Shown: one piece after another, positions 1 to 64,000 of the stretch
Layout of the letters: each line of letters begins with the position of its first letter
Position numbering within the stretch: the stretch's first letter is position 1
From: a virus
Taxonomy: Duplodnaviria > Caudoviricetes
Strand: one strand, 5' to 3'
Length of the DNA stretch: 64,000 nt
IMG/VR virus record: IMGVR_UViG_3300028048_000055
Coordinates: 1 to 64,000 of that record
Program-made: the position numbers and the translations under genes
Notes under the pieces: generated by a model
Told to the model about the DNA's origin: nothing
Seen by the model: the letters and a program-made list of their open reading frames with translations, nothing else
Database searches by the model: none

Positions 1-180
1 TTTGGGTTGATTCATTCAATTTATATTACATTAGTCGGATTTCCAATTTTTTATAATTTGTTCTTTTTAGATAGAATTTGCTATCCGGAAATTTATAGAA
101 ATGTAAAAAAGGAAAAAGAAAAAGAATTGGAAAACCTTTATAAAAAGTTTAATGATTATCATAAGAAGAGAGGTTCCTAA

Positions 181-468
181 ATGTTCGTATTTCTCGCTAG
201 AACAGAAAAAGTCATGGGTGAAGTTTCTTGGTTAATTGGACTGTGGGTTCTTCTTGGCATATTTATTGGTCTTATTTATTTGATTTTGTGGGGACCGAAT
301 AAAATGGATGAGACTATTCCACCATCAGAACAGCCACCAGTATTTAATATGTTTGGTGCTTATGAAGGCTATTCTGTAAAAGTAGATAGCATTACGCCGC
401 AGAAACATAAGGAAGATGAAGCGGCAAAGTTTGAATATAATGGCAAAACATATACATCGAAGTTCTAA
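181..468 (+). CDS. hypothetical membrane protein
   Basis: ORF with one hydrophobic segment, GAGG SD upstream. Confidence 0.7.
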   Translation: MFVFLARTEKVMGEVSWLIGLWVLLGIFIGLIYLILWGPNKMDETIPPSEQPPVFNMFGAYEGYSVKVDSITPQKHKEDEAAKFEYNGKTYTSKF

Positions 469-560
469 TTACCTTAATAGAATTTTCAAAATAAAATTAA
501 TCACTCGGACTTCTGGGTGATTTTTTCTATATTTGATACGAAAGTTATAAGAGGTAAAAA

Positions 561-1313
561 ATGAATTACAATATTGATTTGATTAATCTTTTGTCAGAAC
601 TTAATCCAATTCAGACACAGCTTGAATTTCAGAAGACAGATGAGAAGGTTATTCTTAAGGCCAAGGAACTCAAGGAAAGAATTGCATATAAGCTTGAAGC
701 ACCAGCAGATTATTTTGATTTTCCAGCAGAATCTTTAAGATTTTATGATTTTAAAAAGTTCTTGGATTTCTTTAATACATTTAATGTAGTTAGTAGAAAT
801 GAAGAATTGACAGATACTCCGATTCTTGATACAGTATCAACTGATGATGGTGAAATTAGTAATATCATTATTCAATCTTCCAAGGGTAAGCAACAGTTCT
901 CTTATAGAACTGGTGTTCGTGGAACAATTGACGTTCCGACATTTAATGATATTAAGATCCCTAATGTAGCTAGTTCTTTTAGTTTGAGCGAAGCACAGAT
1001 TGAACATCTTCGTAAGTTAATTAACTTAATTTATGATAATAAGAATACTCCAGGTGGTATTAAGTTTGAATGTTCTGGCGATAAGTTGAATATTGTATTA
1101 TTTAATATGGTAAGTTCTAACAAGTATGAAATTGAATATAAGCTTGATACTCCAGTCGAAAAGGATTTTGTTCTTACTATAAACCGTGAAGGTTTCTTGC
1201 TTGTTCCGCCAGCAAACTTTAAGGTTGAAATTGGTGTCAAGGGCTTGATTTTTCATATGGTTAGAGATGATAAGATTGAATTGAAGTTGGGCATTTCCTA
1301 CATGAAGGTATAA
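561..1313 (+). CDS. probable DNA polymerase sliding clamp (T4 gp45-like)
   Basis: 250 aa, 'FYDFKKFL' resembling the gp45 'IYDLNEFL' motif; located upstream of the clamp loader. Confidence 0.6.
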   Translation: MNYNIDLINLLSELNPIQTQLEFQKTDEKVILKAKELKERIAYKLEAPADYFDFPAESLRFYDFKKFLDFFNTFNVVSRNEELTDTPILDTVSTDDGEISNIIIQSSKGKQQFSYRTGVRGTIDVPTFNDIKIPNVASSFSLSEAQIEHLRKLINLIYDNKNTPGGIKFECSGDKLNIVLFNMVSSNKYEIEYKLDTPVEKDFVLTINREGFLLVPPANFKVEIGVKGLIFHMVRDDKIELKLGISYMKV

Positions 1314-1322
1314 GAGGTTATA

Positions 1323-1616
1323 ATGGTTAAAGCAGAAGATTTTTTACCACAAGATAAGAAAACAGATATTCGTTCAATAGATCCGTGGCAAGTTATTAAA
1401 GAAGCTGCAAATGCTGCAGGAATTCCGATTAAGAATCCTAAGCCAAATTGTAAGCATTGTCATGGTCGTGGTTATATAGGTCGTTATGCAGATAGTGGTG
1501 AACCTATTGCATGTAGATGTATTTTTGAACAAGAAAAAACTGACAGAGATACAACTATTGATCCACAATATATCAGACCCAGAAATAGAGCAGAACGTAG
1601 AGCCTTAAATAAATAA
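1323..1616 (+). CDS. small zinc-finger protein
   Basis: CKHCHGRG...CRC motif. Confidence 0.6.
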   Translation: MVKAEDFLPQDKKTDIRSIDPWQVIKEAANAAGIPIKNPKPNCKHCHGRGYIGRYADSGEPIACRCIFEQEKTDRDTTIDPQYIRPRNRAERRALNK

Positions 1617-1637
1617 TAATATAAGGAAATTTCGAAT

Positions 1638-2579
1638 ATGTCTATATTTGATACAAAAAACTACGTATGGGAACATGCGTACAAACCTACTCATATTAAG
1701 GATGTTATTTTACCGCAAGATTATCTTAACTTCTTTAATAAGATAATTCGTGGCGGTGCATCCATGAACTTAATACTTGCTAGCTCGACTCCTGGTTCTG
1801 GTAAGTCAACAACTGCAAGGGCATTAGCAAATGACCTTGGTTCAGAATTTTTGTTTATCAATGCATCTGATGAAAATGGTATTGAAACTATTAGAGAAAC
1901 AGTAACAAATTTTGCCTCAACTGGTTCTAATAATGGTTTACCGAAAATGATTATTTTCGATGAAGCTGATGGCATGACTCCGAAAGGACAAGAAGCTTTA
2001 AGATCTTATATCGATAAGTATCAGGATAGTTGTAGATTTATTTTAACATGTAATCATATTGCGAGAATTATCAAGCCACTTAAGGAAGAAGGTGGTAGAA
2101 CGATGGTTTTCGATTATGACTTGAAGAATCCGAAATATCTTGCAGAGCTTAGAGAAAAAGTATTTAAGCGAATGACTGGTATTCTTACTCATGAGAAGAT
2201 TCCTTATGATGAAAAAGCAGTCAATGACTTAATAGATCTTAAATTCCCGTCTGTTCGTTCTATCGTTACTACTTTACAGAAGTATGCAATGATGAAGGAC
2301 AAGATTGATTCCGATATTATTCCGTATGTTCAGATTGGCGATGAATTTAAGCAGATTGTCTTGAGCAAGAACTATACAGAATGTAGAAAATACATTAATG
2401 AACATGGCTTATATCCTGTTGATGTATTTGGCTACTTAATGGATGCGATTGTTCCTGAATGTAAGAATAAGGGCGATGCAATTACTCAGATTGCCAATTA
2501 TGAATATCAGTCCAATATGTCTTCGGATCCGTCTATTCAGATTGCCGCATGTCTGGTTAATGTATTTCAGTGTATCTAA
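1638..2579 (+). CDS. clamp loader AAA+ subunit (T4 gp44/RFC-like)
   Basis: WEHAYKP, Walker A PGSGKST, INASD, DEAD, CRFILTCN motifs. Confidence 0.93.
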   Translation: MSIFDTKNYVWEHAYKPTHIKDVILPQDYLNFFNKIIRGGASMNLILASSTPGSGKSTTARALANDLGSEFLFINASDENGIETIRETVTNFASTGSNNGLPKMIIFDEADGMTPKGQEALRSYIDKYQDSCRFILTCNHIARIIKPLKEEGGRTMVFDYDLKNPKYLAELREKVFKRMTGILTHEKIPYDEKAVNDLIDLKFPSVRSIVTTLQKYAMMKDKIDSDIIPYVQIGDEFKQIVLSKNYTECRKYINEHGLYPVDVFGYLMDAIVPECKNKGDAITQIANYEYQSNMSSDPSIQIAACLVNVFQCI

Positions 2580-2849
2580 TGTCTAGCAATTTTAGATATG
2601 ATTATACTAAATTGAATCGTAAGCAATTAAAACTTGCTTACGGTTCTGATATTGAAAACATTGAGACAGAAATAGCTAATTTAGAAAGTATACTTAATAA
2701 TAAAAAATATAAAAAATTATTTAGCAAAGATAAGTATAATGAAGTGTATTCTAAGCTAATGGATTTAAAAGCCTATCGTGATCTTTTGTTATTTGAAAGA
2801 GATACAGCATTAATTTAAGATTGACAAACATTAAATAATTTACTATATT

Positions 2850-3293
2850 ATGATGGATAAAAAGAAAATGCTTTATATATTACGTGGTGTGCCAGGGTCT
2901 GGTAAGTCTACTTATGCTAAGCAGATAATGGAGAATCGTGTAGATGCAGTCGGTGAACATTATGAAGCTGATATGTATTTTACTGATGGCGATAACTACT
3001 ACTGGTCAGCAGATAAGTTATTTTATGCTCATAAGTGGTGTTATTTCAGTGTTTGCAAAGCTATGGATAAACCGTCAAACGATTATGTAATCGTTTCAAA
3101 TACCTTTGTAACCACGAAGGATATTAAGCCTTATGTAAAGGCTGCACAGGAAAGAGGATGGGAAGTTAGTGTTTTGAGATTTTCTAATAGATTTCAAAAT
3201 GTTCATTCTGTTCCTCCTGATGTAGTCCAGAATATGTTGGATAAGTTCCAAGATTACGAAGGCGAAATAAAAATACCAATAGCTAATGTATGA
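2850..3293 (+). CDS. AAA_33 / polynucleotide kinase-like P-loop protein
   Basis: LRGVPGSGKST, VIVSNTF, NVHSVP motifs. Confidence 0.85.
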   Translation: MMDKKKMLYILRGVPGSGKSTYAKQIMENRVDAVGEHYEADMYFTDGDNYYWSADKLFYAHKWCYFSVCKAMDKPSNDYVIVSNTFVTTKDIKPYVKAAQERGWEVSVLRFSNRFQNVHSVPPDVVQNMLDKFQDYEGEIKIPIANV

Positions 3294-3883
3294 CTGAAGA
3301 AGATAAGAAAAAATTTGACTATTTGAACCAAACTTCATATTTGTTCAGATTGTCTTTAAATAGATTAGGTTTCGATATTGAACGATTTAAAATCGTCAAT
3401 TCTGAAGTCTGGCATGTTTTCTATAAGAAAGCGATTGTCGGAAGTATAACATTTAGAACTGACGAAGAAAATTTTACATATTGTAACCTTAGACTTTATA
3501 AATATTTTTCTTTGAAATTTCCAAAGATTAAAGATTTTATAATGTCTGAATATTTTGAGCTTGAAGACGGTAAAAGAGTCAGATTCTTATTTGATAAGTT
3601 TGACGAATATTTTGAAAAGATTAAAACTTGTGTTGAATCTTTTATTGTAAAGCCAGAAGCTGAAAATGAAGATTATGACGAACAAGATGATCTTAGTGAT
3701 AGTATTTCAAGATTAAAAGAATATTGCGAAGAATATGATTCTAATTTTTCGAATAATGTCATGTTCAAAGATATTCAGAATATCTTAAAAGAAAATCAGA
3801 GATTACAAGTTGAACTTAATAGAACAAATGAAGTATTAAAGAGGCAGTCAGAAAATATCTTTAATGCATTCCTTCGTGGATAA
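3290..3883 (+). CDS. hypothetical protein
   Basis: 197 aa ORF, ATGA overlap with the upstream gene. Confidence 0.7.
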   Translation: MTEEDKKKFDYLNQTSYLFRLSLNRLGFDIERFKIVNSEVWHVFYKKAIVGSITFRTDEENFTYCNLRLYKYFSLKFPKIKDFIMSEYFELEDGKRVRFLFDKFDEYFEKIKTCVESFIVKPEAENEDYDEQDDLSDSISRLKEYCEEYDSNFSNNVMFKDIQNILKENQRLQVELNRTNEVLKRQSENIFNAFLRG

Positions 3884-3964
3884 CTTAATAGAATTATTTT
3901 AGTAGAGAACGGGTTAACAAATCCGTTCTTTTTTATTATATTTGAATCATAAAAGGATTTTAAT

Positions 3965-5041
3965 ATGGCAAAGTTAAAACAAAATTATCTTGTTTTAAAG
4001 GTCGTTAAGATTGATGAAAAGAACGACCTATATGATAACATCTATAAGGTGACAGATGAGTCTGGTGAGCTTAATCTGCTCGGTTATTACGATGAAAAAC
4101 AGACTCAACCGATTTATATTCTGACGAATAAGACTGTTCTTGAATATGATTGGTCTGGTATTGCAAGCAGAGTAATGAAACAGAATAAGGAATATTGTGA
4201 CCAATTCCTTAATAAAGAACGAATTATTATCATTACTCCTGAAGCTAAGACGGAAGATCCTAGTAAGAATTATGTTATCAACGGTAATGTAATGTTTATT
4301 ACTGAATACCGTTATAATACAGAATTCAAGCAAGAAAATGTTATTCAAGAAAAGAAAGATGCACCTGAAAATAAAGTTGGCATTTTTGCTGGTATTAAGA
4401 AGGCTTTGGGTTTAAATACAACTGTAGTTAAGTCAAAAAAGTCTCAAGAAGAACAATATCAGACATTTGTCGGTGAATTAACAGAATCTGAAAAGTTTGC
4501 AGCAAAGCATGTTAAATGGGGCATTGCTTTCATGTTGCTTTTGTCTGCATTGTTTATCTATGTTCAGCATCGATATGATAATTCTTATAAGCCTACTGAA
4601 GTAACTGAAGAATTTATGCAAAAGATTACTCAGTCTACAAATAAGGTTGTTTTTGATAGTGTAAAAATTGATACGATTGCTATTCCTGAACAGCTTGCAC
4701 TTAATGAAAATCTTAATGTAACAACAGAACAGCAACGTTTTATTGATTCTTTAGCTAAGGAAAAGAGATATCAGGATAGTGTGACGCTTTATCTTAAGCT
4801 TAATAGAAAAGTAAAGGTTTCTTTGTATTCAGCTATTAATGATGGTCATACTGAAAGAACGGCTAAGACTGAAATGGTAGCAGATTCTCTTAGGTCTCAA
4901 GATATCGCACAACTTACTACAGTTATTAATAATATGACCAAGGAAATGAATAACGAACGTCTTGAAGAACTTAAGCAACAGAGATTCATTTCTCCTGGCA
5001 CAGAAGGAAACTTTGTCATAGGAATGAGTAAAGATGAATAA
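3965..5041 (+). CDS. membrane-anchored protein, paralog of 5034 and 55018
   Basis: TM segment plus shared C-terminal 'I.DG...R..K....VDS' motif. Confidence 0.7.
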   Translation: MAKLKQNYLVLKVVKIDEKNDLYDNIYKVTDESGELNLLGYYDEKQTQPIYILTNKTVLEYDWSGIASRVMKQNKEYCDQFLNKERIIIITPEAKTEDPSKNYVINGNVMFITEYRYNTEFKQENVIQEKKDAPENKVGIFAGIKKALGLNTTVVKSKKSQEEQYQTFVGELTESEKFAAKHVKWGIAFMLLLSALFIYVQHRYDNSYKPTEVTEEFMQKITQSTNKVVFDSVKIDTIAIPEQLALNENLNVTTEQQRFIDSLAKEKRYQDSVTLYLKLNRKVKVSLYSAINDGHTERTAKTEMVADSLRSQDIAQLTTVINNMTKEMNNERLEELKQQRFISPGTEGNFVIGMSKDE

Positions 5042-5729
5042 TAATGACCAATTTTGGAAAGATAAACTAACAAGGAAAACAACAGAAACAAGACCAATGG
5101 TAACATTTATGAACGATTACGAACAAAAACATTACGCAGAAGATATTTATGAAGAAAACGAAGGATGGAACGATATGCCATTTGAATTAAAAGCACTTAT
5201 TACATTGACGCTTACCTTTGCTTTTGTGGTTGGCATCTTTATTTGTCCGGTTTTAAAGCCCGATACTCCTGTTATCATTTCTGAAAAGACTACAACGACT
5301 GTCGTGGATTCTGTTTCTGCATTTGATATCAATGATAATCCTGATATTCTTGAACAACAGATGAATAAGAAGAAGCAGGAAATTGCCAACGCTAATGAAG
5401 CAATTAAGGAATTTAACGAAAAGAAGCAAAAGGCTGAAATCCTTAAGGAAAACGGTCGTGAAATTCTTGTAGTTTCTGCATTAGTTGAAGATGGTGAAAT
5501 ATCCAGGGAAATCAAGGCTGAAGCAGAAGTTGATAGTGTAACTGATGAAGCTATTGATATGTTGTCCAAGTCTTTACAGACTACACTTGATAGTATTGCT
5601 CTCGAAACGAAAGTAAAGAATTTCATTGCAATACAGTCTCTCTATGGTAATTCTAATCATGCGGAAATTCTTTCAGCTTGGCAAAATAGTCGTAGACTGA
5701 ACCGGATGACTGGAATATTGGGACTCTAG
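5034..5729 (+). CDS. membrane-anchored protein, paralog of 3965
   Basis: TM segment; 'VEDGEISREIKAEAEVDSV'. Confidence 0.7.
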   Translation: MNNNDQFWKDKLTRKTTETRPMVTFMNDYEQKHYAEDIYEENEGWNDMPFELKALITLTLTFAFVVGIFICPVLKPDTPVIISEKTTTTVVDSVSAFDINDNPDILEQQMNKKKQEIANANEAIKEFNEKKQKAEILKENGREILVVSALVEDGEISREIKAEAEVDSVTDEAIDMLSKSLQTTLDSIALETKVKNFIAIQSLYGNSNHAEILSAWQNSRRLNRMTGILGL

Positions 5730-5788
5730 TAGAACTATTGACAGTCATAACATAATTTACTATATTAATATCAAACAAAGGAGTATTA

Positions 5789-6082
5789 ATGTTTAAAAGT
5801 AATGCAATTTTCCATCTAATTATTATGCTAGTATTGAAATTCATAATGTGTTATGGACTGTCTTATGGACTGGTATCACTTTTCACACCGGCAAGTCTTA
5901 CGTTTGGAATTATCATGTTTATCGTCAGTATCATTATGATGGTTACGACTGAACCGTTTCCTTCTGAAAAAGTTCGTAATGAACTTAATAAAGAAAAAGT
6001 TGAATATATCCAGAATTATTGTATTGACCATGGGTTGTTGACTAAGCGTCAAAAAGAACGACTTGGTCTTGCCGATAACTAG
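5789..6082 (+). CDS. hypothetical membrane protein
   Basis: two hydrophobic segments, AGGAG SD, promoter upstream. Confidence 0.7.
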   Translation: MFKSNAIFHLIIMLVLKFIMCYGLSYGLVSLFTPASLTFGIIMFIVSIIMMVTTEPFPSEKVRNELNKEKVEYIQNYCIDHGLLTKRQKERLGLADN

Positions 6083-6090
6083 GAGCTAGA

Positions 6091-6627
6091 ATGAAGCAAG
6101 TTTTAATATTTTTTGGACTGTTTATAATGCTTGCCGTTGATTTCGGCTGTTATTATGGTTTAGGATATCTTGCTGCGGATAATCTCATTGTTGAAGATAA
6201 TCCAACTTATACAGATAAAGATTTATGTGAGGCTTGTGTCGAAAGCAGACTTGCTAATATAAATACTAATTATGCAGAAATTTATAGATATAAGGTCTCC
6301 AAGTTTAAGAGGCAAGAAATACAGTCTGATCTTAATTCTGTAGAAGTTGCTATTGATAGGCCAATTGCGGTTAATTATTTTGCATTACATTTTGCAATGA
6401 TTTGTACTATTATTAGTGCTGTAGTATTATTAATATTGATTATTATGGCAAGTTGTGACGAAGAATTGCAGGTTGCAACACCTTGCATATATTTAGTCAC
6501 TATGCTATTAGATATTCCAGTTTATCTAATCTGTAAAATTAAAAATAATCATCAAGAACAAAAGTTAAGACATAAAGATAGAATTATTGGAACGTTTAAC
6601 AAATTTATTAATTTTAAGGAGCAATAA
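6091..6627 (+). CDS. hypothetical membrane protein
   Basis: hydrophobic segments, AGGAG SD. Confidence 0.7.
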   Translation: MKQVLIFFGLFIMLAVDFGCYYGLGYLAADNLIVEDNPTYTDKDLCEACVESRLANINTNYAEIYRYKVSKFKRQEIQSDLNSVEVAIDRPIAVNYFALHFAMICTIISAVVLLILIIMASCDEELQVATPCIYLVTMLLDIPVYLICKIKNNHQEQKLRHKDRIIGTFNKFINFKEQ

Positions 6628-7043
6628 TGGTAGTTTCAAAAGCTATATGGATTGACAGTGATGATTTTTATCTGAGCGATCCTTTATCAATTATAAGTGT
6701 TGTTTCGCTTGTAGTAGCAGTTTGTGCTCTTATTCTTGTTCTTTGTCTTTCAGATATTGGCATTGATAATAATACTAGAATAGCACTTGAAGAAAAAAAG
6801 ACTGAATGGGCTATGGATTATTTCGATAATAAGAAATATGAAAATAAATTAGCTAAGACAATAGATGAGTTTGTTAAAACTACCAAGAATAATGCTCCTC
6901 CGACAAAGGCTGTTCCGACAACTAGGCATGCTAAAGGACCTACTTATACATGGCATAGTAATGGAACAACTGTAACAGTTACATATCCGAATGGAAATGT
7001 AATTACTGTAGAAAAAGAACTTTTACCTTATTTAAAGAATTAA
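6627..7043 (+). CDS. hypothetical membrane protein
   Basis: TM segment, stop/start overlap. Confidence 0.65.
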   Translation: MVVSKAIWIDSDDFYLSDPLSIISVVSLVVAVCALILVLCLSDIGIDNNTRIALEEKKTEWAMDYFDNKKYENKLAKTIDEFVKTTKNNAPPTKAVPTTRHAKGPTYTWHSNGTTVTVTYPNGNVITVEKELLPYLKN

Positions 7044-7044
7044 T

Positions 7045-7992
7045 ATGAATTTTGAACCAAAAATAGAATTTCCGATTGAGTTAAAGAAACCTGGAAGTAA
7101 TTATGAATGGAAACCGTTTCGTAAAGACGGTTTCTTTCTTTGCCCGTCGCATCCAGATTTTAAAGACCATCTTTATATAGCATATGACGACCGTTCTCAT
7201 AGTTATCATTTTGTGAATATGGGTGGCATGGAACCTATGGGCAAACTTTATACTTTGCCATTTACTCATTGGTTTACAAAGCCCATTAATTATGAACTTT
7301 TTAGAAATGCACGTGAATATTCATTTAAGATTAATAATGTTAAGGAAACTTTAGTTTGTACTCATGATAAACTTGAGTGGATTAGTAAAGCATGTTTAAT
7401 TAGTGAAGACAGAATGCCTATTATTGAAAAATGGTATGATGACGAAGATTTTTATCCGGTAAATTTCTGTCATGACTTTAAGTACAAGATAATGCTTGAC
7501 ATGGACGGTGTATTAACTGACTATGATTATTGGCTTGATTATAATAATGCTAGAAAGGAAAATGGTAAGACTAACTGGGGGAAGCTTGCAAAGATAGGTG
7601 CTTCTTTCTGGTCTAATATGCCATGGAACCTTGAAGGTCATAAACTTTATAACATGATTCTTAATTATGTTAAAAATCGAGATTATTATAATGGAGGCTG
7701 TGTAGGTATTGGTATTCATTCTGCAATTGGAATGCCATGCGGAAAGATCGGTAAGCATTATTGGCTTGAAAAGAATTGTCCTGAAATTACAAGGGATATG
7801 GTTAAACTTGATAATGACGGTCATTTCAAGTATAAGACTGGAGCTAAAGATGAAATCTTAGTTGATGATAGGGCTGAAAATGTTGAAACATATCAAGCTG
7901 CAGGTTTTCCTGCTGTATTGTTTGCTAATGCAGAAGAAACATTTACTAATATCATCAAGATTATAGAAGGTAAAGATGAAGCTAAAGTATAA
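7045..7992 (+). CDS. protein with C-terminal HAD 5'(3')-deoxyribonucleotidase domain
   Basis: LDMDGVLTD and LVDDR motifs. Confidence 0.8.
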   Translation: MNFEPKIEFPIELKKPGSNYEWKPFRKDGFFLCPSHPDFKDHLYIAYDDRSHSYHFVNMGGMEPMGKLYTLPFTHWFTKPINYELFRNAREYSFKINNVKETLVCTHDKLEWISKACLISEDRMPIIEKWYDDEDFYPVNFCHDFKYKIMLDMDGVLTDYDYWLDYNNARKENGKTNWGKLAKIGASFWSNMPWNLEGHKLYNMILNYVKNRDYYNGGCVGIGIHSAIGMPCGKIGKHYWLEKNCPEITRDMVKLDNDGHFKYKTGAKDEILVDDRAENVETYQAAGFPAVLFANAEETFTNIIKIIEGKDEAKV

Positions 7993-8470
7993 GAAATTAT
8001 ACAAGAATGTCCTTAAAGAATATCAGCAATTCAGTAAGTGTGCTAGACTTAAAGTTGCTGCATTATTAGTTAATGACGGTAGAATTCTTTGCTGTGGCTA
8101 TAATGGAACACCTGCTGGTCAGACTAATTGTAATGAACTGTTCAAGTCTGAAGATGGTAAGTTTTATCTTCGTGAATCGACTAATGATGATTGGCGAGAA
8201 GTTTCTGAAGCTGATTGGAAAGCAATACATCATGAATTCGCAGAACAAAATGAAATACATGCAGAAATGAATTGTATTGCGCAAGGTTTTAGACATGGTA
8301 TTAATGTTGAAAATACTAATTTAGTAATATCTTTACAACCATGTGATAATTGTGCGAAATTAATTGTAGCTTCTGGTATTAAAAATGTATATTTTGTTGA
8401 TACATATGATAGAAATACAAATTCTATTAATTATTTAATATCTAATGGAGTATCAATAGAACAAATATAA
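7976..8470 (+). CDS. dCMP deaminase
   Basis: GYNGTP, HAEMN, PCDNC zinc motifs. Confidence 0.93.
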   Translation: MKLKYKKLYKNVLKEYQQFSKCARLKVAALLVNDGRILCCGYNGTPAGQTNCNELFKSEDGKFYLRESTNDDWREVSEADWKAIHHEFAEQNEIHAEMNCIAQGFRHGINVENTNLVISLQPCDNCAKLIVASGIKNVYFVDTYDRNTNSINYLISNGVSIEQI

Positions 8471-8556
8471 TATTTAATTATAAATAATATTATAAATAAA
8501 ACAGGATAAGAAACTGGCATTTCTTATCCAAACAAACATAACAAATAGAGGTTATT

Positions 8557-9609
8557 ATGTCTGTCGTTTTATTTATAAAATGTAAAATATGTAATCGTGA
8601 TTGTAATGGTTTGCGTGGATTAGGCGCACATATAAAATCACATGGTTTAACATCAAAAAAAATATTATAATTTATATTTAAGCAAACCTACAGAAGGTTT
8701 TTGTAAATGTTGTAATAAACCAACGCAGTTTTAGATATTGGTCGTGGCTATAGAATTTATTGTAGCGATAAATGTGCTGTAAATGATCCAGATTATATAG
8801 AACGTTTACAAAATACAAAATTAGAAAAATATGGTTCTAAAACATATAGTAATAGAGAAAAAGCAAAACAGACATGTTTAGAACGATATGGGAATGCAAC
8901 ATATAATAATCCGGAAAAAATTCAAGAAACGACATTTAAACGCTACGGAGTTAAAATATATTCAACAACGGATGAATGTAAAAATAAAGTAAAAGAAACA
9001 TCATTTAAAAAATATAATAAAAATTATTATACACAAACAGATGAATATAAAAATAAATCAGCAGAGACATGTTTTAAAAAATATGGTGCTGAATATTTTA
9101 CCCAGTCAAAGCAATATAAAGAAAATGTTAAAGATTATATTAAAAAAGCACAACAAACTTGTATTACTAAATATGGTGTATCTAATATAAGTTATTTACA
9201 AGATTTTATTAAATATAAAAAATCTGTTTACAAATATAATGGATTAAATTTTGATAGTAGTTGGGAACTTGCTTATTATATTTGGTTATTAGATCATAAT
9301 ATAAATTTTGAATATCATCCTAAAATAAGTTTTGACTATATATTTGAAAATAAAAAACATAAATATTTTCCAGATTTTATAGTAAATGATAAGATAATTG
9401 AAATTAAAGGTTTACAATTTTTTAAAAATTGCGATCCAACAAATATAATGGTTTGCCCATATAATCATAAATTTGATGGATTAATGGAAGCAAAACACCA
9501 ATGTATGTTAAAAAATAATGTAACTATTTTAACAGATTGTTCAATTTATTTTGATTATATTATAGTTACATATGGTAAAGATTTTTTAAATAATTTTAGA
9601 AAAAATTAA
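8557..9609 (+). pseudogene. frameshifted Zn-finger/KYG-repeat PD-(D/E)XK homing endonuclease
   Basis: CKIC..H...H finger, repeated TC.E/KYG units, C-terminal FDSSWE..YFPDF..IEIKG; +1 indel in A8 (8655-8662) and -1 indel in T4 (8729-8732); TATAAATA motifs upstream. Confidence 0.8.
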
Positions 9610-9703
9610 ATAAGTTGACTGAATTGAAATAAACCATTTAATAAGGTATTGACAATCGAAGATAAAATTACTATATTAATGACATAAATTAAAGGAGTCA
9701 TTA

Positions 9704-10282
9704 ATGAGTTATTACAACGACGACTCTAATCCAGGTTGCTGGATTGCTTGTTTTATCGGAGCATTGATTTTATGCTTTGCATTTGCAACTTGTCAGAACT
9801 CTCTTGTCGATAGTGACCTTAATAAAGTTTCTCCTAATGCGAAGACTGAATATCTTGAGCATAACACTGAAAGTTGGGGAAATAAGTTTGTTGGCGGAAA
9901 TAGTATGAAGAAAGCTGTTTATGCTACCTATCAAGGAATCGCTAAGGAAAACGGTATTACAGTCTATGAAGCTGTAAAGCAGACTCGAGGAAAGTTTGCC
10001 GGTCAGTTTAAGACGCATTTCCGTTCTCTTGGTTCATTTTTGGCTTTACCGAATATTAGAAATGCATATCGTTCTGATGATATGGGAAAACAAGTGGTGA
10101 TTGTTCACTTTACATGGCAAGAATGTAGCGGAAGCGGTGATAATCATCATTGTTGGACTGAGCATGATGAGGTTGTTATTCCTGAGATTAATCAAAGACC
10201 TTATCAAGAACCAGAATATGATGAACCTGTTGACGGAAATGTAGATATCGACTATGAAGGTTTCGATATGGTTGTCAATTAG
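9704..10282 (+). CDS. hypothetical membrane-anchored protein
   Basis: N-terminal TM, AAGGAG SD, promoter upstream. Confidence 0.7.
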   Translation: MSYYNDDSNPGCWIACFIGALILCFAFATCQNSLVDSDLNKVSPNAKTEYLEHNTESWGNKFVGGNSMKKAVYATYQGIAKENGITVYEAVKQTRGKFAGQFKTHFRSLGSFLALPNIRNAYRSDDMGKQVVIVHFTWQECSGSGDNHHCWTEHDEVVIPEINQRPYQEPEYDEPVDGNVDIDYEGFDMVVN

Positions 10283-10362
10283 GGGTTTACAAAATCAAAA
10301 ACATTTACTATCTTTTAAACAAACAATAACGAATCATAATTCACAAAAAAGGAAAAATAAAA

Positions 10363-11004
10363 ATGAGTACAAAGTTCAGTATCTTTAAGATTTTCAAGAA
10401 GAAGCTCTCTGCTGGCCTTCAGAAGATGGTTGACACGAAGGATAAGCTTGAATATATCCGTGACCACTACCAGGATGAAGTCGATAAGTATGTCGAATCA
10501 TCTGAAGGTCTGTTGACCACAGAAAAGGCTCTTCGTGATAAGGTAAAGGAACTTGACGAAAAGGTTAACGGTCTCGAAGCTACTGCCAAGCAGTATGCTA
10601 AGGCTGGTGATAAGCAGAAGGCTAAGAGTGTGTTTATCCAGTATAATGGTACTAAGCAAGCTCTTGATTCCGCTAAGGAAAGCTACAAGCTTATCTCTGA
10701 ACAGTGCCTGAAGGTCAAGGAAAATCTCAGCAAGGTGGAAATCAATAAGCTTATGCTCAATGCCAAGATTGATTCTCTCAAGGAACAGATTGAAGTTCTC
10801 AAGCTCTCTGACTTCGATGGTGTCAACTTCAGTGCCGAATGCGATGCTATGTTGAAGGAAGTTGAAGACGAAATCAAGATGACCAAGTATCGTGTTGAAG
10901 TCAAGAAGGATATCAAGAAGATCATTAACAATGATTCTAATGATGTTCAGAAGCTTACTTCTGTCGATACGGAATTTGAAGCTTTCTTCGAAGCCAATTC
11001 CTAA
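10363..11004 (+). CDS. PspA/IM30-like coiled-coil protein
   Basis: 213 aa all-helical coiled coil with 'AKQYAKAGDKQKAK' PspA-like segment. Confidence 0.6.
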   Translation: MSTKFSIFKIFKKKLSAGLQKMVDTKDKLEYIRDHYQDEVDKYVESSEGLLTTEKALRDKVKELDEKVNGLEATAKQYAKAGDKQKAKSVFIQYNGTKQALDSAKESYKLISEQCLKVKENLSKVEINKLMLNAKIDSLKEQIEVLKLSDFDGVNFSAECDAMLKEVEDEIKMTKYRVEVKKDIKKIINNDSNDVQKLTSVDTEFEAFFEANS

Positions 11005-11218
11005 TCTGATTTGAAGAAATTCAAATAAAAATAAGGACGATCCTCTCGGGTCGTTCTTTTTCTATATTTAATTACATGTTAAAATATATTTTACTTATCT
11101 CATTTTTCTTCATTATCGGTTGTTCTGATAACACGACTAATGCTCCGATTAATGATTGTCTTGCAACCAGTGATACCACTCGTGTTTGTGGCGACACAGA
11201 ATTTTACATGTATTAATT

Positions 11219-11842
11219 ATGGAAGATAAAGAATTCAATACAGAATTTTCAACTAATTTCTTTACAGACTTTTCAACATCATTTGATAATATCAAATTTG
11301 ATGATGTATCATTTGATAAGGTTGATACTGAGCCATTTATTGTAAAACCTACAGAATTTGCAGAAACTAAAAAGCCAGAGTCAGAACCTGTCAAAATGGA
11401 AGAATTATCCTGGACAGAGTGTAAAGCACGTGAAGCCGACTATGAAAAACGAAAAGCACTAAGAAAACAGAAAAAAAGAAACGGCTTAGATGAAGAAGAA
11501 AAAATAATTACTGATGAATGGAATAATTGCAAATCTATTACTGAACAAGAAGAAGAACAAAAGATACTTCGTCAGCATCGAGAAAAGTATAAAGAATTTA
11601 TAGATGAGTTTAAACAACAAAAAGAACAATGTGAAATTACGATTGAACCAACTATAACAGAACCATATCCCAGAGTAGCTACAGCTATGGATCTACTTTA
11701 TAGCACGATTACACCAGAAACTAAATATATAGCTAGAACAATTGGTTGTGAAATTATTGGAAATACATTATATCCTAAAAATTGGTCACAAGATGAAGTT
11801 AATGAATTGAATAGGAGAATAAAGAAGAAAAATGCAGTATAA
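11219..11842 (+). CDS. hypothetical protein
   Basis: acidic ORF; ATG at 11219 preferred over the GTG start. Confidence 0.6.
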   Translation: MEDKEFNTEFSTNFFTDFSTSFDNIKFDDVSFDKVDTEPFIVKPTEFAETKKPESEPVKMEELSWTECKAREADYEKRKALRKQKKRNGLDEEEKIITDEWNNCKSITEQEEEQKILRQHREKYKEFIDEFKQQKEQCEITIEPTITEPYPRVATAMDLLYSTITPETKYIARTIGCEIIGNTLYPKNWSQDEVNELNRRIKKKNAV

Positions 11843-12479
11843 TATAGCTAAATCAATAATTACTTGCTTAATTGTGGTTTTCTGTGGAATCATGATTAAG
11901 GATCCGATTGGACCAGATAAAGAATTTAGCGCATGGTTGGCATTTATTACAATTTGTGCCATTACTGGATGGCTTTCTTCAAAAAATATTGAAAGAAAGG
12001 TTTTGCAGAATAAATTGAAATATGTAACTGATGAACAGCTTGCAGAAGCTAAATTGTATTCTCTTTGTAAGATTCACCGTATTACATATATGGATAGTCA
12101 TCTTTTTCGCATGTACAAGTCCTGGGAGTCTATTTATAAAAAACATAGTGATATATGGTCTGCGATACAAAACTGGTCCTGGGATAGTTTAATACACGGT
12201 AATGCGGGTATTATACTTCACTGTTCTGATATCAGTAAGAAAGAAGATATTGAAGGTGTTTTATTTCCAGATTCTAGAGTAAAAGAAGATATGGAAATTC
12301 TTAATAAGCTTGGTATCGAGTTACAAATTTCAGATTATACTTATAATTCTGGAGTTGAAAAGGATAAAAAAGATACAGATTATTATGTAAGAGTTTGGAG
12401 ATGCGAAATTCCAGAATGGATGATAGGTTTAACAAAAGAAGAAATTTTAAAGGAATATGAAGATGAAGCAAATCATTGA
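11832..12479 (+). CDS. hypothetical membrane protein
   Basis: two N-terminal TM segments. Confidence 0.65.
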   Translation: MQYNIAKSIITCLIVVFCGIMIKDPIGPDKEFSAWLAFITICAITGWLSSKNIERKVLQNKLKYVTDEQLAEAKLYSLCKIHRITYMDSHLFRMYKSWESIYKKHSDIWSAIQNWSWDSLIHGNAGIILHCSDISKKEDIEGVLFPDSRVKEDMEILNKLGIELQISDYTYNSGVEKDKKDTDYYVRVWRCEIPEWMIGLTKEEILKEYEDEANH

Positions 12480-13071
12480 TATCGAAAAAATGAAACAAGT
12501 GGCAATGGACCATAATTATGAATATATCTTTCATTGGAAAGAACGTGGCGAATATAAGAGTGGAACATTGAATGACTATCTTGATGCAGTATCAAAATTA
12601 TATAGTGGTGCTATTTCAGAAGTTGTGGGCTTTATGAAAGATCCAGAATTAACAGAAGAACAGGAAAATTGGCTTCTTAAAGAAACAATGTACAAGATTG
12701 ATGTATTATTTGAAACTTATAGTCGTATAGATTTTTGCTTATTGACTGATATAATTAATCAAAATTATACAGATGGCTTTAATGATAATTGCATATATGT
12801 AAAGTGTTCTGACTATATCGATATTACAAAGCATGAATATGATGTTATTGATATTCAGACAATTGTGAAAGCATTTGCAAATGAAGCACTTAAAAGATAT
12901 CTTGAAAATTATAAAGAATGGCTGATGGATGGGGGTAGTGATACTAATTGGGAGCCACGTGGTGAATTCTGTCATAACAATATAGTGATTACTATTGAAA
13001 GAGATGGCGTTGATATATCGTATAGGCCAATTAGTGTTTATGTTTCATCAGATTATAGTAAAGAGGATTAA
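12457..13071 (+). CDS. hypothetical protein
   Basis: ORF in operon. Confidence 0.65.
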   Translation: MKMKQIIDIEKMKQVAMDHNYEYIFHWKERGEYKSGTLNDYLDAVSKLYSGAISEVVGFMKDPELTEEQENWLLKETMYKIDVLFETYSRIDFCLLTDIINQNYTDGFNDNCIYVKCSDYIDITKHEYDVIDIQTIVKAFANEALKRYLENYKEWLMDGGSDTNWEPRGEFCHNNIVITIERDGVDISYRPISVYVSSDYSKED

Positions 13072-13073
13072 TA

Positions 13074-13532
13074 ATGGATATTGTTTTAAAGGATGGAACT
13101 TTAATAAATCATGCCACAGCGGAAGATGTTTCTGAATTAATCCGTAGAGGCATTATTAAGTCTGATATGGAATATAAAACAGATTCTGTATTTGACCAAA
13201 ATGAATATATGAAAGATTGCTGTGGCACAAATGAATTGTTTGACGCCTGTATGGAATTATGTAAAGATAATGATTCTATCCCGCCGCATGATTATTCAAA
13301 TGAAGATGGTTATGACCATAATCTTCCTGGAATGCATATAATTCGAGAATTGATGAATAATGATAAAGTAGTTGATTGTCCACCAAATTTTGATAATCTT
13401 TCAGGAGTAGACTGGCTTAAAGGAGTATCTGGCCAAATAATAGATTCGGCTGTTGGTAGTGCTCTTGATATGGCGAAGCCAAATACAGGATATTGTCCAT
13501 CGACGACTGCAACTACTGATATTACTTGGTAA
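13074..13532 (+). CDS. hypothetical protein (N- and C-termini similar to 23120)
   Basis: T.E...EL..RG motif and TTATT tail. Confidence 0.65.
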   Translation: MDIVLKDGTLINHATAEDVSELIRRGIIKSDMEYKTDSVFDQNEYMKDCCGTNELFDACMELCKDNDSIPPHDYSNEDGYDHNLPGMHIIRELMNNDKVVDCPPNFDNLSGVDWLKGVSGQIIDSAVGSALDMAKPNTGYCPSTTATTDITW

Positions 13533-13581
13533 TTTAAAATACCGGTTGACAAAGCCGGTATTTTTTATTATATTTTATAAT

Positions 13582-13779
13582 ATGGAATCATTCTCTGACA
13601 TTTTAAGAACAATAAACACTATATCGACTTTTGGTTGGGTTATTGTTGCTTGGATTTTTATAGTTGCTAGTTATGTAAGAAATAAAAAGCAACAAGGTCG
13701 TAATAAGAGAGAAGCTTATCGTCATAGAATGGATTATTACATTAACAAGTTTATGAATTTTGAAGGAGCTAAGTTTTAA
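13582..13779 (+). CDS. small membrane protein
   Basis: ATG directly after a promoter; one TM segment. Confidence 0.55.
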   Translation: MESFSDILRTINTISTFGWVIVAWIFIVASYVRNKKQQGRNKREAYRHRMDYYINKFMNFEGAKF

Positions 13780-14138
13780 TGACACCTGAAAAAATCTCAG
13801 AAGTTTTTCATAAAGTAGAAAATATTATTAATAAAGAATGGCCGGAAATTCTTGGTTATGCACCATATAAGTTTAATGAATATGGTGAAGAACATGAATG
13901 ACTTATCAGATTTGATAATGTCAATTATTTGACTTATAGTGAAGATGAAAATGTTTTCGTTCTTGATCTTGGAGCAACTTTTGGTGAAAGTGATGATTTC
14001 TGGGGTATTGAAAACTATGAAGAAAAAGAACTTCCTAAACTATACAGAAAGTTCAAGAAACTTGTTAAATTTGTAGCAGAACGTTATAATTCTAATTTTG
14101 ACGAATTAGAAAAGGAGCAAAACAATGAATCCGTTTAA
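13779..14138 (+). CDS. hypothetical protein with one in-frame TGA (13899-13901)
   Basis: MTPEKISE...GEEHE*LIRFDNVNYLTYSEDE continuous frame; AAGGAG SD. Confidence 0.55.
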
Positions 14139-14505
14139 AATTATTTCAAATCTTCGTAATTGTTCATCTATTACGATTAATGGTAAGGCAAATAACTGTA
14201 ATATCATGGGTGATGGCTGTGATATCATGATTGATGGTAATCATGTAGTTATTAATGGTAATAGCATTGAAGTAAATGATAAAATTATTAATATCAATAT
14301 TACTGGTGATGTTGACAATATTGAAAATTGCCATAATGTTAAAGTTACTGGAAATGCGCATGATATTAATACTGGCTCTGGTGATATTGAAGTTGGTGGC
14401 GATGTATCTGGTAATGTTCAGACCGGTTCAGGTGATGTTGAAGTCGGTGGAAGTGTAGGCGGAAATATCAGAACTGGTTCTGGTGATGTATCAGTTGGTA
14501 GGTAA
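14125..14505 (+). CDS. beta-helix repeat (DUF4097/adhesin-like) protein
   Basis: three TGSGD(I/V)xVG repeats. Confidence 0.7.
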   Translation: MNPFKIISNLRNCSSITINGKANNCNIMGDGCDIMIDGNHVVINGNSIEVNDKIININITGDVDNIENCHNVKVTGNAHDINTGSGDIEVGGDVSGNVQTGSGDVEVGGSVGGNIRTGSGDVSVGR

Positions 14506-14513
14506 GCGAATTT

Positions 14514-14945
14514 ATGACTAGAGATGAAATACGTGAAGCATCATCGACGATGTTTAAAGCTTATATGGATGAGCTTTGTGATAATCGTTGGAAAGCTTAT
14601 CGTACTGAACGCAATTGGTTTGAATTAGTTGCAGTTGATTTTGAAAATCATAAGAATATTCATATTATTGATTGGGTTATTCTTAAAAATAGACCTCATG
14701 TTATTTTTACTGATGATAATTATCCGCAGTATGATAGAATCCATCTAGTTTTTAATCAATTTAATGATCCATATGATAAATATACACATTATATAGAAGT
14801 ATTTAAATCAGAAGGAACAGGTGAAGATAAGACATTCCCTATCTGGTTATATTCTTTTCCATTTAATAAGCATTGTATTTCTGAAATTGAATATGCATAT
14901 AATTATTATGTAGAACAAATGGACCATTTTTCAAGGACTGTATAA
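14514..14945 (+). CDS. hypothetical protein
   Basis: ORF in operon. Confidence 0.65.
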   Translation: MTRDEIREASSTMFKAYMDELCDNRWKAYRTERNWFELVAVDFENHKNIHIIDWVILKNRPHVIFTDDNYPQYDRIHLVFNQFNDPYDKYTHYIEVFKSEGTGEDKTFPIWLYSFPFNKHCISEIEYAYNYYVEQMDHFSRTV

Positions 14946-15316
14946 TGATTACTGTTAAATTACATGATTCACAAGGTAGAGAAGATCGAGTTTATGACTT
15001 AAAAAAATTCGATGCTATAGGTTCAAACATTGATTCTGGTTGTGTTTATTTGTATAAATACGGTAGTAATTATACAATTAGTTGTAATGCTAGTCATGCA
15101 TATATTAAGATATATGGTTTACCTGATTATCAAAAAACAGGTGAAAAACCACATCTTGAGGGTTTAACATATAGACTTGAAAAAGGAAAAGAATATCAAT
15201 TAACTGAAATTTTTGAACGCCTTGATAATGAACCGATTTTAATCGAATATATTAAATATAGGTTGTTTCCTGGAAAATTTCCAAATGAATCTACATCACA
15301 ATATCTATGCGGATAA
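14945..15316 (+). CDS. hypothetical protein
   Basis: TAATG overlap. Confidence 0.65.
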   Translation: MITVKLHDSQGREDRVYDLKKFDAIGSNIDSGCVYLYKYGSNYTISCNASHAYIKIYGLPDYQKTGEKPHLEGLTYRLEKGKEYQLTEIFERLDNEPILIEYIKYRLFPGKFPNESTSQYLCG

Positions 15317-15393
15317 CTTAATTCAATTATTTTTTAAAATAGGACTTTACAAATGTCCTATTTTTTATTATATTTGGTTAAAAGCGGATAAAA

Positions 15394-15549
15394 ATGAAAA
15401 AGTATATTAAGCCTAAGATGGAAATTTTGGATATGGGCTCTCAGCAACAGTTGCTTTCTGGTTCTGGTGATTCATGGTGGGTTCCGCCTGATGAACCTGA
15501 AGAAGGTTGTGAATCTGCTTGGCATTGTGGCGGTTGGGGAAACGACTAA
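15394..15549 (+). CDS. RiPP-precursor-like peptide MKKYIKPKMEILDMGSQQQLLSGSGDSWWVPPDEPEEGCESAWHCGGWGND
   Basis: own promoter; YxKPxME...LLxGS leader-like N-terminus and W/C-rich core; too short for the ORF track. Confidence 0.6.
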   Translation: MKKYIKPKMEILDMGSQQQLLSGSGDSWWVPPDEPEEGCESAWHCGGWGND

Positions 15550-15641
15550 ATTATGAAAAAGAATATTGTCATTATACATTAAATTTAGTGGCTTAATTAT
15601 AAATAACATAGAGTTATAGTTTTGTTATTAAGGAGAAGAAA

Positions 15642-16388
15642 ATGAATGAAGGTTATCCTGGTGAAAAGAGAGTATTTCAAAAAGTAAGATCTTTTGAAGA
15701 AGAATATCCAGATTTGAAGACTTATGAAAAAGAAGTATTGTCTTGGATAGACAATAAATATGAACGTATAGAATTGGAAACTTTTAAACCAAAAGTATTC
15801 AAGCTATTATCGATGACTGAACTTCTTCCTTGGGTAGAAGAAACTGTAAAGAATGTTATCCAGAATGGATATAATGAACAGACTCCTTCAGATGATTGTT
15901 GGGATGAAATTGTAGAGAAAATTGAAAAAGAACTAAATAAAGATGTCAATGAGTCAACCGACACAGAATATACAGATGAAACTTGGGATAACCAAGTAGA
16001 ATTTGAAACGCAGTTCATCTATAATGAATTGAAGACTTGGTTAAAGTCTTTCAAAGATACTGAGTTTAATGTTTATAAGTATGTTGGTGGAACTGATACT
16101 ATGCCACAACCTTTCATTCGTATTTACGATAGTAAAAACAATGTTATCAGAGAAATCTTATTATATGAAGATGAAGACGATATTTTCTTAAAAATGTGGT
16201 ATGGTTCTAGTATTGCTAAAAAAGAAAATTGTAAGACTTATGAACTTAGCGCAATCAAGAATATTCCTGAATTCTGTAAAGACATTATTATGGATATACG
16301 AAGTAATAAAATCTTATATCCAAAAGTAGAAGAATCAGTTAAGTTACTTAGAAAAGCTGGATATATTGTAGAAAAACTGAAAAAGTAA
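15642..16388 (+). CDS. hypothetical late (possible virion internal) protein
   Basis: TATAAATA upstream; 'ESVKLLRKAGYIVE' motif shared with 51354. Confidence 0.6.
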   Translation: MNEGYPGEKRVFQKVRSFEEEYPDLKTYEKEVLSWIDNKYERIELETFKPKVFKLLSMTELLPWVEETVKNVIQNGYNEQTPSDDCWDEIVEKIEKELNKDVNESTDTEYTDETWDNQVEFETQFIYNELKTWLKSFKDTEFNVYKYVGGTDTMPQPFIRIYDSKNNVIREILLYEDEDDIFLKMWYGSSIAKKENCKTYELSAIKNIPEFCKDIIMDIRSNKILYPKVEESVKLLRKAGYIVEKLKK

Positions 16389-16469
16389 AGAAAAGTTTAC
16401 ATAAGGAAAATTAGAAACTTTTTCAAAAAATGGGTTGACAAGTTCAACTCATTTTATTATATTTGTAAT

Positions 16470-16784
16470 ATGACGAACGAGAAATTCAATACAATCATTC
16501 GTGTTCTTCAAAAGACACTCGAACCAAAGAATGTAGAAATTAGATTATCATCCACGAAAAGTAACAAAGATAAACTGATTATTGAATTTTACACAAAACC
16601 ATATAATTTCTGTATTGCTGAACTTATTTTTGAACACGAACCTGTAATTAAAGGAAATAAGTTCTATCTTGAAATGGAATTTTCTTATGTACACATTGAC
16701 AAACAATGTACTGTAGAAGAAAAAGACCTAGTAAATAAAATTGTTAAACAGTTTAAGAGCGAGAATTATTATGAAAATCAGTGA
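16470..16784 (+). CDS. hypothetical protein
   Basis: ORF directly after a promoter. Confidence 0.65.
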   Translation: MTNEKFNTIIRVLQKTLEPKNVEIRLSSTKSNKDKLIIEFYTKPYNFCIAELIFEHEPVIKGNKFYLEMEFSYVHIDKQCTVEEKDLVNKIVKQFKSENYYENQ

Positions 16785-16998
16785 AATAATTAATGAGCTC
16801 ACCGAGTTACAAAAATACATCGGTGACAAGGATATTGATGTATGCGTTGCAAACAATACAACAGCTGGGGTCTTGGGAAAGAGATGAAACTAGACGTTCT
16901 ATTTTTAAAAAACTAGGTTATATTTTAATCGAAGTGTGGTCTGATGACTATAAGGCAAATAAAGAACAAGTTTTAAATGAGATAGTGAGACAAATCTT

Positions 16999-18189
16999 AT
17001 GATGCAGATACAAGGCAAATACGGTATTGCTGAAGTTTTTACAGATAATGTGTGTACAGAAGCATATACACAAATTCTTAATATTATGAATCAATGTTGG
17101 GCAAGAAATGCTGATATTAAATTTATGCCAGATATTTCGCCCGGACGTGATGCTTTGGTAGGCACTACCATGAAAGTTACCGATAAGGCAGTTCCAAATT
17201 TAATTGGTCCAGATATTGGATGCGGTATGCTTGTCGCAAAGCTTAAGGACAAGTTTATTGAATTTGGAAAACTTGATAAAGTTATCAAGGAAAAGATTCC
17301 ATCCGGTAAAAGTCATAATGATAAAAAACATCGTTATGCTAAAGAATTTGACGAAGAATTTGAAAAACTTATCGCTAATGTTAAGCGTGAAGAACTTCTG
17401 AGTATTTGTAGCCTTGGGTCGGGCAACCATTTCATTGAATGCGATAAGGATGAAGACGGTGCATTCTATATAGTTATTCATTCCGGTTCTCGTCATTTGG
17501 GTGTTGCTACTTGTGAATATTGGCAAAATCTTGCAATTAAGGATTGTGCTGACTTGACAGCAATTCGAGGTGCTGAAATAGCCAAGTATAAGAACCAAGG
17601 AAAGACGGATGCTGAAATTAAGGAACTTATGAAGGATTATGACCATTTCTCTGTTCCTAAGAATCTTTCTTATTTGACTGGTGAACATATGCAGGGTTAT
17701 CTGCATGATATGGAAATTGTCCAGCAGTTTGCCGTTATGAACCGTGCCGCAATGCTCGATGTTATTGTCAAGGAAATGGGTTTCAAGGTTGTCGAAAAGT
17801 TTGAAACTATTCACAACTATATCGATCTTAAGAATATGATTCTCCGTAAGGGTTCTATTTCTGCACAAGAAGGCGAAAGGGTCATTATTCCTATGAATAT
17901 GAGAGATGGTTCTTTGATTTGTGTCGGTAAGGGAAATCCAGATTGGAATTATTCAGCACCTCATGGAGCAGGTCGTTTAATGACCAGAAGTGATGCTAAG
18001 AACTCAATTTCTATGAAGGAGTATAAAGATGCTATGAAAGGAATTTTCACGTCCTGTGTGTCTTCCGCGACGATTGACGAGTCTCCTATGGCTTATAAGC
18101 CGATGGATGAAATCATAGCAAATATTGAACCTACTTGCACTATCGAAAAGATTATCAAGCCGGTTTATAACTTCAAGGCGGCATTTTAA
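16999..18189 (+). CDS. rtcB: RtcB-family RNA ligase
   Basis: MPD, DIGCG, SLGSGNHFIE, HSGSR, HNY, RKG, IPMNM, SAPHGAGR, DESPMAYK motifs. Confidence 0.95.
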   Translation: MMQIQGKYGIAEVFTDNVCTEAYTQILNIMNQCWARNADIKFMPDISPGRDALVGTTMKVTDKAVPNLIGPDIGCGMLVAKLKDKFIEFGKLDKVIKEKIPSGKSHNDKKHRYAKEFDEEFEKLIANVKREELLSICSLGSGNHFIECDKDEDGAFYIVIHSGSRHLGVATCEYWQNLAIKDCADLTAIRGAEIAKYKNQGKTDAEIKELMKDYDHFSVPKNLSYLTGEHMQGYLHDMEIVQQFAVMNRAAMLDVIVKEMGFKVVEKFETIHNYIDLKNMILRKGSISAQEGERVIIPMNMRDGSLICVGKGNPDWNYSAPHGAGRLMTRSDAKNSISMKEYKDAMKGIFTSCVSSATIDESPMAYKPMDEIIANIEPTCTIEKIIKPVYNFKAAF

Positions 18190-18653
18190 TGTTATATCTG
18201 GTAGGCTATTATTATAACGGTGCATACGGTGAAGGTACTACTGGACCTTACAGGCTTATAAAAGCAAAAAATAAACGCGAAGCCGAAAAAGAATATACTT
18301 TAAATACTTGCCTGTATGGGAAAGTTGTATGTTCTATTTTTAACAAAAAATGTTTGTTTAGAAATATGCAGACTTCTCGTGAAGCATGTAATGTAATTCT
18401 TAGAATGATAACACGGCCAACAATAAATTTGGATCCAAATTTTGTAATTGAACGTATCTGTGTAGATGCTTCAATAAATAGTAATTTTAAAGGCTTTATT
18501 GACGAATGTTCTTACTGGCCAAAAACTATTGATGAAGCTATAGACATTGCACAAGATTTAATGTTTAATCCTAATTTAAGAACTGGATTTATTTCAATTA
18601 CTGGGACACTTGATGGTGAATCAAAACATTATATGCATACAATAAAATGGTAA
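18189..18653 (+). CDS. hypothetical protein
   Basis: TAATG overlap. Confidence 0.65.
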   Translation: MLYLVGYYYNGAYGEGTTGPYRLIKAKNKREAEKEYTLNTCLYGKVVCSIFNKKCLFRNMQTSREACNVILRMITRPTINLDPNFVIERICVDASINSNFKGFIDECSYWPKTIDEAIDIAQDLMFNPNLRTGFISITGTLDGESKHYMHTIKW

Positions 18654-18665
18654 GGTGGTTTTCTA

Positions 18666-19175
18666 ATGAAACGTATTTTTCCAATATATAAAGGTGTTAG
18701 CTTAGACAAAGCTGGCATGGGTTATTCTTCTCTCCAATCTGCAAAGCATTATATGGATGAAAAACCGATTAGAGAGGATTTTGATAAGTCGTTACCGAAG
18801 AACTATTGGTATGAGTTTGAATATGTTTACAAGCATAATGGTGATGTAAACGATAATCTCTTTAGATCCGAATCAAATTATCAGTTTCACGATACTGACT
18901 ACGAAGAAAAGTTTTATATTAAAGACTTGACTGGTAAAGACAAGGAATTATGGGATAAAGTCTATGCTATTGAAGACAAATATCGTGAGCGTGGTTGGGG
19001 TTGGGCTGGCAAAAAAGTCGAAAAAGAAATGTACGCATTGCTTGAAAAACTGGACAAACGTGGCTGGTACTATACATTGTTTGAAGATACAAAGGATTAC
19101 TGGAAGAAGTATCGTGCTTATAAAAAGGCAAATGTTGAATATGTTGAGAAAACTGTTAAAATAAAGGTAGATTAA
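18666..19175 (+). CDS. hypothetical protein
   Basis: ORF in operon. Confidence 0.65.
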   Translation: MKRIFPIYKGVSLDKAGMGYSSLQSAKHYMDEKPIREDFDKSLPKNYWYEFEYVYKHNGDVNDNLFRSESNYQFHDTDYEEKFYIKDLTGKDKELWDKVYAIEDKYRERGWGWAGKKVEKEMYALLEKLDKRGWYYTLFEDTKDYWKKYRAYKKANVEYVEKTVKIKVD

Positions 19176-19423
19176 TGTGGTCATTAGTTTTAATGTTTTA
19201 TTTTCTTAGCGGATATGGTGGTGGAGTAGGTGCAACTACTGTAGATAATTTCACTTCTAAAGAAGCTTGCGAAGCAGCAGGTAATGCATTTGTTAATAGT
19301 TTAGATACATATCAATATAATAGAATTTCAAAAGGTTTTTTATCTAATAAGAAAGAAATTTCAGTAGAAACCAATAATCAAAGTAATATCGGTAAATCAT
19401 ATCAGTGCATTGAGGTAAAATGA
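19175..19423 (+). CDS. small secreted/membrane protein
   Basis: hydrophobic N-terminus, FTSKEACEAAG motif. Confidence 0.6.
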   Translation: MWSLVLMFYFLSGYGGGVGATTVDNFTSKEACEAAGNAFVNSLDTYQYNRISKGFLSNKKEISVETNNQSNIGKSYQCIEVK

Positions 19424-20169
19424 CTGAGTTAGAAGCCAAAGATAAAGAAATTGCTTTATTAAAGCATCAATTAAATCGTTTACGATGTTTTATGTGGTTG
19501 CATAAGACAAATTTTAAGACTAAACGAAAATTGACAAATATCGATATTTGGGATTATTTTAACAATAAAGATCCAAAACAAATTAAAAGGTAATTTAATG
19601 ACTGAAGCATATAAGGAACTTGAACGTTGGCATAAATTTTCAAATGGCGCAATTGGTGATAAGACAGCATTGATGACTTTGTTTGTCGCTACTGTTAGTC
19701 CTGAACATAAAGAAGAAGTTCAAGACTTGATCAGTCAGGAGATTTCTGTTGAACTTTAAAGGTGGACATTCTCATAGACGAAACTGGTGCCAATGCAGTC
19801 AATGCGGAAAATGGTTTCGTCGAAATAGAGGCTATCATGAAGATATTAATAGATGTATTCATGTAAAAGTTCATTTTTGTTCATGGTCTTGCAGTGAAAG
19901 TGCATCAAATGAAGTCGATTGGGAAACAGGTTGGCCTTATGAGCCACATTTTATGCATGATGAAGATTTGATTCCATATCAGGTTATGACAGATAAAGGA
20001 TTAATTTTGGTAAATACAGGAAATGACAACATTAACATATAGCTTATTAAGCTTAATAGAACTTTTAAGTTTTGCATTAGGAATTGCAGCTGGTTCCTTA
20101 CTTATGTTTGGAATTGGTTATTTTTTTGGTAGTATAACTTATAATTTTTTTCACAAGAAGGATTAAACT

Positions 20170-20472
20170 ATGCAAATGTTAATTTATATGCATATTGCAA
20201 TGATAGTATTGGCTGGAATTGGATTTACAGCTAATATCTTTATGGAAAATGGAAAAATCCAGAATCTCGTAGAAGCAATAGTTTGGGGTGTATTAGCTGC
20301 ATTTGCTGTTCATTTTGGCGGAACATTTGCATTTGTCATGGGTATTATTTTTACCGTGCTTTTGGGATGTTCGACATTTGCAGCGTTTATTAGTAAGCCG
20401 AAACCAGAATTTTTTATTCATGTGCCAATGTTCTTGTTGTTCCTTTATGCGGTTTATACTTATACCTATTAA
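20170..20472 (+). CDS. hypothetical membrane protein
   Basis: multi-TM. Confidence 0.65.
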   Translation: MQMLIYMHIAMIVLAGIGFTANIFMENGKIQNLVEAIVWGVLAAFAVHFGGTFAFVMGIIFTVLLGCSTFAAFISKPKPEFFIHVPMFLLFLYAVYTYTY

Positions 20473-20482
20473 GGAGTAAATT

Positions 20483-20845
20483 ATGTGGTTTGTTCATTAT
20501 CTTATAGGCATTTGTACAATAACTTTAGTTGTTTCTGCAATAATTTTTTGGTTTGCATGTGAAACCGACAAAACAAATAAAGTGGTAGATAGAATAATTG
20601 CAATAACCGCTACTATAATGATAACTTCAGCAGCAGTAGATCTTGTATCTGTATTATTACGGGATAGTGATAGTTATAAAGTTTCAGCTTATCAACATCA
20701 TTTGGATATTAGAACAGATTTAATATATGATTGCCCTATACGAGTGAATACGGAAGAATCGCCTATATGCACTTATAAATGGAAAGAATATAGAAAAGAC
20801 AGTACTAGATTATATGAAGTATATCAAAAGGTAATAAATGATTAA
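20483..20845 (+). CDS. membrane protein, paralog of 34673
   Basis: 2 TM plus CPI...C.Y.W..YR.DS motif. Confidence 0.7.
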   Translation: MWFVHYLIGICTITLVVSAIIFWFACETDKTNKVVDRIIAITATIMITSAAVDLVSVLLRDSDSYKVSAYQHHLDIRTDLIYDCPIRVNTEESPICTYKWKEYRKDSTRLYEVYQKVIND

Positions 20846-21074
20846 ATTAATTAAAAAAATTTGGAATTTTTATCCAGTTAAAGTTTTTGTCGCTTCATTG
20901 TTTATTTTGGCAGACGGAGGTATTCTTGAAGCTAATATAGGTGGTGATTATAATGTATTAGTTGGTGTACTTGTTGGTTTACCAGGATTTATGCTTATAA
21001 CTGATGCATTTCGTCGGTTGTCAGAATATGATAAAGAAATTTTAGATATTTGCAATAGGAATAAAAATGATTAA
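20838..21074 (+). CDS. small membrane protein
   Basis: overlapping operon ORF. Confidence 0.6.
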   Translation: MIKLIKKIWNFYPVKVFVASLFILADGGILEANIGGDYNVLVGVLVGLPGFMLITDAFRRLSEYDKEILDICNRNKND

Positions 21075-21396
21075 TCTTACTGTAGAATGGTCATATCATG
21101 ATAAAGATATGTCCGAAAATGAAGAACCTGCCTGCCTTTATGATACGGTTACTATAGGTGATGATAAATTATATGATTTTTTAGAATCACTCATTATGGG
21201 TTGGGATGCAGATGAAAGTTTTAATGATTGGCAATTAGTAAATCCAGATATATTAGTTGAATCTTTCTTTAAAGTATTCAAGTTTTATCCATTTGATATA
21301 GATTCTGAAAATTATGAAAAATTCAGAATGTTCCCATATCCTAATAATGTAACAATTAACGATAAGGTTGATTTGTGGGATATATTTACTGATTGA
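21067..21396 (+). CDS. hypothetical protein (frame stays open past TGA to 21513)
   Basis: ORF track; 38 further sense codons after the TGA. Confidence 0.6.
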   Translation: MINLTVEWSYHDKDMSENEEPACLYDTVTIGDDKLYDFLESLIMGWDADESFNDWQLVNPDILVESFFKVFKFYPFDIDSENYEKFRMFPYPNNVTINDKVDLWDIFTD

Positions 21397-21636
21397 CGAG
21401 AACGTTTAGAAATAGAATCAGACCTTAATGATGATATAAGTGTGGGTGAAGTATCGGAACCGTGTTATGTTAGGCAAATTTACAAAGAAGTCGTCGAAAA
21501 ACTTAATGGATAATAAGACTATTGCAAAATATGCAAGTGCTCTTATTAAACAGTTTGACCAGGAACATTTAGCTTCTGGTCATAAAGCTCTTTATATTAC
21601 AGGTAAATAACAAAGAAAATTACAAAAAGCAGGCTA

Positions 21637-22110
21637 ATGATGGAATATAATAAAATCAATAATAATGAAATAGAATTTGTTTTTGAAAACTGTGAATGTA
21701 TACATATTTCTACCAATGCCATTAAAAGTATATGGATGGAAACTAAGGGTGAACGTTATGAATATGATAGGCATGGTATATTATATAAGACTAAATTAGT
21801 TAAGTCTTTCTGTATAGAACTTTATCTTAAAAATGAATTGAATTTTTATCATAAGCCAAATCAGTCAGATAAGACTACAATTAAAGAAGAAGGTAGTGCT
21901 GCAAGAGACCGTTTAAGATATTGTGATGATATCTGTAGACTTTATATTAACGGCGAACATTTTAGTATGCCTTGGAATTCAGAAAAAGTCATTTATGATA
22001 AAGAACTTCCTATTCCATGTTATAAGAATAAGTGGCAAGAAAATAAAGAAGAAACATTATCAGATGGTACTCATGTTTTAACAATTAAAATCAAAGAAGG
22101 TGAAAAATAA
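21637..22110 (+). CDS. hypothetical phage protein
   Basis: FVFENCE motif. Confidence 0.65.
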   Translation: MMEYNKINNNEIEFVFENCECIHISTNAIKSIWMETKGERYEYDRHGILYKTKLVKSFCIELYLKNELNFYHKPNQSDKTTIKEEGSAARDRLRYCDDICRLYINGEHFSMPWNSEKVIYDKELPIPCYKNKWQENKEETLSDGTHVLTIKIKEGEK

Positions 22111-22112
22111 TC

Positions 22113-22568
22113 ATGATTTTTACATTAAAATCTTATAGCGATCTTGGTAGATGTAGCTATGCTACATTAAAAGAATCTTTTGATTCTGAAAAAGATGAAA
22201 TATATCTTAAAGATGTAAAAGTAGAGATTAATAAGCTAGAAGATTTGTTCCCATTCCTTTGGCAAGCTACAGCCATTGGTTTTTACGATAATAAAGAACA
22301 TAAATCAGTTTGTAAGTTCTATAGTGATAAACCTTGGTGGCATAATGACTATGATAAGTCTATCGAAGAATGTGATAAAGAAATTCAGAAGTTAAATAAA
22401 AAGATAGTCAAAGGTGGTGTAAAAGATAAAACTATCGAACGTTGGAAACAGACGATCGATTTTACAGAAAAACATAAGTCTTCTCTTATAAATTTAATAG
22501 AGCGGCTTGATAATGAATTAGAAGAACAAAAATTAAAACTTATAAAGGAAAATACAAATGAGCACTAG
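22113..22568 (+). CDS. hypothetical protein
   Basis: ORF in operon. Confidence 0.65.
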   Translation: MIFTLKSYSDLGRCSYATLKESFDSEKDEIYLKDVKVEINKLEDLFPFLWQATAIGFYDNKEHKSVCKFYSDKPWWHNDYDKSIEECDKEIQKLNKKIVKGGVKDKTIERWKQTIDFTEKHKSSLINLIERLDNELEEQKLKLIKENTNEH

Positions 22569-23136
22569 ATGCCAATTTATTGTATGGGAATATAATCCTG
22601 AAACTGATAATTTTGACCGCAAGCTTAACTTTTATCATCATCATGATGGCTATCCTTCTTTTATGGAAGAAGATGTAAAGAAGGCAATTAAGAGTCTTGA
22701 TGAAATTACTATTGAAAAAATAGCTGTTGATTTGCCTAAATATGACAGTGAATATGAACTTGAAGAATTAGACTCCGAACATGGCGATATTGAATATGTA
22801 TGGCATTTATTCCTTACAGATTTTAGTGTTGAATTAAAATATGTTGATTTATGGGGTGCTAAGACAGAACTTGCTTTATATGAACCGAATAAATGTGGTA
22901 AAAAGTATATTAAGTCATGGGTTATGGTAAGAAATACTAAGGAAATGTTGACAGATATTCCTGTGGAACTTTCTCCAGAACATATGAACTTGCTTGAAAA
23001 AGGCGCAAAAGAAGCAAAGATGACTGTTGAAGATTATGCATCTTATGTAATTAATTATGTATATAAGAAAGGCATGTTAGATGATATTTTTGCCGAATTA
23101 CTAAAGGAGAAAGAATCTGATGAAGGTGAAGATTAA
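22558..23136 (+). CDS. hypothetical phage protein (MSTR...HHDGYP type)
   Basis: MSTR, YHHHDGYP, HGDIEY motifs. Confidence 0.7.
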   Translation: MSTRCQFIVWEYNPETDNFDRKLNFYHHHDGYPSFMEEDVKKAIKSLDEITIEKIAVDLPKYDSEYELEELDSEHGDIEYVWHLFLTDFSVELKYVDLWGAKTELALYEPNKCGKKYIKSWVMVRNTKEMLTDIPVELSPEHMNLLEKGAKEAKMTVEDYASYVINYVYKKGMLDDIFAELLKEKESDEGED

Positions 23137-23479
23137 GGATATTGAAATCGAATGTACAGTTGATGAATATGAAGAACTTGTAGTTCGTGGCCTTTTAGGT
23201 GATGAACCTAAGACAATTATCAATACTGATGAACTTACTATTCAAGGTGATAAAAGTGATAATGGTCAACTTGATGATTGGATGAAGTTATTAAAGAAAT
23301 ATGAGCCAAAGAAAAGAGACCCATGGAAAGATATGGTTGTAACGGCTTATGGCTGCGAAATGCCATATCAGCAAATCTCTATTCCAGATAGTAAATTAAC
23401 TACAGAAATTCCAGTTGGTCCATTAACTGCAACAACAACTAGTCAAGTTATAACAGACGATAATAAAGCACATGTTTAA
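23120..23479 (+). CDS. hypothetical protein
   Basis: similar to 13074. Confidence 0.65.
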   Translation: MKVKIKDIEIECTVDEYEELVVRGLLGDEPKTIINTDELTIQGDKSDNGQLDDWMKLLKKYEPKKRDPWKDMVVTAYGCEMPYQQISIPDSKLTTEIPVGPLTATTTSQVITDDNKAHV

Positions 23480-24083
23480 TTATAATAAGTCAAAATATCC
23501 AATTACAGATGAACAAATGGATCTTTATCTCGATAAATATCCATTTTTAAATTTTACTGATATAAATGGAAATTTAACTATACATGATAGTGTAGAACGT
23601 CGACATGCTAATTATTATGCATTGTGGGATGGAACTGGTTGGGAAGAACTTTGGAAAAAATATTTAACTAAACTTTTTAGCCTATATGATAGTTGGAATG
23701 AAAACAAAAAGAAAGTCTTTAAATTTACTGATGTAAAAGAAAAATATGGTGGGCTTCGAATTTATACCTCATTTGATACAGGACTAGAAAACATCGCAGA
23801 ATCACTTTCTGAATGGGTTTGTGCAGAATGTGGTAAAATATCTAGGGAAGATGGAAAACGAGTCATATGGACCACTTCTGGATGGATAATAAACCTTTGT
23901 GAAGATTGTATGATTGAACGTGGATTTTGTAGTAATATATTAGCTAAAAAGTTTAAACATATACAAGAAAAACCGTTTGGATATAAACAATATGATAAAG
24001 ATTTTATAAAAACTGTTATTTATAAAGAAACTGATGATAATTGGCTAGAAATTGATTCTGAAACTAAAGAAAAGAGGGGTTAA
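23472..24083 (+). CDS. hypothetical phage protein (KEKYGGLR type, Zn-binding)
   Basis: VKEKYGGLRIY, CAECG, LCEDC. Confidence 0.7.
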   Translation: MFNYNKSKYPITDEQMDLYLDKYPFLNFTDINGNLTIHDSVERRHANYYALWDGTGWEELWKKYLTKLFSLYDSWNENKKKVFKFTDVKEKYGGLRIYTSFDTGLENIAESLSEWVCAECGKISREDGKRVIWTTSGWIINLCEDCMIERGFCSNILAKKFKHIQEKPFGYKQYDKDFIKTVIYKETDDNWLEIDSETKEKRG

Positions 24084-24135
24084 CAAAATACCCTCTTTTT
24101 ATTATATTTTATATTAAAATATAAGGGATATTATA

Positions 24136-24390
24136 ATGTCAAAATATAATGAAGTTAAATTTGGACAGCATACAGAAACATTGTATGCGGTTTATAATAG
24201 AAATACAAAGCAATTAGTTCACCAACATGGAATTTGTTTTGCTGGTTTACCTCAATATTGGCATTCTGATTATAAAACCGCAGAACGAATTTTAGATGGT
24301 GCATTAAAGTATTATCCAGATGATCATATTTTGACAATTATTAAGCAAGAAGTAACTTCTAATATTACTGATACTATGCCTCCGAGGTAA
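24136..24390 (+). CDS. hypothetical protein
   Basis: ORF after promoter. Confidence 0.6.
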   Translation: MSKYNEVKFGQHTETLYAVYNRNTKQLVHQHGICFAGLPQYWHSDYKTAERILDGALKYYPDDHILTIIKQEVTSNITDTMPPR

Positions 24391-24392
24391 TT

Positions 24393-24644
24393 ATGTGTAA
24401 GTATTGTAAAGATTTTGCTATTCTTAGTACAACTGTTGGTAAGTATAAGGTTTCTACAAGAATCCGTATTTATGAAGGTCAGGCATATTTAATTTCTGAT
24501 TCTATGCTTATTGAGGGTCTTTATGATGATTGGCCAATTCCACCAGTTGTAAAGATTCCGATTTCATATTGTCCGTTCTGTTCTACTCCAGTTGGTGGAA
24601 TGCCATGTGAAACTTATAGTGATACAATCCATAGAGAAGGTTAA
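24393..24644 (+). CDS. small zinc-binding protein
   Basis: MCKYC...YCPFC. Confidence 0.65.
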   Translation: MCKYCKDFAILSTTVGKYKVSTRIRIYEGQAYLISDSMLIEGLYDDWPIPPVVKIPISYCPFCSTPVGGMPCETYSDTIHREG

Positions 24645-24646
24645 AT

Positions 24647-24928
24647 ATGACAAAAGAAGATAAAAAAGAACGAATTGTCATTTTTCATTATGGAAATAAA
24701 ATTTTCGATAAAGTGGTTTGGGTAATTAAAGGAGAGCTTTATTATTGTTCAAATTCTGGGTGTAAAATTATTGGATATCGAGAAACTGAAGATGGTCCAG
24801 AAAATTCTATTACGCTTGGTAATAATGATACAGTATTTGAGCTTGATTTAAAATCTAAACTGTTTAAGGATGATGAAGACTCATTTGAATCGACTGGTTT
24901 TGATATATTTGCAATGAATAAAGATTAA
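24647..24928 (+). CDS. hypothetical protein
   Basis: ORF in operon. Confidence 0.6.
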   Translation: MTKEDKKERIVIFHYGNKIFDKVVWVIKGELYYCSNSGCKIIGYRETEDGPENSITLGNNDTVFELDLKSKLFKDDEDSFESTGFDIFAMNKD

Positions 24929-24985
24929 GTATTATTTATGAAACAGGTATTGACAAAATACCTGTTTTTTATTATATTTGTTATC

Positions 24986-25588
24986 ATGAAAGTTTTATTA
25001 TTGGACATTGAGAATACTGTAATTGATGATTTGCAGAATCGTAATTTTCTTGAAGATAATTGCGAAAGAATTTCTGCATTTATTAGAGAAAGTGAACCTA
25101 TTATAGTTACTTTCTTTACATGGGGCTGGAAAGAACCAAAAGAAATCGATTGGGAACTAGTTCATATAATGTTTGATAAGCTTGGTGTAAGCAAAGAACA
25201 GCGAGATATAAACTTGATTCTTAAGCAAGATTCAGTAGATATCGCTATTGAAGCTGGTTGGCTTGCTAAGGAAGATTTTGATAGAGCTATTCAACCTGGA
25301 ATGATGGGCGAATTCGGTATCAGTAAGTTATCTTGTTTTACTGAATGTGTTGTTCGTTCTATTACGAATGAGCATCTTACATTTGCTGATGCTACTATCA
25401 GAAATCCGCTTGAATACTGGTTAATTGATGATTTGGCTGGAAGTTTTGAAGATATTTCTTGGCATGGTGGTATACTTCATGCTATAACTATTAATCCGAA
25501 GTCATTAACGCAGTATACTTCACATATTCCGCTTAATCTTCCGACTGATCCAATTTGCGGAGCTCCACATCTTATAGAAACAAAGTAA
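24986..25588 (+). CDS. HAD-like hypothetical protein
   Basis: LLLDIENTVI and LIDD motifs; ATG after promoter. Confidence 0.55.
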   Translation: MKVLLLDIENTVIDDLQNRNFLEDNCERISAFIRESEPIIVTFFTWGWKEPKEIDWELVHIMFDKLGVSKEQRDINLILKQDSVDIAIEAGWLAKEDFDRAIQPGMMGEFGISKLSCFTECVVRSITNEHLTFADATIRNPLEYWLIDDLAGSFEDISWHGGILHAITINPKSLTQYTSHIPLNLPTDPICGAPHLIETK

Positions 25589-25845
25589 TGAATATAAGTT
25601 TAGATGAAACATTAAAAAGTGCATTTGGACTGTTCAAAGTTCCGTTTGAACCGGTTTCTAATATATTTTATATTCCTAATAAAGCAAATGCTAAGTATAT
25701 CATAGAATTTGATTATATGACTTCGCCTCCACTTACAGTAGTATCTGAAAATAATAAAATAATCTTTAGAGGAAATCCGACTGCGGTATTTATAAGAGTT
25801 TCATATCTATGGAAAAAATTTCATAAGGGAGAATTTGATGAATAG
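25588..25845 (+). CDS. hypothetical protein
   Basis: TAATG overlap. Confidence 0.6.
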   Translation: MNISLDETLKSAFGLFKVPFEPVSNIFYIPNKANAKYIIEFDYMTSPPLTVVSENNKIIFRGNPTAVFIRVSYLWKKFHKGEFDE

Positions 25846-26218
25846 TATTGACCCTCGTGGTATTAAAAATGTAAACTTTACTCTCGGTAAAGAAAATGAT
25901 GAAAGAGAACCTGAATGGAAGGCTCAACGTCTTACTCGTGGGTTTGATGATTCTGAACTATGGAGTCTTGATTGCACAATCGCTGAATTTATTGCTCCTC
26001 GTCTTAAAGCTTTTAAGGAACATGTCGAACAAGTTGGCGATCATCCATGTAATATTACTTATGAAAAATGGAAAGAAATTCTTGATCAGATGATTGAAGG
26101 TTTTGAACTTTATCCTGACCATTTTAATTGGATATCGACCAATTCAAATGAAAATTGGAGTAAGGTTTATAAAGCGCTTGAACTTTTTAAAAAATGGTTT
26201 TTTAATCTTTGGAACTAA
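25835..26218 (+). CDS. hypothetical phage protein
   Basis: WSLD.TIA..I.PRL..F, F..LW motifs. Confidence 0.7.
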   Translation: MMNSIDPRGIKNVNFTLGKENDEREPEWKAQRLTRGFDDSELWSLDCTIAEFIAPRLKAFKEHVEQVGDHPCNITYEKWKEILDQMIEGFELYPDHFNWISTNSNENWSKVYKALELFKKWFFNLWN

Positions 26219-26340
26219 AGGTAAAATATGGTAGAAATTATACAGTTAGCATATAATAATCCAGGTACAACCATTGCATTTATTTTCTTTGGTGGTTGGG
26301 CACTTAGTGAAATTATATCAGAATTCAGGAACAAGAAGTA

Positions 26341-27141
26341 ATGGGCTTAGATGTTTATTTTTATAAGATTAAGAATAAGTCTACTTGGAAGACATATAAA
26401 AATGCTTCCAAGGAATATAACAATTATTCTGATTTTCTTTGGACAAAATATGACAAAGAAACTACTGAAGCTTATAACAAATATCGTAAGTGGCTTGATG
26501 ATCTTGAAGAAAAACTTGATACTAATAAAATAACATCAGAACAATATTATAAAGAAGTTGACGAATCTAAATATACTTATACGTTAACAGACTTTTTAAC
26601 TTCTGATGAAAAATTAAAATATAATTTGCTTAGATCTGAACAAGATAAAGCAAAGAATGATTGTTGGTATATAGAACTCGAAGGCTTATATATGAGAAAA
26701 CAATATTGGTTTATTCAATATTGTTATAATAAGTTTAGAAATTATATGACTGATAATGAAAGATTTGACGGAAAAATTCTTAACGATGATCATTATTATG
26801 ATATGATTCTTACTAAAGAAGACATCAAGGATATTATCAGTAAGCTTGAACAATTAGTTAATTGTCCTGAAGACAAGAAAACTATTGCAGATGAAAAATA
26901 TGTAGACTTAAAAGAATTATTGTCTGGTAATGCTAATACTGCTGAAAAGACACATAAAGTAAAATATATCAATTCTGAATATTTTGATTCAATTTTTCCG
27001 ATTTATAATGAATTCGTTCATTCTGCAAGGCCAAATTGGAATTATCAATATGACACTATTGAATTTTATTTAAATAAATTTACTGATGTCTATAATCAGA
27101 TGGATGATGAAAATCTTATTTGCATTAATGAGAGCTGGTAA
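26341..27141 (+). CDS. hypothetical phage protein (MGLD type)
   Basis: MGLDVY, YMRK, terminal SW. Confidence 0.7.
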   Translation: MGLDVYFYKIKNKSTWKTYKNASKEYNNYSDFLWTKYDKETTEAYNKYRKWLDDLEEKLDTNKITSEQYYKEVDESKYTYTLTDFLTSDEKLKYNLLRSEQDKAKNDCWYIELEGLYMRKQYWFIQYCYNKFRNYMTDNERFDGKILNDDHYYDMILTKEDIKDIISKLEQLVNCPEDKKTIADEKYVDLKELLSGNANTAEKTHKVKYINSEYFDSIFPIYNEFVHSARPNWNYQYDTIEFYLNKFTDVYNQMDDENLICINESW

Positions 27142-27398
27142 TGTTTAAAAAATTCTTAAGCTTATTCACACGGGAAAAAATAATGTATATTGGAACTGAC
27201 CTTTATGAAGTTAATATAAGGAAAGTTCCTCAATGGTGGTTTATCTGGTGGCATTATCATTGGTATGAGGATGGCTATCAGCATTGTTCACCTGTTATGT
27301 ATGAAGTTACGCAAGAAGAACGTGAGCGTTTTATAAATAAGACGAAATACATAATTGAAAAATTTAAAAATTTAAGGTTACTTAATGAAGATACTTAG
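27141..27398 (+). CDS. hypothetical protein
   Basis: TAATG overlap. Confidence 0.55.
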   Translation: MFKKFLSLFTREKIMYIGTDLYEVNIRKVPQWWFIWWHYHWYEDGYQHCSPVMYEVTQEERERFINKTKYIIEKFKNLRLLNEDT

Positions 27399-28470
27399 AC
27401 CGATTAAAGACGGTAAATTTACAGAAACTAATGATTTAAGAAATTCTATTTTCCTTGCTGGCCCATGTCCTAGAGAAAAAGATGACTTTAAGAATGACTG
27501 GCGAAATCAAGCATTTGAAATTCTTAAGGATATTGGTTTTACTGGAACAGTAATTACGCCGACAAATCAAGATTATCAGGATTATCGAAAGCATGATCAT
27601 AATGCTTTGACAGTTCAGACAAAGTGGGAATATGAAACAATGAAAAAGTGTTCCGCACTTGTTTTCTGGATTGACCGTTCTGATAAGCATCCGGCAATGA
27701 CTACAAATATCGAAATCGGTGACTGGTATGACAGAGAGGGTGTATATGTTGGTTGGCCTAAGGATGCACCTAAGAATGATTATATTGAAATCCGACTTAA
27801 GATGAGGAAGGAAAAGAGAATCTATAATGACTTGCGAGAAATGTTAAAGCAAGTTGTTGATGATTTGAATAGACCTGCACAGATGTTCTTCACTAGTGAT
27901 ACTCATTTTGGCCAAGAAGCTACACGTAAGCATTCCAGAAGACCGTTTGTCGATGCTCATGATATGGATTTGGGACTTATCTCTAACTGGAATAAGAGAG
28001 TCACGATGAATGATACTGTAGTTCATGCTGGTGATTTTGGCGATATTAAGCAGTTGAAGGAAGTTCTCGGAAATCTTAATTTCGGTAAGCTGATTTGGGT
28101 TATGGGTAACTATGACAGAGTTGATGCCCTTTTTATTAGACAAATAATTAAGGAAACAAAACGAGATATTGAACTTAGAGATGATTATTCCTTTACTCAT
28201 ACTACTGATAAAGGTAAAAAAGTCACATTCTATGTAGTTCACGAGCCAAAAACATTTGATACTATAAAGTCTGGCCATGAACCTACTTATCCGTCTGAAT
28301 TTGTGCTCTTTGGACATATTCATGGAAGAGGTGCAGCTAAGATGAATGGTTTTGATGTAGGAACAGATTATCATCGATATACTCCAATTTCCATGGAAGA
28401 CGTATTATGGTATCATAATGCTTGTCAATATTGGGACGATAACGTTTATTGCGATAAAGCTATTGTTTAA
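27385..28470 (+). CDS. fusion of nucleoside 2-deoxyribosyltransferase-like domain and calcineurin-like phosphoesterase
   Basis: IFLAG..WR..Q..WE..TTNIE then SDTHF, GDF, GNYD, HE, GHIH. Confidence 0.85.
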   Translation: MKILRPIKDGKFTETNDLRNSIFLAGPCPREKDDFKNDWRNQAFEILKDIGFTGTVITPTNQDYQDYRKHDHNALTVQTKWEYETMKKCSALVFWIDRSDKHPAMTTNIEIGDWYDREGVYVGWPKDAPKNDYIEIRLKMRKEKRIYNDLREMLKQVVDDLNRPAQMFFTSDTHFGQEATRKHSRRPFVDAHDMDLGLISNWNKRVTMNDTVVHAGDFGDIKQLKEVLGNLNFGKLIWVMGNYDRVDALFIRQIIKETKRDIELRDDYSFTHTTDKGKKVTFYVVHEPKTFDTIKSGHEPTYPSEFVLFGHIHGRGAAKMNGFDVGTDYHRYTPISMEDVLWYHNACQYWDDNVYCDKAIV

Positions 28471-28538
28471 TTAAAATACTGGTTTACAAAACCAGTATTT
28501 TTTGTTATATTTAATCTGTATTGCAATGGAGATTAAAT

Positions 28539-29024
28539 ATGTTTGGCTGGTTTAATAAGAAAAAAGAATATCCTGTTCATCACGAAGAACATATAGTTCA
28601 TAATTTTGGTTGGCTTTCATCTCGAAAGGATGATATTAATGATACACAAGAAAAAATTCAAAAAGTATTAAATGCAGTTAATGTAAATAGTATCAGCTAT
28701 AATGATAGACAGCAATTTGTTATTCATGAATTCAAAAAAGAAAATATAACTTTAATTCTTGGAAATTTTAGAGGATTAGCTTTAGTAAAGAAATTTGCCC
28801 ATCCCAATAGTCCTATGCAAGATAAAGATAATTTTACATGGGAATTAATGTGGCTAAGTTATGGATTTGATTATCAAGAAAGCACCACTTATAAATGGTA
28901 TATTAAGGATTTACCAAAAGTTATGACAAATATGGTGTTCCAAGACATTGCAGCAATAACGAAAGAAGCATTGAAAATTATTGGTGATGTTGATGTAAAA
29001 TTTAAAAATAATTTGGTTGACTAA
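28539..29024 (+). CDS. hypothetical protein
   Basis: GGAG SD before ATG 28539. Confidence 0.6.
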   Translation: MFGWFNKKKEYPVHHEEHIVHNFGWLSSRKDDINDTQEKIQKVLNAVNVNSISYNDRQQFVIHEFKKENITLILGNFRGLALVKKFAHPNSPMQDKDNFTWELMWLSYGFDYQESTTYKWYIKDLPKVMTNMVFQDIAAITKEALKIIGDVDVKFKNNLVD

Positions 29025-29098
29025 AGAAATATGGTTATGAGTATAGGGTTGACGAAAGTCGACCTTATTTTTATATTTGTCAAAAAAAGGAAATAATT

Positions 29099-29863
29099 AT
29101 GAATTTTATTCAAGAAATGATTTATAACCATTACTTCAAGAAAGCAGTCAAGGAACTGGAAAAGCTTACTTATACTCGTTCTGACGGTAAAATTGATAAG
29201 TTTTCTGATTATTTTTATCTTGAACTTAAAAAGAGCAATGATGGCAGTACAAAAATCTGCAATATGAGAGTATTGCCGTGTAAGTTTTTTGAAAACGTGG
29301 GTTTATTTTCTATAAAGTTTAAGCGTGAACTAAATTATTCTGATAAAATTGACTATTTATTCGAAGATAATAAGATAGTTAATTATTATGGCATCCATTG
29401 GTATGATTCTATGATTGATACATTTACGCAGGAATTTAAAATACGTATGTCTATCCTTGATCAGTTTAGACAGCGTTATTCTGAAATTGAATTCTTGAAA
29501 AATAATTATACATTTTCATATGATACAATGGATGATGAAAATATCTATAAGAGAGTTATTAATCTTCAGATGACTCATATCAAGCCAATGGATATTGATA
29601 TGATTATTAAACTTTATAAGGCTAATTTGCCAAAAGCTGACTTAGAATATTTGCCGGAATATAGAAAATATTTAATTGACCAATTTGCTGCTGGATTTGC
29701 TGTAGTTGAAGCTATTATGCCTGAACATTCTATTATGTTTTATTCTGACTGGCTTAATAATATTCATCTCCCGTATATAAGGCGTATAGAATTGAACAAG
29801 GAATTTTCTGGTATTATCAAAGAGATTAACGAAGCAAGAACACAAAAACCATGCGAACAATAA
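29099..29863 (+). CDS. hypothetical protein (C-terminus weakly similar to 35433)
   Basis: ORF after promoter. Confidence 0.65.
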   Translation: MNFIQEMIYNHYFKKAVKELEKLTYTRSDGKIDKFSDYFYLELKKSNDGSTKICNMRVLPCKFFENVGLFSIKFKRELNYSDKIDYLFEDNKIVNYYGIHWYDSMIDTFTQEFKIRMSILDQFRQRYSEIEFLKNNYTFSYDTMDDENIYKRVINLQMTHIKPMDIDMIIKLYKANLPKADLEYLPEYRKYLIDQFAAGFAVVEAIMPEHSIMFYSDWLNNIHLPYIRRIELNKEFSGIIKEINEARTQKPCEQ

Positions 29864-30177
29864 ACCAAATACTAAGTAATGAGCATGAATATGCTACATA
29901 TCCGCCTTGGGATGCGATTGATGATTTGATAAGAGATCCTAATGCAGATATTAGTTATTGGGAAAAGTGTCCAGATCAAAAAATTCATGTTTGGATGTCT
30001 GATGGTAAAGAATATGATATGCGTGTAGTCGCAGAGGAAGATAGTATTAGAAAATACGGCCATCCTGAATACTGGTTTGCATTCGATAATAATGAATATA
30101 TTGATTATAGAACAGAACGTGAATTAGCAACAGAGTTTAATTTTACGAGACATATACTTTCATGGAAATTTATTTAG
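29851..30177 (+). CDS. hypothetical protein
   Basis: ORF in operon. Confidence 0.6.
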   Translation: MRTINQILSNEHEYATYPPWDAIDDLIRDPNADISYWEKCPDQKIHVWMSDGKEYDMRVVAEEDSIRKYGHPEYWFAFDNNEYIDYRTERELATEFNFTRHILSWKFI

Positions 30178-31635
30178 TGAACTAACTCCGGCTTAAAAGC
30201 CGGAATCTTCTTTTTCGTTTCTACGACCTACCTTGCCGTTTACCATTGCTGGCTTAACGGTAGAGGATAATGTCTCCACGGAGGCCTGTTCCAGGCACTC
30301 GGTACGTTTAATTGTACCAATAAATTTTACGTTCTTGGCGGCATGGATATCCCTGTCCTCGGCATAACCGCAGGCACACCGAAATATTCTATCTGCAAGA
30401 CTTAATGTATTAAGACATCCACAGGCCGTACAAAGCTTGGTAGTGGGATGTGATTTACTAATCTTGAAAGATTTAGTTCCTTCCATGCTTACCAGTTTCG
30501 CCTTGACCCTGCCGAGATACGAGCACTGTACCTGCCTGCCAAACGAGTTACCACACTTCTTACCGTTTTTCTTACTATGTTTCTTCTTTTTCCATTTAAA
30601 AATCATTTCATCCTGGAAATAGACAGTATTGTAGTTGGCAATAAGATAATGTATCAGCTTGTTCGTGGCATCTACTTTCTTATTGGTAAGGTGTTCGTAT
30701 TCCTTCCTGATCTGGTTACGAAGTTTCCAATAACGCTTTGAATCCTTTTGTTTACGATGTAACTGCTTTTGCAGGTAATTCAGGTATTCGCTTTCTCGCA
30801 CATTGCAGTTGAACTTCTCGCCGTCAGACGTGGTTATGTTGTCCTTGATGCCGAAGTCTAGACCGACTTCTTTGTATAATTTATTATTTTTATAATTTTC
30901 TTTATTTAGACAAACCGAAACATGAATGTATATACCGCTTGCTTTCTTGACAATTCTAGCGTCAGCAAGTTCGTAATTATTCAAGTTTAAAATTTGATTT
31001 AAACCGTACACCTTCAAGTTCTTGAAACCGGGTATAGTAATATGGCTGTTGTCTATAATTTTTACACCGCCGGATAAGATAGGTATAGAATTACACTCGG
31101 ATTTAAATTTCAACATACCTATTTTTATACCTTTCTTCTTAGCTTTTGACAGATTGACTATATCCTGCTTGACGTTTGCAACCATTCCACGATGAAGGTA
31201 AACCGGTAATGTAATATTGTCGTATACCTCGTTTTTGTCCTTATCGAAATGCTTTATGTTCTTGTGTTCAAGATAGTTGTAATCAAATATGTCTATATTC
31301 CGTTCTTCGTTATGTTTAGACAAAGCGATCATGTCGTTACGAATCCATTTTGCCTGCTTGAAGAAAACATTAAATTTCCTGAAAGTTTCCGGTTTGGTCT
31401 GGTGGCAATTAACCTTTAACTCAAATATCCTAATTATTTGGGTTTTTCTACGTTCACGTGTTTCAGCTAAGGATTTCCTTATTTGTTCACGTTCAGTATC
31501 TGTTAATTGTTTTCTTGCCATACATTATATTTATAAAAATTATTTTTAATTTTTGACATATTTACAATTTAGGTCATTTTTATTATATTTAATATGTCTG
31601 CTTGAATTACCACCCTAAAGGGTGGAATCTTGCGC
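30177..31635 (-). mobile_element. IS200/IS605-IS607 superfamily non-autonomous TnpB element
   Basis: higher GC than flanks; right end on - strand CCGGCTTTTAAGCCGG hairpin then AGTTAGTTCAC; related hairpin CCACCCT/AGGGTGG at about 31610; no tnpA. Confidence 0.75.
30193..31521 (-). CDS. tnpB: TnpB RNA-guided endonuclease
   Basis: RuvC-I GLDFGIKD, RuvC-II YFQDE, Zn ribbon CTACG/CACG, RuvC-III DRDIHAAKN. Confidence 0.92.
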   Translation of the reverse strand: MARKQLTDTEREQIRKSLAETRERRKTQIIRIFELKVNCHQTKPETFRKFNVFFKQAKWIRNDMIALSKHNEERNIDIFDYNYLEHKNIKHFDKDKNEVYDNITLPVYLHRGMVANVKQDIVNLSKAKKKGIKIGMLKFKSECNSIPILSGGVKIIDNSHITIPGFKNLKVYGLNQILNLNNYELADARIVKKASGIYIHVSVCLNKENYKNNKLYKEVGLDFGIKDNITTSDGEKFNCNVRESEYLNYLQKQLHRKQKDSKRYWKLRNQIRKEYEHLTNKKVDATNKLIHYLIANYNTVYFQDEMIFKWKKKKHSKKNGKKCGNSFGRQVQCSYLGRVKAKLVSMEGTKSFKISKSHPTTKLCTACGCLNTLSLADRIFRCACGYAEDRDIHAAKNVKFIGTIKRTECLEQASVETLSSTVKPAMVNGKVGRRNEKEDSGF

Positions 31636-31655
31636 AGATATTTTTGTCAATATTT

Positions 31656-31967
31656 ATGAACGTTTTACCTAAAATCGTCAATAAATTAGAACAGTTTTTT
31701 GATTTCTTGTTTTCAAAGGAAGAAACTGTTTTAAAGAAATTTATAAGAGTTATCGATAATGAAGTTATCACTTTTTATATCGTTAGAAAAACTGTTAAAA
31801 TTTTAGGCGGTATTATACGGTTTGATAATAATATTCTTTATCATGACTATAATTCTGATGATATTTCTACAGAAAAGAAATATTATATGGATATGCATGT
31901 TATGGCTGCACGTTATACTATCTTAGCGAATGAATGGAAAACAATGCTGAATCATGAGGAAATATGA
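31656..31967 (+). CDS. hypothetical protein
   Basis: ATG start outside the IS hairpin. Confidence 0.55.
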   Translation: MNVLPKIVNKLEQFFDFLFSKEETVLKKFIRVIDNEVITFYIVRKTVKILGGIIRFDNNILYHDYNSDDISTEKKYYMDMHVMAARYTILANEWKTMLNHEEI

Positions 31968-32395
31968 AGCAACTGTCAGAACTTAATTATGAAGTAAATG
32001 AAAGATTGAAAGGTAATGTAAAAGTAATGACTAAGGCTTTTGAAAATTATCTGGAAAATCAAATCATTGCATTATTGCTGCAGGAACCATCAAATGATGT
32101 ATGTTTTTTAAATGACAATTTTTCAAGATTTATTGATGATTTTCGCATGAGACATTCAGATTGCATAATTACAAAAAATAGCATCTGTAAAATGTTAAAT
32201 AAATGCCATGAATTAAATAATGGCATGAAATGTTGGTATAATACGCCTAAAATTAATGATAAATGGTATTGGCATTTGGATGCGACTGATATAGATAATA
32301 TTAATAATATTAAACTTATGGTTGCATTCAGGGATGTTAAACGCGCTGAAACATTAATTGATGGTCATAATATGATCTATAACTTTCAAGGATAA
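31964..32395 (+). CDS. hypothetical protein
   Basis: GAGG SD, ATGA overlap. Confidence 0.65.
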   Translation: MKQLSELNYEVNERLKGNVKVMTKAFENYLENQIIALLLQEPSNDVCFLNDNFSRFIDDFRMRHSDCIITKNSICKMLNKCHELNNGMKCWYNTPKINDKWYWHLDATDIDNINNIKLMVAFRDVKRAETLIDGHNMIYNFQG

Positions 32396-32404
32396 ATTTG
32401 AATT

Positions 32405-32698
32405 ATGTGTAAACGTCATTATTATATTGCTGTAAAAAATAAGTTTAATGCATGGGCTACAATTTATTGTGGAACCAACCTTCCTAAAATGTCAAAAGCT
32501 TTCTGTAAATTAGAAAAACAGATGGAAGGCTACGGATTTAAATTTAAGCTTGATATTGATGAAAATTATGATTCAGATTGCGGTGCATTTAAAACTTATG
32601 AGCAGGTTTTTGGTGAACCTTCACAAGTAGGACCTACATTAGCATTTGATAATGTACTTTGTGATATTAGAAAAGAATTTGGCGAAGAGGCAGATTGA
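32405..32698 (+). CDS. hypothetical protein
   Basis: ORF in operon. Confidence 0.6.
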   Translation: MCKRHYYIAVKNKFNAWATIYCGTNLPKMSKAFCKLEKQMEGYGFKFKLDIDENYDSDCGAFKTYEQVFGEPSQVGPTLAFDNVLCDIRKEFGEEAD

Positions 32699-32767
32699 TG
32701 AAAGATTATATTGTTTTTATTGGTGTTACCGTTATTGTTATAGCTATAGCTATTATTGGAATTTAAT

Positions 32768-33259
32768 ATGCAAAAACTTTATTGCTTTAGTCGAAAAGAC
32801 TTTAATACTTATATGGATATATGCGACTGGGATGATAATACTCTTCCTGATAGTGTCACAGTTATCTCTATTTGTTGTACAGAACCGGTTATTAAGAATT
32901 ATCATTCCGAACATTATCAAGGAAAACATGATATACATCGTTTTTCGTCCAGAAACAACGTTCTGAACCTCGATTTCGATGACATAGATGAAGAAGTAAG
33001 GGAATGTTCCGGCGGGTTTACAGCAACCAATATAACGAAAGAACAAGCAGATAAAGCTGTAGCTTTTATTGAAGCTCATAAGGATTCTGATTTTTTTATT
33101 CATTGTAATGCTGGAAAATCCAGAAGCCAGGCATTTGTCAAGTATATTAAGGAACAATATCCTTATATTGAATGGGACACGAATCCAAAAAATCCGTGTC
33201 TTTATCCGAATGTCTATGTTTCTAACATGTTAAAAAGATCAGCACGAGAAATCTTATAA
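32768..33259 (+). CDS. protein-tyrosine/dual-specificity phosphatase-like protein
   Basis: HCNAGKSRS P-loop, L.FDD, PN..V motifs. Confidence 0.85.
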   Translation: MQKLYCFSRKDFNTYMDICDWDDNTLPDSVTVISICCTEPVIKNYHSEHYQGKHDIHRFSSRNNVLNLDFDDIDEEVRECSGGFTATNITKEQADKAVAFIEAHKDSDFFIHCNAGKSRSQAFVKYIKEQYPYIEWDTNPKNPCLYPNVYVSNMLKRSAREIL

Positions 33260-33274
33260 TTAATGGAGTAAAAT

Positions 33275-33736
33275 ATGCTTAATGAGTATAAAGAATGCTT
33301 TATAACAATTGGTAAATGGATTGGTAAATTCCTTTATGGTATTTTAATCCTTTTGCCTGCACTTGTATGGATTATACATTGTGTGATAATGAATATACAA
33401 GAACCACCAGTATTAGATGCAATCTGTATGGTTGTACTGAATATTGTATGGGCACTTATTCCGGTATGGTTTACTTGGGGTAAGCAATTTGGTACAAAAA
33501 AAGAATATTGTAAAGAATATTTCTCGTCATTTAGCCTCTGCATTATAGCAGTTGTTTTAATGGTTGGCTGTTTGTTTTATATTGTTCTGCCGGCATCATT
33601 GTATGTTATTTACCTATGTATAAATGGACCTGAACCACCACTACATTGGTATGATGTATTTATTATACCGATAACATTACTGTGGTTTCCGTTTGGAAAA
33701 TGGTCAATAGACAAGTTTTGGGCGTTATTAGATTAA
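33275..33736 (+). CDS. membrane protein
   Basis: multi-TM. Confidence 0.65.
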   Translation: MLNEYKECFITIGKWIGKFLYGILILLPALVWIIHCVIMNIQEPPVLDAICMVVLNIVWALIPVWFTWGKQFGTKKEYCKEYFSSFSLCIIAVVLMVGCLFYIVLPASLYVIYLCINGPEPPLHWYDVFIIPITLLWFPFGKWSIDKFWALLD

Positions 33737-33788
33737 AATAAAGTAAGAAGGGTTAACAAAACCCTTCTTTTTTACTATATTATTTAAT

Positions 33789-34079
33789 ATGAGTAAAATT
33801 TTAAAGATATTTGGTATATTTAATATAAACACGATATGGAAATCTATATTCTGGATTATCTGGGATATTACATTTGCTTTATATGATTTCATCAATGCAA
33901 AAACATGGACAGTTTATTTGTTTGGTGTTACAATGTGTGTATTTTTAGTATTTCATATTATAATGTATTTAGATCTTAGAAACAAGCAACGGGAAAAAAT
34001 AAATAAATTAGTATCTGATTTTATGAGATGGTTTCCGGAAAATTATAAGAATATTGTAGAATCTAAGACAAATGAATGA
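33789..34079 (+). CDS. membrane protein
   Basis: TM segments, ORF after promoter. Confidence 0.6.
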   Translation: MSKILKIFGIFNINTIWKSIFWIIWDITFALYDFINAKTWTVYLFGVTMCVFLVFHIIMYLDLRNKQREKINKLVSDFMRWFPENYKNIVESKTNE

Positions 34080-34662
34080 GTTTGTTGTATCAAAAGCTGA
34101 ATTAAGGCGTCATACGTTAGATATGCTTGAAACTAAGTTCAAGCTGTTTGAACCGTTTGATGTAAAAGCTGAACCGATTTATTCATGCTGTTTTGACGAT
34201 GATGGTGTTATAGCAAATCAAAAATATAGAATCGGCCATAAAAATATCATGTTTAATAGGGTTATACCTGCTGGAATGAAATTATTTACACTTAGTAATC
34301 CAAATGTTCCAGCTTATGAATGTAAACCTGACCAAGCAATAATTATTGAAAAGTCATTTGTTGATAATTCTGATTTTTTCTATAAAGACGATTTGCTTTT
34401 TACATATAAACTTGTTAAAATGACAGATTTTTGTAGGATGTATAATGAACATGAAAGTTCTAACCCTTTATTGATTAGAGAATACAATGAGTTAAACAAG
34501 TTTACAGATTGGTATTTTAAAACTTATTCATATTTTCCAGATTATAAAGTTTTAAGAAGGGCATATCGTTCTTATTTTGAGAATAGAAAAACTGCATTAT
34601 TTAATTATGATGATTTTATGCAATATTATACTTACTATACAAATAATAGATATTTAGTTTAA
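34072..34662 (+). CDS. hypothetical protein
   Basis: ORF in operon. Confidence 0.65.
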   Translation: MNEFVVSKAELRRHTLDMLETKFKLFEPFDVKAEPIYSCCFDDDGVIANQKYRIGHKNIMFNRVIPAGMKLFTLSNPNVPAYECKPDQAIIIEKSFVDNSDFFYKDDLLFTYKLVKMTDFCRMYNEHESSNPLLIREYNELNKFTDWYFKTYSYFPDYKVLRRAYRSYFENRKTALFNYDDFMQYYTYYTNNRYLV

Positions 34663-34672
34663 GGAGAAATTA

Positions 34673-35038
34673 ATGTTTTGGGCAGCAGGTTATATTGCAA
34701 TTAGTTGCGTAATTTGTATATTTGTATTTTTAGGCATTTTATGGATTATAACATCAATTAATTCTACCGGTAAAATTGCAGATATTATCGGAGATAGTAG
34801 TATTATACTTTGTATTGTATCATTTATTACATGTGTTGTATTTTTATGTATCTATGATACAGATAAGGCTAAGGTAGAAAGATATCTTCATCAGGTTGAA
34901 ATTCGTGATGCCCTAGTAAATGTATGTCCAATTGAAAATAAGTCCGCACGGTGCGAATATGAGTGGTTAAACTATAGAAATGACAGTCTTAGAGCTTATA
35001 AAGTATATTCTGATGTTATAAAGAGGATGGAGAAGTAA
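34673..35038 (+). CDS. membrane protein, paralog of 20483
   Basis: 2 TM plus CPI...CEYEWLNYRNDS. Confidence 0.7.
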   Translation: MFWAAGYIAISCVICIFVFLGILWIITSINSTGKIADIIGDSSIILCIVSFITCVVFLCIYDTDKAKVERYLHQVEIRDALVNVCPIENKSARCEYEWLNYRNDSLRAYKVYSDVIKRMEK

Positions 35039-35432
35039 TGATTGACGGAACTGCATATTTCAGCGAATTAAGAATGAAAGAATATAAGAAGTTTCCATAT
35101 AGGCATTTATTTGAAAATGCAAATCGTAACTGTGGAAAAACAACATATTGGTTATGTAAATTTTTATGCTATATGTTAACTGACCCTGATTTTAAAAGAA
35201 AATATGATTATAGGACAAAGTTAATGTATGATTGAGGGGAAAGGTGTTATTTTGGTTTTTAATCTGCTGCTGGGTCATAATGACTACAGCCATGGTAATA
35301 GGATTATATAAAATTATTAAATTAAAGATGGATATTGTTGAATTATCCACCATTGTCTTACCAATAAGCATATTGTATATTGCCGCAACAATATGTTTCT
35401 ATAAAATTATATTAGAATAAGGAGTTATCTAT

Positions 35433-36314
35433 ATGTGGCCGTTTACTAGACAGAAAGCAATCACTGACCCGAATATACTTGGAAGGGCAAATTTTATTAC
35501 TGATGTAAATAACATTAGTTTTCAACTTGATTTGTTAGACGGATCTGGTCCAATTGATTATAAGTTCTGTGAAATTTTTTATATTACGAAAGATGGTTGC
35601 ATTGCTATAAAGCCTGATGCTAATATTCTTACCGCAGATCCATTTAATTTTACCTACGCTAGTTTGTCTGGGCTTAAAACATATGGTTCAAATACGACAG
35701 TATTAAAACTTTATACTAAAGAATTTCGTTCACTTCATTCAGATTGTAATAAGCTTAGTCATATTTACGGGATTACTTTGAATCCATGGTCTTCAGACCG
35801 TGTTTATCATAATTGTTATGATGATAAAAAAGAATATAGTAAATCATTTGATGCCATTAAGGCTGCAGTTGATAATCAAGTAGATTGTATTCAAAAATAT
35901 GTAAATAAGTTTAAACAAGATTTTAATTGCATTAATACAGATTTAATTACACTAAACTTTAAGGGTTTTGGCTATAATTCTATTGTTATTTCAATTAAAC
36001 CGTGTAATGTAAATAAGTATATTGAATATTTAAAGGCTGTTGGTATAACAGAACATATTGACGGTTATCGTAATTATATTATTGAAGAACTTGCAAATAA
36101 ATCATTATATAGTCGTGAAAAAAATGAAGTAGCAAAAAGAAATATTCAATATGATAAACCTATTGCAGAAATTGATTCATATAATAGTTGGCATAAAATT
36201 TATTTAGCACAGCGTGAACGCATTCGTAAAAATAAAGAAAATGAAGCTATTATTAATGAAATTGACGCAAAACGAGATGAGATTATTAAAGAAAAAAATC
36301 TTAAAGTAGTTTAA
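35433..36314 (+). CDS. hypothetical protein
   Basis: AAGGAG SD, 293 aa. Confidence 0.7.
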   Translation: MWPFTRQKAITDPNILGRANFITDVNNISFQLDLLDGSGPIDYKFCEIFYITKDGCIAIKPDANILTADPFNFTYASLSGLKTYGSNTTVLKLYTKEFRSLHSDCNKLSHIYGITLNPWSSDRVYHNCYDDKKEYSKSFDAIKAAVDNQVDCIQKYVNKFKQDFNCINTDLITLNFKGFGYNSIVISIKPCNVNKYIEYLKAVGITEHIDGYRNYIIEELANKSLYSREKNEVAKRNIQYDKPIAEIDSYNSWHKIYLAQRERIRKNKENEAIINEIDAKRDEIIKEKNLKVV

Positions 36315-36315
36315 T

Positions 36316-36597
36316 ATGGAAAATTGTACTTGTCCAACATGTAGATTCGTAAAAGGCGAGATTTCTAAAGAAGCATATGCTTGGTATCTTAAGGGTTCTA
36401 TTGAGGCTGCTCATAGAATTCTTAAGACTTATAATGAAAAAGATACTAACATGTCTCCGATTTCATGGAAATCTGCAGCACAATATGAACTCGATAATGA
36501 TATTGTAACATTACAGCAATTAATTGAATCAAACTTTGAAAATCCAGATCCTGCATTAGTGCATCCGGAAGAATATTTAGCAAAGATAGAAAAATGA
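36316..36597 (+). CDS. hypothetical protein
   Basis: ORF in operon. Confidence 0.6.
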   Translation: MENCTCPTCRFVKGEISKEAYAWYLKGSIEAAHRILKTYNEKDTNMSPISWKSAAQYELDNDIVTLQQLIESNFENPDPALVHPEEYLAKIEK

Positions 36598-37499
36598 AAT
36601 ATTTAGTATTATCAGACGTTCATGCTGATTTTAATTTTGAACAGTTTCAACGAAAATTGGGTTTTCCCGTATTAAAAGATGATTGGGAAGATGATGAAGC
36701 TGAAAAAGCATTTCAAGAATGGTATGACGTTTATAAAATTCCATCAGCTGATGGTATAATTATTGCTGGCGATATATCTAATGATTATCGTTCATTTAAG
36801 CAATTTATAAATTTTATTTCTAAGAAATATAAAGAAGTTATACTTACACTTGGAAATCATGATTTAGTTATTAAGGGTGGAACTTGTTCTAAGTCAAATC
36901 AGGAATTTATTAATTCTGAAGGTAAAATCAAGAAGATGATTGAATATTGTTCTAAATTTGACAATGTTCATTTTCTTGAAGGTAATACTTATAAGGATTT
37001 TGCTGGTTGTATGGGCATGTGTGATTTTGAAGCAGATGCAAATCCATTATATAAGCACAATTTACCATTAATGTGGCGTAACAACTGGTTTGACGGTTGT
37101 TATTGGAATTATTTTAATCAGCAACCTGCTGTAATCTGGGATCATTATGAAAAAATGATGATGGATTTGGTTAAAAAACAGCCTAAGGTAATGATTACTC
37201 ATTTCTGCCCTATTGAATTAGGCATTTCTTGGGAATATAGGAATAATGTAATGAATCCTATGTTCTATTTTGTCGGAAAGAAATTTCTTGATGAAATGGC
37301 TGATGGTTCTATCTGGATTTGCGGACATATCCACACAAATGCCACTACAGTTTATACAAATGCTAAAGGAAATAAGATAACTATTATGGCTCGTCCAAAT
37401 GGCTATCCTGGCGAATCACCCAAAGATGGTTATACATGGACAAGCGGAACTTATCTTTCTCAGCATTATACATGGGACGATTATTTTATCGAGGTCTAA
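36594..37499 (+). CDS. calcineurin-like metallophosphoesterase
   Basis: SDVH, AGD, GNHD, TH, GHIH motifs. Confidence 0.9.
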   Translation: MKYLVLSDVHADFNFEQFQRKLGFPVLKDDWEDDEAEKAFQEWYDVYKIPSADGIIIAGDISNDYRSFKQFINFISKKYKEVILTLGNHDLVIKGGTCSKSNQEFINSEGKIKKMIEYCSKFDNVHFLEGNTYKDFAGCMGMCDFEADANPLYKHNLPLMWRNNWFDGCYWNYFNQQPAVIWDHYEKMMMDLVKKQPKVMITHFCPIELGISWEYRNNVMNPMFYFVGKKFLDEMADGSIWICGHIHTNATTVYTNAKGNKITIMARPNGYPGESPKDGYTWTSGTYLSQHYTWDDYFIEV

Positions 37500-38090
37500 A
37501 TGAATAAGGAATGTTTAAATTTACTTGGAAAAATGAATGGCTATGATCAAATCTTGTTTTTACGATTTGTGAAAGTTCTTGGCCAAACTGATCCTGAACA
37601 ATATAATATGGGTCTTGTTTATGGTGGTTTATCAAGTTGTAAGCGTTGGAAAGCAACTAGCGATTCAAATAATGAACTTAATGAGACTATCTGGAACAAG
37701 ATTAAAGAAATTGCAACAGTAAGAGAATTTAAGGCTTCAGATAATCCTAATTATGATGTTTTATTTGCTCATATTTGTGCAGAATGTAATAATATAGCAC
37801 TTAGTTCTCATAGAACTGCTGGTAATGTTTTTGTTTATAATAATCAGTTTGCACCACATCTTGAAAAGTTAGCACCATATTATAATGGTGAAATGAAAGT
37901 TCTTAATGGTGTTATTCCTTGTTATCCTTCTCATATAGATGGAGATAAACCTGAAGCTATTATTGCTTATGTTGGATATGGCAAGGGTGATTTTGGTAAT
38001 GGCTATATTGAACATGAAGATAATAAGTATGAATTTTATTGGGATGTTCCTGGCAATAATAATTACTATAGGTTGATTAGACTTGCGTAA
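37500..38090 (+). CDS. hypothetical protein
   Basis: GAGG SD. Confidence 0.65.
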   Translation: MNKECLNLLGKMNGYDQILFLRFVKVLGQTDPEQYNMGLVYGGLSSCKRWKATSDSNNELNETIWNKIKEIATVREFKASDNPNYDVLFAHICAECNNIALSSHRTAGNVFVYNNQFAPHLEKLAPYYNGEMKVLNGVIPCYPSHIDGDKPEAIIAYVGYGKGDFGNGYIEHEDNKYEFYWDVPGNNNYYRLIRLA

Positions 38091-38139
38091 TTAATCTATT
38101 GCCTTTCATATATAATAAGTATAAACGAACACGACGTTT

Positions 38140-39156
38140 ATGCTTATTTTATTTTCGTGCATAGGAAACTATCATATGGAAGGCAAATTAATGACGTTCG
38201 AAGAATTCGAACGAATGAGTTATTCTTTTAAGAAACAATTATCAAAACAAAAATTACGCTATGAAGCAATCTTAAAAGAAAAAGAAGAAGCAATAAGAAA
38301 TCTATTACAGCAAGTTCAAGGGCCTGGAATAGAACATCGATTAGACGGTTCCATAGTCTATAATCCAAATTCAGTTACAGAAGTTAAATATGGCGATGTA
38401 TCAAATTTCATGAAAATGAAATATGATTTAGGTTTTTTCGCCAGATATATTCTTAAAGAAGTCTATGATTTAGAATTAAGACAATATCAAAAAGGTTGGC
38501 TTGATTTATTTGTCAATAATCATAATTGTGCTATAAATGCATTTAGACAGTCTGGTAAATCTTTAATTTCTGATATCTATGCTGTTTGGTATATAATTTT
38601 TAATTCTAGTAAAATTGTTGCGATGGGTGCAATAAAAAATGATCTTTGTAAAGAGCATAAAAAAGAGCTTACAAAGATTTTAGAATTCCTTGAAAGTAAA
38701 CGTTATATTTCAATTATTAGAAATAATAAAAATGTAATTGAACTAGAAAATGGTTCACAAATTAGATTTGTATCTGGCGAAAATTTAAATACAGCTAGAG
38801 GATTTGGAATAAATCTTTTTATATTTGATGATTATGCATTCTGGAAATGTGGTGAAGAAGTTTTAAAAACAATTTTTCCAACAATGAATAGTGCTAATCC
38901 AAAAGATCATCAAATGATTTTTATTTCTACACCATTTGGGCTAAATCATTTTCATAAAGTCTATACTAATCCAGAAGTTACAAGTATAACTACCACCATA
39001 GAGGGAAGTTTTGAATATTGGTATAATAAAGTACAGCAATTAATTACAAATATTGGTCTAATGGCTGTTAGACAAGAATATTATTGTGAATTTATTGGTC
39101 CTGCTGATAAAGGTATCAAAATACAGTTAGGAAATCATGATTTTTTCTATAAGTAA
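38140..39156 (+). CDS. terminase large subunit-like ATPase domain only (gp17 N-terminal like)
   Basis: LRQYQ, RQSGKS, ELENGS, ARG, FIFDDYAF, ISTP.G.NHF, QEYYCEF; no nuclease domain. Confidence 0.8.
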   Translation: MLILFSCIGNYHMEGKLMTFEEFERMSYSFKKQLSKQKLRYEAILKEKEEAIRNLLQQVQGPGIEHRLDGSIVYNPNSVTEVKYGDVSNFMKMKYDLGFFARYILKEVYDLELRQYQKGWLDLFVNNHNCAINAFRQSGKSLISDIYAVWYIIFNSSKIVAMGAIKNDLCKEHKKELTKILEFLESKRYISIIRNNKNVIELENGSQIRFVSGENLNTARGFGINLFIFDDYAFWKCGEEVLKTIFPTMNSANPKDHQMIFISTPFGLNHFHKVYTNPEVTSITTTIEGSFEYWYNKVQQLITNIGLMAVRQEYYCEFIGPADKGIKIQLGNHDFFYK

Positions 39157-39218
39157 AAAATTCAAATAAAATATAAATCATTAAATATGATTTATATTTT
39201 TCTATATTTTAATATGAG

Positions 39219-39461
39219 GTGATAATTATGACCCCGGAAGAAGAAATAATTCAGAAAGAAGTTAAAAAAATTATGGATAGAACACCAAAACCGACTATTA
39301 GATTGAACTGTTGTAGTTTACCATTACTTGTTGGTATTGTAGGCGCAGTATGCACAAGTTGGTATTTTAACCATTCTGCACTATGGGCTATTTTCCATGG
39401 TTTCTTGAACTGGTTTTATCTGGCATATAAAACAATCTGGTATTTTGTAACACATTTTTAA
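39219..39461 (+). CDS. small membrane protein
   Basis: SW..NHS.LWAI.HG motif. Confidence 0.65.
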   Translation: MIIMTPEEEIIQKEVKKIMDRTPKPTIRLNCCSLPLLVGIVGAVCTSWYFNHSALWAIFHGFLNWFYLAYKTIWYFVTHF

Positions 39462-39462
39462 T

Positions 39463-39663
39463 ATGAAAAAGAACAAATGGAATTCTGTAAATGAAATCTT
39501 ACCCGATAACAACAGGAATGTACTTGTTGTATCTTGTGGTAGAGTATGTATTGGCGATTATGATGGAGTCATTAATCATCAATGGTGGGTTAATGATACT
39601 GAAGGTTATCATAAAACCATGTCTGTCTCACATTGGATGGAATTGCCAGAATTGCCGAAATAA
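39463..39663 (+). CDS. DUF551-like small phage protein
   Basis: WNSVNEILP...VSHWMELPELP. Confidence 0.8.
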   Translation: MKKNKWNSVNEILPDNNRNVLVVSCGRVCIGDYDGVINHQWWVNDTEGYHKTMSVSHWMELPELPK

Positions 39664-39678
39664 AAAGAGGAAACTAAA

Positions 39679-39870
39679 ATGGGTTTAATTGAAATTTGGA
39701 CAATCGTCGCTATTATTCTGCATTTTGCAGGTGTAGGTGATTTTGCTACATGGCCGGTAATTGCAAGTCCGTTCTCATGGTCTTGTCTTTGCCTTGAAAT
39801 GTGGGTCTTTATTCTATACATAGCATTTTTTGTGTTTATAATTCTTGGCACAATGTTTGGTAAGAAGTAA
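39679..39870 (+). CDS. small membrane protein
   Basis: GAGG SD, hydrophobic. Confidence 0.6.
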   Translation: MGLIEIWTIVAIILHFAGVGDFATWPVIASPFSWSCLCLEMWVFILYIAFFVFIILGTMFGKK

Positions 39871-40108
39871 ACTGGACAAATGTATTTAATTAAAGTAACC
39901 GTTTACAGAACGGTTATTTTTTGTTATATTTGATAGGTAATTATGGGTAAAAAGAAAGAAAAAGAACAAGTCGCTCCAGATTACACAGTTTATATCGAAG
40001 TCTGGGACACTGATAGAAAACCTCATCGATATAAAATTGATAAAGACGGTGAATTTACTATTCGTGGCGGTTCTACAACTGAAACAACTACTCAACAAGG
40101 AGTTTAAT

Positions 40109-40774
40109 ATGTGTACAAAGCTTAATCTTGATGAAAAGGTAGCAAAGTATAATTCAGATAATATTTTCTTCGTAAGTGATTTACATTTTAACCATACAAA
40201 GCTCTGTAATGGTTATGAAGTTCATTTTGACAGAACTCGTAAGTATGCAACTATCGAGGAAATGAATGCAGATATTATTAAACAGTGGAATGATACTGTT
40301 GGCGAAAACGATATTGTAATTTTCCTTGGCGATATGTTCATGGGAACTCCAGGTAGTAAGTTGCTTGAAAATTACAGGCATTATGTTAGCCAGCTTAAGT
40401 TCAAGAGAATGTATTTCCTTCGTGGAAATCATGATTATGATATCTTTAAGAGATTGAATAAGTTTCCGACTTGGGAAGATGAAAGAGTTCTTCGTTTCCC
40501 TGTTGATTATATAACTGCTACTTATAAGGGTAAGAATTATTTTATCCAGCATTATGCAATCGATAAGGATCCGATGTTTGGAATTGTTGATAGTCTTAAT
40601 AAGTGTGTTAATGAAGGCATGAATTTCGATTACATTGTCCATGGTCATACTCATTCTGACGTTAAACTTTCTGAAATTAAGGATGTTGATAATTATAAGA
40701 TTCAGAATAATGTCTGTTGGGATGCTTGGTATCGTCCAGTGAATATTAACGAACTTGTAGCAACTAGGGATTAA
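40109..40774 (+). CDS. calcineurin-like metallophosphoesterase
   Basis: SDLHFNH, LGD, GNHD, HGHTH; AAGGAG SD before ATG 40109. Confidence 0.9.
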   Translation: MCTKLNLDEKVAKYNSDNIFFVSDLHFNHTKLCNGYEVHFDRTRKYATIEEMNADIIKQWNDTVGENDIVIFLGDMFMGTPGSKLLENYRHYVSQLKFKRMYFLRGNHDYDIFKRLNKFPTWEDERVLRFPVDYITATYKGKNYFIQHYAIDKDPMFGIVDSLNKCVNEGMNFDYIVHGHTHSDVKLSEIKDVDNYKIQNNVCWDAWYRPVNINELVATRD

Positions 40775-40775
40775 T

Positions 40776-41279
40776 ATGTCAAGGACAAATGGATTATATG
40801 TTGGTTCATTTGACCCGCTTACTGTTGGTCATATGGATATTATCAAAAGAGCTGCAAAGCTATTTGATTCACTTTATGTTGGTATTGCCACCAATTCTAC
40901 AAAGAATTATTTATTTACTGAACCTGAACGTTATAAAATGGTTCAAGAAGCAATAAGATATCAAGGAATAGGCAATGTCTCAATTATTAGCATTCCTGAT
41001 CAAATGACGACAGATGTAATGATTAACTATAATATTCAGACATTGGTTAGAGGAGTTCGTAATTCTAAAGACATGGAAGATGAATATATATTGAATCAAT
41101 ATTATACGAATCTTAAGTATGATATGGAAGAAATTATATTGTTTAGTAGATTTCCAGCTGTTAGTTCTACATTTGTAAAAGAATGTATTAAATACGATAA
41201 ATTTGAACGACTCGGTGAAAAATCGCTATTTGTACCAGCTAATGTGTCAAGTATGATTTTAGATAGATTTAAGAGATAG
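40776..41279 (+). CDS. coaD: phosphopantetheine adenylyltransferase-like protein
   Basis: GSFDPLTVGH.DII.RA, LVRGVR, VSST motifs. Confidence 0.85.
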   Translation: MSRTNGLYVGSFDPLTVGHMDIIKRAAKLFDSLYVGIATNSTKNYLFTEPERYKMVQEAIRYQGIGNVSIISIPDQMTTDVMINYNIQTLVRGVRNSKDMEDEYILNQYYTNLKYDMEEIILFSRFPAVSSTFVKECIKYDKFERLGEKSLFVPANVSSMILDRFKR

Positions 41280-41283
41280 TAAT

Positions 41284-41913
41284 ATGGCAAGAAAGAAAAG
41301 CGAAAATTGTTCAGATGTAATTCAGATTCTAGGCGGTGCTAATCATGATACCGTCCGTGAAGAAGATGATTTTTATGCCACTCCGACAATAGCTGTTCAA
41401 AAACTTATCGATTCTTTTGGTTCTGTATTGAAAATCGGTAATGCAACAATATTTGATCCGTGTGTAGGTAAAGGTCATATCTTAAAGCCGTTCAGGGATC
41501 AAAAATACAATGTTGATGGAACAGATTTAATATCAAGAACTGATTTATGGGATTCACATATTGAATATCAAGGCGGTCAGGATTTTTTGAGCAGAATAGA
41601 ACCTCTTCATGGTTGTAATATCGTAACAAATCCGCCATATAAGATTTGTCTTGATTTCGCTAAGAAAGGCATAGAACTTATTGACGATAATCGTTATATG
41701 TGTATGCTTCTTAAGATTCAGTTCCTTGAAACTAAGGCAAGATATGAATTCTTTAAAGAATATCCACCCAAGTATGTCTATGTATTCGTAAATCGAATCG
41801 GTTGTATTCCTGGTGGAGAAACTGACATCAATAAACCGTCTGCTATTTGCTATGCATGGTATATTTGGCAAAAAGGATATAATGGCGATCCGATGATTAA
41901 ATGGATTGTATAG
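41284..41913 (+). CDS. DNA methyltransferase (amino-MTase)
   Basis: DFYATP, DPCVGKG, NPPY motifs. Confidence 0.85.
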   Translation: MARKKSENCSDVIQILGGANHDTVREEDDFYATPTIAVQKLIDSFGSVLKIGNATIFDPCVGKGHILKPFRDQKYNVDGTDLISRTDLWDSHIEYQGGQDFLSRIEPLHGCNIVTNPPYKICLDFAKKGIELIDDNRYMCMLLKIQFLETKARYEFFKEYPPKYVYVFVNRIGCIPGGETDINKPSAICYAWYIWQKGYNGDPMIKWIV

Positions 41914-41921
41914 GAGATAAA

Positions 41922-42269
41922 ATGAATTTCAGTTATATTAATGATGATTTTGAATTAGAAGCATCTTTTACAAGTAATGATGCATTAAATGCATTTAATA
42001 AAAAGATTGTAGAATTTGCATATTATAATGATAAAACTCATACTGATTTCCGTGGTAAGCCATATATTAAGTTTGAATATAGTAAAGGTAATGAATTAGT
42101 TCTCTGCGGTAAAGATACTGATCAGCTAATTGAAATTCTTAATATGTTCAATGATGTTATGATTAATTCTAGTGAACTTAATAAGTATAATATTGAAACA
42201 TATAAAGAATATGTACGGAAAGCTGCAAAAGAAGAAAAAGAAAACGGAATAAAAATTATTTCATGGTAA
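41922..42269 (+). CDS. hypothetical protein
   Basis: AGGAG SD. Confidence 0.6.
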   Translation: MNFSYINDDFELEASFTSNDALNAFNKKIVEFAYYNDKTHTDFRGKPYIKFEYSKGNELVLCGKDTDQLIEILNMFNDVMINSSELNKYNIETYKEYVRKAAKEEKENGIKIISW

Positions 42270-42317
42270 GGGTTTACAAAACAAGAAATAATTACTATAT
42301 TATATGATGTTGATTGT

Positions 42318-42437
42318 GAATGTCTGATAGACGATCAATAAAATGAAGTAAGAACAGTTGTTAGTGGTTAACCTGCAAATTACCGGTAGGTCTGGTCTTA
42401 CATGAGGGTGACGAATCGGTATTCCTTCAAGACATTC
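42318..42437 (+). ncRNA. rod-shaped ncRNA with central bubble (6S-like candidate)
   Basis: own promoter 42273-42301; GAATGTCT/AGACATTC and CGAT/ATCG outer stems, 12-13 nt bubble, GTAAGA/TCTTAC inner stem. Confidence 0.45.
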
Positions 42438-42451
42438 TTTAAAAATAGGGG

Positions 42452-42480
42452 TTTACAAAACAAGAAAAAATTTCTATATT
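42452..42480 (+). promoter_or_regulatory. sigma70-type promoter of tRNA block 1
   Basis: TTTACA-N17-TATATT. Confidence 0.8.
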
Positions 42481-42542
42481 AATCAACGTAAAAACGAAAA
42501 ATGAAAAAAAGTTTTTATATATAATATAAAATGAGGATGAAA

Positions 42543-42605
42543 ATGCAATTAGTAATAACAACAAACATGACACCAGTCAATAATCCAAAGGTAACTTTCG
42601 ATTAG
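42543..42605 (+). CDS. attenuator leader peptide 1 MQLVITTNMTPVNNPKVTFD
   Basis: GAGG SD; T/N/V/P/M-rich, matching downstream tRNAs. Confidence 0.85.
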   Translation: MQLVITTNMTPVNNPKVTFD

Positions 42606-42631
42606 TTTGTTTCATTACTCGATTTCATTTG

Positions 42632-42666
42632 AATCCTGTATGAGACAAACTCAAACAGGATTTTTT
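42632..42666 (+). terminator. attenuator terminator 1
   Basis: AATCCTGT...ACAGGATT plus T tract. Confidence 0.85.
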
Positions 42667-42680
42667 AATTTTCCTTTTAT

Positions 42681-42994
42681 TGTTCCATAGCTCAGTTGGT
42701 AGAGCGACGGACTGTTTGAAATAGACACTTATATTGGAAACGATATATGAAAATCATCGCTAAGTCGGTGAAACCTGTAAAATGGCAACGCCGAGCAAGG
42801 ATTAGAAATAATCTATGTGTAGAGACTTTATACGATGAGCCTAAGTCAGTAATGATATGGCTAAGACAAAGTCCAGACTACAAACGAGTGTCCAATTTGC
42901 GCGGTGGGGGGCTTAACACCCATGCGGATGCTTGGTAACGAAAGTTATAGTAGTATGAATCCGTTGGTCCCTGGTTCGAGTCCAGGTGGAACAG
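42681..42994 (+). tRNA. tRNA-Asn(GTT) interrupted by a group I intron
   Basis: exon1 42681-42716, exon2 42958-42994 form a perfect cloverleaf. Confidence 0.92.
42717..42957 (+). ncRNA. group I intron (241 nt, no ORF)
   Basis: U.G pair at the 5' splice site in P1, terminal G, core elements TCGGTGAAACC, AACGCCGAGC, GTAGAGACT, AAGACAAAGTCC. Confidence 0.9.
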
Positions 42995-43000
42995 CTAACA

Positions 43001-43130
43001 CTTAGACAGTAATTGTTCATTGTTACAACGTTATTGTTACGCACGATGAAATTCATGCAAGTTTGGAATCGACAATATTTTGTTAATTCTGGGTAAAGTT
43101 TCAATGAATAGCGGGTGATTATTATCTAAG
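43001..43130 (+). ncRNA. unknown rod-like structured RNA
   Basis: CTTAGA/TCTAAG, TTGTTCATTG/CAATGAATAG, TATTGTT/GACAATA pairings. Confidence 0.4.
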
Positions 43131-43135
43131 TAGAT

Positions 43136-43208
43136 GCTGATGTAGCACAGCTGGTAGTGCAGCGGCTTTGTAATCCGCAGGTCGGGGGTTCGGATCCCTC
43201 CATCAGCG
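43136..43208 (+). tRNA. tRNA-Thr(TGT)
   Basis: cloverleaf. Confidence 0.92.
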
Positions 43209-43214
43209 CTAAAA

Positions 43215-43330
43215 ATATTGTTAGGCGTTATTTAGAAGCTGCAGACTCTTTATAATGCTAAGCCGGGTGCAGCAACGGGATGTCAGCTGCGGGAAGAGCT
43301 GGTATAATCAGAGACCTCCAGTAACAATAT
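43215..43330 (+). ncRNA. unknown structured RNA
   Basis: ATATTGTTA/TAACAATAT closing stem, internal CTCT/AGAG, TTATA/TATAA, GCAGC/GCTGC. Confidence 0.4.
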
Positions 43331-43398
43331 AATTTTTACATTAGGTGGTAGTCCACTAGGAAGTTGGATCTCCTTTAAACCAACAAAAGAGAATTTAT

Positions 43399-43482
43399 CG
43401 CGGGATAGTCTAATGGTAAGATATTGGGCTCATAACCCAAGGACTGGTAAAGCTTGTCTCGGTTCGACTCCGAGTCCCGCTA
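43399..43482 (+). tRNA. initiator-type tRNA-Met(CAT) with 17-nt variable region
   Basis: C1xU72 mismatch, GGG/CCC anticodon stem. Confidence 0.85.
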
Positions 43483-43521
43483 TAGTTTAGAGCAGTGGTT
43501 AGCTTATATTATAAATATTAT

Positions 43522-44280
43522 ATGGAATTAAAAATAAAACATATATGTAAATTTTGTAATATGGAGTTTACTACTGGGGCACAATTAGGAACACATATTT
43601 CTAAACAATGTCTTAAAAATCCAAATAGAGGAATACAAAAGAATTCTAAAATTTGGAAATGTTCAATTTGTGGTAATGATTTTCTTTCACGAAGAAGATT
43701 ACAACAGCATCGCAAAGATGAACATATTAACGAAATTAAAAGCAAATACTATGGGTATCATCCGATATTGAATATACCTTGTCAATTTTGCGGTTTAATT
43801 TGTAAAAGAGCTCGTGATTTAACAAGACATGAAAAATTTTGCAAAGAAAACCCAAATAAACAAATTTGGCAAGGACATAAAACTTCGGATGAAACTAAAA
43901 AGAAATTATCAGAAGCGGCTATTAAAAATCTTAGTGGTACACATTGTAATTGGTTAAATAAAAAGAAATCTTATGCTGAAGAATATTTTGAAACTATATT
44001 TACAAATGCTGAATCACAATATCAAGTTGGAAGATACGTATTAGATTTTGCATGGACTAAATCAAAAATTTATATTGAAGTTGATGGTGAACAGCATTAT
44101 ACTAAAGAAGGTATCGAACACGATAAGATTAGGACAGAATTTTTAATAGAAAATGGTTGGAGACTTTTAAAAAGAATTAGATGGTCTGAATTTCAAAAAC
44201 TTTCTAAAGCTGAACGTGAAAATGAAATTTATAGATTATTACAGACTATCAAAATTCAAGAAGAAACTAAAACGTTATGA
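43522..44280 (+). CDS. Zn-finger + DUF559/Vsr-like endonuclease
   Basis: C2H2-like fingers, Y.LDFAW..KIYIEVDGEQH; TATAAATA upstream. Confidence 0.85.
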   Translation: MELKIKHICKFCNMEFTTGAQLGTHISKQCLKNPNRGIQKNSKIWKCSICGNDFLSRRRLQQHRKDEHINEIKSKYYGYHPILNIPCQFCGLICKRARDLTRHEKFCKENPNKQIWQGHKTSDETKKKLSEAAIKNLSGTHCNWLNKKKSYAEEYFETIFTNAESQYQVGRYVLDFAWTKSKIYIEVDGEQHYTKEGIEHDKIRTEFLIENGWRLLKRIRWSEFQKLSKAERENEIYRLLQTIKIQEETKTL

Positions 44281-44318
44281 TCGTAGTCGGTCGGTGGTGG
44301 AACCACCTAAAAAACTTG

Positions 44319-44392
44319 CGGAGTGTAGCTCAGCCTGGTAGAGCATCTGCTTTGGGAGCAGAGGGTCGTGAGTTCGAATCTCGCTACTCCGA
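44319..44392 (+). tRNA. tRNA-Pro(TGG)
   Basis: cloverleaf. Confidence 0.95.
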
Positions 44393-44395
44393 TAA

Positions 44396-44458
44396 AAGAC
44401 ATAGGAAGTTCCTATTAATGAATATTTTTTAGGCAAATAAAATTATACTTCCCGTCTT
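44396..44458 (+). ncRNA. TCCTAT scaffold RNA copy 1 (anticodon-like loop TT-TAG-GC)
   Basis: AAGAC/GTCTT, GGAAGT/ACTTCC. Confidence 0.7.
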
Positions 44459-44460
44459 AA

Positions 44461-44535
44461 CTCTCCTTCGCCTAGCTGGTCATGGCACTTGCCTTACAAG
44501 CAAGCAAAACCTTGGTTCAAATCCAAGAGGGGAGA
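44461..44535 (+). tRNA. tRNA-Val(TAC)
   Basis: cloverleaf. Confidence 0.88.
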
Positions 44536-44541
44536 TAAAAA

Positions 44542-44660
44542 TATAGCATAGGTAGTTCCTATTACTAAGCGTATAGCTCAACTGGTGGAGCAGTTACCGA
44601 AAGGTAAAAGGTTGTCGGTTCGAATCCGATTGTGCTTGCCATTCGATACTACCCGCTATA
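44542..44660 (+). ncRNA. TCCTAT scaffold copy 2 enclosing an anticodon-less tRNA body (44567-44641, GAAA loop, CCA)
   Basis: TATAGC/GCTATA, GGTAGT/ACTACC. Confidence 0.75.
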
Positions 44661-44670
44661 AGGGTTTAAC

Positions 44671-44739
44671 GGCATAAGACGTTCCTATTTAGCTCATGTG
44701 AGCGTTTGATTGATATTCAAAAGGTTATTACGTCTCGCC
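44671..44739 (+). ncRNA. TCCTAT scaffold copy 3 (mini D arm + Ile GAT anticodon loop)
   Basis: GGC/GCC, AGACGT/ACGTCT; TTTGA-TTGATAT-TCAAA. Confidence 0.75.
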
Positions 44740-44796
44740 AAACTTTTAACAAAAAGAGAACAAACAAAAACATAAATAAACAAAAGAGAAAATAAA

Positions 44797-44862
44797 ATGA
44801 CTTACGTTATGAACACAAATAATACCAACCCTAATAATAACCCTGAGGTTCTACAGGATTAG
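44797..44862 (+). CDS. attenuator leader peptide 2 MTYVMNTNNTNPNNNPEVLQD
   Basis: 7 Asn, 3 Thr, 2 Pro; downstream tRNAs Asn/Pro/Thr. Confidence 0.88.
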   Translation: MTYVMNTNNTNPNNNPEVLQD

Positions 44863-44894
44863 TTTTGTTTCATAACTTGATGAATTTTTAAACT

Positions 44895-44934
44895 GGATCC
44901 TGTAAGATATTAGAACTTACAGGATTTCTTTTTT
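44895..44934 (+). terminator. attenuator terminator 2
   Basis: GGATCCTGTAAG/CTTACAGGATTT plus T tract. Confidence 0.88.
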
Positions 44935-44936
44935 AT

Positions 44937-45021
44937 TCTAGTGTACCCGAGTTGGTAGCAGGGGGAGGACTGTTAATCCTTTGGCGAAAGCCCGTCGCAC
45001 GTCCGAGTCGTGCCACTAGAG
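44937..45021 (+). tRNA. tRNA-Asn(GTT), long variable arm
   Basis: cloverleaf with GGC-GAAA-GCC variable arm, G73. Confidence 0.85.
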
Positions 45022-45030
45022 CTAAATTAT

Positions 45031-45114
45031 TGGTAGGTACCCGAGTGGTAGCAGGGGGCGGCCTGTTAAGCCGTTGGCGAAAGCCCGTCGTTGGTTCGAA
45101 TCCAACGTGGACAG
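45031..45114 (+). tRNA. tRNA-Asn(GTT)-like, long variable arm, mismatched acceptor stem
   Basis: TGGTAGG vs GTGGACA has 3 mismatches. Confidence 0.65.
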
Positions 45115-45123
45115 CTAAAATAT

Positions 45124-45203
45124 TGTCTTGTGGCGGAATTGGTAAACGCACTGCACTGTTAATGCAGCACTTCGGTTTGTAGGTTCGATGCCTACCAAGA
45201 CAG
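45124..45203 (+). tRNA. tRNA-Asn(GTT), Leu-like D arm, 11-nt variable region
   Basis: cloverleaf. Confidence 0.88.
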
Positions 45204-45213
45204 TTAGATAAAA

Positions 45214-45286
45214 CAGAATGTAGCTCAGATGGCAGAGCGCACCGTTCGGGGCGGTGAGGCCGGAGGATCGTAACCTCTCATTCTGA
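45214..45286 (+). tRNA. tRNA-Pro(CGG)
   Basis: cloverleaf, T loop ATCGTAA. Confidence 0.9.
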
Positions 45287-45294
45287 TAAAATAA

Positions 45295-45367
45295 CAGGGT
45301 GTAGGCTAGTTGGTTAGTCGCATGGCCTGGGACCATGTTCACGCAAGTTCGAATCTTGCCACCCTGA
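45295..45367 (+). tRNA. tRNA-Pro(TGG) with C33
   Basis: loop CCTGGGA. Confidence 0.85.
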
Positions 45368-45403
45368 TACAACCGAGCACTCTGACTGTATTATAAATAT
45401 AAT

Positions 45404-46039
45404 ATGAATGAATATATATGTAAATTTTGCGGTAAGATTTGTAAAAACATAAATTCTTTAAAAAATCATGAAAGATTATGTAAATTAAATCCTAATAGAC
45501 AAATATCGCCATTTGTAAAATATAATGCAGAGCATGAAACAAGTTGGAATAAAGGGCTTACAAAAGAAAATGATGAAAGAGTTAAGCAAATGGCTGAAAC
45601 TATGAGTCAAAAAATAAGAGCAGGCCTAATACATAACTATGATCATCAAAAAGTATGGACAGAAGAACGTAGAAAAGCACAATCTGAAAGGAAAAAGAAA
45701 TTTTATGAAGAACACCCAGAAAAGCATCCTAATAGCTTAGTAGCTGGTGCACTTAATAAAATGACATATCCTGAAAAATTAGTTACTGAATATTTAAAAG
45801 AACATAATATAACAGCAGAACATAATTGGTATTTTAAAACAGAAAAATTTACAAGATATATAGATTTTTATATAGATGAATTAAAATTATTTATTGAAGT
45901 TGATGGAGAATATTGGCACAAAGATAAACAAAAAGATATTGATAAAGATAATGATGCATTAATGTATGGTTATAAAACATTAAGGTTAAAACCAAAAACA
46001 GTTATAACACAATTAAATGAATTTTTTAATATGGCATAG
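45404..46039 (+). CDS. Zn-finger + DUF559/Vsr-like endonuclease
   Basis: CKFCG..H.RLC, WNKGLTKE, DFY..IEVDGEYWH. Confidence 0.85.
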   Translation: MNEYICKFCGKICKNINSLKNHERLCKLNPNRQISPFVKYNAEHETSWNKGLTKENDERVKQMAETMSQKIRAGLIHNYDHQKVWTEERRKAQSERKKKFYEEHPEKHPNSLVAGALNKMTYPEKLVTEYLKEHNITAEHNWYFKTEKFTRYIDFYIDELKLFIEVDGEYWHKDKQKDIDKDNDALMYGYKTLRLKPKTVITQLNEFFNMA

Positions 46040-46098
46040 GAAGTTCCTATTAGCTCAATGAGCATTTGATTGTTAATCAAAAGGTTTTACTTCCCGCC
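46033..46098 (+). ncRNA. TCCTAT scaffold copy 4 (mini D arm + Asn GTT anticodon loop)
   Basis: GGC/GCC, GGAAGT/ACTTCC; TTTGA-TTGTTAA-TCAAA. Confidence 0.75.
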
Positions 46099-46109
46099 TA
46101 AATTTTTTA

Positions 46110-46180
46110 GCTTCTATAATTCAATGGTAAAATGCCGGTTTAGTAGTCCGGATTTCTTGGTTCGAGTCCAGGTGGAAGCG
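46110..46180 (+). tRNA. tRNA-Thr(AGT)
   Basis: G1-C72/C2-G71, loop TT-AGT-AG. Confidence 0.75.
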
Positions 46181-46222
46181 TAAAAATCTAAACTTCTGCT
46201 CTACCGAATTTATAAATATAAT

Positions 46223-46882
46223 ATGGAAGAAAATTATATTTGTAAATTTTGTGGGAAACAATGTAAAAATGCTAATTCTTTACGAAATCACGAAAGATTT
46301 TGTAAAGAAAACCCTGAACACCAAGAATCTCCATGGATAAAATTTAATCATGAACGAGGCGCTTGGAATAAAGGATTAACTAAAGATACGGATGAACGTA
46401 TTAAAAAACGTAGCGAAACATTTTCAAAACGCTATAAAGGCACTGAAGAAGGGAAACGAATTTTTAGTCATCCGCAATCTGAAGAACATAAACAAAAAAT
46501 GCGTAAAATTGCAACAGAAAGACATTGGGGCGGTTGGCATACCTCAAAATCTATTGAATTTAATGGTATAAATTTAGATTCTAGTTATGAAGTTGAAGTA
46601 GCAAATCAACTTAATGAAAATAAAATAAAATGGGAAAGACCTACTTATTTTCTATGGGAAGATACTAATGGAGTAAAACATCGTTATTATCCTGATTTTT
46701 ATCTTCCAGAATATAATGTATATCTTGACCCAAAAAATGATTATTTAATAAATAATAAATCTAAAAAATTTGGTATTACTGATGTTGAAAAAATAATGAA
46801 AGTTGAACAACAAAATGGAATACGTATAATTATTTTAGATAAAGATAATTTAACATGGGAAAACATTAAAGAAAAGATTTAA
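46223..46882 (+). CDS. Zn-finger + PD-(D/E)XK (TnsA-like) endonuclease
   Basis: DSSYE, YYPDFYLPEYNVYLDPK; TATAAATA upstream. Confidence 0.85.
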   Translation: MEENYICKFCGKQCKNANSLRNHERFCKENPEHQESPWIKFNHERGAWNKGLTKDTDERIKKRSETFSKRYKGTEEGKRIFSHPQSEEHKQKMRKIATERHWGGWHTSKSIEFNGINLDSSYEVEVANQLNENKIKWERPTYFLWEDTNGVKHRYYPDFYLPEYNVYLDPKNDYLINNKSKKFGITDVEKIMKVEQQNGIRIIILDKDNLTWENIKEKI

Positions 46883-46914
46883 GTTAGTCGGGAGTTCGAA
46901 TCTCTCACCAGGCG
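46883..46914 (+). pseudogene. orphan tRNA 3' half (T arm + acceptor strand ACCAGGCG)
   Basis: GGGAG-TTCGAAT-CTCTC directly after the endonuclease stop. Confidence 0.6.
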
Positions 46915-46981
46915 TATCAATGAGAAAGGGTTGACATTTGTCGACCTTTTTTCTATATTAAAAGAAAAAGGAAATATAATA

Positions 46982-47902
46982 ATGTTTAAGAAAATTATCG
47001 ATAAAATTGAACAAGCAACCATCAATTATACGATTAAGCATAGGAAGCCATTTACTTATTACTTGAATAGACCTGACGGAAAACGTTGTAAAACCCGTCA
47101 TACATCCTTTAATGCACAGTCAAAGTATTTCTATGACGATAAAGGTCGTGAAATTGCATGGATATATTCTAATAACGGGAAAATAACTAGTTGTACTACT
47201 TACGAATATAAAAATAACGAGAGTAATGAACAAAGTAAGCGTTGGAAGCGTGAATTTAAAATTGTTGATAATAAGCGTGTTTTAATCGAAGATTCGTTAG
47301 TTGTTTACAATGATGATGGTACATATACTGTTACAGAAAACGGTATTACGACAACAAAACATATTATTAAGCCTACGGTTATTAAAGATAATAATGGCAA
47401 TATTATTGAAGAAAAATCATTTGACCCTGATGAAAATGAAGATTTTCATGCTGTAATGTCATATGACGAACAAAATAGATTAATTCGTAAAGTAACAACA
47501 TATACAGTCAATAATGTGATTAAAAACAAATATATTGATGAAAATGCATATGATGCTGAAGGCCATATTATAAAACATACATGGTATATGAATACTGATT
47601 ATGGTACTGATGAAAGTACTACTATTGACTATAATGTATATGACAAGAAAAATCGTTTAGTTAAATGCTGTTCACATACATCTTATAATAGAGCTTGTTT
47701 GGGTAAGCATAAGTATATAGATACTACATATTATAAGTATGATGAAAAAAATAATGCTGAAATAACTTTACATGAATATACTAATTGGTTATCTAAGTGT
47801 TATGATAAAACTGTAACATTGCCAAATGGTTATACTGTTGAATCCCATTGGGATCTTCCGGTTTGGCCTGATAAGTTGCGTCGATTCTTTGGAGCATATT
47901 AA
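46982..47902 (+). CDS. YD-repeat-like protein
   Basis: repeated YD.xG/N motifs. Confidence 0.6.
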   Translation: MFKKIIDKIEQATINYTIKHRKPFTYYLNRPDGKRCKTRHTSFNAQSKYFYDDKGREIAWIYSNNGKITSCTTYEYKNNESNEQSKRWKREFKIVDNKRVLIEDSLVVYNDDGTYTVTENGITTTKHIIKPTVIKDNNGNIIEEKSFDPDENEDFHAVMSYDEQNRLIRKVTTYTVNNVIKNKYIDENAYDAEGHIIKHTWYMNTDYGTDESTTIDYNVYDKKNRLVKCCSHTSYNRACLGKHKYIDTTYYKYDEKNNAEITLHEYTNWLSKCYDKTVTLPNGYTVESHWDLPVWPDKLRRFFGAY

Positions 47903-47904
47903 TC

Positions 47905-48507
47905 ATGACAGAATTACTGATTATCGCAAGTGTAATTACGGTTACAGTAATTCTTAGTTATTATTTCGGTATTCAGCTTTTATATAAGTATAGAAAAGGA
48001 ATAACGAAGATTCTTGGACTTATTACATTTATTTCTGTTATCGGATATGGAATGTATAAAGATTATCAAGACGAAAAAATTCTTGAAAATGTACTTACTG
48101 AAGTAACAACTGAAATTAATAGCACAGATAGAAGTATGTTAACTGATGATGGTTTTCATGAATTTGTGGAACATTTTGTTATGAAGAAAAACGACGTAAA
48201 TTTTAAAGTCGTTCCACAAATTGATACAGCAATTTTGAAAATCAATAAAGTCTACCAGAATGTACTTAATGACCCTGATTATAAGATTCTTATAACGAGC
48301 GCAAATGATTCGAAGTCACATTCGAAAAATTCTGCACATTATCGTGGTGAAGCAGTAGATATTCGTATCAAGAATATTGATCGACATTCGAAGAATGAAA
48401 TTATATCTACAGTTAAAGAAATTCTTGGAGATAGATTTTTCATATTGCATGAAGATCGAGGAAAACCCAATGAACATTTACATATTCAATTAAAAAATAA
48501 GGGTTGA
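47905..48507 (+). CDS. membrane-anchored peptidase M15/DD-peptidase-fold protein
   Basis: 2 TM; SAHYRGEAVDI...HLHIQ zinc motif. Confidence 0.75.
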   Translation: MTELLIIASVITVTVILSYYFGIQLLYKYRKGITKILGLITFISVIGYGMYKDYQDEKILENVLTEVTTEINSTDRSMLTDDGFHEFVEHFVMKKNDVNFKVVPQIDTAILKINKVYQNVLNDPDYKILITSANDSKSHSKNSAHYRGEAVDIRIKNIDRHSKNEIISTVKEILGDRFFILHEDRGKPNEHLHIQLKNKG

Positions 48508-48539
48508 CAAAGAGAATATAATTTACTATATTTAACATC

Positions 48540-48608
48540 GTTAAAGCAAAGAATGTTCCTATTAATATCAAATTATTTTTAGCAGATGACAATACATTCC
48601 GCTTTAAC
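48540..48608 (+). ncRNA. TCCTAT scaffold copy 5 (loop TT-TAG-CA)
   Basis: GTTAAAGC/GCTTTAAC, GAATGT/ACATTC; starts just after promoter 48504-48532. Confidence 0.75.
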
Positions 48609-48612
48609 AATT

Positions 48613-48734
48613 CGACGAGTAGCTCAATTGGTAGAGCACATGTTTTTTATACCAACCGCTACTTGGCAAACTTGGTTCCTATTAATTATGGAATAGGTCC
48701 ATGGGGGTTGTAGGTTCGAGTCCTACCTTCCCGG
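48613..48734 (+). ncRNA. tRNA-like RNA with a circularly permuted TCCTAT scaffold in place of the anticodon loop
   Basis: D and T arms intact; T-ACCAAC-C-GCTA-CT-TGGC-AAA-CTTGGT-TCCTATT inside the CATG/CATG stem. Confidence 0.65.
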
Positions 48735-48756
48735 TTATAAAAAATTTATCGCTGAA

Positions 48757-48831
48757 TGCTCTATCGTCTAGTGGTTTAGGACAGCCGGGGGTTAAACCGG
48801 TGAACAGTGGGTTCGAATCCCCTTAGAGGTA
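48757..48831 (+). pseudogene. aberrant Glu-like tRNA body, 8-nt anticodon loop
   Basis: GCCGG-GGGTTAAA-CCGGT; terminal acceptor mismatches. Confidence 0.5.
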
Positions 48832-48941
48832 ACTAAATATTGATTGCAGTCAATATATTCTTCAGCGAGAGGTATACTGATTGACGCCTGCAAACGTTGT
48901 GATGTATACCGGCGCTATTAAAAATATTTTAAAAAGAGGGG

Positions 48942-48970
48942 TTGACAAACCAAAAACTTTTTACTATATT
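48942..48970 (+). promoter_or_regulatory. sigma70-type promoter of tRNA block 3
   Basis: TTGACA-N17-TATATT. Confidence 0.8.
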
Positions 48971-49032
48971 TTAATCAAACAAAAAACAAAAACAGGAAAA
49001 AAATTTTTATATATAATATAAAAGGTAACAAA

Positions 49033-49140
49033 ATGAACAAGAACTTTAACATTGAATTCATCGCGATTGCAGCAGAACGTATTGCAGAATTTGCAGAACG
49101 TGTTTTTGCGATTGACAATTCAGTGCACAGGTTCAAGTAA
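49033..49140 (+). CDS. attenuator leader peptide 3 MNKNFNIEFIAIAAERIAEFAERVFAIDNSVHRFK
   Basis: AAGGT SD; A6 E4 F5 I5 V2. Confidence 0.9.
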   Translation: MNKNFNIEFIAIAAERIAEFAERVFAIDNSVHRFK

Positions 49141-49170
49141 ACGAAATTACTTAAGGTATGAAGAATTTAC

Positions 49171-49205
49171 GGTTCCTGTGTATAACACAGGGACCTTAAT
49201 TTTTT
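49171..49205 (+). terminator. attenuator terminator 3
   Basis: GGTTCCTGTG/CACAGGGACC plus T-rich tail. Confidence 0.85.
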
Positions 49206-49215
49206 ATATAACTTT

Positions 49216-49289
49216 GGGACTTTAGAATACGTTAGCTAGTTCACCGCCCTTTCACGGCGGAGAATCGGGGGCAGCACCCGGAAGTCCTA
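49216..49289 (+). tRNA. tRNA-Glu(TTC)
   Basis: cloverleaf, T loop GGCAGCA. Confidence 0.85.
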
Positions 49290-49297
49290 CTAATTTT

Positions 49298-49368
49298 GGG
49301 CTTATGATGTAATGGTAGCATAATAGCTTTGCAAGCTATTTGTTAGGTTTCGAATACCTATAGGTCCA
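49298..49368 (+). tRNA. tRNA-Ala(TGC)
   Basis: cloverleaf, G3.U70. Confidence 0.88.
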
Positions 49369-49377
49369 CTATATTAT

Positions 49378-49451
49378 GCCGCTCAATCCGAATCCAGTGA
49401 TCGGACGGGACTGAAAATCCCAGAAGCTCAGGGCAGCACTGAGGGGCGGCA
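49378..49451 (+). tRNA. tRNA-Phe(GAA)
   Basis: cloverleaf, atypical D and T loops. Confidence 0.78.
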
Positions 49452-49463
49452 CGAAAACATTAT

Positions 49464-49537
49464 GGGCCAGTAGCCTAGTAGGAAAGGCACCGCACCTGCA
49501 ATGCGGAGTTCATGGGTTCGATCCCCATCTGTGTCCA
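49464..49537 (+). tRNA. tRNA-Ala(TGC), C33, bulged acceptor
   Basis: cloverleaf, G3.U70. Confidence 0.78.
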
Positions 49538-49547
49538 CTAAATTTTT

Positions 49548-49620
49548 GGGCTCGCATGTACCCTGGAGGCGAGCTGGCCTTGCAAGCCGGCTGAGATGGG
49601 TTCGACACCCACCGGGTCCA
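49548..49620 (+). tRNA. tRNA-Ala(TGC), weak D arm
   Basis: G3.U70; anticodon and T arms clear. Confidence 0.75.
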
Positions 49621-49677
49621 TGAAAATAAATTTACATTAAGGAGTTAAAATGGGAACTGATATGTAAAAATAAATAT

Positions 49678-49750
49678 GGGCTTATGGTGTAATTGGTAAC
49701 ATGTCGGCTTTGCAAGCCGAAGAGTCCGGAATCGTCCTCCGGTAGGTCCA
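49678..49750 (+). tRNA. tRNA-Ala(TGC)
   Basis: G3.U70, atypical T loop. Confidence 0.8.
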
Positions 49751-49755
49751 CTAAT

Positions 49756-49830
49756 GGGGGCAAAGGTTACTTTTCGCAACTTTTGCACAAAGAGTTCCTA
49801 ACTATATTGGTTCAATTCCAATAGCCTCCA
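49756..49830 (+). ncRNA. Ala-type acceptor/T-arm minihelix fused to a permuted TCCTA scaffold
   Basis: GGGGGC/GCCTCC-A with G3.U70; T-ACTTTT-C-GCAA-CTT-TTGC-ACA-AAGAGT-TCCTAA. Confidence 0.65.
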
Positions 49831-49840
49831 CTAAATTTAT

Positions 49841-49915
49841 GGGGCTGTAGCTCAGTTTTGGTGGAGCGGAAGACTGAAGATCTTCGCGTCGCAGGTTCGA
49901 TTCCTGCCGGGGGCA
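49841..49915 (+). tRNA. tRNA-Phe(GAA)-like, mismatched acceptor stem
   Basis: GGGGCTG vs CGGGGGC (three G.G pairs). Confidence 0.65.
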
Positions 49916-49922
49916 CTAATAT

Positions 49923-49997
49923 GGTTCTATCGTCTACGGAAGGCTAGGATGTAACCCTCTCAAGGTTATGAATTTGGTTCGACCCCAAATGGAACTA
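49923..49997 (+). tRNA. tRNA-Glu(CTC)
   Basis: cloverleaf. Confidence 0.88.
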
Positions 49998-50007
49998 TTA
50001 AAAATAT

Positions 50008-50081
50008 GGGACTTTAGAATATGCTGGTTAGTTCGCTGCCCTTTCAAGGCGGAAAGTCCGGATCATCGCCGGAAAGTCCTA
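50008..50081 (+). tRNA. tRNA-Glu(TTC)
   Basis: cloverleaf, paralog of 49216. Confidence 0.85.
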
Positions 50082-50090
50082 CTAAAATAT

Positions 50091-50164
50091 ATCCGATTAA
50101 CTCAGTGGTTCAGAGTGACGCTTTGACTAAGCGTAAGTCATAGGTTCGAATCCTTTATTGGGTA
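50091..50164 (+). tRNA. tRNA-Val(GAC)
   Basis: cloverleaf. Confidence 0.9.
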
Positions 50165-50168
50165 CTAT

Positions 50169-50245
50169 CCATAGGCATAACGATTGGTTTTCCGTTTGCC
50201 ACTCTGATAAGGTGGAGACTGTAGGTTCAAATCCTACCCTATGGA
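50169..50245 (+). tRNA. tRNA-Ile(GAT)
   Basis: cloverleaf. Confidence 0.85.
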
Positions 50246-50254
50246 CTAAAATAT

Positions 50255-50331
50255 CGGCAACTATCTCCTCGCTCTGATAAGGCGTTGAAAGAGTAATTGG
50301 TTACATGTAGGTTCAATTCCTATGTTGCCGA
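50255..50331 (+). tRNA. D-arm-less tRNA-Ile(GAT)-like RNA with expanded variable region
   Basis: perfect acceptor CGGCAAC/GTTGCCG and T arm; CTGATAA loop. Confidence 0.6.
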
Positions 50332-50395
50332 CTAAATTAAATTTTAATATTTAAAAGGATTGACATTAGTCAATCCTTTTTCTATATTATAGTAT

Positions 50396-51247
50396 ATGGG
50401 AAGAATTTTTAATAAAATGTATATTGTGTCTGGTGCGGTTAAACCTACTGATATATTGGACTATTATCGTTTTCAAACAAAGAAGATGTTAGATGATATT
50501 CCTTATGGTTATACTCATCAGTTATTTGATGAAGCCATTGAAGTTGATTCTACTGGAAAGCATATTGAATATGATAAATTCCACTGTGATAATTATTGGA
50601 CCACATCAGATGAAACACAGCTTAAAGATTTAAATTGTCATCGAGTTGCAAAGATTAACGGTGTTTGGATGACACTTGATATTGATCCGTTTGAAGACGA
50701 TGTAGTTGATTACCTTGAAGGAAATGGCTATTATCAGAAACTTGGTGAATATGGTTCAGGCTGGTTTGATAAAAATCATAGACCAGAATTTAAACAAGCA
50801 ATTTTTACGAGAATTCATCAGTCATTAAAATTAGAATGGGATTTTAAACATAATTGTTATGCTGGTATTGTTCCAAATATGAAAAAAGATGAACTTACAA
50901 TTTACGCTGGTGATCGCCCTTACAATTATAAAAAACAAATTGGTAATATTAAGGTTGACGGTAAAAAAGTAATTGTAAAAGTTAATGACGACATTTATGA
51001 ATTTGAAAAAGAAACTGATCAAGGCTTTATTGATTTCGTAAAACTTTGTCTTGATGCAAAAAATAAAGTTGTCTTTGGTCGTGAAACGGGTGAAACTGAA
51101 TGGGATAAGTCAGAATGGTCAGACCGTAGGATTATGACAGAAGCACGAATGAAAGCAAGGAATGTAACTCTCGATGAATTAACTAAAGATGAGATTACAT
51201 GGAAGCAAGAAGATTTTAACAAACTTTTTAATGCATATAATGAATGA
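50396..51247 (+). CDS. hypothetical protein
   Basis: 283 aa ORF after promoter. Confidence 0.7.
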   Translation: MGRIFNKMYIVSGAVKPTDILDYYRFQTKKMLDDIPYGYTHQLFDEAIEVDSTGKHIEYDKFHCDNYWTTSDETQLKDLNCHRVAKINGVWMTLDIDPFEDDVVDYLEGNGYYQKLGEYGSGWFDKNHRPEFKQAIFTRIHQSLKLEWDFKHNCYAGIVPNMKKDELTIYAGDRPYNYKKQIGNIKVDGKKVIVKVNDDIYEFEKETDQGFIDFVKLCLDAKNKVVFGRETGETEWDKSEWSDRRIMTEARMKARNVTLDELTKDEITWKQEDFNKLFNAYNE

Positions 51248-51353
51248 GTTATTTCTTGGTGAAATAGACGCCACAGTTTAAGTAAAAGAGATTAAGTAAT
51301 AAAAATAAGGATTGACTAATGTCAATCCTTATTTAAATTTTTATAATAATTTA

Positions 51354-51848
51354 TTAATTTCCTTCTATAGAATTACAAAAGCTATTAACGAAATTTGTTG
51401 CATAATCTTTTACTTTTGCTTCAAATTCTTGACTATCTGTATCTGTTAATAACTCACCGTCTTCATCATATTCTAACAGATCGTCGATTAAACCAGCACC
51501 ATTAAGTTCAAAATTATCTATATTTGCAAGGCGTAATAATGTTACGCGCTCACGTGGACTAAGGGTTTCTTTATTTAATGCTTTTTGCATTATTCGTATA
51601 TCAGCATCCCTATCTAAATAACACAACCCACCATATGTTATATCATCAGGACCATAATTAATAAAACCTATTACTTGTTTAATTAATTCATTTCTGTCTG
51701 ATGTTACCGCCTTGACATATGCCCATTCTGGTCTTTCATGTGCACGATCGCCAGATATTTCATAAAACATATATGTTGGACTATTATTTTCTTTAATCAG
51801 CTTATAGCCAGCAGATTTAAGAGTTTTTATAGCTTCATTTAAATTCAT
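51354..51848 (-). CDS. hypothetical late protein
   Basis: TATAAATA and AAGGAG upstream on - strand; EAIKTLKSAGY motif. Confidence 0.7.
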   Translation of the reverse strand: MNLNEAIKTLKSAGYKLIKENNSPTYMFYEISGDRAHERPEWAYVKAVTSDRNELIKQVIGFINYGPDDITYGGLCYLDRDADIRIMQKALNKETLSPRERVTLLRLANIDNFELNGAGLIDDLLEYDEDGELLTDTDSQEFEAKVKDYATNFVNSFCNSIEGN

Positions 51849-51901
51849 TTGATGTTCTCCTTAAATTATATATTATTTATAAAAAAAATTATTTTAGGGG
51901 G

Positions 51902-51930
51902 TTTACAAGAGTTAAATAATTTACTATATT
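51902..51930 (+). promoter_or_regulatory. sigma70-type promoter of tRNA block 4
   Basis: TTTACA-N17-TATATT. Confidence 0.8.
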
Positions 51931-51951
51931 TAACAACGTAAATAAAACAAG

Positions 51952-52071
51952 AATAGCAAAAGCGGTTCCTATAACCAGAGGAATAGCTTAGTTGGTTAGA
52001 GCAACGCAGCAATGCGGAGGCCGTCGGTTCGAGTCCGATTTCCCCTACCATCAAGTTTACTGCTCGCTATT
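51952..52071 (+). ncRNA. TCCTAT scaffold copy 6 enclosing an anticodon-less tRNA body (51977-52050, GCAA loop, CCA)
   Basis: AATAGC/GCTATT, AGCGGT/ACTGCT. Confidence 0.75.
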
Positions 52072-52121
52072 TTTACAAAAACAGGAAAAAATTTTTTATA
52101 TATAATATAAAGGTTAAGAAA

Positions 52122-52223
52122 ATGACAAAGTTTGTAGTTGATATGCATGATGTTGATACTCGCCGCGATGGACGAGGTTTCGGCAAGCATGATAAGGATC
52201 GCTACAGACACAGGGTCATTTGA
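52122..52223 (+). CDS. attenuator leader peptide 4 MTKFVVDMHDVDTRRDGRGFGKHDKDRYRHRVI
   Basis: AAGGT SD; D6 R6 G3 K3 H3. Confidence 0.9.
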   Translation: MTKFVVDMHDVDTRRDGRGFGKHDKDRYRHRVI

Positions 52224-52250
52224 TATTAACTATATAAAGAGTTTATAAAG

Positions 52251-52283
52251 ATGATTCCTGTGTAAAAACGGGAATCATTTTTT
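52251..52283 (+). terminator. attenuator terminator 4
   Basis: ATGATTCCTG/CGGGAATCAT plus T tract. Confidence 0.88.
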
Positions 52284-52287
52284 ATTT

Positions 52288-52358
52288 GGTCTCATCGTTT
52301 AATGGATGGACACTAGCTTGTCACGCTAGAAGTACGGGATCGTGACCCGTTGAGACCG
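52288..52358 (+). tRNA. tRNA-Asp(GTC)
   Basis: cloverleaf. Confidence 0.88.
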
Positions 52359-52365
52359 CTAATAA

Positions 52366-52430
52366 AATAGCATAAGAAGTTCCTATTGAAAAATACAGAC
52401 TGCAAATCCGTTAATATACTTCTCGCTATT
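52366..52430 (+). ncRNA. TCCTAT scaffold copy 7 (Cys GCA anticodon loop)
   Basis: AATAGC/GCTATT, AGAAGT/ACTTCT; ACAGA-CTGCAAA-TCCGT. Confidence 0.75.
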
Positions 52431-52435
52431 AATTT

Positions 52436-52509
52436 GGTACCTTAGTTCAGTTGGTTAGAATGCCAGCCTGTCACGCTGGAGGTCACGAGATCGAAGCTCG
52501 TAGGTATCG
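52436..52509 (+). tRNA. tRNA-Asp(GTC)
   Basis: cloverleaf. Confidence 0.92.
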
Positions 52510-52566
52510 TTAAGTCTGTTAAATTATTTTTGACAGGTTCGAAGAATAAAGAATTATATATAATAT

Positions 52567-53331
52567 ATGAATTACAGAAACATATATTATAAGATAATTG
52601 AGAAAGCAAAAAACGAGGATAAAAATGGACACAGACAGTTAGGTTATTTTGAAAAACATCATATATTACCTAAGTCATTAGGCGGTAGTAATGATAAAAA
52701 TAATTTAGTTAAACTTACAGCACGTGAACATTTTATTTGTCATTGGCTACTTGTTAAAATGTATGATAAAGGAACTGATGAAAGAAATAAAATGCTATGT
52801 GCTCTTTGGCGAATGCGTTCAAATCCATTACAAAATCATATACGGTATACTAATGCTAGAACATATGAAAATTTAAGAATAGAATATTCAAAAATTATAA
52901 GTAATCAAATGCATATTATACAAATGGGTAAAAACAATTCACAATTTGGAACTAAATGGTATACAAATAGAAATACAGGAGAAAGTAAAAAATTTAAAGA
53001 AAAACCAAAAGAAGAATATTGGATTGAAGGTAGAAATTTGTTTCATGGCGAAAGCAGTGTATTAAAAATAAAATTAATAACATTACGACATACTGAAACT
53101 AAAGTGCCGCAAAAAAATTATTTAAAATCAGTTGATGATGCACATAAATTATGGGATGAGTTTCATTCTGGAACTTATGAAAAATTAGATGACTTTGCTA
53201 AAATACACAATAAAACTAGAAGTGCAATATTTGTAAAATTTAAAAGATATATACCAGCATTTAATACAGATAAAAAACGTAGTTGCAGAAGTTATAAATC
53301 AAATAATATATTAATTGGAAAATATGAATAA
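52567..53331 (+). CDS. HNH homing endonuclease
   Basis: EKHHILPKSLGG...NLVKLTAREHFICHWLL. Confidence 0.9.
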   Translation: MNYRNIYYKIIEKAKNEDKNGHRQLGYFEKHHILPKSLGGSNDKNNLVKLTAREHFICHWLLVKMYDKGTDERNKMLCALWRMRSNPLQNHIRYTNARTYENLRIEYSKIISNQMHIIQMGKNNSQFGTKWYTNRNTGESKKFKEKPKEEYWIEGRNLFHGESSVLKIKLITLRHTETKVPQKNYLKSVDDAHKLWDEFHSGTYEKLDDFAKIHNKTRSAIFVKFKRYIPAFNTDKKRSCRSYKSNNILIGKYE

Positions 53332-53344
53332 TAGTTTTGAATAT

Positions 53345-53419
53345 AGTCTCGTAGGCTAAGTGGATTTAAACCAGAAGACTACGAATCTTCAATTTCCAGT
53401 TCGAATCTGGACGAGACTA
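53345..53419 (+). tRNA. tRNA-Arg(ACG)
   Basis: cloverleaf. Confidence 0.88.
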
Positions 53420-53567
53420 CTAGAGTTGTCAGCTTAACAACTTTAAATAAATGAGTTCCTGGAGTTTGTAGGTAGCTTCTGCACAAAATCAAAAACCTTC
53501 ATTATGCGGTGGGAGTTTTGCTGGCTTCTCGTGTCCGACACCGGGCAGATAAAAAACCAGTATTTAT

Positions 53568-53641
53568 GCGGTAGTAGCTCAACTGGTAGAGCACCGGATT
53601 GCCATTTCGGAGGTTTGTGGGTTCGAGACCCATCTACCGCT
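53568..53641 (+). tRNA. tRNA-Gly(GCC)
   Basis: cloverleaf, U73. Confidence 0.92.
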
Positions 53642-53650
53642 CTAAAATTT

Positions 53651-53722
53651 GGATCTGTAACTCAGAGGAAGAGTACCTGCCTCTTAAGCAGGGAGTCGTG
53701 ATATCGTAATTCACCAGGTCCA
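53651..53722 (+). tRNA. tRNA-Lys(CTT)
   Basis: cloverleaf. Confidence 0.88.
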
Positions 53723-53737
53723 TTAAAAAATTTCATC

Positions 53738-53808
53738 CCATGTGTAGTGTAACGGTAGCACGCAAGTTTGTGGCACTTGAAGATTGGATTCGACTTCCAA
53801 CCTATGGA
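53738..53808 (+). tRNA. tRNA-His(GTG), no encoded G-1, A73
   Basis: cloverleaf. Confidence 0.8.
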
Positions 53809-53812
53809 TAAT

Positions 53813-53884
53813 GCGGTTATGGTGTAACTGGCAACATAATAGTCTTCCAAACTGTAGTTTCGGGATCGTACCCCGATAGCCGCT
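53813..53884 (+). tRNA. tRNA-Gly(TCC)
   Basis: cloverleaf, U73. Confidence 0.88.
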
Positions 53885-53887
53885 CTA

Positions 53888-54607
53888 ATGAATTACTTAG
53901 AATTAAATGATAAAGGTAAGCTCGGAAGTGATGAGCAAAAATTGGCCGACTATTTTGGAGTCGGTCATTATACTACATTTTATAAAAAGCATTTTTTACA
54001 AAATAAAATAAAACTCACTAAGGATGATTTTATTGCAGGCGTAATTCCAGTAATGTTTTGCGCTATGAAAAAACTTAACATTGATTATAAGCATGATGAT
54101 TATCCTGAACAGCTACAAAAATATCTTCATCGTAGAATTTGGGAATCGACTCTTGGTCGTATAAAAACTAGTGTCTTTAATGATTATCTATTTGGACCTG
54201 TTTTTATTAAACCAAAAGATAAATTAAAAAAGTTTACTGGTTTTGTTTTAAATTCAAGAGATGATTGGCTTCTTACTGAAGGCGCAGGCGATAGCACGAA
54301 AATTATCTGTTCAAAACCGGTAAAATGGGTTACAGAATATCGTATTCCTGTAATTAATGGCGTCGCAAGAGATTATTGTCATTATTTTGGAAATCCAGGT
54401 ATATTTGTAGATAAGGCTGTAATTCAAAATATGATAGGTGATTGGAAAGATTCTCCAAAAGCATATTGCTTGGATGTTGGAGTCTTAGATACTGGAGAAA
54501 CTGCATTAATAGAAGTTAATGATGCATTTAGCTGCGGTAGTTACTCAATGAGTGCTGAAACCTATGGTGATTTACTGACAACAAGATGGAATGAGTTAAA
54601 AGGTTGA
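53888..54607 (+). CDS. ATP-grasp (R2K/DUF4343-like) protein
   Basis: DYPEQL, FIKP..K.FTG, EYR, LDVG..LIEVND. Confidence 0.8.
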   Translation: MNYLELNDKGKLGSDEQKLADYFGVGHYTTFYKKHFLQNKIKLTKDDFIAGVIPVMFCAMKKLNIDYKHDDYPEQLQKYLHRRIWESTLGRIKTSVFNDYLFGPVFIKPKDKLKKFTGFVLNSRDDWLLTEGAGDSTKIICSKPVKWVTEYRIPVINGVARDYCHYFGNPGIFVDKAVIQNMIGDWKDSPKAYCLDVGVLDTGETALIEVNDAFSCGSYSMSAETYGDLLTTRWNELKG

Positions 54608-54638
54608 CGAAAGTCAACCTTTTTTCTATATTTAAATT

Positions 54639-54953
54639 ATGTTCAAAAAGTTGGTTAAAAAAATATTAAAAGAAAACCTACCAGTAATTGAATTTGTCGA
54701 TTATACTGGTGAATATCCATGTCTTTGTTCAGGGACATTGACTATTAAAGTTAACGGCAAAGAATATGAAATCGACCATTTGCGTTCCGGTGGACATGTT
54801 TGGTTTGATGATGATTGGGGTGATCATGTCGAGACAGGGCCGTGGCGCATTGACGAAGACGATATACCAGAAGAAATTCGGCAGTATAAGGACGAAATAG
54901 AGGATGTTGTCAATAAACACGTGCCGCATGGCTGTTGTGGTGGTTGTGTTTAA
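54639..54953 (+). CDS. hypothetical phage protein
   Basis: YPCLCSG...HGCCGGCV. Confidence 0.7.
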   Translation: MFKKLVKKILKENLPVIEFVDYTGEYPCLCSGTLTIKVNGKEYEIDHLRSGGHVWFDDDWGDHVETGPWRIDEDDIPEEIRQYKDEIEDVVNKHVPHGCCGGCV

Positions 54954-55017
54954 TAGGATAAAGGTTGACGAAAGTCAATCTTTTTTCTATATTATAATAT
55001 GGAATAAAGGATTAATA

Positions 55018-55398
55018 ATGGATATTCTTAAATGTATGGGTTTATTAGCTGCATCGATTATGGTTTTCATAATTGCTGGAGGCGGAGCTGATTTACATAA
55101 GGATAGATCTACTTATGTCGAAAAGACTTATGAAAAGTCAGAACTCATTAATGCTGGTAAAGTGTTAGTGGAAATGCATACAATTATCGATGACGGTATT
55201 ACAAGACGAGTTTTAAAGTCTCAGATTCTTGTTGATTCTATTCAAGAAAGAGATGTAGAATATCTTAATTCTGCTATAAAAAATATGACCTATAATAATA
55301 TTGTTGCCAGACAGCATGAAATTGACAATAAGACGGGTAGTTATAGGGATAATATTATCATAAATCCGACTTTGGAAATGACTCCAGTAAATTATTAA
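55018..55398 (+). CDS. membrane-anchored protein, paralog of 3965/5034
   Basis: TM plus IIDDGITRRVLKSQILVDSI. Confidence 0.65.
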   Translation: MDILKCMGLLAASIMVFIIAGGGADLHKDRSTYVEKTYEKSELINAGKVLVEMHTIIDDGITRRVLKSQILVDSIQERDVEYLNSAIKNMTYNNIVARQHEIDNKTGSYRDNIIINPTLEMTPVNY

Positions 55399-55408
55399 GA
55401 GATTTAAT

Positions 55409-55852
55409 ATGAGAAGACTATTTATTATTAGAAAAGATTTACATCTTACAGGCGGTAAACTAGCCGCCATGATAGGACATTGTGCAGAATGTTATTGGAT
55501 GAACTTAATTAAATCTGCCAATCGACCGTTTAATGACGGTCCAGGTACATTAGTATCTTTTGTCATCGACGATGATGTTATGCAAAATTATATTCAAGGT
55601 ATTTTCACTAAGACCATTTGTGAAGCAAAGAACCTTAATCATTTGATGAAGGTTGTTGATATTGCTAAAAAACTTGGTCTTGTTGAAGGTACTGATTACG
55701 GTTTTATCGATGATGTATGTAAGACAGAACTTACTCCAGAATTTACCGATGAAAATGGTGTTGACCGTTGTCGTGTAGGAATCTGGTTTAAACCGTTGTC
55801 GGATGAAATCAGTCATAAGCTTAGTAAGAAATATCAATTATACAAGGGTTGA
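55409..55852 (+). CDS. peptidyl-tRNA hydrolase 2 (Pth2)-like protein
   Basis: IIRKDL...GKLAAMIGH, TKTIC, IDD.C.TE motifs. Confidence 0.85.
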   Translation: MRRLFIIRKDLHLTGGKLAAMIGHCAECYWMNLIKSANRPFNDGPGTLVSFVIDDDVMQNYIQGIFTKTICEAKNLNHLMKVVDIAKKLGLVEGTDYGFIDDVCKTELTPEFTDENGVDRCRVGIWFKPLSDEISHKLSKKYQLYKG

Positions 55853-56328
55853 TTATGAAAAATGAAAGAGTATTTACTAACGGTAATGAAGTATCTAAAG
55901 CATCAATGGTTCTTTTTGACATTAATGCCCATGTAAAAGAAATTGCAAAAAAATATAAAAATTATGCAATGACTGCATTTAATGAGTTTAAAGAAGTCAT
56001 GTATATTGCTAAAACTGATAAACGGTTTAAAGTTACTAAAGGCTTAAAACTAAAGCAGTCTTTTATTGACAAGACAAAGCAGACGCTTGTATTTCATTTT
56101 CAGGATGTAGTTGATAAAGTTAATTGCGAACTTGTCATGCAACCTTATTGTCGGGATTCTGATAGTCCTGAAGCAGAACTTGATTATGGTTATCATCTTT
56201 ATCTTGAAATGGAAAAAAATAAAGAAACAACTACCTTAAGTGATCCAGCACGAGACTTTGAAGAACGATATGAAAAATATAAAAATGAATTATTGGATTC
56301 TTTAAAATACAAGAACAAAAAATCCTAA
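55849..56328 (+). CDS. hypothetical protein
   Basis: ORF in operon. Confidence 0.6.
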   Translation: MIMKNERVFTNGNEVSKASMVLFDINAHVKEIAKKYKNYAMTAFNEFKEVMYIAKTDKRFKVTKGLKLKQSFIDKTKQTLVFHFQDVVDKVNCELVMQPYCRDSDSPEAELDYGYHLYLEMEKNKETTTLSDPARDFEERYEKYKNELLDSLKYKNKKS

Positions 56329-56364
56329 AAAATTAAATTACGAAATATAGGAATTATATTCACG

Positions 56365-56946
56365 ATGTTATACGATGATTTTAAAAAGGTTCTAGATCAG
56401 CAAGGAATCGGTATAGTTGCAGATGGAATAGGAAATGCTGCTATCTATTATATTGTCAAGGCCGGCGATGGCCGTAAGGATATACATATTGATCTTGGTG
56501 GCTATTGCGATATGGAACCGTTCAAGTGGTCTGTTGATTCTGAATGGAATGTAGCGAAAAATACGAAAAACTATCATGGTCAACCGTGGGATATCATTTC
56601 CGTGAAATCTGAATATGTCGATAGCGAATTTGGTGGTGGTTATTATGATATAGATACAAAAACCTATCTTGCAGACGAAGAATATCTGAAGCAAATCATC
56701 GCGGCAAAAGACAAACTATTGTCTATATTACCGGAATTGACGGAAATGAGCAAAGCTGTTTTCGATGATGCAATGAAAGATGTCTTTAGCTTAAGTATCG
56801 AGAAAAACTACATATCAAAGAAATGGGTTGGGCATCTTACTTATAAAGGCATAAGAAAACATACAAAAAGTTGTACTAGTTTCTTCGAAGCCAAAGAAGA
56901 GCTCGATAAGCTCTATACTGAGGCTTATGCTATGGACCATTCCTAA
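56365..56946 (+). CDS. hypothetical protein
   Basis: 193 aa ORF. Confidence 0.65.
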   Translation: MLYDDFKKVLDQQGIGIVADGIGNAAIYYIVKAGDGRKDIHIDLGGYCDMEPFKWSVDSEWNVAKNTKNYHGQPWDIISVKSEYVDSEFGGGYYDIDTKTYLADEEYLKQIIAAKDKLLSILPELTEMSKAVFDDAMKDVFSLSIEKNYISKKWVGHLTYKGIRKHTKSCTSFFEAKEELDKLYTEAYAMDHS

Positions 56947-57041
56947 GTATCAATTAAATAAACCAATATTACTAGTCCAGAATATACAAAATTACGTAAT
57001 TCACCAGAATTCAAGAAATTGATTCATAATGAGGAATAAAT

Positions 57042-57272
57042 ATGGCCAATCCAAAAGAAAAATATTTTAATATTGATACTGATGAAGTTGTATGTCCATA
57101 TTGTGGTGCTGAAGTAATGGATTCATGGGAATTACCTGATTGTGATGATATTGAATGCTGGGAATGTGGAAAGAAATTTCATTATGAAAGAGAAGTAACT
57201 GTAACTTACTGGTCACATAGAATTAAAGACGATGGTAAAGTAGATTATAAAGATGAATTAATTGAACAATAA
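57042..57272 (+). CDS. small zinc-ribbon protein
   Basis: CPYCG...CWECG. Confidence 0.75.
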   Translation: MANPKEKYFNIDTDEVVCPYCGAEVMDSWELPDCDDIECWECGKKFHYEREVTVTYWSHRIKDDGKVDYKDELIEQ

Positions 57273-57285
57273 TTTATTTTTAGGG

Positions 57286-57314
57286 TTTACAAACAGAAAA
57301 TAATTTACTATATT
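57286..57314 (+). promoter_or_regulatory. sigma70-type promoter of tRNA block 5
   Basis: TTTACA-N17-TATATT. Confidence 0.8.
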
Positions 57315-57376
57315 TAACAACGTAAAATAACAAAAAAGAAGAAAAAAATTTTATATATAATATAAAGGTTTAAAAA

Positions 57377-57463
57377 ATGAAGACTCTTAGTTTAACACTT
57401 GTCCTACTCAGTAGCCTGCTCCTCAGCTGGTTATTGCGTCGTAATATAGTGGGAACTAAGTAG
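57377..57463 (+). CDS. attenuator leader peptide 5 MKTLSLTLVLLSSLLLSWLLRRNIVGTK
   Basis: AAGGT SD; L10 (all six codons), S4 (all AGY), W1. Confidence 0.9.
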   Translation: MKTLSLTLVLLSSLLLSWLLRRNIVGTK

Positions 57464-57491
57464 TTCGGTTTTTTAATCGTATGAATTTATA

Positions 57492-57524
57492 AAGGTTCCC
57501 ATAAGTTGGGGACCTTAATTTTTT
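57492..57524 (+). terminator. attenuator terminator 5
   Basis: AAGGTTCCCA/TGGGGACCTT plus T tract. Confidence 0.85.
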
Positions 57525-57528
57525 ATAT

Positions 57529-57600
57529 AGCTCTATGAGGTAACGGTAGCCTACGAGACTCCAAATCTGCGAAATCCCTGTTCGAATCGGGGTAGGGCTG
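57529..57600 (+). tRNA. tRNA-Trp(CCA), imperfect anticodon stem
   Basis: CGAGA-CTCCAAA-TCTGC, G73. Confidence 0.8.
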
Positions 57601-57604
57601 TAAA

Positions 57605-57694
57605 CGGTCTGTGATTGGAATTGGTATACAGCATCGGCTTAAACCCGGTGGCCGAGATAAATACGGATTGGGGGTTCGAGTCCCTTCAGGCCGA
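57605..57694 (+). tRNA. tRNA-Leu(TAA)
   Basis: class II cloverleaf. Confidence 0.88.
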
Positions 57695-57704
57695 TAAAAT
57701 ATAA

Positions 57705-57786
57705 CGGTATGTGATGGAATGTATACATGCGGGCTTGAGAGGTCCGTGCCCAAAAGGGATTGGGAGTGCGAATCTCCCCGTACCGA
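57705..57786 (+). tRNA. tRNA-Leu(GAG)
   Basis: class II cloverleaf. Confidence 0.85.
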
Positions 57787-57794
57787 TAACATAA

Positions 57795-57878
57795 CGTCAG
57801 GTGGAGTAATTGGTAGCCTCGCAAGAACGAGAGTCTTGTGGTAGAAATACCGTGAGGGTTCGAGTCCCTCTCTGACGA
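57795..57878 (+). tRNA. tRNA-Leu(GAG) with A32/C33
   Basis: loop ACGAGAG, A73, long variable arm. Confidence 0.78.
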
Positions 57879-57887
57879 TAAATTAAT

Positions 57888-57972
57888 GGAAGCGTAGGCT
57901 AATAGGTAAGCCAGCACTTTGCTAAAGTGCCGTGGAGAAATCTGCTTGAAGGTTCGAGCCCTTCCGCTTCCG
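57888..57972 (+). tRNA. tRNA-Ser(GCT)
   Basis: class II cloverleaf, G73. Confidence 0.92.
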
Positions 57973-57980
57973 CTACATAT

Positions 57981-58092
57981 TGCTTGGTGGTGAAAATCGT
58001 GTGGCCTAGGCGCATCGTAGGTAAACACGCCCCGCATAGTAGGGGTGTCTACTTAGCTGGTAGACTTGTTGGTTCGAGTCCAACCTAAGCAG
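57981..58092 (+). tRNA. aberrant 112-nt class II tRNA-like RNA (hairpin inserted in D loop, 8-nt anticodon loop GCATAGTA)
   Basis: good acceptor, T and variable arms. Confidence 0.55.
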
Positions 58093-58100
58093 TTAAATAT

Positions 58101-58174
58101 CCACTGGTGATGGAACTGGCATACATATCGGATTCAAAACCCGAGTTTTGAGGGTTCGACTCCCTCCTGGTGGA
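58101..58174 (+). tRNA. tRNA-Leu(CAA), short variable loop
   Basis: cloverleaf, A73. Confidence 0.85.
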
Positions 58175-58180
58175 CTAAAT

Positions 58181-58265
58181 GGCCGAGTGATGGAACTGGC
58201 GAGACAACGGTGCCTTAGAAGCATCGGTCCGAAAGGGCGTGTGGGTTCGAATCCCACCTTGGCCA
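58181..58265 (+). tRNA. tRNA-Leu(TAG)
   Basis: class II cloverleaf. Confidence 0.9.
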
Positions 58266-58267
58266 CT

Positions 58268-58489
58268 ATGACTAACTTTGAAATGTGAAAGGAATCGCTC
58301 ACTGCAGAAGAGTGGGCAAATAAATTTGTAGAACTGGATTATTGTCCAAAATGTCCAGCCTATAGTTTTTGTAGAGATTGTGATATATTGAATCCAACAA
58401 AGTTAGATGGAACAGTCAATACAGAAGAATGTAATAATACTTGTAGAAAGAGATTTCTTACTTGGGCAAATAAAGATGCACAATGTTAA
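58268..58489 (+). CDS. Cys-rich small protein with in-frame TGA at codon 7
   Basis: MTNFEM*KESLTAEEWANKF...CPKCPAYSFC...CRKRFLTWAN. Confidence 0.5.
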
Positions 58490-58799
58490 ACATGCATATG
58501 TATATTGTAATGATAAGCTTGCGGGTCATTTGTTAAGAAACCGCAAGCATTATGTTTTTATATACGATAAAGATTATGTTGGTCCATCTATTGCCATAAA
58601 TTTTCCTAAATCAACTAGATACTATTCTAGTCCGTATTTATTTCCGTATTTTTATGGATTGTTGCCAGAAGGTGAAAATAAAGAATTCTATTGCAAAATA
58701 TTTCACCTTAATCCAGATGATAATTTTGAAATCCTGACAAATTTAGCATGGCATGAAACAATTGGTCCTGTTACTGTAAGACCTTTCAAAAACGGTTGA
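58476..58799 (+). CDS. stand-alone HipA N-terminal domain (HipS-like) protein
   Basis: AG.L...YVFIYD..Y, LFPYFYGLLPEG, D.F.IL, ETIGPVTV. Confidence 0.85.
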   Translation: MHNVKHAYVYCNDKLAGHLLRNRKHYVFIYDKDYVGPSIAINFPKSTRYYSSPYLFPYFYGLLPEGENKEFYCKIFHLNPDDNFEILTNLAWHETIGPVTVRPFKNG

Positions 58800-58845
58800 C
58801 AAAACATTAATAGTTTTCTATATTAAAATAAAAAAGAGAACCTTA

Positions 58846-59250
58846 ATGTATACATGTAATCCAGATAGAGTTTTTCGTGGACCACGTGAAGCACAAGAAC
58901 ATGATATGGTAGTTGACTTTACTCATGAAGTTGCTAAAAAACTTGAAAAACTTAAATTACCTACATTTGGTAATAATGAAAAATTATTTTCATATATCGA
59001 ACGTGAAAACAGAGATAAGTTATATTTGTCATTTAAATGTGATTATAGAAAAGAATCCATTTTCGTAGAAATTCCTTCAGTTGATTTTGGTATATCTTTA
59101 CACGTAAAAGATTTAAAAAAGATTAAAACTAAACTTAAACCTGATGGTTATCTTATAAAAGCTATTAATGAAGGTGAAGATTTAATAAGGCAAATTCGTA
59201 GTACAATAAAGTCGAAAATTCATACAGCAATTACATTGGATGAAGTATAA
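58846..59250 (+). CDS. hypothetical protein, tandem paralog 1
   Basis: FRGP.EA...A.KLEK...GYLIKAI.E...LDEV. Confidence 0.7.
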   Translation: MYTCNPDRVFRGPREAQEHDMVVDFTHEVAKKLEKLKLPTFGNNEKLFSYIERENRDKLYLSFKCDYRKESIFVEIPSVDFGISLHVKDLKKIKTKLKPDGYLIKAINEGEDLIRQIRSTIKSKIHTAITLDEV

Positions 59251-59702
59251 TGCATGAAATTATAGATGATAGACAATGGCGTGGACCGACTGATGCTGTA
59301 ACATTTAAGAGAACTTGTGAAAATAATCATAGTTTAGCACAAAAACTTGAAAAACAAGGTATTAAGACTAGTGGTATAAATGATGAACTTTATGCTTGTT
59401 TAAAAATTAATAAGCATCCATTATTAATACAACCTAGTTGGCGTTATATTGATTGTTGGGGTTCGCATCCTAGTGGTAAAGATCCATATGATGTTAATAT
59501 TATGATTCCTGCGGTAGGAGTAACAATTCCTGTTAAACTTGCTAAAATTAAAAAGACATTTGAATCTAAAACTTATCTTGTAAAAGCATTGACCGAATAT
59601 AGTGCGGCATTAGCTGCTGCAAAAAGTAAAAAAGCAAAAAAATCTGTAGACTTGGCATATACAAGTATAATTGAATCAGCTCAAGCATTTGATGAGGCAT
59701 AA
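59250..59702 (+). CDS. hypothetical protein, tandem paralog 2
   Basis: WRGP...KLEKQGI...PSWRY...DPYDVNI. Confidence 0.7.
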   Translation: MHEIIDDRQWRGPTDAVTFKRTCENNHSLAQKLEKQGIKTSGINDELYACLKINKHPLLIQPSWRYIDCWGSHPSGKDPYDVNIMIPAVGVTIPVKLAKIKKTFESKTYLVKALTEYSAALAAAKSKKAKKSVDLAYTSIIESAQAFDEA

Positions 59703-59704
59703 TT

Positions 59705-60130
59705 ATGCATATAATTGAAAGAGATAGTACATGGCGTGGTCCAAGCGAAGCTGTGGCATTCAATAGAGAGTGTAATGATAAGCATGATCTTGCTGTAAAA
59801 CTTGAAAAACAAGGTATTATAACTGAAGGTGTAAATACTACACTTTATGGTTATATTAACTTAGGAGAAAGATTTTTACGAATAATTCCTTCTTGGCGTT
59901 ATGATGGCTATTGGAGAACTAAAGATGGTAAATCAGATCCATATGATGTCAATATTGAAATTCCATCATTTGATGTAACTATTCCGGCTAAGCTTGATAA
60001 TATTAAGAAAGTATTTAGTTCTGACGGATATCTTATGAAAGCTATTAAAGAATATGAAGCATCTTTGCATACTGCAAAGCTTGTATTCGCAAATACTATT
60101 AAAGCAGCACAAGCATTGGATGAAGTATAA
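59705..60130 (+). CDS. hypothetical protein, tandem paralog 3
   Basis: WRGP...KLEKQGI...PSWRY...DPYDVNI. Confidence 0.7.
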   Translation: MHIIERDSTWRGPSEAVAFNRECNDKHDLAVKLEKQGIITEGVNTTLYGYINLGERFLRIIPSWRYDGYWRTKDGKSDPYDVNIEIPSFDVTIPAKLDNIKKVFSSDGYLMKAIKEYEASLHTAKLVFANTIKAAQALDEV

Positions 60131-60262
60131 ATGGAAACTTATATTTTATTTGGAATTCCTGCAGTAATTTTTGGTTACATGTTTTTTGGAACCATTGGAA
60201 GTATTCTTAAAACCCGAAAAGAAATTTTAAGATTAAGACATGAAAAAAATTATTTTTATGGG

Positions 60263-60291
60263 TTTACAAACAGAAAATAAATTACTATATT
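60263..60291 (+). promoter_or_regulatory. sigma70-type promoter of tRNA block 6
   Basis: TTTACA-N17-TATATT. Confidence 0.8.
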
Positions 60292-60357
60292 TAACAACGT
60301 AAAATAACGAAAAACAAGAAAAAACTTTTATATATAATAATAAAGGATAAAAGCAAA

Positions 60358-60447
60358 ATGAACTATCAGTTATATACATCATGCACTTCTTCATGCAGAC
60401 AGCAGTCTTCATGTTATTGCATGTATTCCATTAAAACTGATGGGTGA
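60358..60447 (+). CDS. attenuator leader peptide 6 MNYQLYTSCTSSCRQQSSCYCMYSIKTDG
   Basis: AAGGA SD; S6 (all UCN), Y4, C4, Q3 (all CAG). Confidence 0.9.
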   Translation: MNYQLYTSCTSSCRQQSSCYCMYSIKTDG

Positions 60448-60477
60448 CATCATTAAAGTTTGTATATAAACTTTTAT

Positions 60478-60508
60478 GGCGTCACGAAAAGTGACGCTTT
60501 TATTTTTT
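60478..60508 (+). terminator. attenuator terminator 6
   Basis: GGCGTCAC-GAAAA-GTGACGCT plus T tract. Confidence 0.88.
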
Positions 60509-60516
60509 ATTAATTT

Positions 60517-60601
60517 GGCAGTTTCGGATAGCGGCAATTCCTGGAGGCTGTAACCCTCCCGCCTTAACGGGCTTCCGTAGGTTCGAGTCCTACAGCTGTC
60601 A
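60517..60601 (+). tRNA. tRNA-Tyr(GTA)
   Basis: class II cloverleaf. Confidence 0.9.
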
Positions 60602-60621
60602 CTAAAAATTTATGAATTTAT

Positions 60622-60708
60622 GCTAGTTTGGCAGAGTGGCGAATGCGCGTGACTGTAGATCACGTCTCTAACGAGTTAACATCAGGGGTTCGACTCCCTT
60701 AGCTAGCA
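60622..60708 (+). tRNA. tRNA-Tyr(GTA)
   Basis: class II cloverleaf. Confidence 0.9.
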
Positions 60709-60725
60709 CTAAAATATAGGTAAAA

Positions 60726-61262
60726 ATGTCAATAAGTTTAATTGAAAAATATGGAGAAGATTATATACGTAATGTTTTTAAAACTGCCAAAACAGTTGAT
60801 GAAGCATGTGAAAAATTACAAACAATAACAAAATATTTAAATTATTATGCAAAAGAATTAAATTGTATTGATGATTATAATAGAATAAAAATTAATTCTA
60901 GTCAAATTGTTAAAGAACGTTTAAAAGATTATCCAGATGCATACATAATGAAAAATGTTAATGGTGTAGTTACACGTACTATAAATGATGATGCATGGCT
61001 TAAATTAATTTTTGAAAATAAAATTAGTAGTAAAAAACAAACAATATTACGTATTCTTATTAAAGCAGGATATAAAGAAAATAAATGTGAATGTTGCGGT
61101 ATTAATGAATGGAATAAAAAACCAATAACTTTACAATTACATCACAAAAATGGAAATCCACGTGATAATTGTTTAGAAAATTTAGAAATATTATGTCCAA
61201 ATTGTCATTCACAAACTAATAATTATGGAAGTAAAAATGCGGCATTACATATAAAAGATTAA
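60726..61262 (+). CDS. HNH endonuclease
   Basis: CECCG...LQLHHKNGNPRDN..ENLEILCPNCHS. Confidence 0.9.
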   Translation: MSISLIEKYGEDYIRNVFKTAKTVDEACEKLQTITKYLNYYAKELNCIDDYNRIKINSSQIVKERLKDYPDAYIMKNVNGVVTRTINDDAWLKLIFENKISSKKQTILRILIKAGYKENKCECCGINEWNKKPITLQLHHKNGNPRDNCLENLEILCPNCHSQTNNYGSKNAALHIKD

Positions 61263-61529
61263 AACACAAACGAGTAGAACCCGTGTTGCATCATTCTTGA
61301 TTTCATGCTAACGGGCTAACCCAGATGGGGAAAACTCTGGGACGAGGAATCTGCTCTTGCGAATTAGATGAATAACAGAATGATGGTCGCAAGAGTGTAG
61401 TATTGGCTCTACTAAAATATGCCACGTGAGGCCACTTGAAATAAGAGTGAGCGGAGAGAAATTCTGGATTAACCACCTGCTGTGCTCCTTAATCAGTCCT
61501 TGCAATTAGGACGCCTGTAAGTTTGTGTT
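61263..61529 (+). ncRNA. unknown multi-stem structured RNA (~270 nt)
   Basis: AACACAAAC/GTTTGTGTT closing stem, several GC-rich hairpins, CATCATTCT/AGAATGATG long-range pairing. Confidence 0.6.
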
Positions 61530-61535
61530 AATTGT

Positions 61536-61608
61536 GCTGATATAGCCAAGTCTGGTAAGGCTGATGGTTGCAACCCATCGATCGGGAGTTCGAATCTCTC
61601 TATCAGCT
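61536..61608 (+). tRNA. tRNA-Cys(GCA)
   Basis: cloverleaf, U73. Confidence 0.92.
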
Positions 61609-61613
61609 CTACA

Positions 61614-61708
61614 TGTAGCATAGGATGTTCCTATTAATGGAAGATAGGCCATCAGGCCTTGATTCGGTTCAAATCCGAAAGCCGAAAGGCAAATTACATC
61701 CCGCTATA
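61614..61708 (+). ncRNA. TCCTAT scaffold copy 8 (T arm plus two hairpins)
   Basis: TGTAGC/GCTATA, GGATGT/ACATCC; TTCGG-TTCAAAT-CCGAA. Confidence 0.75.
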
Positions 61709-61720
61709 AGAAATTAAAAA

Positions 61721-61791
61721 ATGGCATAAGAAGTTCCTATTTCGCCCGTTAGGGCATCCGACTTGAAATCAGACTAATTACTTCTCGCTAT
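61721..61791 (+). ncRNA. TCCTAT scaffold copy 9 (hairpin + Ser TGA anticodon loop)
   Basis: ATGGC/GCTAT, AGAAGT/ACTTCT; TCCGA-CTTGAAA-TCAGA. Confidence 0.75.
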
Positions 61792-61796
61792 TTAAC

Positions 61797-61868
61797 GGCA
61801 GTATAACACAATGGTTAGTGTAGCGGAATCATAATCCGTTAATATTGGTTCGAATCCAGTTATTGCTA
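61797..61868 (+). tRNA. tRNA-Met(CAT), elongator type
   Basis: cloverleaf, G2-C71/C3-G70; Ile2 not excluded. Confidence 0.8.
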
Positions 61869-61884
61869 TAATAAAAAATTAATT

Positions 61885-62718
61885 ATGAAGTTAAAATACA
61901 TATGTCAATATTGTAATAAAGAATTAACTAGGCCATGTGCATTAGCTATACATCAACGTGTTTGTAAATTAAATCCAAATAGACAACCGTTAATAAATAA
62001 TGGTAATTTAAATATAGCTAAATATCATAAACCTAAGGCTCCATATGGAACATGGAAATGTAAGTGGTGTAATAATGACATTATTTTTGATACTAGAAAA
62101 CAATTAAAAGAACATTTAAAAGAAAAACATCCAGAAAAACGTAATGCATGGAATAAAGGCTTAACAAAAGAAACTGATGAACGTGTTAAACAATTTGGTC
62201 AAACATATTCTAAGCGAATAAAAAATAAAGAAATATCTGCACTTTTTGCAGGCAAAAAACATACAGATGAATGGCGAAAAAATCATTCAGAATTACAAAA
62301 AGAAAGATATAAAGGAATATCGATATATGCAACCGTAAGGGAAAAACGAAAATCTTATCCTGAACAATATTTTGATAAAATATTTAGTGATGCAGAAAAA
62401 CAATATCATGTAGATAGTTATTTTTTAGATTATGCATGGCCATATATTAAATTATATATTGAAGTTGATGGTGAACAACATTATACTGAATCTGGTTTAC
62501 TTCATGATAAAGAAAGAGCAGAAATATTAAGTAAATTAGGTTGGAATTGTATTACGCGTATTAGATGGAAAAATTATATAAAATTAACAACTAATGAAAA
62601 AGAAAATTTTATAAATAATTTATTAAATAAAATTAATATTTTTAAAAATGAAACTATAGGAAGCAAAACAGACTGCCGGCTCCTATATACGGTGTACAAC
62701 GTCGAAGATAAGGTCTAG
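61885..62718 (+). CDS. Zn-finger + DUF559/Vsr-like endonuclease
   Basis: paralog of 43522; LDYAW..LYIEVDGEQHY. Confidence 0.85.
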   Translation: MKLKYICQYCNKELTRPCALAIHQRVCKLNPNRQPLINNGNLNIAKYHKPKAPYGTWKCKWCNNDIIFDTRKQLKEHLKEKHPEKRNAWNKGLTKETDERVKQFGQTYSKRIKNKEISALFAGKKHTDEWRKNHSELQKERYKGISIYATVREKRKSYPEQYFDKIFSDAEKQYHVDSYFLDYAWPYIKLYIEVDGEQHYTESGLLHDKERAEILSKLGWNCITRIRWKNYIKLTTNEKENFINNLLNKINIFKNETIGSKTDCRLLYTVYNVEDKV

Positions 62719-62784
62719 GGTTTGTAAGTTTCAGTATTGGAGAAACTTATACGGCAAGGTTCACCGGGAACAATGAACCATTTT

Positions 62785-62870
62785 TGAGGATTAACCCTAA
62801 TTGGTAAGGGCACGGTTTGGAATACCGTCGTGGGTTTACTCACTTGAAAGTTCGAGTCTTTCATCCTCAG
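62785..62870 (+). tRNA. tRNA-Ser(GGA)
   Basis: class II cloverleaf. Confidence 0.9.
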
Positions 62871-62972
62871 CTACGTATGGTGTTAGCGTTAAAACGGCAT
62901 AGGTATACATATGCACGGCACTGCACAGATGAACTATGCGTATTACTGTGCAAAATAAAAAATACGCTGTCT

Positions 62973-63056
62973 GGAAGAGCATCAGATTGGCGACTCAAGC
63001 TGTCCTGAAAACAGTAGTTCCGCAAGGGCTTGTGGGTTCAAATCCCTCCTCTTCCT
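62973..63056 (+). tRNA. tRNA-Ser(TGA) with C33
   Basis: class II cloverleaf, loop CCTGAAA. Confidence 0.8.
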
Positions 63057-63061
63057 CTAAT

Positions 63062-63142
63062 GGAAGATTAGACTAACTGGTAAGTCAGCAATTTCGAACG
63101 TTGCCGCCGAAAGGCTTGGGTGTTCGAGTCACTCATCTTCCG
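63062..63142 (+). tRNA. tRNA-Ser(CGA)
   Basis: class II cloverleaf. Confidence 0.9.
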
Positions 63143-63152
63143 TTATATTTTC

Positions 63153-63228
63153 TGTCCGTTAGCCAAGTCTGTTCTAAGGCAGGGGTCTCTGAAGCCTCCA
63201 TTCGGTGGTTAAAATCCATCACGGACAA
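63153..63228 (+). tRNA. tRNA-Gln(CTG)
   Basis: cloverleaf, U1-A72. Confidence 0.85.
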
Positions 63229-63313
63229 TATTTTCAAATCTTTTTTATAACGGTCATCATTGACCGTTATTTTTTTATATTTGTTTTTATAAAAACAAAA
63301 ATAGGAAACAAAT

Positions 63314-64000
63314 ATGAGTCATTTTACCACATACGTTTTTACAAAAACTAACGATCAAGAAGAACTGGATAGATTAATGCTTCCATATCATGAATATGAA
63401 TGCACAGGCATTACTGACTATTGTATTCATCAGGATATTACAGCAGAATGTCAAAAAGATTTTGATGATACTGATGAAGAAGATTATAATAGACTTGACC
63501 CGACTGCAATCGAACAGTTCCTTGAAGATGATCGTGGAATTACTAATTATTATGAAGAAGAACCTAGAAAAAAGCCATTGAATTCTTATGCTGTTATTAA
63601 GGACGGTAAGTTAATCGCCGCATATGACTTTACTAATCCTAATCATAAGTGGGATTATTATGTTCCATATTCTTGGCAAAAGTCTGAATATGTCGATGTT
63701 GATGATGACGATGAATCAAAGGCAATTCTTAAGTCTAAATTTGATATTGCAAAATATTTGAAGCGTGCTGAAAATAAAGCTAGAGATAAATTTAATCTTG
63801 TAAAGCCTCATATTAAAGAAGGTTATATTACATGGAAGCAAGCTCGCGAGCAGAATGCTGACAATATTGATAAGGCCCGTGAAATTTATAATGGTCAAGC
63901 ATCGCAGGTAAGTTTAAAAAATGCAATAGATAGTCGTACATATTTTGATTTGACTTTTAACTGCAATACGGTTGACGATATTGCCATAATGAATGAAGAA
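63314..64000 (+). CDS. hypothetical phage protein, truncated by the window end
   Basis: MSHFTTYVF...PYHEYECTG...NPNHKWDYY; AGGA SD. Confidence 0.7.
   Translation, partial: MSHFTTYVFTKTNDQEELDRLMLPYHEYECTGITDYCIHQDITAECQKDFDDTDEEDYNRLDPTAIEQFLEDDRGITNYYEEEPRKKPLNSYAVIKDGKLIAAYDFTNPNHKWDYYVPYSWQKSEYVDVDDDDESKAILKSKFDIAKYLKRAENKARDKFNLVKPHIKEGYITWKQAREQNADNIDKAREIYNGQASQVSLKNAIDSRTYFDLTFNCNTVDDIAIMNEE

What the first reader, a model, noticed from the sequence alone, without database searches (positions are those of the whole stretch)
57377..63228. Leader-tRNA matching holds at the codon level, not just the amino acid level
Seen: serine is split between two modules. Leader 5 uses only AGT/AGC (4 of 4) and its block has Ser(GCT). 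Leader 6 uses only TCA/TCT/TCC (6 of 6) and its block has Ser(GGA), Ser(TGA) and Ser(CGA). Leader 6 Gln codons are all CAG and the tRNA is Gln(CTG). Leader 4 Lys codons are all AAG and the tRNA is Lys(CTT). Leader 1 uses ACA x3, CCA x2 and GTA x2 for Thr(TGT), Pro(TGG) and Val(TAC). Inference: the sensed signal is availability of specific tRNA isoacceptors rather than amino acid supply, which favours a response to tRNA cleavage.
Basis: partly seen in the sequence, partly recalled or inferred. Interest (0 to 1): 0.9.

Follow-up and report, generated by a model that had tools for sequence, protein, structure and literature searches.

The report
Codon-matched leader attenuators gating phage tRNAs
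In this 165-kb cattle-gut phage each block of tRNA genes follows a tiny translated test gene and a switchable transcription stop. The test genes are written in the very codons that the block's own tRNAs read, so the phage probably makes each tRNA set only when ribosomes decode those codons slowly.

Summary
All the codon counts are correct. Conditional on the amino acids, 42 of 49 informative leader codons are readable by the anticodons of their own block. Phage codon usage predicts 26.7 (P = 1.3e-6; 7e-5 without Lys and Gln). The reciprocal serine split alone gives P = 0.001. Codons for amino acids outside the block show no such bias.

The setting is a set of six leader-peptide attenuators. 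Each has a promoter (none was found for leader 2), a short ORF and an intrinsic terminator. In five of six the last codons of the ORF pair with the terminator's left arm. Related rumen phage contigs carry homologous leaders whose composition follows moves of tRNA genes between blocks.

The match is not perfect. Lys AAG is common in all leaders. There are a few exceptions, and two relatives look like mismatched recombinants.

The inference is only partly supported. Sensing at isoacceptor level fits the data. A response to tRNA cleavage is not favoured: the phage carries no tRNA for AAA, CAA, AGA or ATA, so a supply-and-demand feedback explains the pattern equally well.

This scan has found the same kind of system in at least eight other phage genomes. 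I found no published description.

The parts
57286..57314 (+). Promoter of module 5 (TTTACA, 17-nt spacer, TATATT)
   Evidence: The same promoter type stands before leaders 1, 3, 4 and 6 (42452-42480, 48942-48970, 51902-51930, 60263-60291).
57377..57463 (+). Leader ORF 5 (28 codons: 10 Leu using all six Leu codons, 4 Ser all AGY, 1 Trp)
   Evidence: It follows a conserved AT-rich box with an AAAGG ribosome-binding site.
57492..57516 (+). Intrinsic terminator of attenuator 5. Its left arm can instead pair with the last codons of the ORF (57446-57453).
   Evidence: The 8-bp alternative pairing is kept in 6 relatives, with covariation across three regions.
57528..58266 (+). tRNA block 5: Trp(CCA), Leu(TAA), Leu(GAG) x2, Ser(GCT), an atypical tRNA-like element at 57980-58093, Leu(CAA), Leu(TAG)
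60263..60291 (+). Promoter of module 6
60358..60447 (+). Leader ORF 6 (29 codons: Tyr x4, Ser x6 all TCH, Cys x4, Gln x3 all CAG, Met x2)
60478..60498 (+). Intrinsic terminator of attenuator 6. Its left arm pairs alternatively with the stretch around the stop codon.
60517..63228 (+). tRNA block 6: Tyr(GTA) x2, Cys(GCA), Met(CAT), Ser(GGA), Ser(TGA, weak call), Ser(CGA), Gln(CTG). Two ORFs lie among them (60726-61262, 61885-62718).
42531..42662 (+). Leader ORF 1 (42531-42605) and its terminator hairpin (42632-42662). Block 1 (42681-44641) holds Asn(GTT) with an insertion, Thr(TGT), Met, Pro(TGG), Val(TAC) and a tRNA-like element.
44797..44928 (+). Leader ORF 2 (44797-44862) and its terminator (44895-44928). 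Block 2 (44937-46180) holds Asn(GTT) x3, Pro(CGG), Pro(TGG) and Thr(AGT).
   Evidence: Equilibrium folding switches from 0.00 to 0.96 terminator probability as the ribosome moves from early to late codons.
49033..49195 (+). Leader ORF 3 (49033-49140) and its terminator (49171-49195). Block 3 (49298-50245) holds Ala(TGC) x4, Phe(GAA), Glu(CTC), Glu(TTC), Val(GAC) and Ile(GAT).
   Evidence: Phe(GAA) at 49844-49915 rests on the Rfam match plus my own reading of the anticodon loop; ARAGORN found nothing there and its acceptor stem is poor. Ile(GAT) is called by ARAGORN only at a lowered threshold.
52122..52282 (+). Leader ORF 4 (52122-52223) and its terminator (52247-52282). Block 4 (52288-53885) holds Asp(GTC) x2, Arg(ACG), Gly(GCC), Lys(CTT), His(GTG) and Gly(TCC).

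Best explanation
Six ribosome-mediated (leader-peptide) transcription attenuators control the six tRNA blocks of this phage.

Proposed mechanism:
- A sigma-70-type promoter drives a short, well-initiated ORF (leader 2 has no promoter of its own and is presumably reached from block 1).
- The middle of the ORF is written in codons read by the tRNAs immediately downstream.
- The last five to nine codons form an RNA strand that can pair with the left arm of an intrinsic terminator.
- If the ribosome runs to the stop codon it covers that strand. The terminator then forms and the tRNA block is not transcribed.
- If the ribosome stalls on a hungry codon in the middle of the ORF, the strand is free. 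The antiterminator forms and RNA polymerase reads into the tRNA genes.

The product relieves the stall, so each module is a negative-feedback loop on the pool of particular isoacceptors. The match at codon level (Ser AGY against TCN, Ala GCR, Ile ATY, Arg CGH, Gln CAG) is what tunes each sensor to the tRNAs that it can supply.

Shown here: the anatomy, the statistics, the reading-frame dependence, and the co-variation of leaders with block content in relatives. Inferred: translation of the ORFs, stalling, and conditional read-through.
For: - **Pairing of leaders with blocks.** Of 720 possible leader-to-block assignments, the true one is the unique maximum at both amino-acid and codon level.
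- **Reading frame.** Cognate triplets make up 59% of in-frame codons and 12% and 16% of the other two frames.
- **Synonymous choice.** 42 of 49 informative own-block codons are readable by own-block anticodons, against 26.7 expected (P = 1.3e-6). Without Lys and Gln P = 7e-5. Serine alone gives P = 1e-3.
- **Control.** Out-of-block codons show no bias (12 of 20 against 9.7 expected, P = 0.21).
- **Geometry.** Cognate codons are 71% of the ORF body but 17% of the last six codons (Fisher P = 5e-9).
- **Terminators.** The four best terminator-like hits in 20 kb are those after leaders 3, 5, 6 and 4.
- **Antiterminator.** When only the left arm has been transcribed, it pairs with the end of the ORF unless a ribosome sits on the last codons. 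This holds for leaders 2, 4, 5 and 6.
- **Structural covariation.** The 8-bp alternative pairing of the leader 5 family is kept in six relatives through matched changes in three regions.
- **Relatives.** Where Gln(CTG) and Cys(GCA) lie in the Trp/Leu/Ser(GCT) block, that leader has gained two CAG and two Cys codons. The Tyr-block leader there has no Cys codon and no CAG. An unrelated leader in L007 uses CGT/CGA and TCN before Arg(ACG) and Ser(TGA/GGA/CGA).
Against: - There is no direct evidence of expression or termination. The only RNA data are metatranscriptome contigs.
- Equilibrium folding of the full attenuators favours the terminator for leaders 3 to 6 wherever the ribosome is placed. 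The switch must therefore be kinetic.
- The antiterminator of leader 1 is unclear.
- Codon-level exceptions exist: CCT x2 in leader 2, AGA and AGG in leader 4, and no GAG or TCG codons although Glu(CTC) and Ser(CGA) are present.
- The share of block anticodons sampled at least once (31 of 35) is no better than after synonymous resampling (30.1).
- Leaders are generally enriched in C-ending codons, also for out-of-block amino acids. Part of the AAG and CAG signal may therefore be compositional.
- L008 has GCC/GCT codons in its leader without an Ala(GGC) gene. L022 has that gene without those codons.
- The host is unknown. Leader-peptide attenuation needs coupled transcription and translation.
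Confidence: 0.75

Rival explanations
1. The attenuators exist mainly as a counter-defence sensor. Host anticodon nucleases cleave particular tRNAs, ribosomes stall on the matching leader codons, and the phage then transcribes replacement tRNAs.
For: - The codon-level match is compatible with this reading.
- The phage encodes an RtcB-type RNA ligase (16999-18189) and a PTH2 peptidyl-tRNA hydrolase (55409-55852). These fit a theme of tRNA damage or translation stress.
- From my own knowledge, not tested here: phage tRNAs are known to rescue infection from tRNA-cleaving defences.
Against: - The codon match does not discriminate this from plain supply-and-demand feedback.
- By strict wobble the phage lacks tRNAs for AAA, CAA, AGA, AGG and ATA. 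AAA is 59% of Lys codons, CAA 61% of Gln and AGA 45% of Arg in its genes. Loss of host U34 tRNAs such as Lys(UUU) could not be repaired by this set.
- All 20 amino acids are covered, which suggests general supplementation and not replacement of a few targets.
Confidence: 0.2
2. The leaders sense amino-acid supply or charging at the amino-acid level only. The synonymous pattern is then a by-product of RNA-structure constraints or of a general preference for G/C-ending codons in the leaders.
For: - C-ending codons are enriched in the leaders for out-of-block amino acids as well (12 of 24 against 4.5 expected).
- AAG is used in 8 of 10 Lys codons across all leaders.
- Some exceptions and some matches lie in the structured 3' tail.
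Against: - The Ser AGY/TCN split, Ala GCR, Ile ATY and Arg CGH are not third-position GC effects. They stay significant without Lys and Gln (P = 7e-5).
- Out-of-block codons show no enrichment for codons the phage can read.
- Making more tRNA would not cure amino-acid starvation.
Confidence: 0.08
3. The short ORFs are not translated, and their likeness to the tRNA sets is coincidence or a relic. The hairpins are then ordinary terminators and processing signals between transcription units.
For: There is no experimental evidence of translation. AT-rich DNA contains many short ORFs.
Against: - The true pairing is the unique maximum of 720 permutations.
- The enrichment is specific to the reading frame.
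- The ribosome-binding box is conserved.
- Homologous leaders are conserved as ORFs in many contigs, and their composition tracks tRNA content.
Confidence: 0.02

Closest known systems
Multivalent leader-peptide attenuators of enterobacterial amino-acid operons (thrL, ilvL/ivbL, leuL, hisL, pheL, trpL)
   Same: - A short ORF rich in regulatory codons.
- An intrinsic terminator with an alternative antiterminator that is masked when the ribosome reaches the stop codon.
- A sensor that responds to several amino acids at once.
- Codon choice matters there as well. From my own knowledge, leuL uses rare CUA codons.
   Different: - The genes controlled here are tRNA genes, not biosynthetic enzymes. 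The loop closes on the tRNA pool itself.
- Up to six or seven different tRNA species are sampled by one leader.
- Six parallel modules together cover all amino acids.
- The system lies in a phage genome.
- Synonymous codons are partitioned between modules according to the isoacceptors.
T-box riboswitches (sensing of uncharged tRNA before aminoacyl-tRNA synthetase genes in Firmicutes)
   Same: Both are terminator/antiterminator switches that respond to the state of a specific tRNA through codon-anticodon recognition.
   Different: No T-box match was found in the Rfam scan. Here the codons are many, lie in frame within an ORF that has a ribosome-binding site, a start and a stop, and are specific to that frame. 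That points to reading by the ribosome, not to direct binding of tRNA.
Phage tRNA genes as codon-usage supplements or as an escape from tRNA-targeting defences
   Same: A large phage tRNA set that complements the host's decoding. The set is biased to codons ending in G or C.
   Different: To my knowledge those accounts treat the tRNA genes as simply expressed. Here each block appears to be conditionally transcribed by a codon-matched sensor. I found no paper describing this.
The same kind of system noted earlier in this scan in other uncultured phages (e1-371813, e1-5319931, e1-5402871 and others)
   Same: A promoter, a codon-matched short ORF and a switchable terminator in front of phage tRNA blocks.
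   Different: Those are other genomes and habitats, and I did not re-test them. This report adds a formal test at the synonymous-codon level and its controls.

Membership tests
Ribosome-mediated (leader-peptide) transcription attenuator | A short ORF with a ribosome-binding site and a start codon, lying in the 5' leader between the promoter and the first controlled gene | tested here: met
   Five of six leaders share the promoter and the AT-rich box with AAAGG. Leader 2 has its own upstream sequence.
Ribosome-mediated (leader-peptide) transcription attenuator | Regulatory codons cognate to the product of the controlled genes are enriched in the ORF | tested here: met
   unique maximum of 720 permutations; 97 of 164 codons cognate; 59% in frame against 12% and 16% out of frame.
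Ribosome-mediated (leader-peptide) transcription attenuator | An intrinsic terminator between the ORF and the first controlled gene | tested here: met
   The hairpins of leaders 1 and 2 have larger loops and were seen only by folding.
Ribosome-mediated (leader-peptide) transcription attenuator | A mutually exclusive antiterminator whose 5' strand is covered by a ribosome at the stop codon | tested here: met
   for leaders 2, 4, 5 and 6. Leader 3 by direct reading (CACAGG against CCTGTG). Leader 1 is inconclusive. Covariation is shown.
Ribosome-mediated (leader-peptide) transcription attenuator | Read-through rises when the cognate charged tRNA is scarce | not testable with these tools
   Only metatranscriptome contigs were available.
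T-box riboswitch | A specifier loop and the conserved T-box sequence, recognisable by Rfam's T-box model | tested here: not met
   The Rfam scan of 40000-64000 at E <= 0.1 returned only tRNA-clan matches.
Counter-defence tRNA set against anticodon nucleases | The phage tRNAs replace the very isoacceptors that a host nuclease cleaves | tested here: inconclusive
   The host and its defences are unknown. By strict wobble the phage lacks tRNAs for AAA, CAA, AGA and ATA. An RtcB ligase is present.

The most novel reading that the evidence does not exclude
The modules form a per-isoacceptor surveillance system. The phage detects in real time which host tRNA species are being destroyed or are missing, whether through anticodon nucleases or host shut-off, and it transcribes exactly the replacement block. 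Synonymous codons are partitioned between sensors so that different isoacceptors of one amino acid are reported separately.
Probability: 0.2. Interest if true: 0.9.

Novelty: new variant of a known kind. Interest (0 to 1): 0.75.

Why it matters
- Phage tRNA genes are usually treated as constitutive add-ons. Feedback control by codon-matched leader peptides would mean that phages measure the host's decoding capacity codon by codon and top it up on demand.
- This would extend classical attenuation from amino-acid biosynthesis to the tRNA pool itself.
- The leaders would become a natural readout of which isoacceptors limit phage translation in the host.
- The codon-level partition, with Ser AGY and TCN in separate modules, makes the idea directly testable by synonymous recoding.
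- It also suggests compact sensor parts for tRNA availability.

Tried and rejected
- **Equilibrium folding of whole attenuators with a positioned ribosome.** Only leader 2 switched cleanly. The terminators of leaders 3 to 6 stay favoured, so I used a co-transcriptional view instead.
- **Coverage test, asking whether every block anticodon is sampled.** The result, 31 of 35, is no better than after synonymous resampling.
- **Synonymous substitutions among homologous leaders.** Nearly all changes stay within one tRNA's decoding set (Y to Y, or CGH). There are too few R-ending sites to test AAG and CAG conservation.
- **Link between Ala(GGC) and GCC/GCT codons.** Several lineages are concordant, but L008 and L022 are discordant, so I do not use it as support.
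- **C-ending preference as evidence of tuning to G34 tRNAs.** It is also present for out-of-block codons, so it is a general leader property.
- **Expression data.** The phage occurs in bovine and goat gut metagenomes. The three RNA runs are contigs with small shares. Some contigs bridge leader 4 and its terminator (51995-52356), and one starts at the leader 5 stop and runs through its terminator into the tRNAs (57463-57789). DNA carry-over cannot be excluded, so nothing can be concluded.
- **GenBank phage search.** Only tRNA-sized matches were found.
- **Literature searches and two papers read.** I found no description of leader-peptide control of tRNA genes.
- **Host identification.** Not attempted.


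Full report
**What is there**

The window is the first 64 kb of a single 165,061-bp contig with 32% G+C. It encodes a T4-type large terminase domain and an RtcB ligase, so it is a large phage. Near-identical DNA occurs in bovine and goat gut metagenomes from many studies.

All its tRNA genes lie on the + strand between 42.6 and 63.2 kb. ARAGORN and Rfam together give about 45 tRNA or tRNA-like genes. They fall into six blocks.

Each block is preceded by a short ORF:
- leader 1, 42531-42605
- leader 2, 44797-44862
- leader 3, 49033-49140
- leader 4, 52122-52223
- leader 5, 57377-57463
- leader 6, 60358-60447

Five of the six share two upstream elements: a TTTACA/TTGACA, 17-nt spacer, TATATT promoter, and a conserved AT-rich box ending in an AAAGG ribosome-binding site. 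Every leader is followed by a hairpin and a run of T. The four best terminator-like hits in the 20-kb scan are exactly those after leaders 3, 5, 6 and 4.

**Check of the observation**

- Leader 5 has four Ser codons, all AGT or AGC. Its block holds Ser(GCT).
- Leader 6 has six Ser codons, all TCA, TCT or TCC, and three Gln codons, all CAG. Its block holds Ser(GGA), Ser(CGA), Gln(CTG) and a weakly scoring Ser(TGA) at 62973-63056.
- Leader 4 has three Lys codons, all AAG, with Lys(CTT).
- Leader 1 has ACA x3, CCA x2 and GTA x2. It also has one ACT and one GTC.

- Leader 3 uses only GCA or GCG for six Ala codons, before four Ala(TGC) genes.
- Leader 3 uses only ATT or ATC for five Ile codons, before an Ile(GAT) gene at 50169-50245 that ARAGORN calls only at a lowered threshold.
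- Leader 3 has five Phe codons, before a tRNA at 49844-49915 that Rfam matches. I read its anticodon loop as GAA; ARAGORN did not call it and its acceptor stem is poor.
- The first tRNA after leader 1 is an Asn(GTT) gene split by an insertion of about 245 nt. This explains the three Asn codons of that leader.

**Is it more than chance?**

I took codon usage from 153 non-overlapping ORFs of at least 120 codons. Results:

| Test | Result |
|---|---|
| Serine split | P = 1.1e-3 |
| CAG 3 of 3 | P = 0.06 |
| AAG 3 of 3 | P = 0.07 |
| All informative own-block codons, strict wobble | 42 of 49 readable, 26.7 expected, P = 1.3e-6 |
| Same, if U34 also reads U | P about 1e-4 |
| Same, without Lys and Gln | P = 7e-5 |
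| Same, also without Ser | P = 0.006 |
| Synonymous resampling, 5000 trials | never reached the observed 97 cognate codons (mean 81.8, maximum 93) |

An informative codon is one whose amino acid is supplied by the block but whose synonyms are not all readable by the block's anticodons.

Controls:
- Codons for amino acids that the own block does not supply are not enriched for codons readable by the phage's other tRNAs (12 of 20 against 9.7 expected, P = 0.21). The bias is therefore specific to the block.
- Cognate triplets are 59% of in-frame codons but 12% and 16% of the other two frames.
- The true leader-to-block assignment is the unique best of 720 permutations.

Two cautions:
- Leaders are generally rich in C-ending codons, also for out-of-block amino acids. 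AAG is 8 of 10 Lys codons over all leaders. The Lys item, and perhaps the Gln item, is therefore not specific evidence.
- The share of block anticodons sampled at least once (31 of 35) is no better than after resampling. The four missed are Pro(CGG) and Pro(TGG) in block 2, Glu(CTC) in block 3 and Ser(CGA) in block 6. Three of these are C34 species whose G-ending codon is also read by a U34 partner in the same block.

**Anatomy of the switch**

Cognate codons fill the body of each ORF (71%). The last six codons are mostly non-cognate (17%; Fisher P = 5e-9).

Those last codons are complementary to the left arm of the terminator:
- leader 2: CAGGAT with ATCCTG
- leader 3: CACAGG with CCTGTG
- leader 4: a 6 + 4 bp helix
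- leader 5: GGGAAC with GTTCCC
- leader 6: GGTGAC with GTCAC

I folded the RNA up to the point where only the left arm has been transcribed. The arm is then paired to the end of the ORF as long as the ribosome sits upstream. It is released when the ribosome reaches the last codons or the stop (leaders 2, 4, 5 and 6).

Without any ribosome, the leader 5 tail pairs instead with codons 4 to 6 of its own ORF, and the terminator forms. This is the classical four-region design.

With the full RNA at equilibrium, the terminators of leaders 3 to 6 always win. The decision must therefore be kinetic, as in known attenuators. Leader 1 is not clear.

In the leader 5 family an 8-bp antiterminator helix is kept in six relatives. 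A G-to-A change in the ORF tail is matched by C-to-T in the left arm and by G-to-A in the right arm.

**Relatives**

Forty loci from rumen-type viral contigs carry homologous modules. They supply natural experiments.
- In several contigs (L012, L016, L035, L038 and others) Gln(CTG) and Cys(GCA) lie in the Trp/Leu/Ser(GCT) block. There the leader has gained two CAG and two Cys codons and keeps seven AGY Ser codons. The Tyr-block leader in those contigs has no Cys codon, has only a CAA at codon 2, and uses TCN for five of six Ser codons. Its single AGC lies in the tail that pairs with the terminator.
- L007 has a different leader before Arg(ACG), Ser(TGA), Gly(TCC), His, Ser(GGA) and Ser(CGA). 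It uses CGT/CGA for Arg (3 of 3) and TCN for Ser (4 of 4).
- Gln codons in leaders whose block holds Gln(CTG) are CAG in 5 of 5 cases. In leaders without it I count four CAA and two CAG.

The match is not absolute.
- L022 joins a window-type Ala leader (four Ile codons, only GCA/GCG for Ala) to a block that has Ala(GGC) and no Ile(GAT).
- L008 has GCC/GCT codons in its leader without an Ala(GGC) gene.
- Both look like recent recombinants.
- Synonymous differences among homologous leaders almost all stay within one tRNA's reading set, but there are too few to test.

**Interpretation**

The best explanation is a set of leader-peptide attenuators that close a negative-feedback loop on tRNA supply. 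The synonymous choice tunes each sensor to the isoacceptors that its block can deliver.

If serine supply were the signal, there would be no reason to keep AGY and TCN in separate modules.

It does not favour tRNA cleavage over other causes of scarcity. A ribosome senses any shortage of an isoacceptor in the same way.

By strict wobble, the codons not read by any phage tRNA are AAA, CAA, AGA, AGG, ATA, CCY, CGG and GCY. These include the commonest Lys, Gln and Arg codons of the phage's own genes. Lys(CTT) and Gln(CTG) cannot stand in for cleaved U34 tRNAs. The set looks like a supplement for G- and C-ending codons in an AT-rich host.

The RtcB ligase and PTH2 genes keep the damage hypothesis alive, but only circumstantially. 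I put it at about 0.2.

**Comparison with what is known**

The design is that of the multivalent enterobacterial attenuators (thrL, ilvL, leuL). Every sequence-level defining feature that I could test is met.

It is not a T-box. Rfam finds none, and the signal depends on the reading frame.

What is new is the target, which is tRNA genes, together with the feedback logic, the number of species sampled per leader, and the partition of synonymous codons between modules.

Six literature searches and two papers read gave no description of leader-peptide control of tRNA genes.

Earlier notes of this scan report the same kind of system in at least eight other uncultured phages. This is therefore a recurrent class and not a single oddity.

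**Verdict**

- The system is a new variant of a known kind of regulation, so far unpublished as far as I could find.
- It is directly testable by synonymous recoding.

Noticed in passing
window 42681-43005: The tRNA-Asn(GTT) gene is interrupted directly after the anticodon by an insertion of about 245 nt (about 42716-42960). An uninterrupted homologue lies at L008:1636-1708. Rfam gave no group I intron match there. The phage also encodes RtcB, so protein-dependent splicing is conceivable.
   Followed up: partly
window 44567-44641 and 51977-52047: Two tRNA-like elements have good acceptor, D and T arms (Rfam 44 and 48 bits) but a 4-nt GNRA-type loop where the anticodon loop should be. They stand just upstream of leaders 2 and 4. 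The one before leader 4 lies between its promoter and the ORF. The position before the leader 4 type is conserved in many relatives. They may be processing signals that free the leader mRNA.
   Followed up: partly
window 48613-48734; also L001:10766-10879, L002:16127-16241 and 16372-16483, L008:8852-8962: tRNA matches of 110-122 nt with an insert of about 40-50 nt. ARAGORN at a low threshold calls the window copy Lys(TTT) with an intron. They are conserved upstream of the Ala-leader promoter. They may relate to the dispersed RNA scaffold noted by other readers of this genome.
   Followed up: no
window 57980-58093: An atypical 114-nt tRNA-like element inside block 5. Its T arm and acceptor stem are good and its middle part is aberrant. 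Its identity is unclear.
   Followed up: no
window 16999-18189, 55409-55852, 53888-54607, 58407-58799: Pfam matches to an RtcB RNA ligase, a PTH2 peptidyl-tRNA hydrolase, an R2K-clade ATP-grasp protein and a protein holding only the HipA N-terminal domain. The last three lie among the tRNA blocks.
   Followed up: partly
window 30193-31521 (- strand): A TnpB/Cas12f-like ORF (OrfB_IS605 plus TNB domain) on the minority strand. It coincides with the only dip in GC skew in the window.
   Followed up: no
window 58846-60130: Three tandem paralogous ORFs (58846-59250, 59250-59702, 59705-60130) with similar N-terminal halves lie between blocks 5 and 6. Their function is unknown.
   Followed up: no
window 50353-50380, 51303-51334, 54598-54623, 54960-54983: Perfect hairpins whose stems contain a TTGAC(A/G) -35 hexamer and which are followed by TATATT. 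They look like combined terminator and promoter units between genes.
   Followed up: no
window 43495-44280, 45404-46039, 46223-46882, 52567-53331, 60726-61262, 61885-62718: ORFs interspersed among the tRNA genes begin with Cys-rich, zinc-finger-like motifs. They resemble one another and look like homing-endonuclease-type genes. I did not run them against Pfam.
   Followed up: no
L022 (- strand) 6317-8505; L008 9077-10450: These relatives appear to be recombinants in which the leader and the tRNA block no longer match. L022 has Ile codons in its leader without an Ile(GAT) gene. L008 has GCC/GCT codons without an Ala(GGC) gene.
   Followed up: partly

Follow-up and report, generated by a model that had tools for sequence, protein, structure and literature searches.

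Genes for tRNAs are usually viewed as being regulated at the promoter, in response to growth rate and through the stringent response, and the tRNA arrays of phages are usually discussed only with regard to codon usage or to escape from tRNA-targeting defences. Leader peptides with several kinds of control codons precede enterobacterial operons such as ilvGMEDA (Leu, Val and Ile) and those led by thrL (Thr and Ile), while leuL carries four Leu codons. In E. coli, the aminoacyl-tRNA synthetase operon pheST is under leader-peptide control as well. T-boxes bind uncharged tRNA directly via a specifier codon, without translation, and control synthetase and amino-acid genes. The classical model of leader-peptide attenuation is that of trpL and pheL (PMC3082878). 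The nearest published functional analogue found for the locus described here is the trn array of Anabaena sp. PCC 7120, which is silent by default and is turned on when translation is impaired; repair genes of the rtcB type are located near such tRNA arrays (PMC8421152; PMC10272220). Control of the Anabaena array is exerted by the ribbon-helix-helix repressor TrcR (PMC10272220), and the original description of the array from 2021 makes no mention of a leader peptide, attenuation or a terminator (PMC8421152).

The phage tRNA island studied here comprises six units, each built from a leader ORF, a terminator and a block of tRNA genes; the element of interest is the fifth of them (unit 5). Unit 5 was interpreted, with good confidence and in the absence of expression or starvation data, as a leader-peptide (ribosome-mediated) transcription attenuator that gates a phage tRNA operon. 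The preliminary description had also read it as an attenuator, and this reading is supported by the promoter, the SD-led ORF, the codon match, the terminator, the alternative helix and the co-variation of leader and tRNAs; none of this support is experimental. As in the attenuators of amino-acid operons, a short ORF with an SD lies proximal to the promoter, several kinds of control codons are spread over about 17 codons, 1:2, 2:3 and 3:4 helices are predicted, region 2 is located beside the stop codon, and an intrinsic terminator follows. Termination would likewise be the default without translation. Unlike those attenuators, the phage unit would regulate tRNAs instead of biosynthetic enzymes, and its product would act directly on the sensed quantity. 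Its codons are matched to anticodons (only AGY codons for Ser, and all Leu isoacceptors) and not to an amino acid, and it is phage-borne and organised in six units within a single island, each tRNA block having its own.

With pheST, unit 5 shares leader-peptide attenuation of a gene for the translation apparatus and not for an amino-acid pathway, whereas pheST is a protein-coding synthetase operon that responds to one amino acid and the phage leader precedes a tRNA block for three amino acids and six anticodons. Like the Anabaena trn array, the phage units make up an accessory set of tRNA genes that would be silent by default, and the same island carries a gene for an RtcB tRNA ligase (16999-18189). 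The Anabaena array has one switch, a protein repressor, for the whole array, whereas the phage would have a codon-matched switch for each block. T-boxes are similar in that the state of a tRNA is sensed and a terminator is exchanged for an antiterminator, but in the phage the sensor would be a translated ORF. Different from the known attenuators are the tRNA targets, the match at the level of anticodons and the arrangement of one unit per tRNA block.

A cmscan of positions 42000-64000 (E <= 0.1) gave no match to Leu_leader, Thr_leader, His_leader, Trp_leader or T-box; it returned the tRNAs and one sub-threshold sRNA (ncS54, 24.5 bits vs a gathering score of 43). Full-text literature searches, in which most subscription journals were not included, turned up no report of tRNA genes under leader-peptide control. 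A possible precedent, a Phe-codon leader for the E. coli tRNA-Phe genes pheU and pheV, was rejected: no Phe-rich ORF is present upstream of pheV in strain K-12, where the promoter leads straight into the tRNA.

The window, i.e. the whole stretch of DNA that was analysed, corresponds to the initial 64 kb of a virus record of 165 kb (G+C 32%). Two relatives in IMG/VR (G001 and G002) are complete, with about 415-424 kb and terminal repeats, and the source phage is therefore taken to be a huge, uncultured phage. With ARAGORN, 38 tRNA genes were identified in the interval 43.1-63.2 kb; they all lie on the + strand and are grouped in blocks. A few further tRNAs, including Ser(tga) at 62973, were obtained with Rfam and relaxed ARAGORN settings. 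A PTH2 peptidyl-tRNA hydrolase gene (55409-55852) is located in the same island as the tRNA blocks. A blastn search of the region against 50,697 phage records yielded tRNA-sized matches only, and Pfam searches with six large ORFs provided no taxonomic anchor other than a GH10 domain. An SD-like 4-mer precedes 54% of the long ORFs of the phage, compared with a background of 11%. Promoter and SD use suggest that the host, whose identity is unknown, employs sigma70-type promoters and SD-led initiation.

All parts of unit 5 lie on the + strand. A promoter scan revealed a putative sigma70-like promoter (TTTACA-17 nt-TATATT, 57286-57314) 63 nt 5' of the ATG, from which a transcription start near 57321 was inferred; its hexamers are conserved in relatives, while the spacer is variable. 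The A/U-rich 5' UTR (57322-57376) contains the SD AAAGG (57365-57369), 7 nt 5' of the ATG, and TATAAAGG together with the ATG showed no variation in 11 distinct homologues. No other gene is located between the promoter and the leader ORF. The latter (57377-57463) has 28 codons plus TAG with the translation MKTLSLTLVLLSSLLLSWLLRRNIVGTK; that it is translated in vivo is inferred. ORF, frame and length (28-30 codons) were found to be kept in more than 20 homologous loci, even across a 3-nt indel.

Four regions were distinguished in the transcript. Region 1 (57382-57404, codons 3-9) is the 5' strand of a 1:2 hairpin in both the MFE and the centroid fold. Region 2 (57445-57465) comprises the last codons and the stop, and its core GTGGGAACT (57449-57457, codons 25-27, 3 nt 5' of the stop) has either region 1 or region 3 as partner. 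Region 3 (57492-57501) is the 5' arm of the terminator, AAGGTTCCCA, and the overlapping GGTTCCCAT (57494-57502) pairs with region 2. Region 4 (57507-57524) consists of the 3' arm of the terminator, TGGGGACCTT (57507-57516), followed by AATTTTTT. The resulting intrinsic terminator hairpin (57492-57516) has a 10-bp stem (dG -15.0) and a T-run to 57524.

The tRNA block of unit 5 (57528-58266; ARAGORN, Rfam) starts with Trp(cca) at 57528. According to ARAGORN, it continues with Leu(taa) from 57605, two copies of Leu(gag) from 57705 and 57795, Ser(gct) from 57888, Leu(caa) from 58101 and Leu(tag) from 58181. Only 4 nt separate the T-run from tRNA-Trp, which leaves no space for a promoter of its own, so the tRNAs would be transcribable only through the terminator. 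The block also contains an unannotated tRNA-like element of 127 nt (57974-58100), which was missing from the earlier list and for which Rfam gave no credible match.

The leader ORF contains ten Leu codons (CTT x2, TTA x2, CTA, CTC x3, CTG and TTG), among which each of the six synonyms is represented, along with four Ser codons, exclusively AGY (AGT x2 and AGC x2), and a single Trp codon (TGG). These counts, and apart from the additional 127-nt element also the order of the block (Trp, Leu(TAA), Leu(GAG) x2, Ser(GCT), Leu(CAA), Leu(TAG)), are as given in the preliminary description. All 15 cognate codons (10 Leu, 4 Ser AGY and 1 Trp) fall in codons 4-20. Cognate codons were scored by standard wobble rules over the internal leader codons, with the codon usage of the long phage ORFs as expectation. 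By this measure 15/27 leader codons are cognate to the tRNAs of unit 5, compared with 10.7% expected (binomial P=1.4e-8), and for the unit-5 codon set the leader ranks 1st of 1571 small ORFs (18-40 codons, both strands) of the 165-kb genome. An excess was observed also among synonyms. The presence of all six Leu synonyms among ten Leu codons has P=0.02 under genome usage, and that of at least three CTC codons has P=0.011. CTC, CTA and CTG, which make up 4-5% each of the Leu codons of the phage, all occur in the leader and are read by the two Leu(gag) and by Leu(tag). The share of AGY among Ser codons is 4/4 in the leader and 0.34 genome-wide. A coverage test, in which each anticodon of the block had to be met by at least one leader codon, was barely discriminating for unit 5 (27/1571 small ORFs pass as well). 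Twelve of the 27 leader codons are non-cognate (e.g. CGT x2, ACT and ACA), and stalls at these codons are also possible.

A promoter/5' UTR cassette is common to units 1, 3, 4, 5 and 6 (five copies). It is built in the order -35 hexamer (TTTACA or TTGACA), 17 nt, -10 hexamer TATATT, A/U-rich UTR, TATAAAGG and ATG, and 3' of each cassette a differing short ORF, a hairpin with T-run and tRNAs are found. Unit 2 is without the cassette; its leader tail and terminator are paralogous to those of unit 1. When each leader was scored against the codon set of each unit, the diagonal of the matrix was highest for units 2-6 (0.50, 0.32, 0.59, 0.56 and 0.64), and among the 1571 small ORFs four of these five leaders rank 1st and one ties for 1st. 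Unit 1 is not part of the matrix result; by eye, about 15/19 of its leader codons match its own block. A synonym test, which is independent of amino-acid composition and restricted to amino acids for which the block reads some synonyms, was applied to all six leaders. Thirty-seven of the 44 informative codons were synonyms read by the block, compared with 23 expected (P about 5e-6). Among them are the Gln CAG (3/3) and Ser TCN (6/6) codons of unit 6, the Lys AAG codons (3/3) of unit 4 and the Ala GCR codons (6/6) of unit 3. The sister leaders are not hydrophobic and are characterised by Asn/Pro, Ala/Glu, Asp/Arg/Gly/His/Lys or Tyr/Cys/Ser/Gln, each of which fits its own block.

Homologues were collected with the UTR motif and the terminator as probes in scans of metagenome contigs from IMG/VR and JGI, which gave more than 20 loci; two complete genomes were sampled as well. 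Three types of the unit-5 leader were observed among these relatives. In type A (window, G001, L012, L028, L033, L038, L041, L049 and others) the leader has no Gln or Cys codons and the block is without tRNA-Gln and tRNA-Cys. In type B (G002, G003, L010, L014, L029, L052 and others) the leader contains CAG x2, TGT and TGC, and the block contains Gln(ctg) and Cys(gca). Type C (L047) has TGT x2 and no Gln codon in the leader, and Cys(gca) only in the block. The reciprocal situation was found in unit 6. In the window and in G001, where unit 6 holds Gln(ctg) and Cys(gca), its leader contains CAG x3 and three to four Cys codons. In G002, which carries the Gln and Cys tRNAs in unit 5, the unit-6 leader is without Cys and its sole Gln codon is CAA. 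The unit-6 leader of G001 furthermore contains ATT x4, alongside an additional tRNA-Ile(gat). Leader codons thus follow the tRNA genes between units 5 and 6, which indicates that leaders are re-written when tRNA genes move. Within type A, changes at control positions are almost exclusively from one cognate codon to another (CTC/CTT, AGT/AGC, TTA/TTG, and CTG/TTG in one locus), and most non-control positions (2, 3, 7, 23 and 28) vary freely in amino acid.

For structural comparison, 11 distinct homologous sequences were aligned. In this alignment, every cell of the 2:3 and 3:4 helices is paired (100%). Column 154 in region 3 changes from C to U jointly with a G to A change in column 102, its 2:3 partner, and a G to A change in column 164, its 3:4 partner. 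Three-way compensation of this kind would be expected from a switch that alternates between two exclusive helices; it represents essentially one evolutionary event. Taken together, the structural co-variation and the Gln/Cys shifts amount to few independent events in two or three lineages of one phage clade. In the 1:2 register derived from the window, the outer helix is 79% paired in relatives and shows little co-variation, and the core AGUUU/GGACU is invariant. A 1:2 hairpin is absent from sister units 2 and 6.

Pairing between a segment near the stop and the terminator, as had been claimed before, was found: GTGGGAACT and GGTTCCCAT form nine pairs (seven Watson-Crick and two G-U), the latter segment lying inside the AAGGTTCCCA/TGGGGACCTT hairpin. 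The 2:3 duplex has a dG of -14.6 kcal/mol, compared with -5.8 +/- 2.0 in 2000 dinucleotide shuffles (P=0.0015), and the fold of the leader-terminator RNA as a whole reaches z = -4.3 against shuffles. The best partner of the terminator 5' arm is located on or beside the leader stop codon in every one of units 2-6, with P values for the stop-adjacent pairing of 0.014, 0.011, 0.002, 0.0015 and 0.036. For unit 1, the pairing of the leader with the outer terminator arm was not significant (P=0.66). By eye and without quantification, region 2 of unit 1, TAGTTTGTTTCAT, which overlaps the stop, pairs with the inner part of the hairpin, ATGAGACAAACT.

In the free RNA (MFE and centroid), region 1 is paired with region 2 and the terminator is formed. 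In equilibrium folds of the full leader with a ribosome mask, the terminator probability was at least 0.95 nearly everywhere and decreased to 0.57-0.72 only at codons 9-10. Since the terminator is favoured at equilibrium for almost all ribosome positions, the switch must be kinetic, and the competition of helices in time is inferred. The trp leader also needs a kinetic choice between helices. Nascent RNA was modelled by ending the transcript before region 4 and masking a ribosome footprint of 30 nt codon by codon. Without a ribosome, a state in which the 1:2 hairpin forms, the probability of the 2:3 helix was 0.00. It rose to about 0.95 for A-site positions at codons 1-20 if helices enclosing the ribosome were disallowed, and from codon 22 onward it was 0.00. 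When ribosome-enclosing helices were allowed, the 2:3 probability was high at codons 1-13 and 20 and only 0.01-0.19 at codons 15-19; under that assumption stalls at codons 15-19 would not antiterminate. The last cognate codon is codon 20, and the predicted boundary between antitermination and termination coincides with it. Mask folding placed the boundary likewise at the end of the cognate codons in units 2, 3, 4 and 6. The diverged unit-5 homologues of types B and C show the boundary at most 1-2 codons away from where their main cognate run ends; the type C ORF extends 11 more codons past that point.

According to the proposed mechanism, host RNA polymerase would initiate at the promoter (57286-57314) and a ribosome would load on the 28-codon leader, in which codons 4-20 are for the most part codons of the seven downstream tRNAs. 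If decoding is fast, the ribosome would reach codon 22 or beyond and cover the core of region 2 (57449-57457); regions 3 and 4 would then pair, and transcription would stop at the T-run, 4 nt 5' of tRNA-Trp. A shortage of any of the charged tRNAs for Leu, Ser(AGY) or Trp would make the ribosome lag within codons 4-20. The ribosome would then occupy region 1 and leave region 2 available to pair with newly transcribed region 3, no terminator would form with the 2:3 helix in place, and the polymerase could continue into the tRNA genes. In the absence of a ribosome, 1:2 pairing and termination are expected, i.e. the default state would be off. The tRNAs produced would relieve the slow decoding, which would constitute direct negative feedback on the supply of this tRNA group. 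Coupling of transcription and translation is only assumed here, because the host is unknown. The physiological trigger is also an inference; host tRNA depletion or cleavage in infection, or plain dosage control, may be considered. Amino-acid starvation would trigger read-through as well, and extra tRNA would be of no help in that case.

Three other explanations of the locus were weighed. One assigns the ORF to a small hydrophobic protein with a function of its own, for instance a signal or membrane peptide; the hairpin would then be a terminator of the ordinary kind or a site of processing, and the correspondence between leader and tRNAs would be coincidental. The peptide does have a basic N-terminus followed by a Leu-rich hydrophobic core, so that its earlier comparison to a signal peptide was fair, and the ORF is conserved in relatives. 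Coincidence would nevertheless have to account for a synonym choice that fits the anticodons of the block (P about 5e-6 over six leaders), and since this choice is matched to each leader's own block, it speaks strongly against ORFs that are merely peptides of odd composition. The sister leaders, each matched to its own block, are non-hydrophobic, and the hydrophobic core acquires the polar residues Gln and Cys precisely in those relatives whose block includes tRNA-Gln and tRNA-Cys. A constitutive terminator, moreover, would silence tRNAs that have no promoter of their own. The synonym test and the co-variation of Gln and Cys speak against a role for the peptide itself, and this explanation, judged on sequence alone, is regarded as hardly tenable. 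Alternatively, the leader may serve as a translated sensor with another output; it might act on precursor processing or stability or on Rho access, with the hairpin mainly as a structural or processing element. The terminator is nearly always favoured at equilibrium, tRNA precursors are heavily processed, and there is no direct measurement of termination, all of which leaves room for this alternative. Against it, the hairpin has the form of a canonical intrinsic terminator (10 pairs followed by AATTTTTT), the three-way compensation preserves exactly the mutually exclusive 2:3 and 3:4 helices, and the ribosome-position boundary suits the geometry of classical attenuation in five units and three homologue types. 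It is considered unlikely.

The remaining explanation accepts a true attenuator and differs in the signal, which would be amino-acid starvation or general translation stress instead of the level at which this tRNA group is supplied. Stalled ribosomes indicate a lack of charged tRNA irrespective of its cause, and in Anabaena it is general translational stress that induces the tRNA array (PMC8421152, PMC10272220). A sensor of amino acids would, however, have no need for the observed match at the level of anticodons (AGY and not TCN, CAG and not CAA). The leader codons also track tRNA genes that move between units, and amino-acid starvation would not be relieved by extra tRNA. We rate a starvation signal as very unlikely and retain the attenuator that senses the supply of its own tRNAs as the preferred reading of unit 5.

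A comparable arrangement was detected in LR756511, an unrelated phage of 595 kb with a G+C content of 41%. There, an SD-led ORF with a GTG start (L060, 17408-17491) is located 5' of a block of Ser x4, Leu x5 and Tyr x2. Its cognate codons number 15/26, compared with 18% expected (P=9e-6), and a strong terminator lies 3' of it. With this match, the design seems to recur beyond the clade of the phage studied here. A wider interpretation can be put forward only tentatively, as a possibility for which the case is still short of convincing. The units may together form a modular, isoacceptor-resolved tRNA homeostat of huge phages, in which the codon-matched leader of each operon would sense decoding speed and re-supply exactly those tRNAs that are depleted, be it by anticodon nucleases of the host or by the phage's own shut-off of the host. 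It might act with the RtcB and PTH2 of the island, its leaders would be re-written upon moves of tRNA genes, and it would recur in unrelated huge phages.

If true, a sensor of decoding speed that answers with transcription of the matching tRNAs would represent a new regulatory logic for tRNA supply, in which a feedback loop is closed between the ribosome and the expression of tRNA genes. Leaders of this kind resemble small secreted or membrane peptides and would be mis-annotated as such. They would also offer synthetic biology compact, programmable sensors that are specific for codons. For the phages themselves, such attenuators would explain why the tRNA arrays are divided into blocks by amino acid, and they predict a phage response to anticodon nucleases.

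In the tRNA block of unit 5, a tRNA-like element of 127 nt (57974-58100) was located between tRNA-Ser(gct) and tRNA-Leu(caa). Its acceptor-like ends are complementary, its T-arm reads TTGGTTCGAGTCCAA, and it carries a hairpin similar to a long variable arm. The element was called neither by ARAGORN with default settings nor by Rfam, and it is absent from the corresponding tRNA blocks of the relatives. It may represent a class II tRNA that is either degenerate or unusual. Two copies of tRNA-Leu(gag) in the same block (57705-57786 and 57795-57878) were identified by ARAGORN; neither was matched by the Rfam tRNA model at E <= 0.1. For tRNA-Leu(taa), the top score was obtained with tRNA-Sec, but remained under the threshold of that family. 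These tRNA-Leu genes may be atypical class II tRNAs.

The first tRNA 3' of attenuator 1 (42681-42995), the attenuator of unit 1, was called only by intron-aware ARAGORN, and the assignment of its anticodon is uncertain. Its anticodon loop is apparently split by an insert of ~240 nt, which may be an intron that contains a small ORF. In unit 3, a structured spacer of ~100 bases (49196-49297) with a G+C-rich hairpin (CCGCC...GGCGG) extends from the terminator to the first tRNA-Ala.

Protein genes in the island or its surroundings encode the tRNA ligase RtcB (16999-18189), a TnpB/Cas12f-like protein (30193-31521, minus strand), the peptidyl-tRNA hydrolase PTH2 (55409-55852) and a stand-alone protein similar to the HipA N-terminal domain (58407-58799). 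Between units 5 and 6, three paralogous ORFs (134-150 aa each) are arranged in tandem (58846-60130); they share the N-terminal motif ...W/F-RGP... and had no match in Pfam.

Locus L060 of LR756511.1, a 595-kb uncultured phage unrelated to the present one, contains at 17408-17588 an SD-led ORF with a GTG start and, behind it, a strong terminator. Of the 26 codons of this ORF (VHTFSASLRLSSYSLSSLLYSNVRRGT), 15 are cognate to the downstream block of Ser x4, Leu x5 and Tyr x2 tRNAs (P=9e-6). A possible additional TTGACA promoter is located 3' of the terminator.

Within the 5' UTR of unit 4, a tRNA-like gene (51977-52047; Rfam tRNA, 47.8 bits) is flanked by the promoter on one side and the leader on the other, and is kept at the same position in the relatives. 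Because it lies between promoter and leader, it would be transcribed with or without termination at the attenuator.

Follow-up and report, generated by a model that had tools for sequence, protein, structure and literature searches.

A probable ribosome-mediated transcription attenuator at the head of a tRNA gene block in an uncultured phage

The enterobacterial leader-peptide attenuators comprise trpL, hisL, pheL and leuL together with multivalent leaders such as thrL (Thr and Ile) and ilvL (Leu, Val and Ile), and in the trp leader the outcome is decided kinetically, the terminator being the more stable of the folds. In E. coli an attenuator with the leader pheM also precedes pheST, the genes for phenylalanyl-tRNA synthetase. 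In its textbook form leader-peptide attenuation governs amino-acid biosynthesis, while in the locus described here the same logic appears to govern the decoders themselves, closing a feedback loop between codon speed and tRNA transcription. Phage tRNAs counter the cleavage or depletion of host tRNAs, which gives a rationale for making more of a given set of tRNAs when the decoding of its codons fails (PMC10264068, PMC11555353, PMC11464382). These studies cover the roles of phage tRNAs and not the control of their transcription, and full-text literature searches found no description of attenuation or leader-codon control of tRNA genes. The underlying attenuator logic is already known; its application to tRNA genes we did not find described before.

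The module studied here, leader 6, is probably a ribosome-mediated transcription attenuator of a phage tRNA operon, in which slow decoding of the leader would give read-through into the tRNA genes. This reading had been proposed in a preliminary description of the locus and is supported by the match between leader codons and tRNA genes, by a terminator with an overlapping antiterminator and by leaders in related phages that follow their tRNA genes. The parts of the module, their overlap, the codon match and the conservation and co-variation in relatives were all read directly from DNA sequence.

The analysed stretch of DNA (the window, 64,000 nt) covers the initial 64 kb of a virus contig of 165 kb, has a G+C content of 32% and is phage-like. 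ARAGORN identified 38 tRNA genes in the 165-kb contig, all on the plus strand between 43 and 63 kb and arranged in blocks, and Rfam added several more, e.g. Phe(GAA) at 49844–49915 and Ile(GAU) at 50169–50245, the latter in block 3. The leader-6 module heads the last tRNA block of the contig, block 6 (60517–63228, plus strand), in which ARAGORN and Rfam together give eight tRNA genes, all on the plus strand: Tyr(GUA) at 60517–60602 with a second copy at 60622–60709, Cys(GCA) at 61536–61609, Met(CAU) at 61797–61868, Ser(GGA) at 62785–62871, a Ser(UGA)-like gene at 62973–63056 (Rfam tRNA model), Ser(CGA) at 63061–63143 and Gln(CUG) at 63153–63228. Seven of these are called by ARAGORN (both Tyr(GUA), Cys(GCA), Met(CAU), Ser(GGA), Ser(CGA) and Gln(CUG)), bearing out the two Tyr genes and the Cys, Met and Gln genes that had been listed for the block. 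Three Ser genes had been counted as well and three are present, with the caveat that the UGA species, missed by ARAGORN, is barely at the Rfam threshold (29.1 bits against 29) and carries a C and not a U at position 33. The orthologous Ser(UGA) gene in relatives is called by ARAGORN.

The block is closed by a terminator at 63247–63276 (plus strand), consisting of a 10-bp stem followed by a T-run, and within the block no terminator-like sites were found except one match inside tRNA-Met. Two homing-endonuclease-like ORFs are inserted in the block, one at 60726–61262 with a weak match to HNH_3 and one at 61885–62718 with a DUF559 match and zinc-finger motifs, and both are absent from the same block in a 424-kb relative, G001. 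Each of these ORFs is followed by a structured-looking spacer, of ~270 nt after the first and ~70 nt after the second. Short repeats that combine a GTTCCTATT core with tRNA-arm-like hairpins are located between tRNA genes at 61615–61795 and upstream of 46110. Elsewhere in the tRNA region two apparent tRNA halves ~250 nt apart, possibly intron-split, are situated directly after the terminator of leader 1 (~42695–43010), and a 122-nt Rfam tRNA match with an insertion can be seen at 48613–48734.

The leader ORF (60358–60447, plus strand) consists of 29 codons and a TGA stop codon at 60445–60447. Its translation contains four Tyr, four Cys, six Ser, three Gln and two Met, which agrees exactly with the 19 of 29 codons previously stated for these five amino acids. 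The regulatory codons occupy 60364–60429, while the last five codons (60430–60444) form a spacer that is non-cognate to the block. When standard wobble was applied, 18 of the 28 non-start codons were readable by the anticodons of the block and ten were non-cognate, compared with a readable background of 14.2% in the long ORFs of the contig (binomial P = 1.7e-9). Ranking all 817 ATG ORFs of 20–45 codons on both strands of the 165-kb contig by codon match placed leader 6 at the top with a score of 0.64, the runner-up being a small ORF with 0.53. The other leaders show the same preference for their own blocks, with a match of 0.62 for leader 3, 0.59 for leader 4 and 0.56 for leader 5, alongside the 0.64 of leader 6, against 0–0.19 for other blocks. 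All six Ser codons of leader 6 are of the UCN type and its block encodes Ser(GGA), Ser(UGA) and Ser(CGA), while all four Ser codons of leader 5 are AGY and the block of that leader encodes Ser(GCU), a split with a Fisher's exact P of 0.005. Likewise, the three Gln codons of leader 6 are all CAG and the tRNA-Gln of the block has the anticodon CUG. The enrichment for regulatory codons that characterises an attenuator leader is present in leader 6 down to the synonymous level.

A Shine-Dalgarno-like sequence, AAGGA (60343–60347, plus strand), could be read from the sequence 10 nt 5' of the ATG, giving the 5' leader the short ORF with start codon and ribosome-binding site that an attenuator has, and a purine-rich site with the same spacing is found 5' of all six leaders and also in relatives. 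When analysing the region further upstream, a consensus scan gave a candidate σ70-like promoter (TTTACA, 17 nt, TATATT; 60263–60291, plus strand) with a score of 10 of 12. The same promoter-like site, in a GGGTTTACAA context, precedes leaders 1, 3, 5 and 6; promoter-like matches in the region are no commoner than in shuffled sequences. Closer to the ORF, at 60329–60339 (plus strand), is a module-specific motif, TATATATAATA, which includes TATAAT and is possibly a second promoter. A motif count over the 165-kb contig gave six copies, on the plus strand only (42516, 49008, 52097, 52555, 57352 and 60329), five of them ~25 nt 5' of a leader ATG. The sixth copy is located within block 4, 3' of two Asp tRNAs.

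A megablast search revealed no close DNA relatives among deposited phages, and the mode for distant matches gave tRNA and HNH matches only. The upstream gene (59705–60130) as query found no relatives in viral contigs, and a pattern search with the leader sequence found none beyond the two already known. A search with an 18-mer of tRNA-Tyr gave 23 viral and 102 metagenome stretches, and the gene 3' of the block as query gave G001, a complete phage of 424 kb, and G002, a fragment of 31 kb. About 35 loci carry a recognisable leader 6, representing 14 distinct sequences of which ten are window-type and two belong to group B, the others being L116 and L129; within the window type, L060, L122, L137 and L024 form a subtype.

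Four indels fall inside the leader-6 ORF when nine distinct window-type orthologues are aligned, each of 3 nt, whereas those 3' of the ORF are of 1–2 nt, and the ORF is kept in eight of the nine. The Shine-Dalgarno-like site is conserved in the relatives, and together with the in-frame-only indels this is evidence of leader translation. In three identical sequences (L024, L025 and L028; L024:4197–4355) an in-frame TAA is found at leader codon 9, where the sisters L060, L122 and L137 have TCA. Within TAATG this stop codon shares bases with an ATG of the +1 frame, and the ORF starting at that ATG was considered as a replacement leader and rejected, its codons not matching the block. In the block of L024, the only one of the three to be scanned, no tRNA-Ile and no tRNA-Gln were detected, and the leader keeps four Ile codons. 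The broken leader of this lineage indicates that the element can decay or be dispensable.

Terminator scanning and folding identified an intrinsic terminator at 60478–60508 (plus strand) with an 8-bp stem (60478–60498), a 5-nt loop and a U-run at 60499–60508 (-13.4 kcal/mol, z = -4.9). It is placed between the leader and the first gene, ending 9 nt 5' of tRNA-Tyr (60517), and since this gap between U-run and tRNA leaves no room for a separate promoter the block is transcribable only by read-through. Directly upstream and overlapping with it is an antiterminator hairpin (60444–60485, plus strand; -16.4 kcal/mol, z = -5.2, with none of 200 shuffles equally good), whose 5' strand GUGAC lies over the stop codon and whose 3' strand (60478–60479 and 60481–60485) pairs seven of the eight bases of the terminator 5' arm GGCGUCAC. 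The long hairpin described earlier as starting on the TGA and sequestering the terminator 5' arm is hereby recovered, the UGA being contained in GUGAC. The competing strands are two copies of GUGAC, one at 60444–60448 together with the stop codon and one at 60491–60495, that have GUCAC at 60481–60485 as their common partner, the outer of the competing helices being short, with 5 + 4 bp. Window RNA folded from the last codons on, before the terminator 3' arm exists, adopts the antiterminator (-14.8 to -16.4 kcal/mol), and the corresponding values for window-type relatives, with RNA up to the terminator 5' arm, are -12.7 to -18.0 kcal/mol. In its geometry the antiterminator is that of an attenuator, mutually exclusive with the terminator: its 5' strand includes the stop codon, the last regulatory codon ends at 60429, and the effects of ribosome occupancy are modelled ones.

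Group B, L129 and L116 have unrelated sequences in this region, yet in each of them the stop codon is found in the 5' strand and the terminator 5' arm in the 3' strand, so that the topology of stop codon, antiterminator and terminator is kept in four sequence-unrelated versions. When the structure was placed on the alignment, 83.8% of the cells were paired compared with 36–44% with slid partners, a comparison that is somewhat favoured by the structure being derived from the window sequence. Covariation was seen as double changes in eight pairs, including the inner helix of the antiterminator, and no shuffle reached the score. In the MAFFT alignment this inner helix (helix 4) is out of register in some relatives, which understates the pairing, and individual folds were therefore relied on.

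Two further hairpins involve the leader. A long one (60363–60443, plus strand; -23.4 kcal/mol, z = -3.4) encloses the regulatory codons and ends directly 5' of the antiterminator. Compensatory changes maintain its helices in relatives, with 88–93% pairing in helices 1–3, and the hairpin may be an RNA polymerase pause or synchronising element. The other is a small hairpin of 4 bp, GAUG/CAUC, with the stop codon in its loop (60440–60452, plus strand), present in the minimum-energy fold. It occurs together with the terminator in the minimum-energy folds of the window and of six distinct window-type relatives that keep the terminator, while in L137, unlike these six, the minimum-energy fold is the antiterminator. 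In the relatives the small hairpin reads GGUG/CACC, one compensatory change from the window, and these folds weakly suggest a candidate anti-antiterminator that may hold the 5' strand after the ribosome departs. An Rfam scan of positions 42000–64000 (E <= 0.01) gave tRNA-clan matches only and no T-box or known leader family, and such an identity was excluded on this basis.

Downstream of the terminator some relatives differ from the window. In group B (L037, L039 and L022) a promoter-like site, TTTACA-N17-TATATT, is found ~10–45 nt after the leader-6 terminator and before tRNA-Tyr, which could allow attenuator-independent transcription of the block. A conserved element of ~100 nt is situated between the leader-6 terminator and tRNA-Tyr in G001 (L015:12930–13009), G002, L031, L037, L039 and L116; it contains the motifs CCCTTGAGAC and TGTATAGGA and a small hairpin and is absent from the window. 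A conserved ORF of 22–23 codons also appears within block 6 of relatives, before Ser(UGA) (L015:14398–14469, L018 on the reverse strand and L039:6490–6558). It has a TATAAT-like motif upstream and an own-block match of 0.05, and, having been selected by the automatic criteria used for the leaders, serves as a negative control.

In an equilibrium model the terminator was favoured in the naked full-length RNA (P 0.66–0.87) and had a probability of 0.5–0.9 for most positions of a stalled ribosome, rising to 0.97–0.98 when the stop codon or one of the last four or five codons was occupied by the ribosome. Clear dominance of the antiterminator was confined to some relatives with the ribosome stalled at the last regulatory codons. 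The preliminary description had let the attenuator stand or fall with the terminator depending on ribosome position, and this dependence was recovered in part: the probability does rise at the last codons and the stop, but the terminator is favoured at most positions. The ribosome-masking model at equilibrium gave no clean on/off, which speaks against a purely thermodynamic switch. With the terminator favoured at equilibrium the switch must be kinetic, as in trp, and since the trp terminator is also the more stable fold the equilibrium result is no refutation of the attenuator model. The predicted effect of ribosome position would be modest unless co-transcriptional kinetics dominate.

From these parts we infer that the leader is translated, and likewise the direction, signal and kinetics of the switch. 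Transcription would start at the promoter-like sites 5' of 60358 and a ribosome would translate the leader as RNA polymerase advances. With fast decoding of the Tyr, Cys, Ser(UCN), Gln(CAG) and Met codons the ribosome would reach the last codons or the UGA and cover GUGAC at 60444–60448, preventing the antiterminator, and the terminator at 60478–60508 would form and leave the tRNA block untranscribed. If decoding of any such codon is slow, as when the phage tRNAs are still to be made and those of the host have become scarce or have been degraded or cleaved, the ribosome would lag and GUGAC would pair with GUCAC (60481–60485) before the terminator 3' arm is made, giving read-through into the tRNA block. 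The tRNAs of the block would then restore decoding and close the switch, a negative feedback on decoding capacity that is resolved by codon set.

The leader could also be translated and control the terminator by some other logic or signal, e.g. with read-through upon efficient translation, as positive feedback or a timing device, at a fixed low level or in response to general translation capacity, which we consider unlikely. The change in terminator probability at equilibrium is modest and strongest for stalls at the last one or two regulatory codons, as such an alternative would have it, and with four layers of alternative pairings (leader hairpin, small hairpin, antiterminator and terminator) folding alone cannot settle the net logic. 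However, in each of the four versions a ribosome at the stop codon covers the antiterminator 5' strand, so that fast translation is predicted to end in termination, and a sensor of general translation would have no need for codon sets that track the tRNAs of each block.

This tracking of relocated tRNA genes by leader codons is the strongest evidence for the attenuator reading. In the window tRNA-Ile(GAU) is located in block 3, and leader 3 has five AUY codons while leader 6 has one, situated in the 3' spacer. In G001, G002, L031 and L098–L120 tRNA-Ile(GAU) is instead located in block 6 and leader 6 contains three to four AUU codons; in G001 block 3 lacks an Ile tRNA and a single Ile codon is present in leader 3. 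The Trp/Leu block is where Cys(GCA) and Gln(CUG) are found in the group B phages L021, L022, L037, L039 and others, whose block 6 consists of Tyr, Tyr, Met, Met, Ser and Ser. Leader 6 of this group lacks both Cys and CAG codons and is richer in Met and Tyr codons, while its leader 5 (Trp/Leu) has two Cys and two CAG codons, compared with none of either in leader 5 of the window. The L024/L137 subtype has lost the QQ pair from the leader and the L024 block is without a Gln tRNA, and in L137 two Ile tRNAs in the block go together with four Ile codons in the leader. L129, with a block that is possibly incompletely called, has Asp(GUC) in the Tyr block and three GAU codons in the leader. When the counts of the relevant codons were compared between leaders with and without the tRNA in the block, the separation was complete (Mann-Whitney P = 2.5e-5, not corrected for relatedness), and over 26 non-redundant leader/block pairs of the phage group the mean own-block match was 0.47, which none of 20000 permutations reached. 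Over three or more relocations of tRNA genes the codon content of the leader has kept in step with the tRNAs of its block, and for an uncultured virus this co-evolution of leader codons and relocated tRNA genes is unusually clean comparative evidence.

The ORF might on the other hand encode a functional small peptide rich in Cys, Ser and Tyr, toxin-like or modified, with a terminator of its own, its composition and closeness to tRNA genes being incidental or due to local codon adaptation. We regard this as very improbable. It would account for an ORF that is conserved and in frame in most relatives and whose conservation peaks towards the C-terminus, around the motifs YCMY and KTGG, but this conserved 3' end coincides with the RNA pairing partners, and the replacements between relatives are radical and yet stay within the set cognate to the block. 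The composition also shifts wholesale when tRNAs move, leaving group B without any Cys, and differently composed ORFs in the window are likewise matched to their own blocks. Genes for modification or export were not seen nearby, the neighbours being tRNAs and homing-endonuclease-like ORFs. That the ORF arose by chance, the hairpins amounting to a terminator for the upstream genes together with fortuitous structure and the tRNAs being transcribed via leaky read-through or an unrecognised promoter, is the least credible explanation. AT-rich DNA does abound in small ORFs (the 817 in this contig) and the promoter-like matches do not exceed those in shuffles, but the codon match is the first of the 817 with the P value given above, the indels of relatives are in-frame only with codons that co-vary with block content, and the layout of promoter and Shine-Dalgarno-like site recurs at five modules, accompanied by a motif that is nearly absent from the rest of the 165 kb.

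A wider proposal, on which we are evenly divided, is that this phage clade runs a codon-resolved homeostat of tRNA supply, comprising about six operons whose leader codons list their own anticodons, with transcription on demand, leaders and blocks that co-evolve and a function as sensor of, and counter-measure to, tRNA-targeting defence. The trigger could be the decay of host tRNAs after infection or the action of host anticodon nucleases. If the attenuator reading is true, tRNA genes regulated through translation of the codons that their products read would be described here for the first time, and such control would explain why the tRNA genes of these phages are sorted by amino acid into blocks. 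By revealing the signal that is sensed it would also bear on the purpose of phage tRNAs, i.e. codon compensation versus replacement of depleted or cleaved host tRNAs, and it would offer synthetic biology compact codon-specific sensors of tRNA availability.

When compared with known systems, the proposed module shares with T-box riboswitches a terminator/antiterminator switch in a leader RNA, the T-box responding to the state of a specific tRNA and controlling charging or amino-acid supply. The T-box differs in binding the uncharged tRNA directly, with no translation needed, and has a specifier loop, a conserved stem I architecture and a conserved T-box sequence, whereas the phage leader contains a conserved and apparently translated ORF. 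With pheST and pheM it has in common that a component of the translation apparatus, rather than amino-acid biosynthesis, is subject to attenuation; that system, however, controls a synthetase and not tRNAs, senses a single amino acid and is cellular and not viral.

Shared with the enterobacterial leader-peptide attenuators (see also PMC1183508, PMC3082878) would be a short translated leader rich in regulatory codons, a terminator directly before the genes, an antiterminator that shares bases with the terminator 5' arm and is blocked by a ribosome on the leader stop codon, and a terminator that is more stable than the antiterminator, with a kinetic decision. Unlike these, the module is located in a phage and has no sequence similarity to them (no trp, his, thr, leu or phe leader match in the Rfam scan of 42000–64000). 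The phage leader surveys five amino acids and, within them, specific synonymous codons (UCN and not AGY, CAG and not CAA), and it is one of about six modules that partition the tRNA set of the phage. Its targets are tRNA genes and not biosynthetic enzymes, and what the switch would restore is the decoder and not the amino acid.
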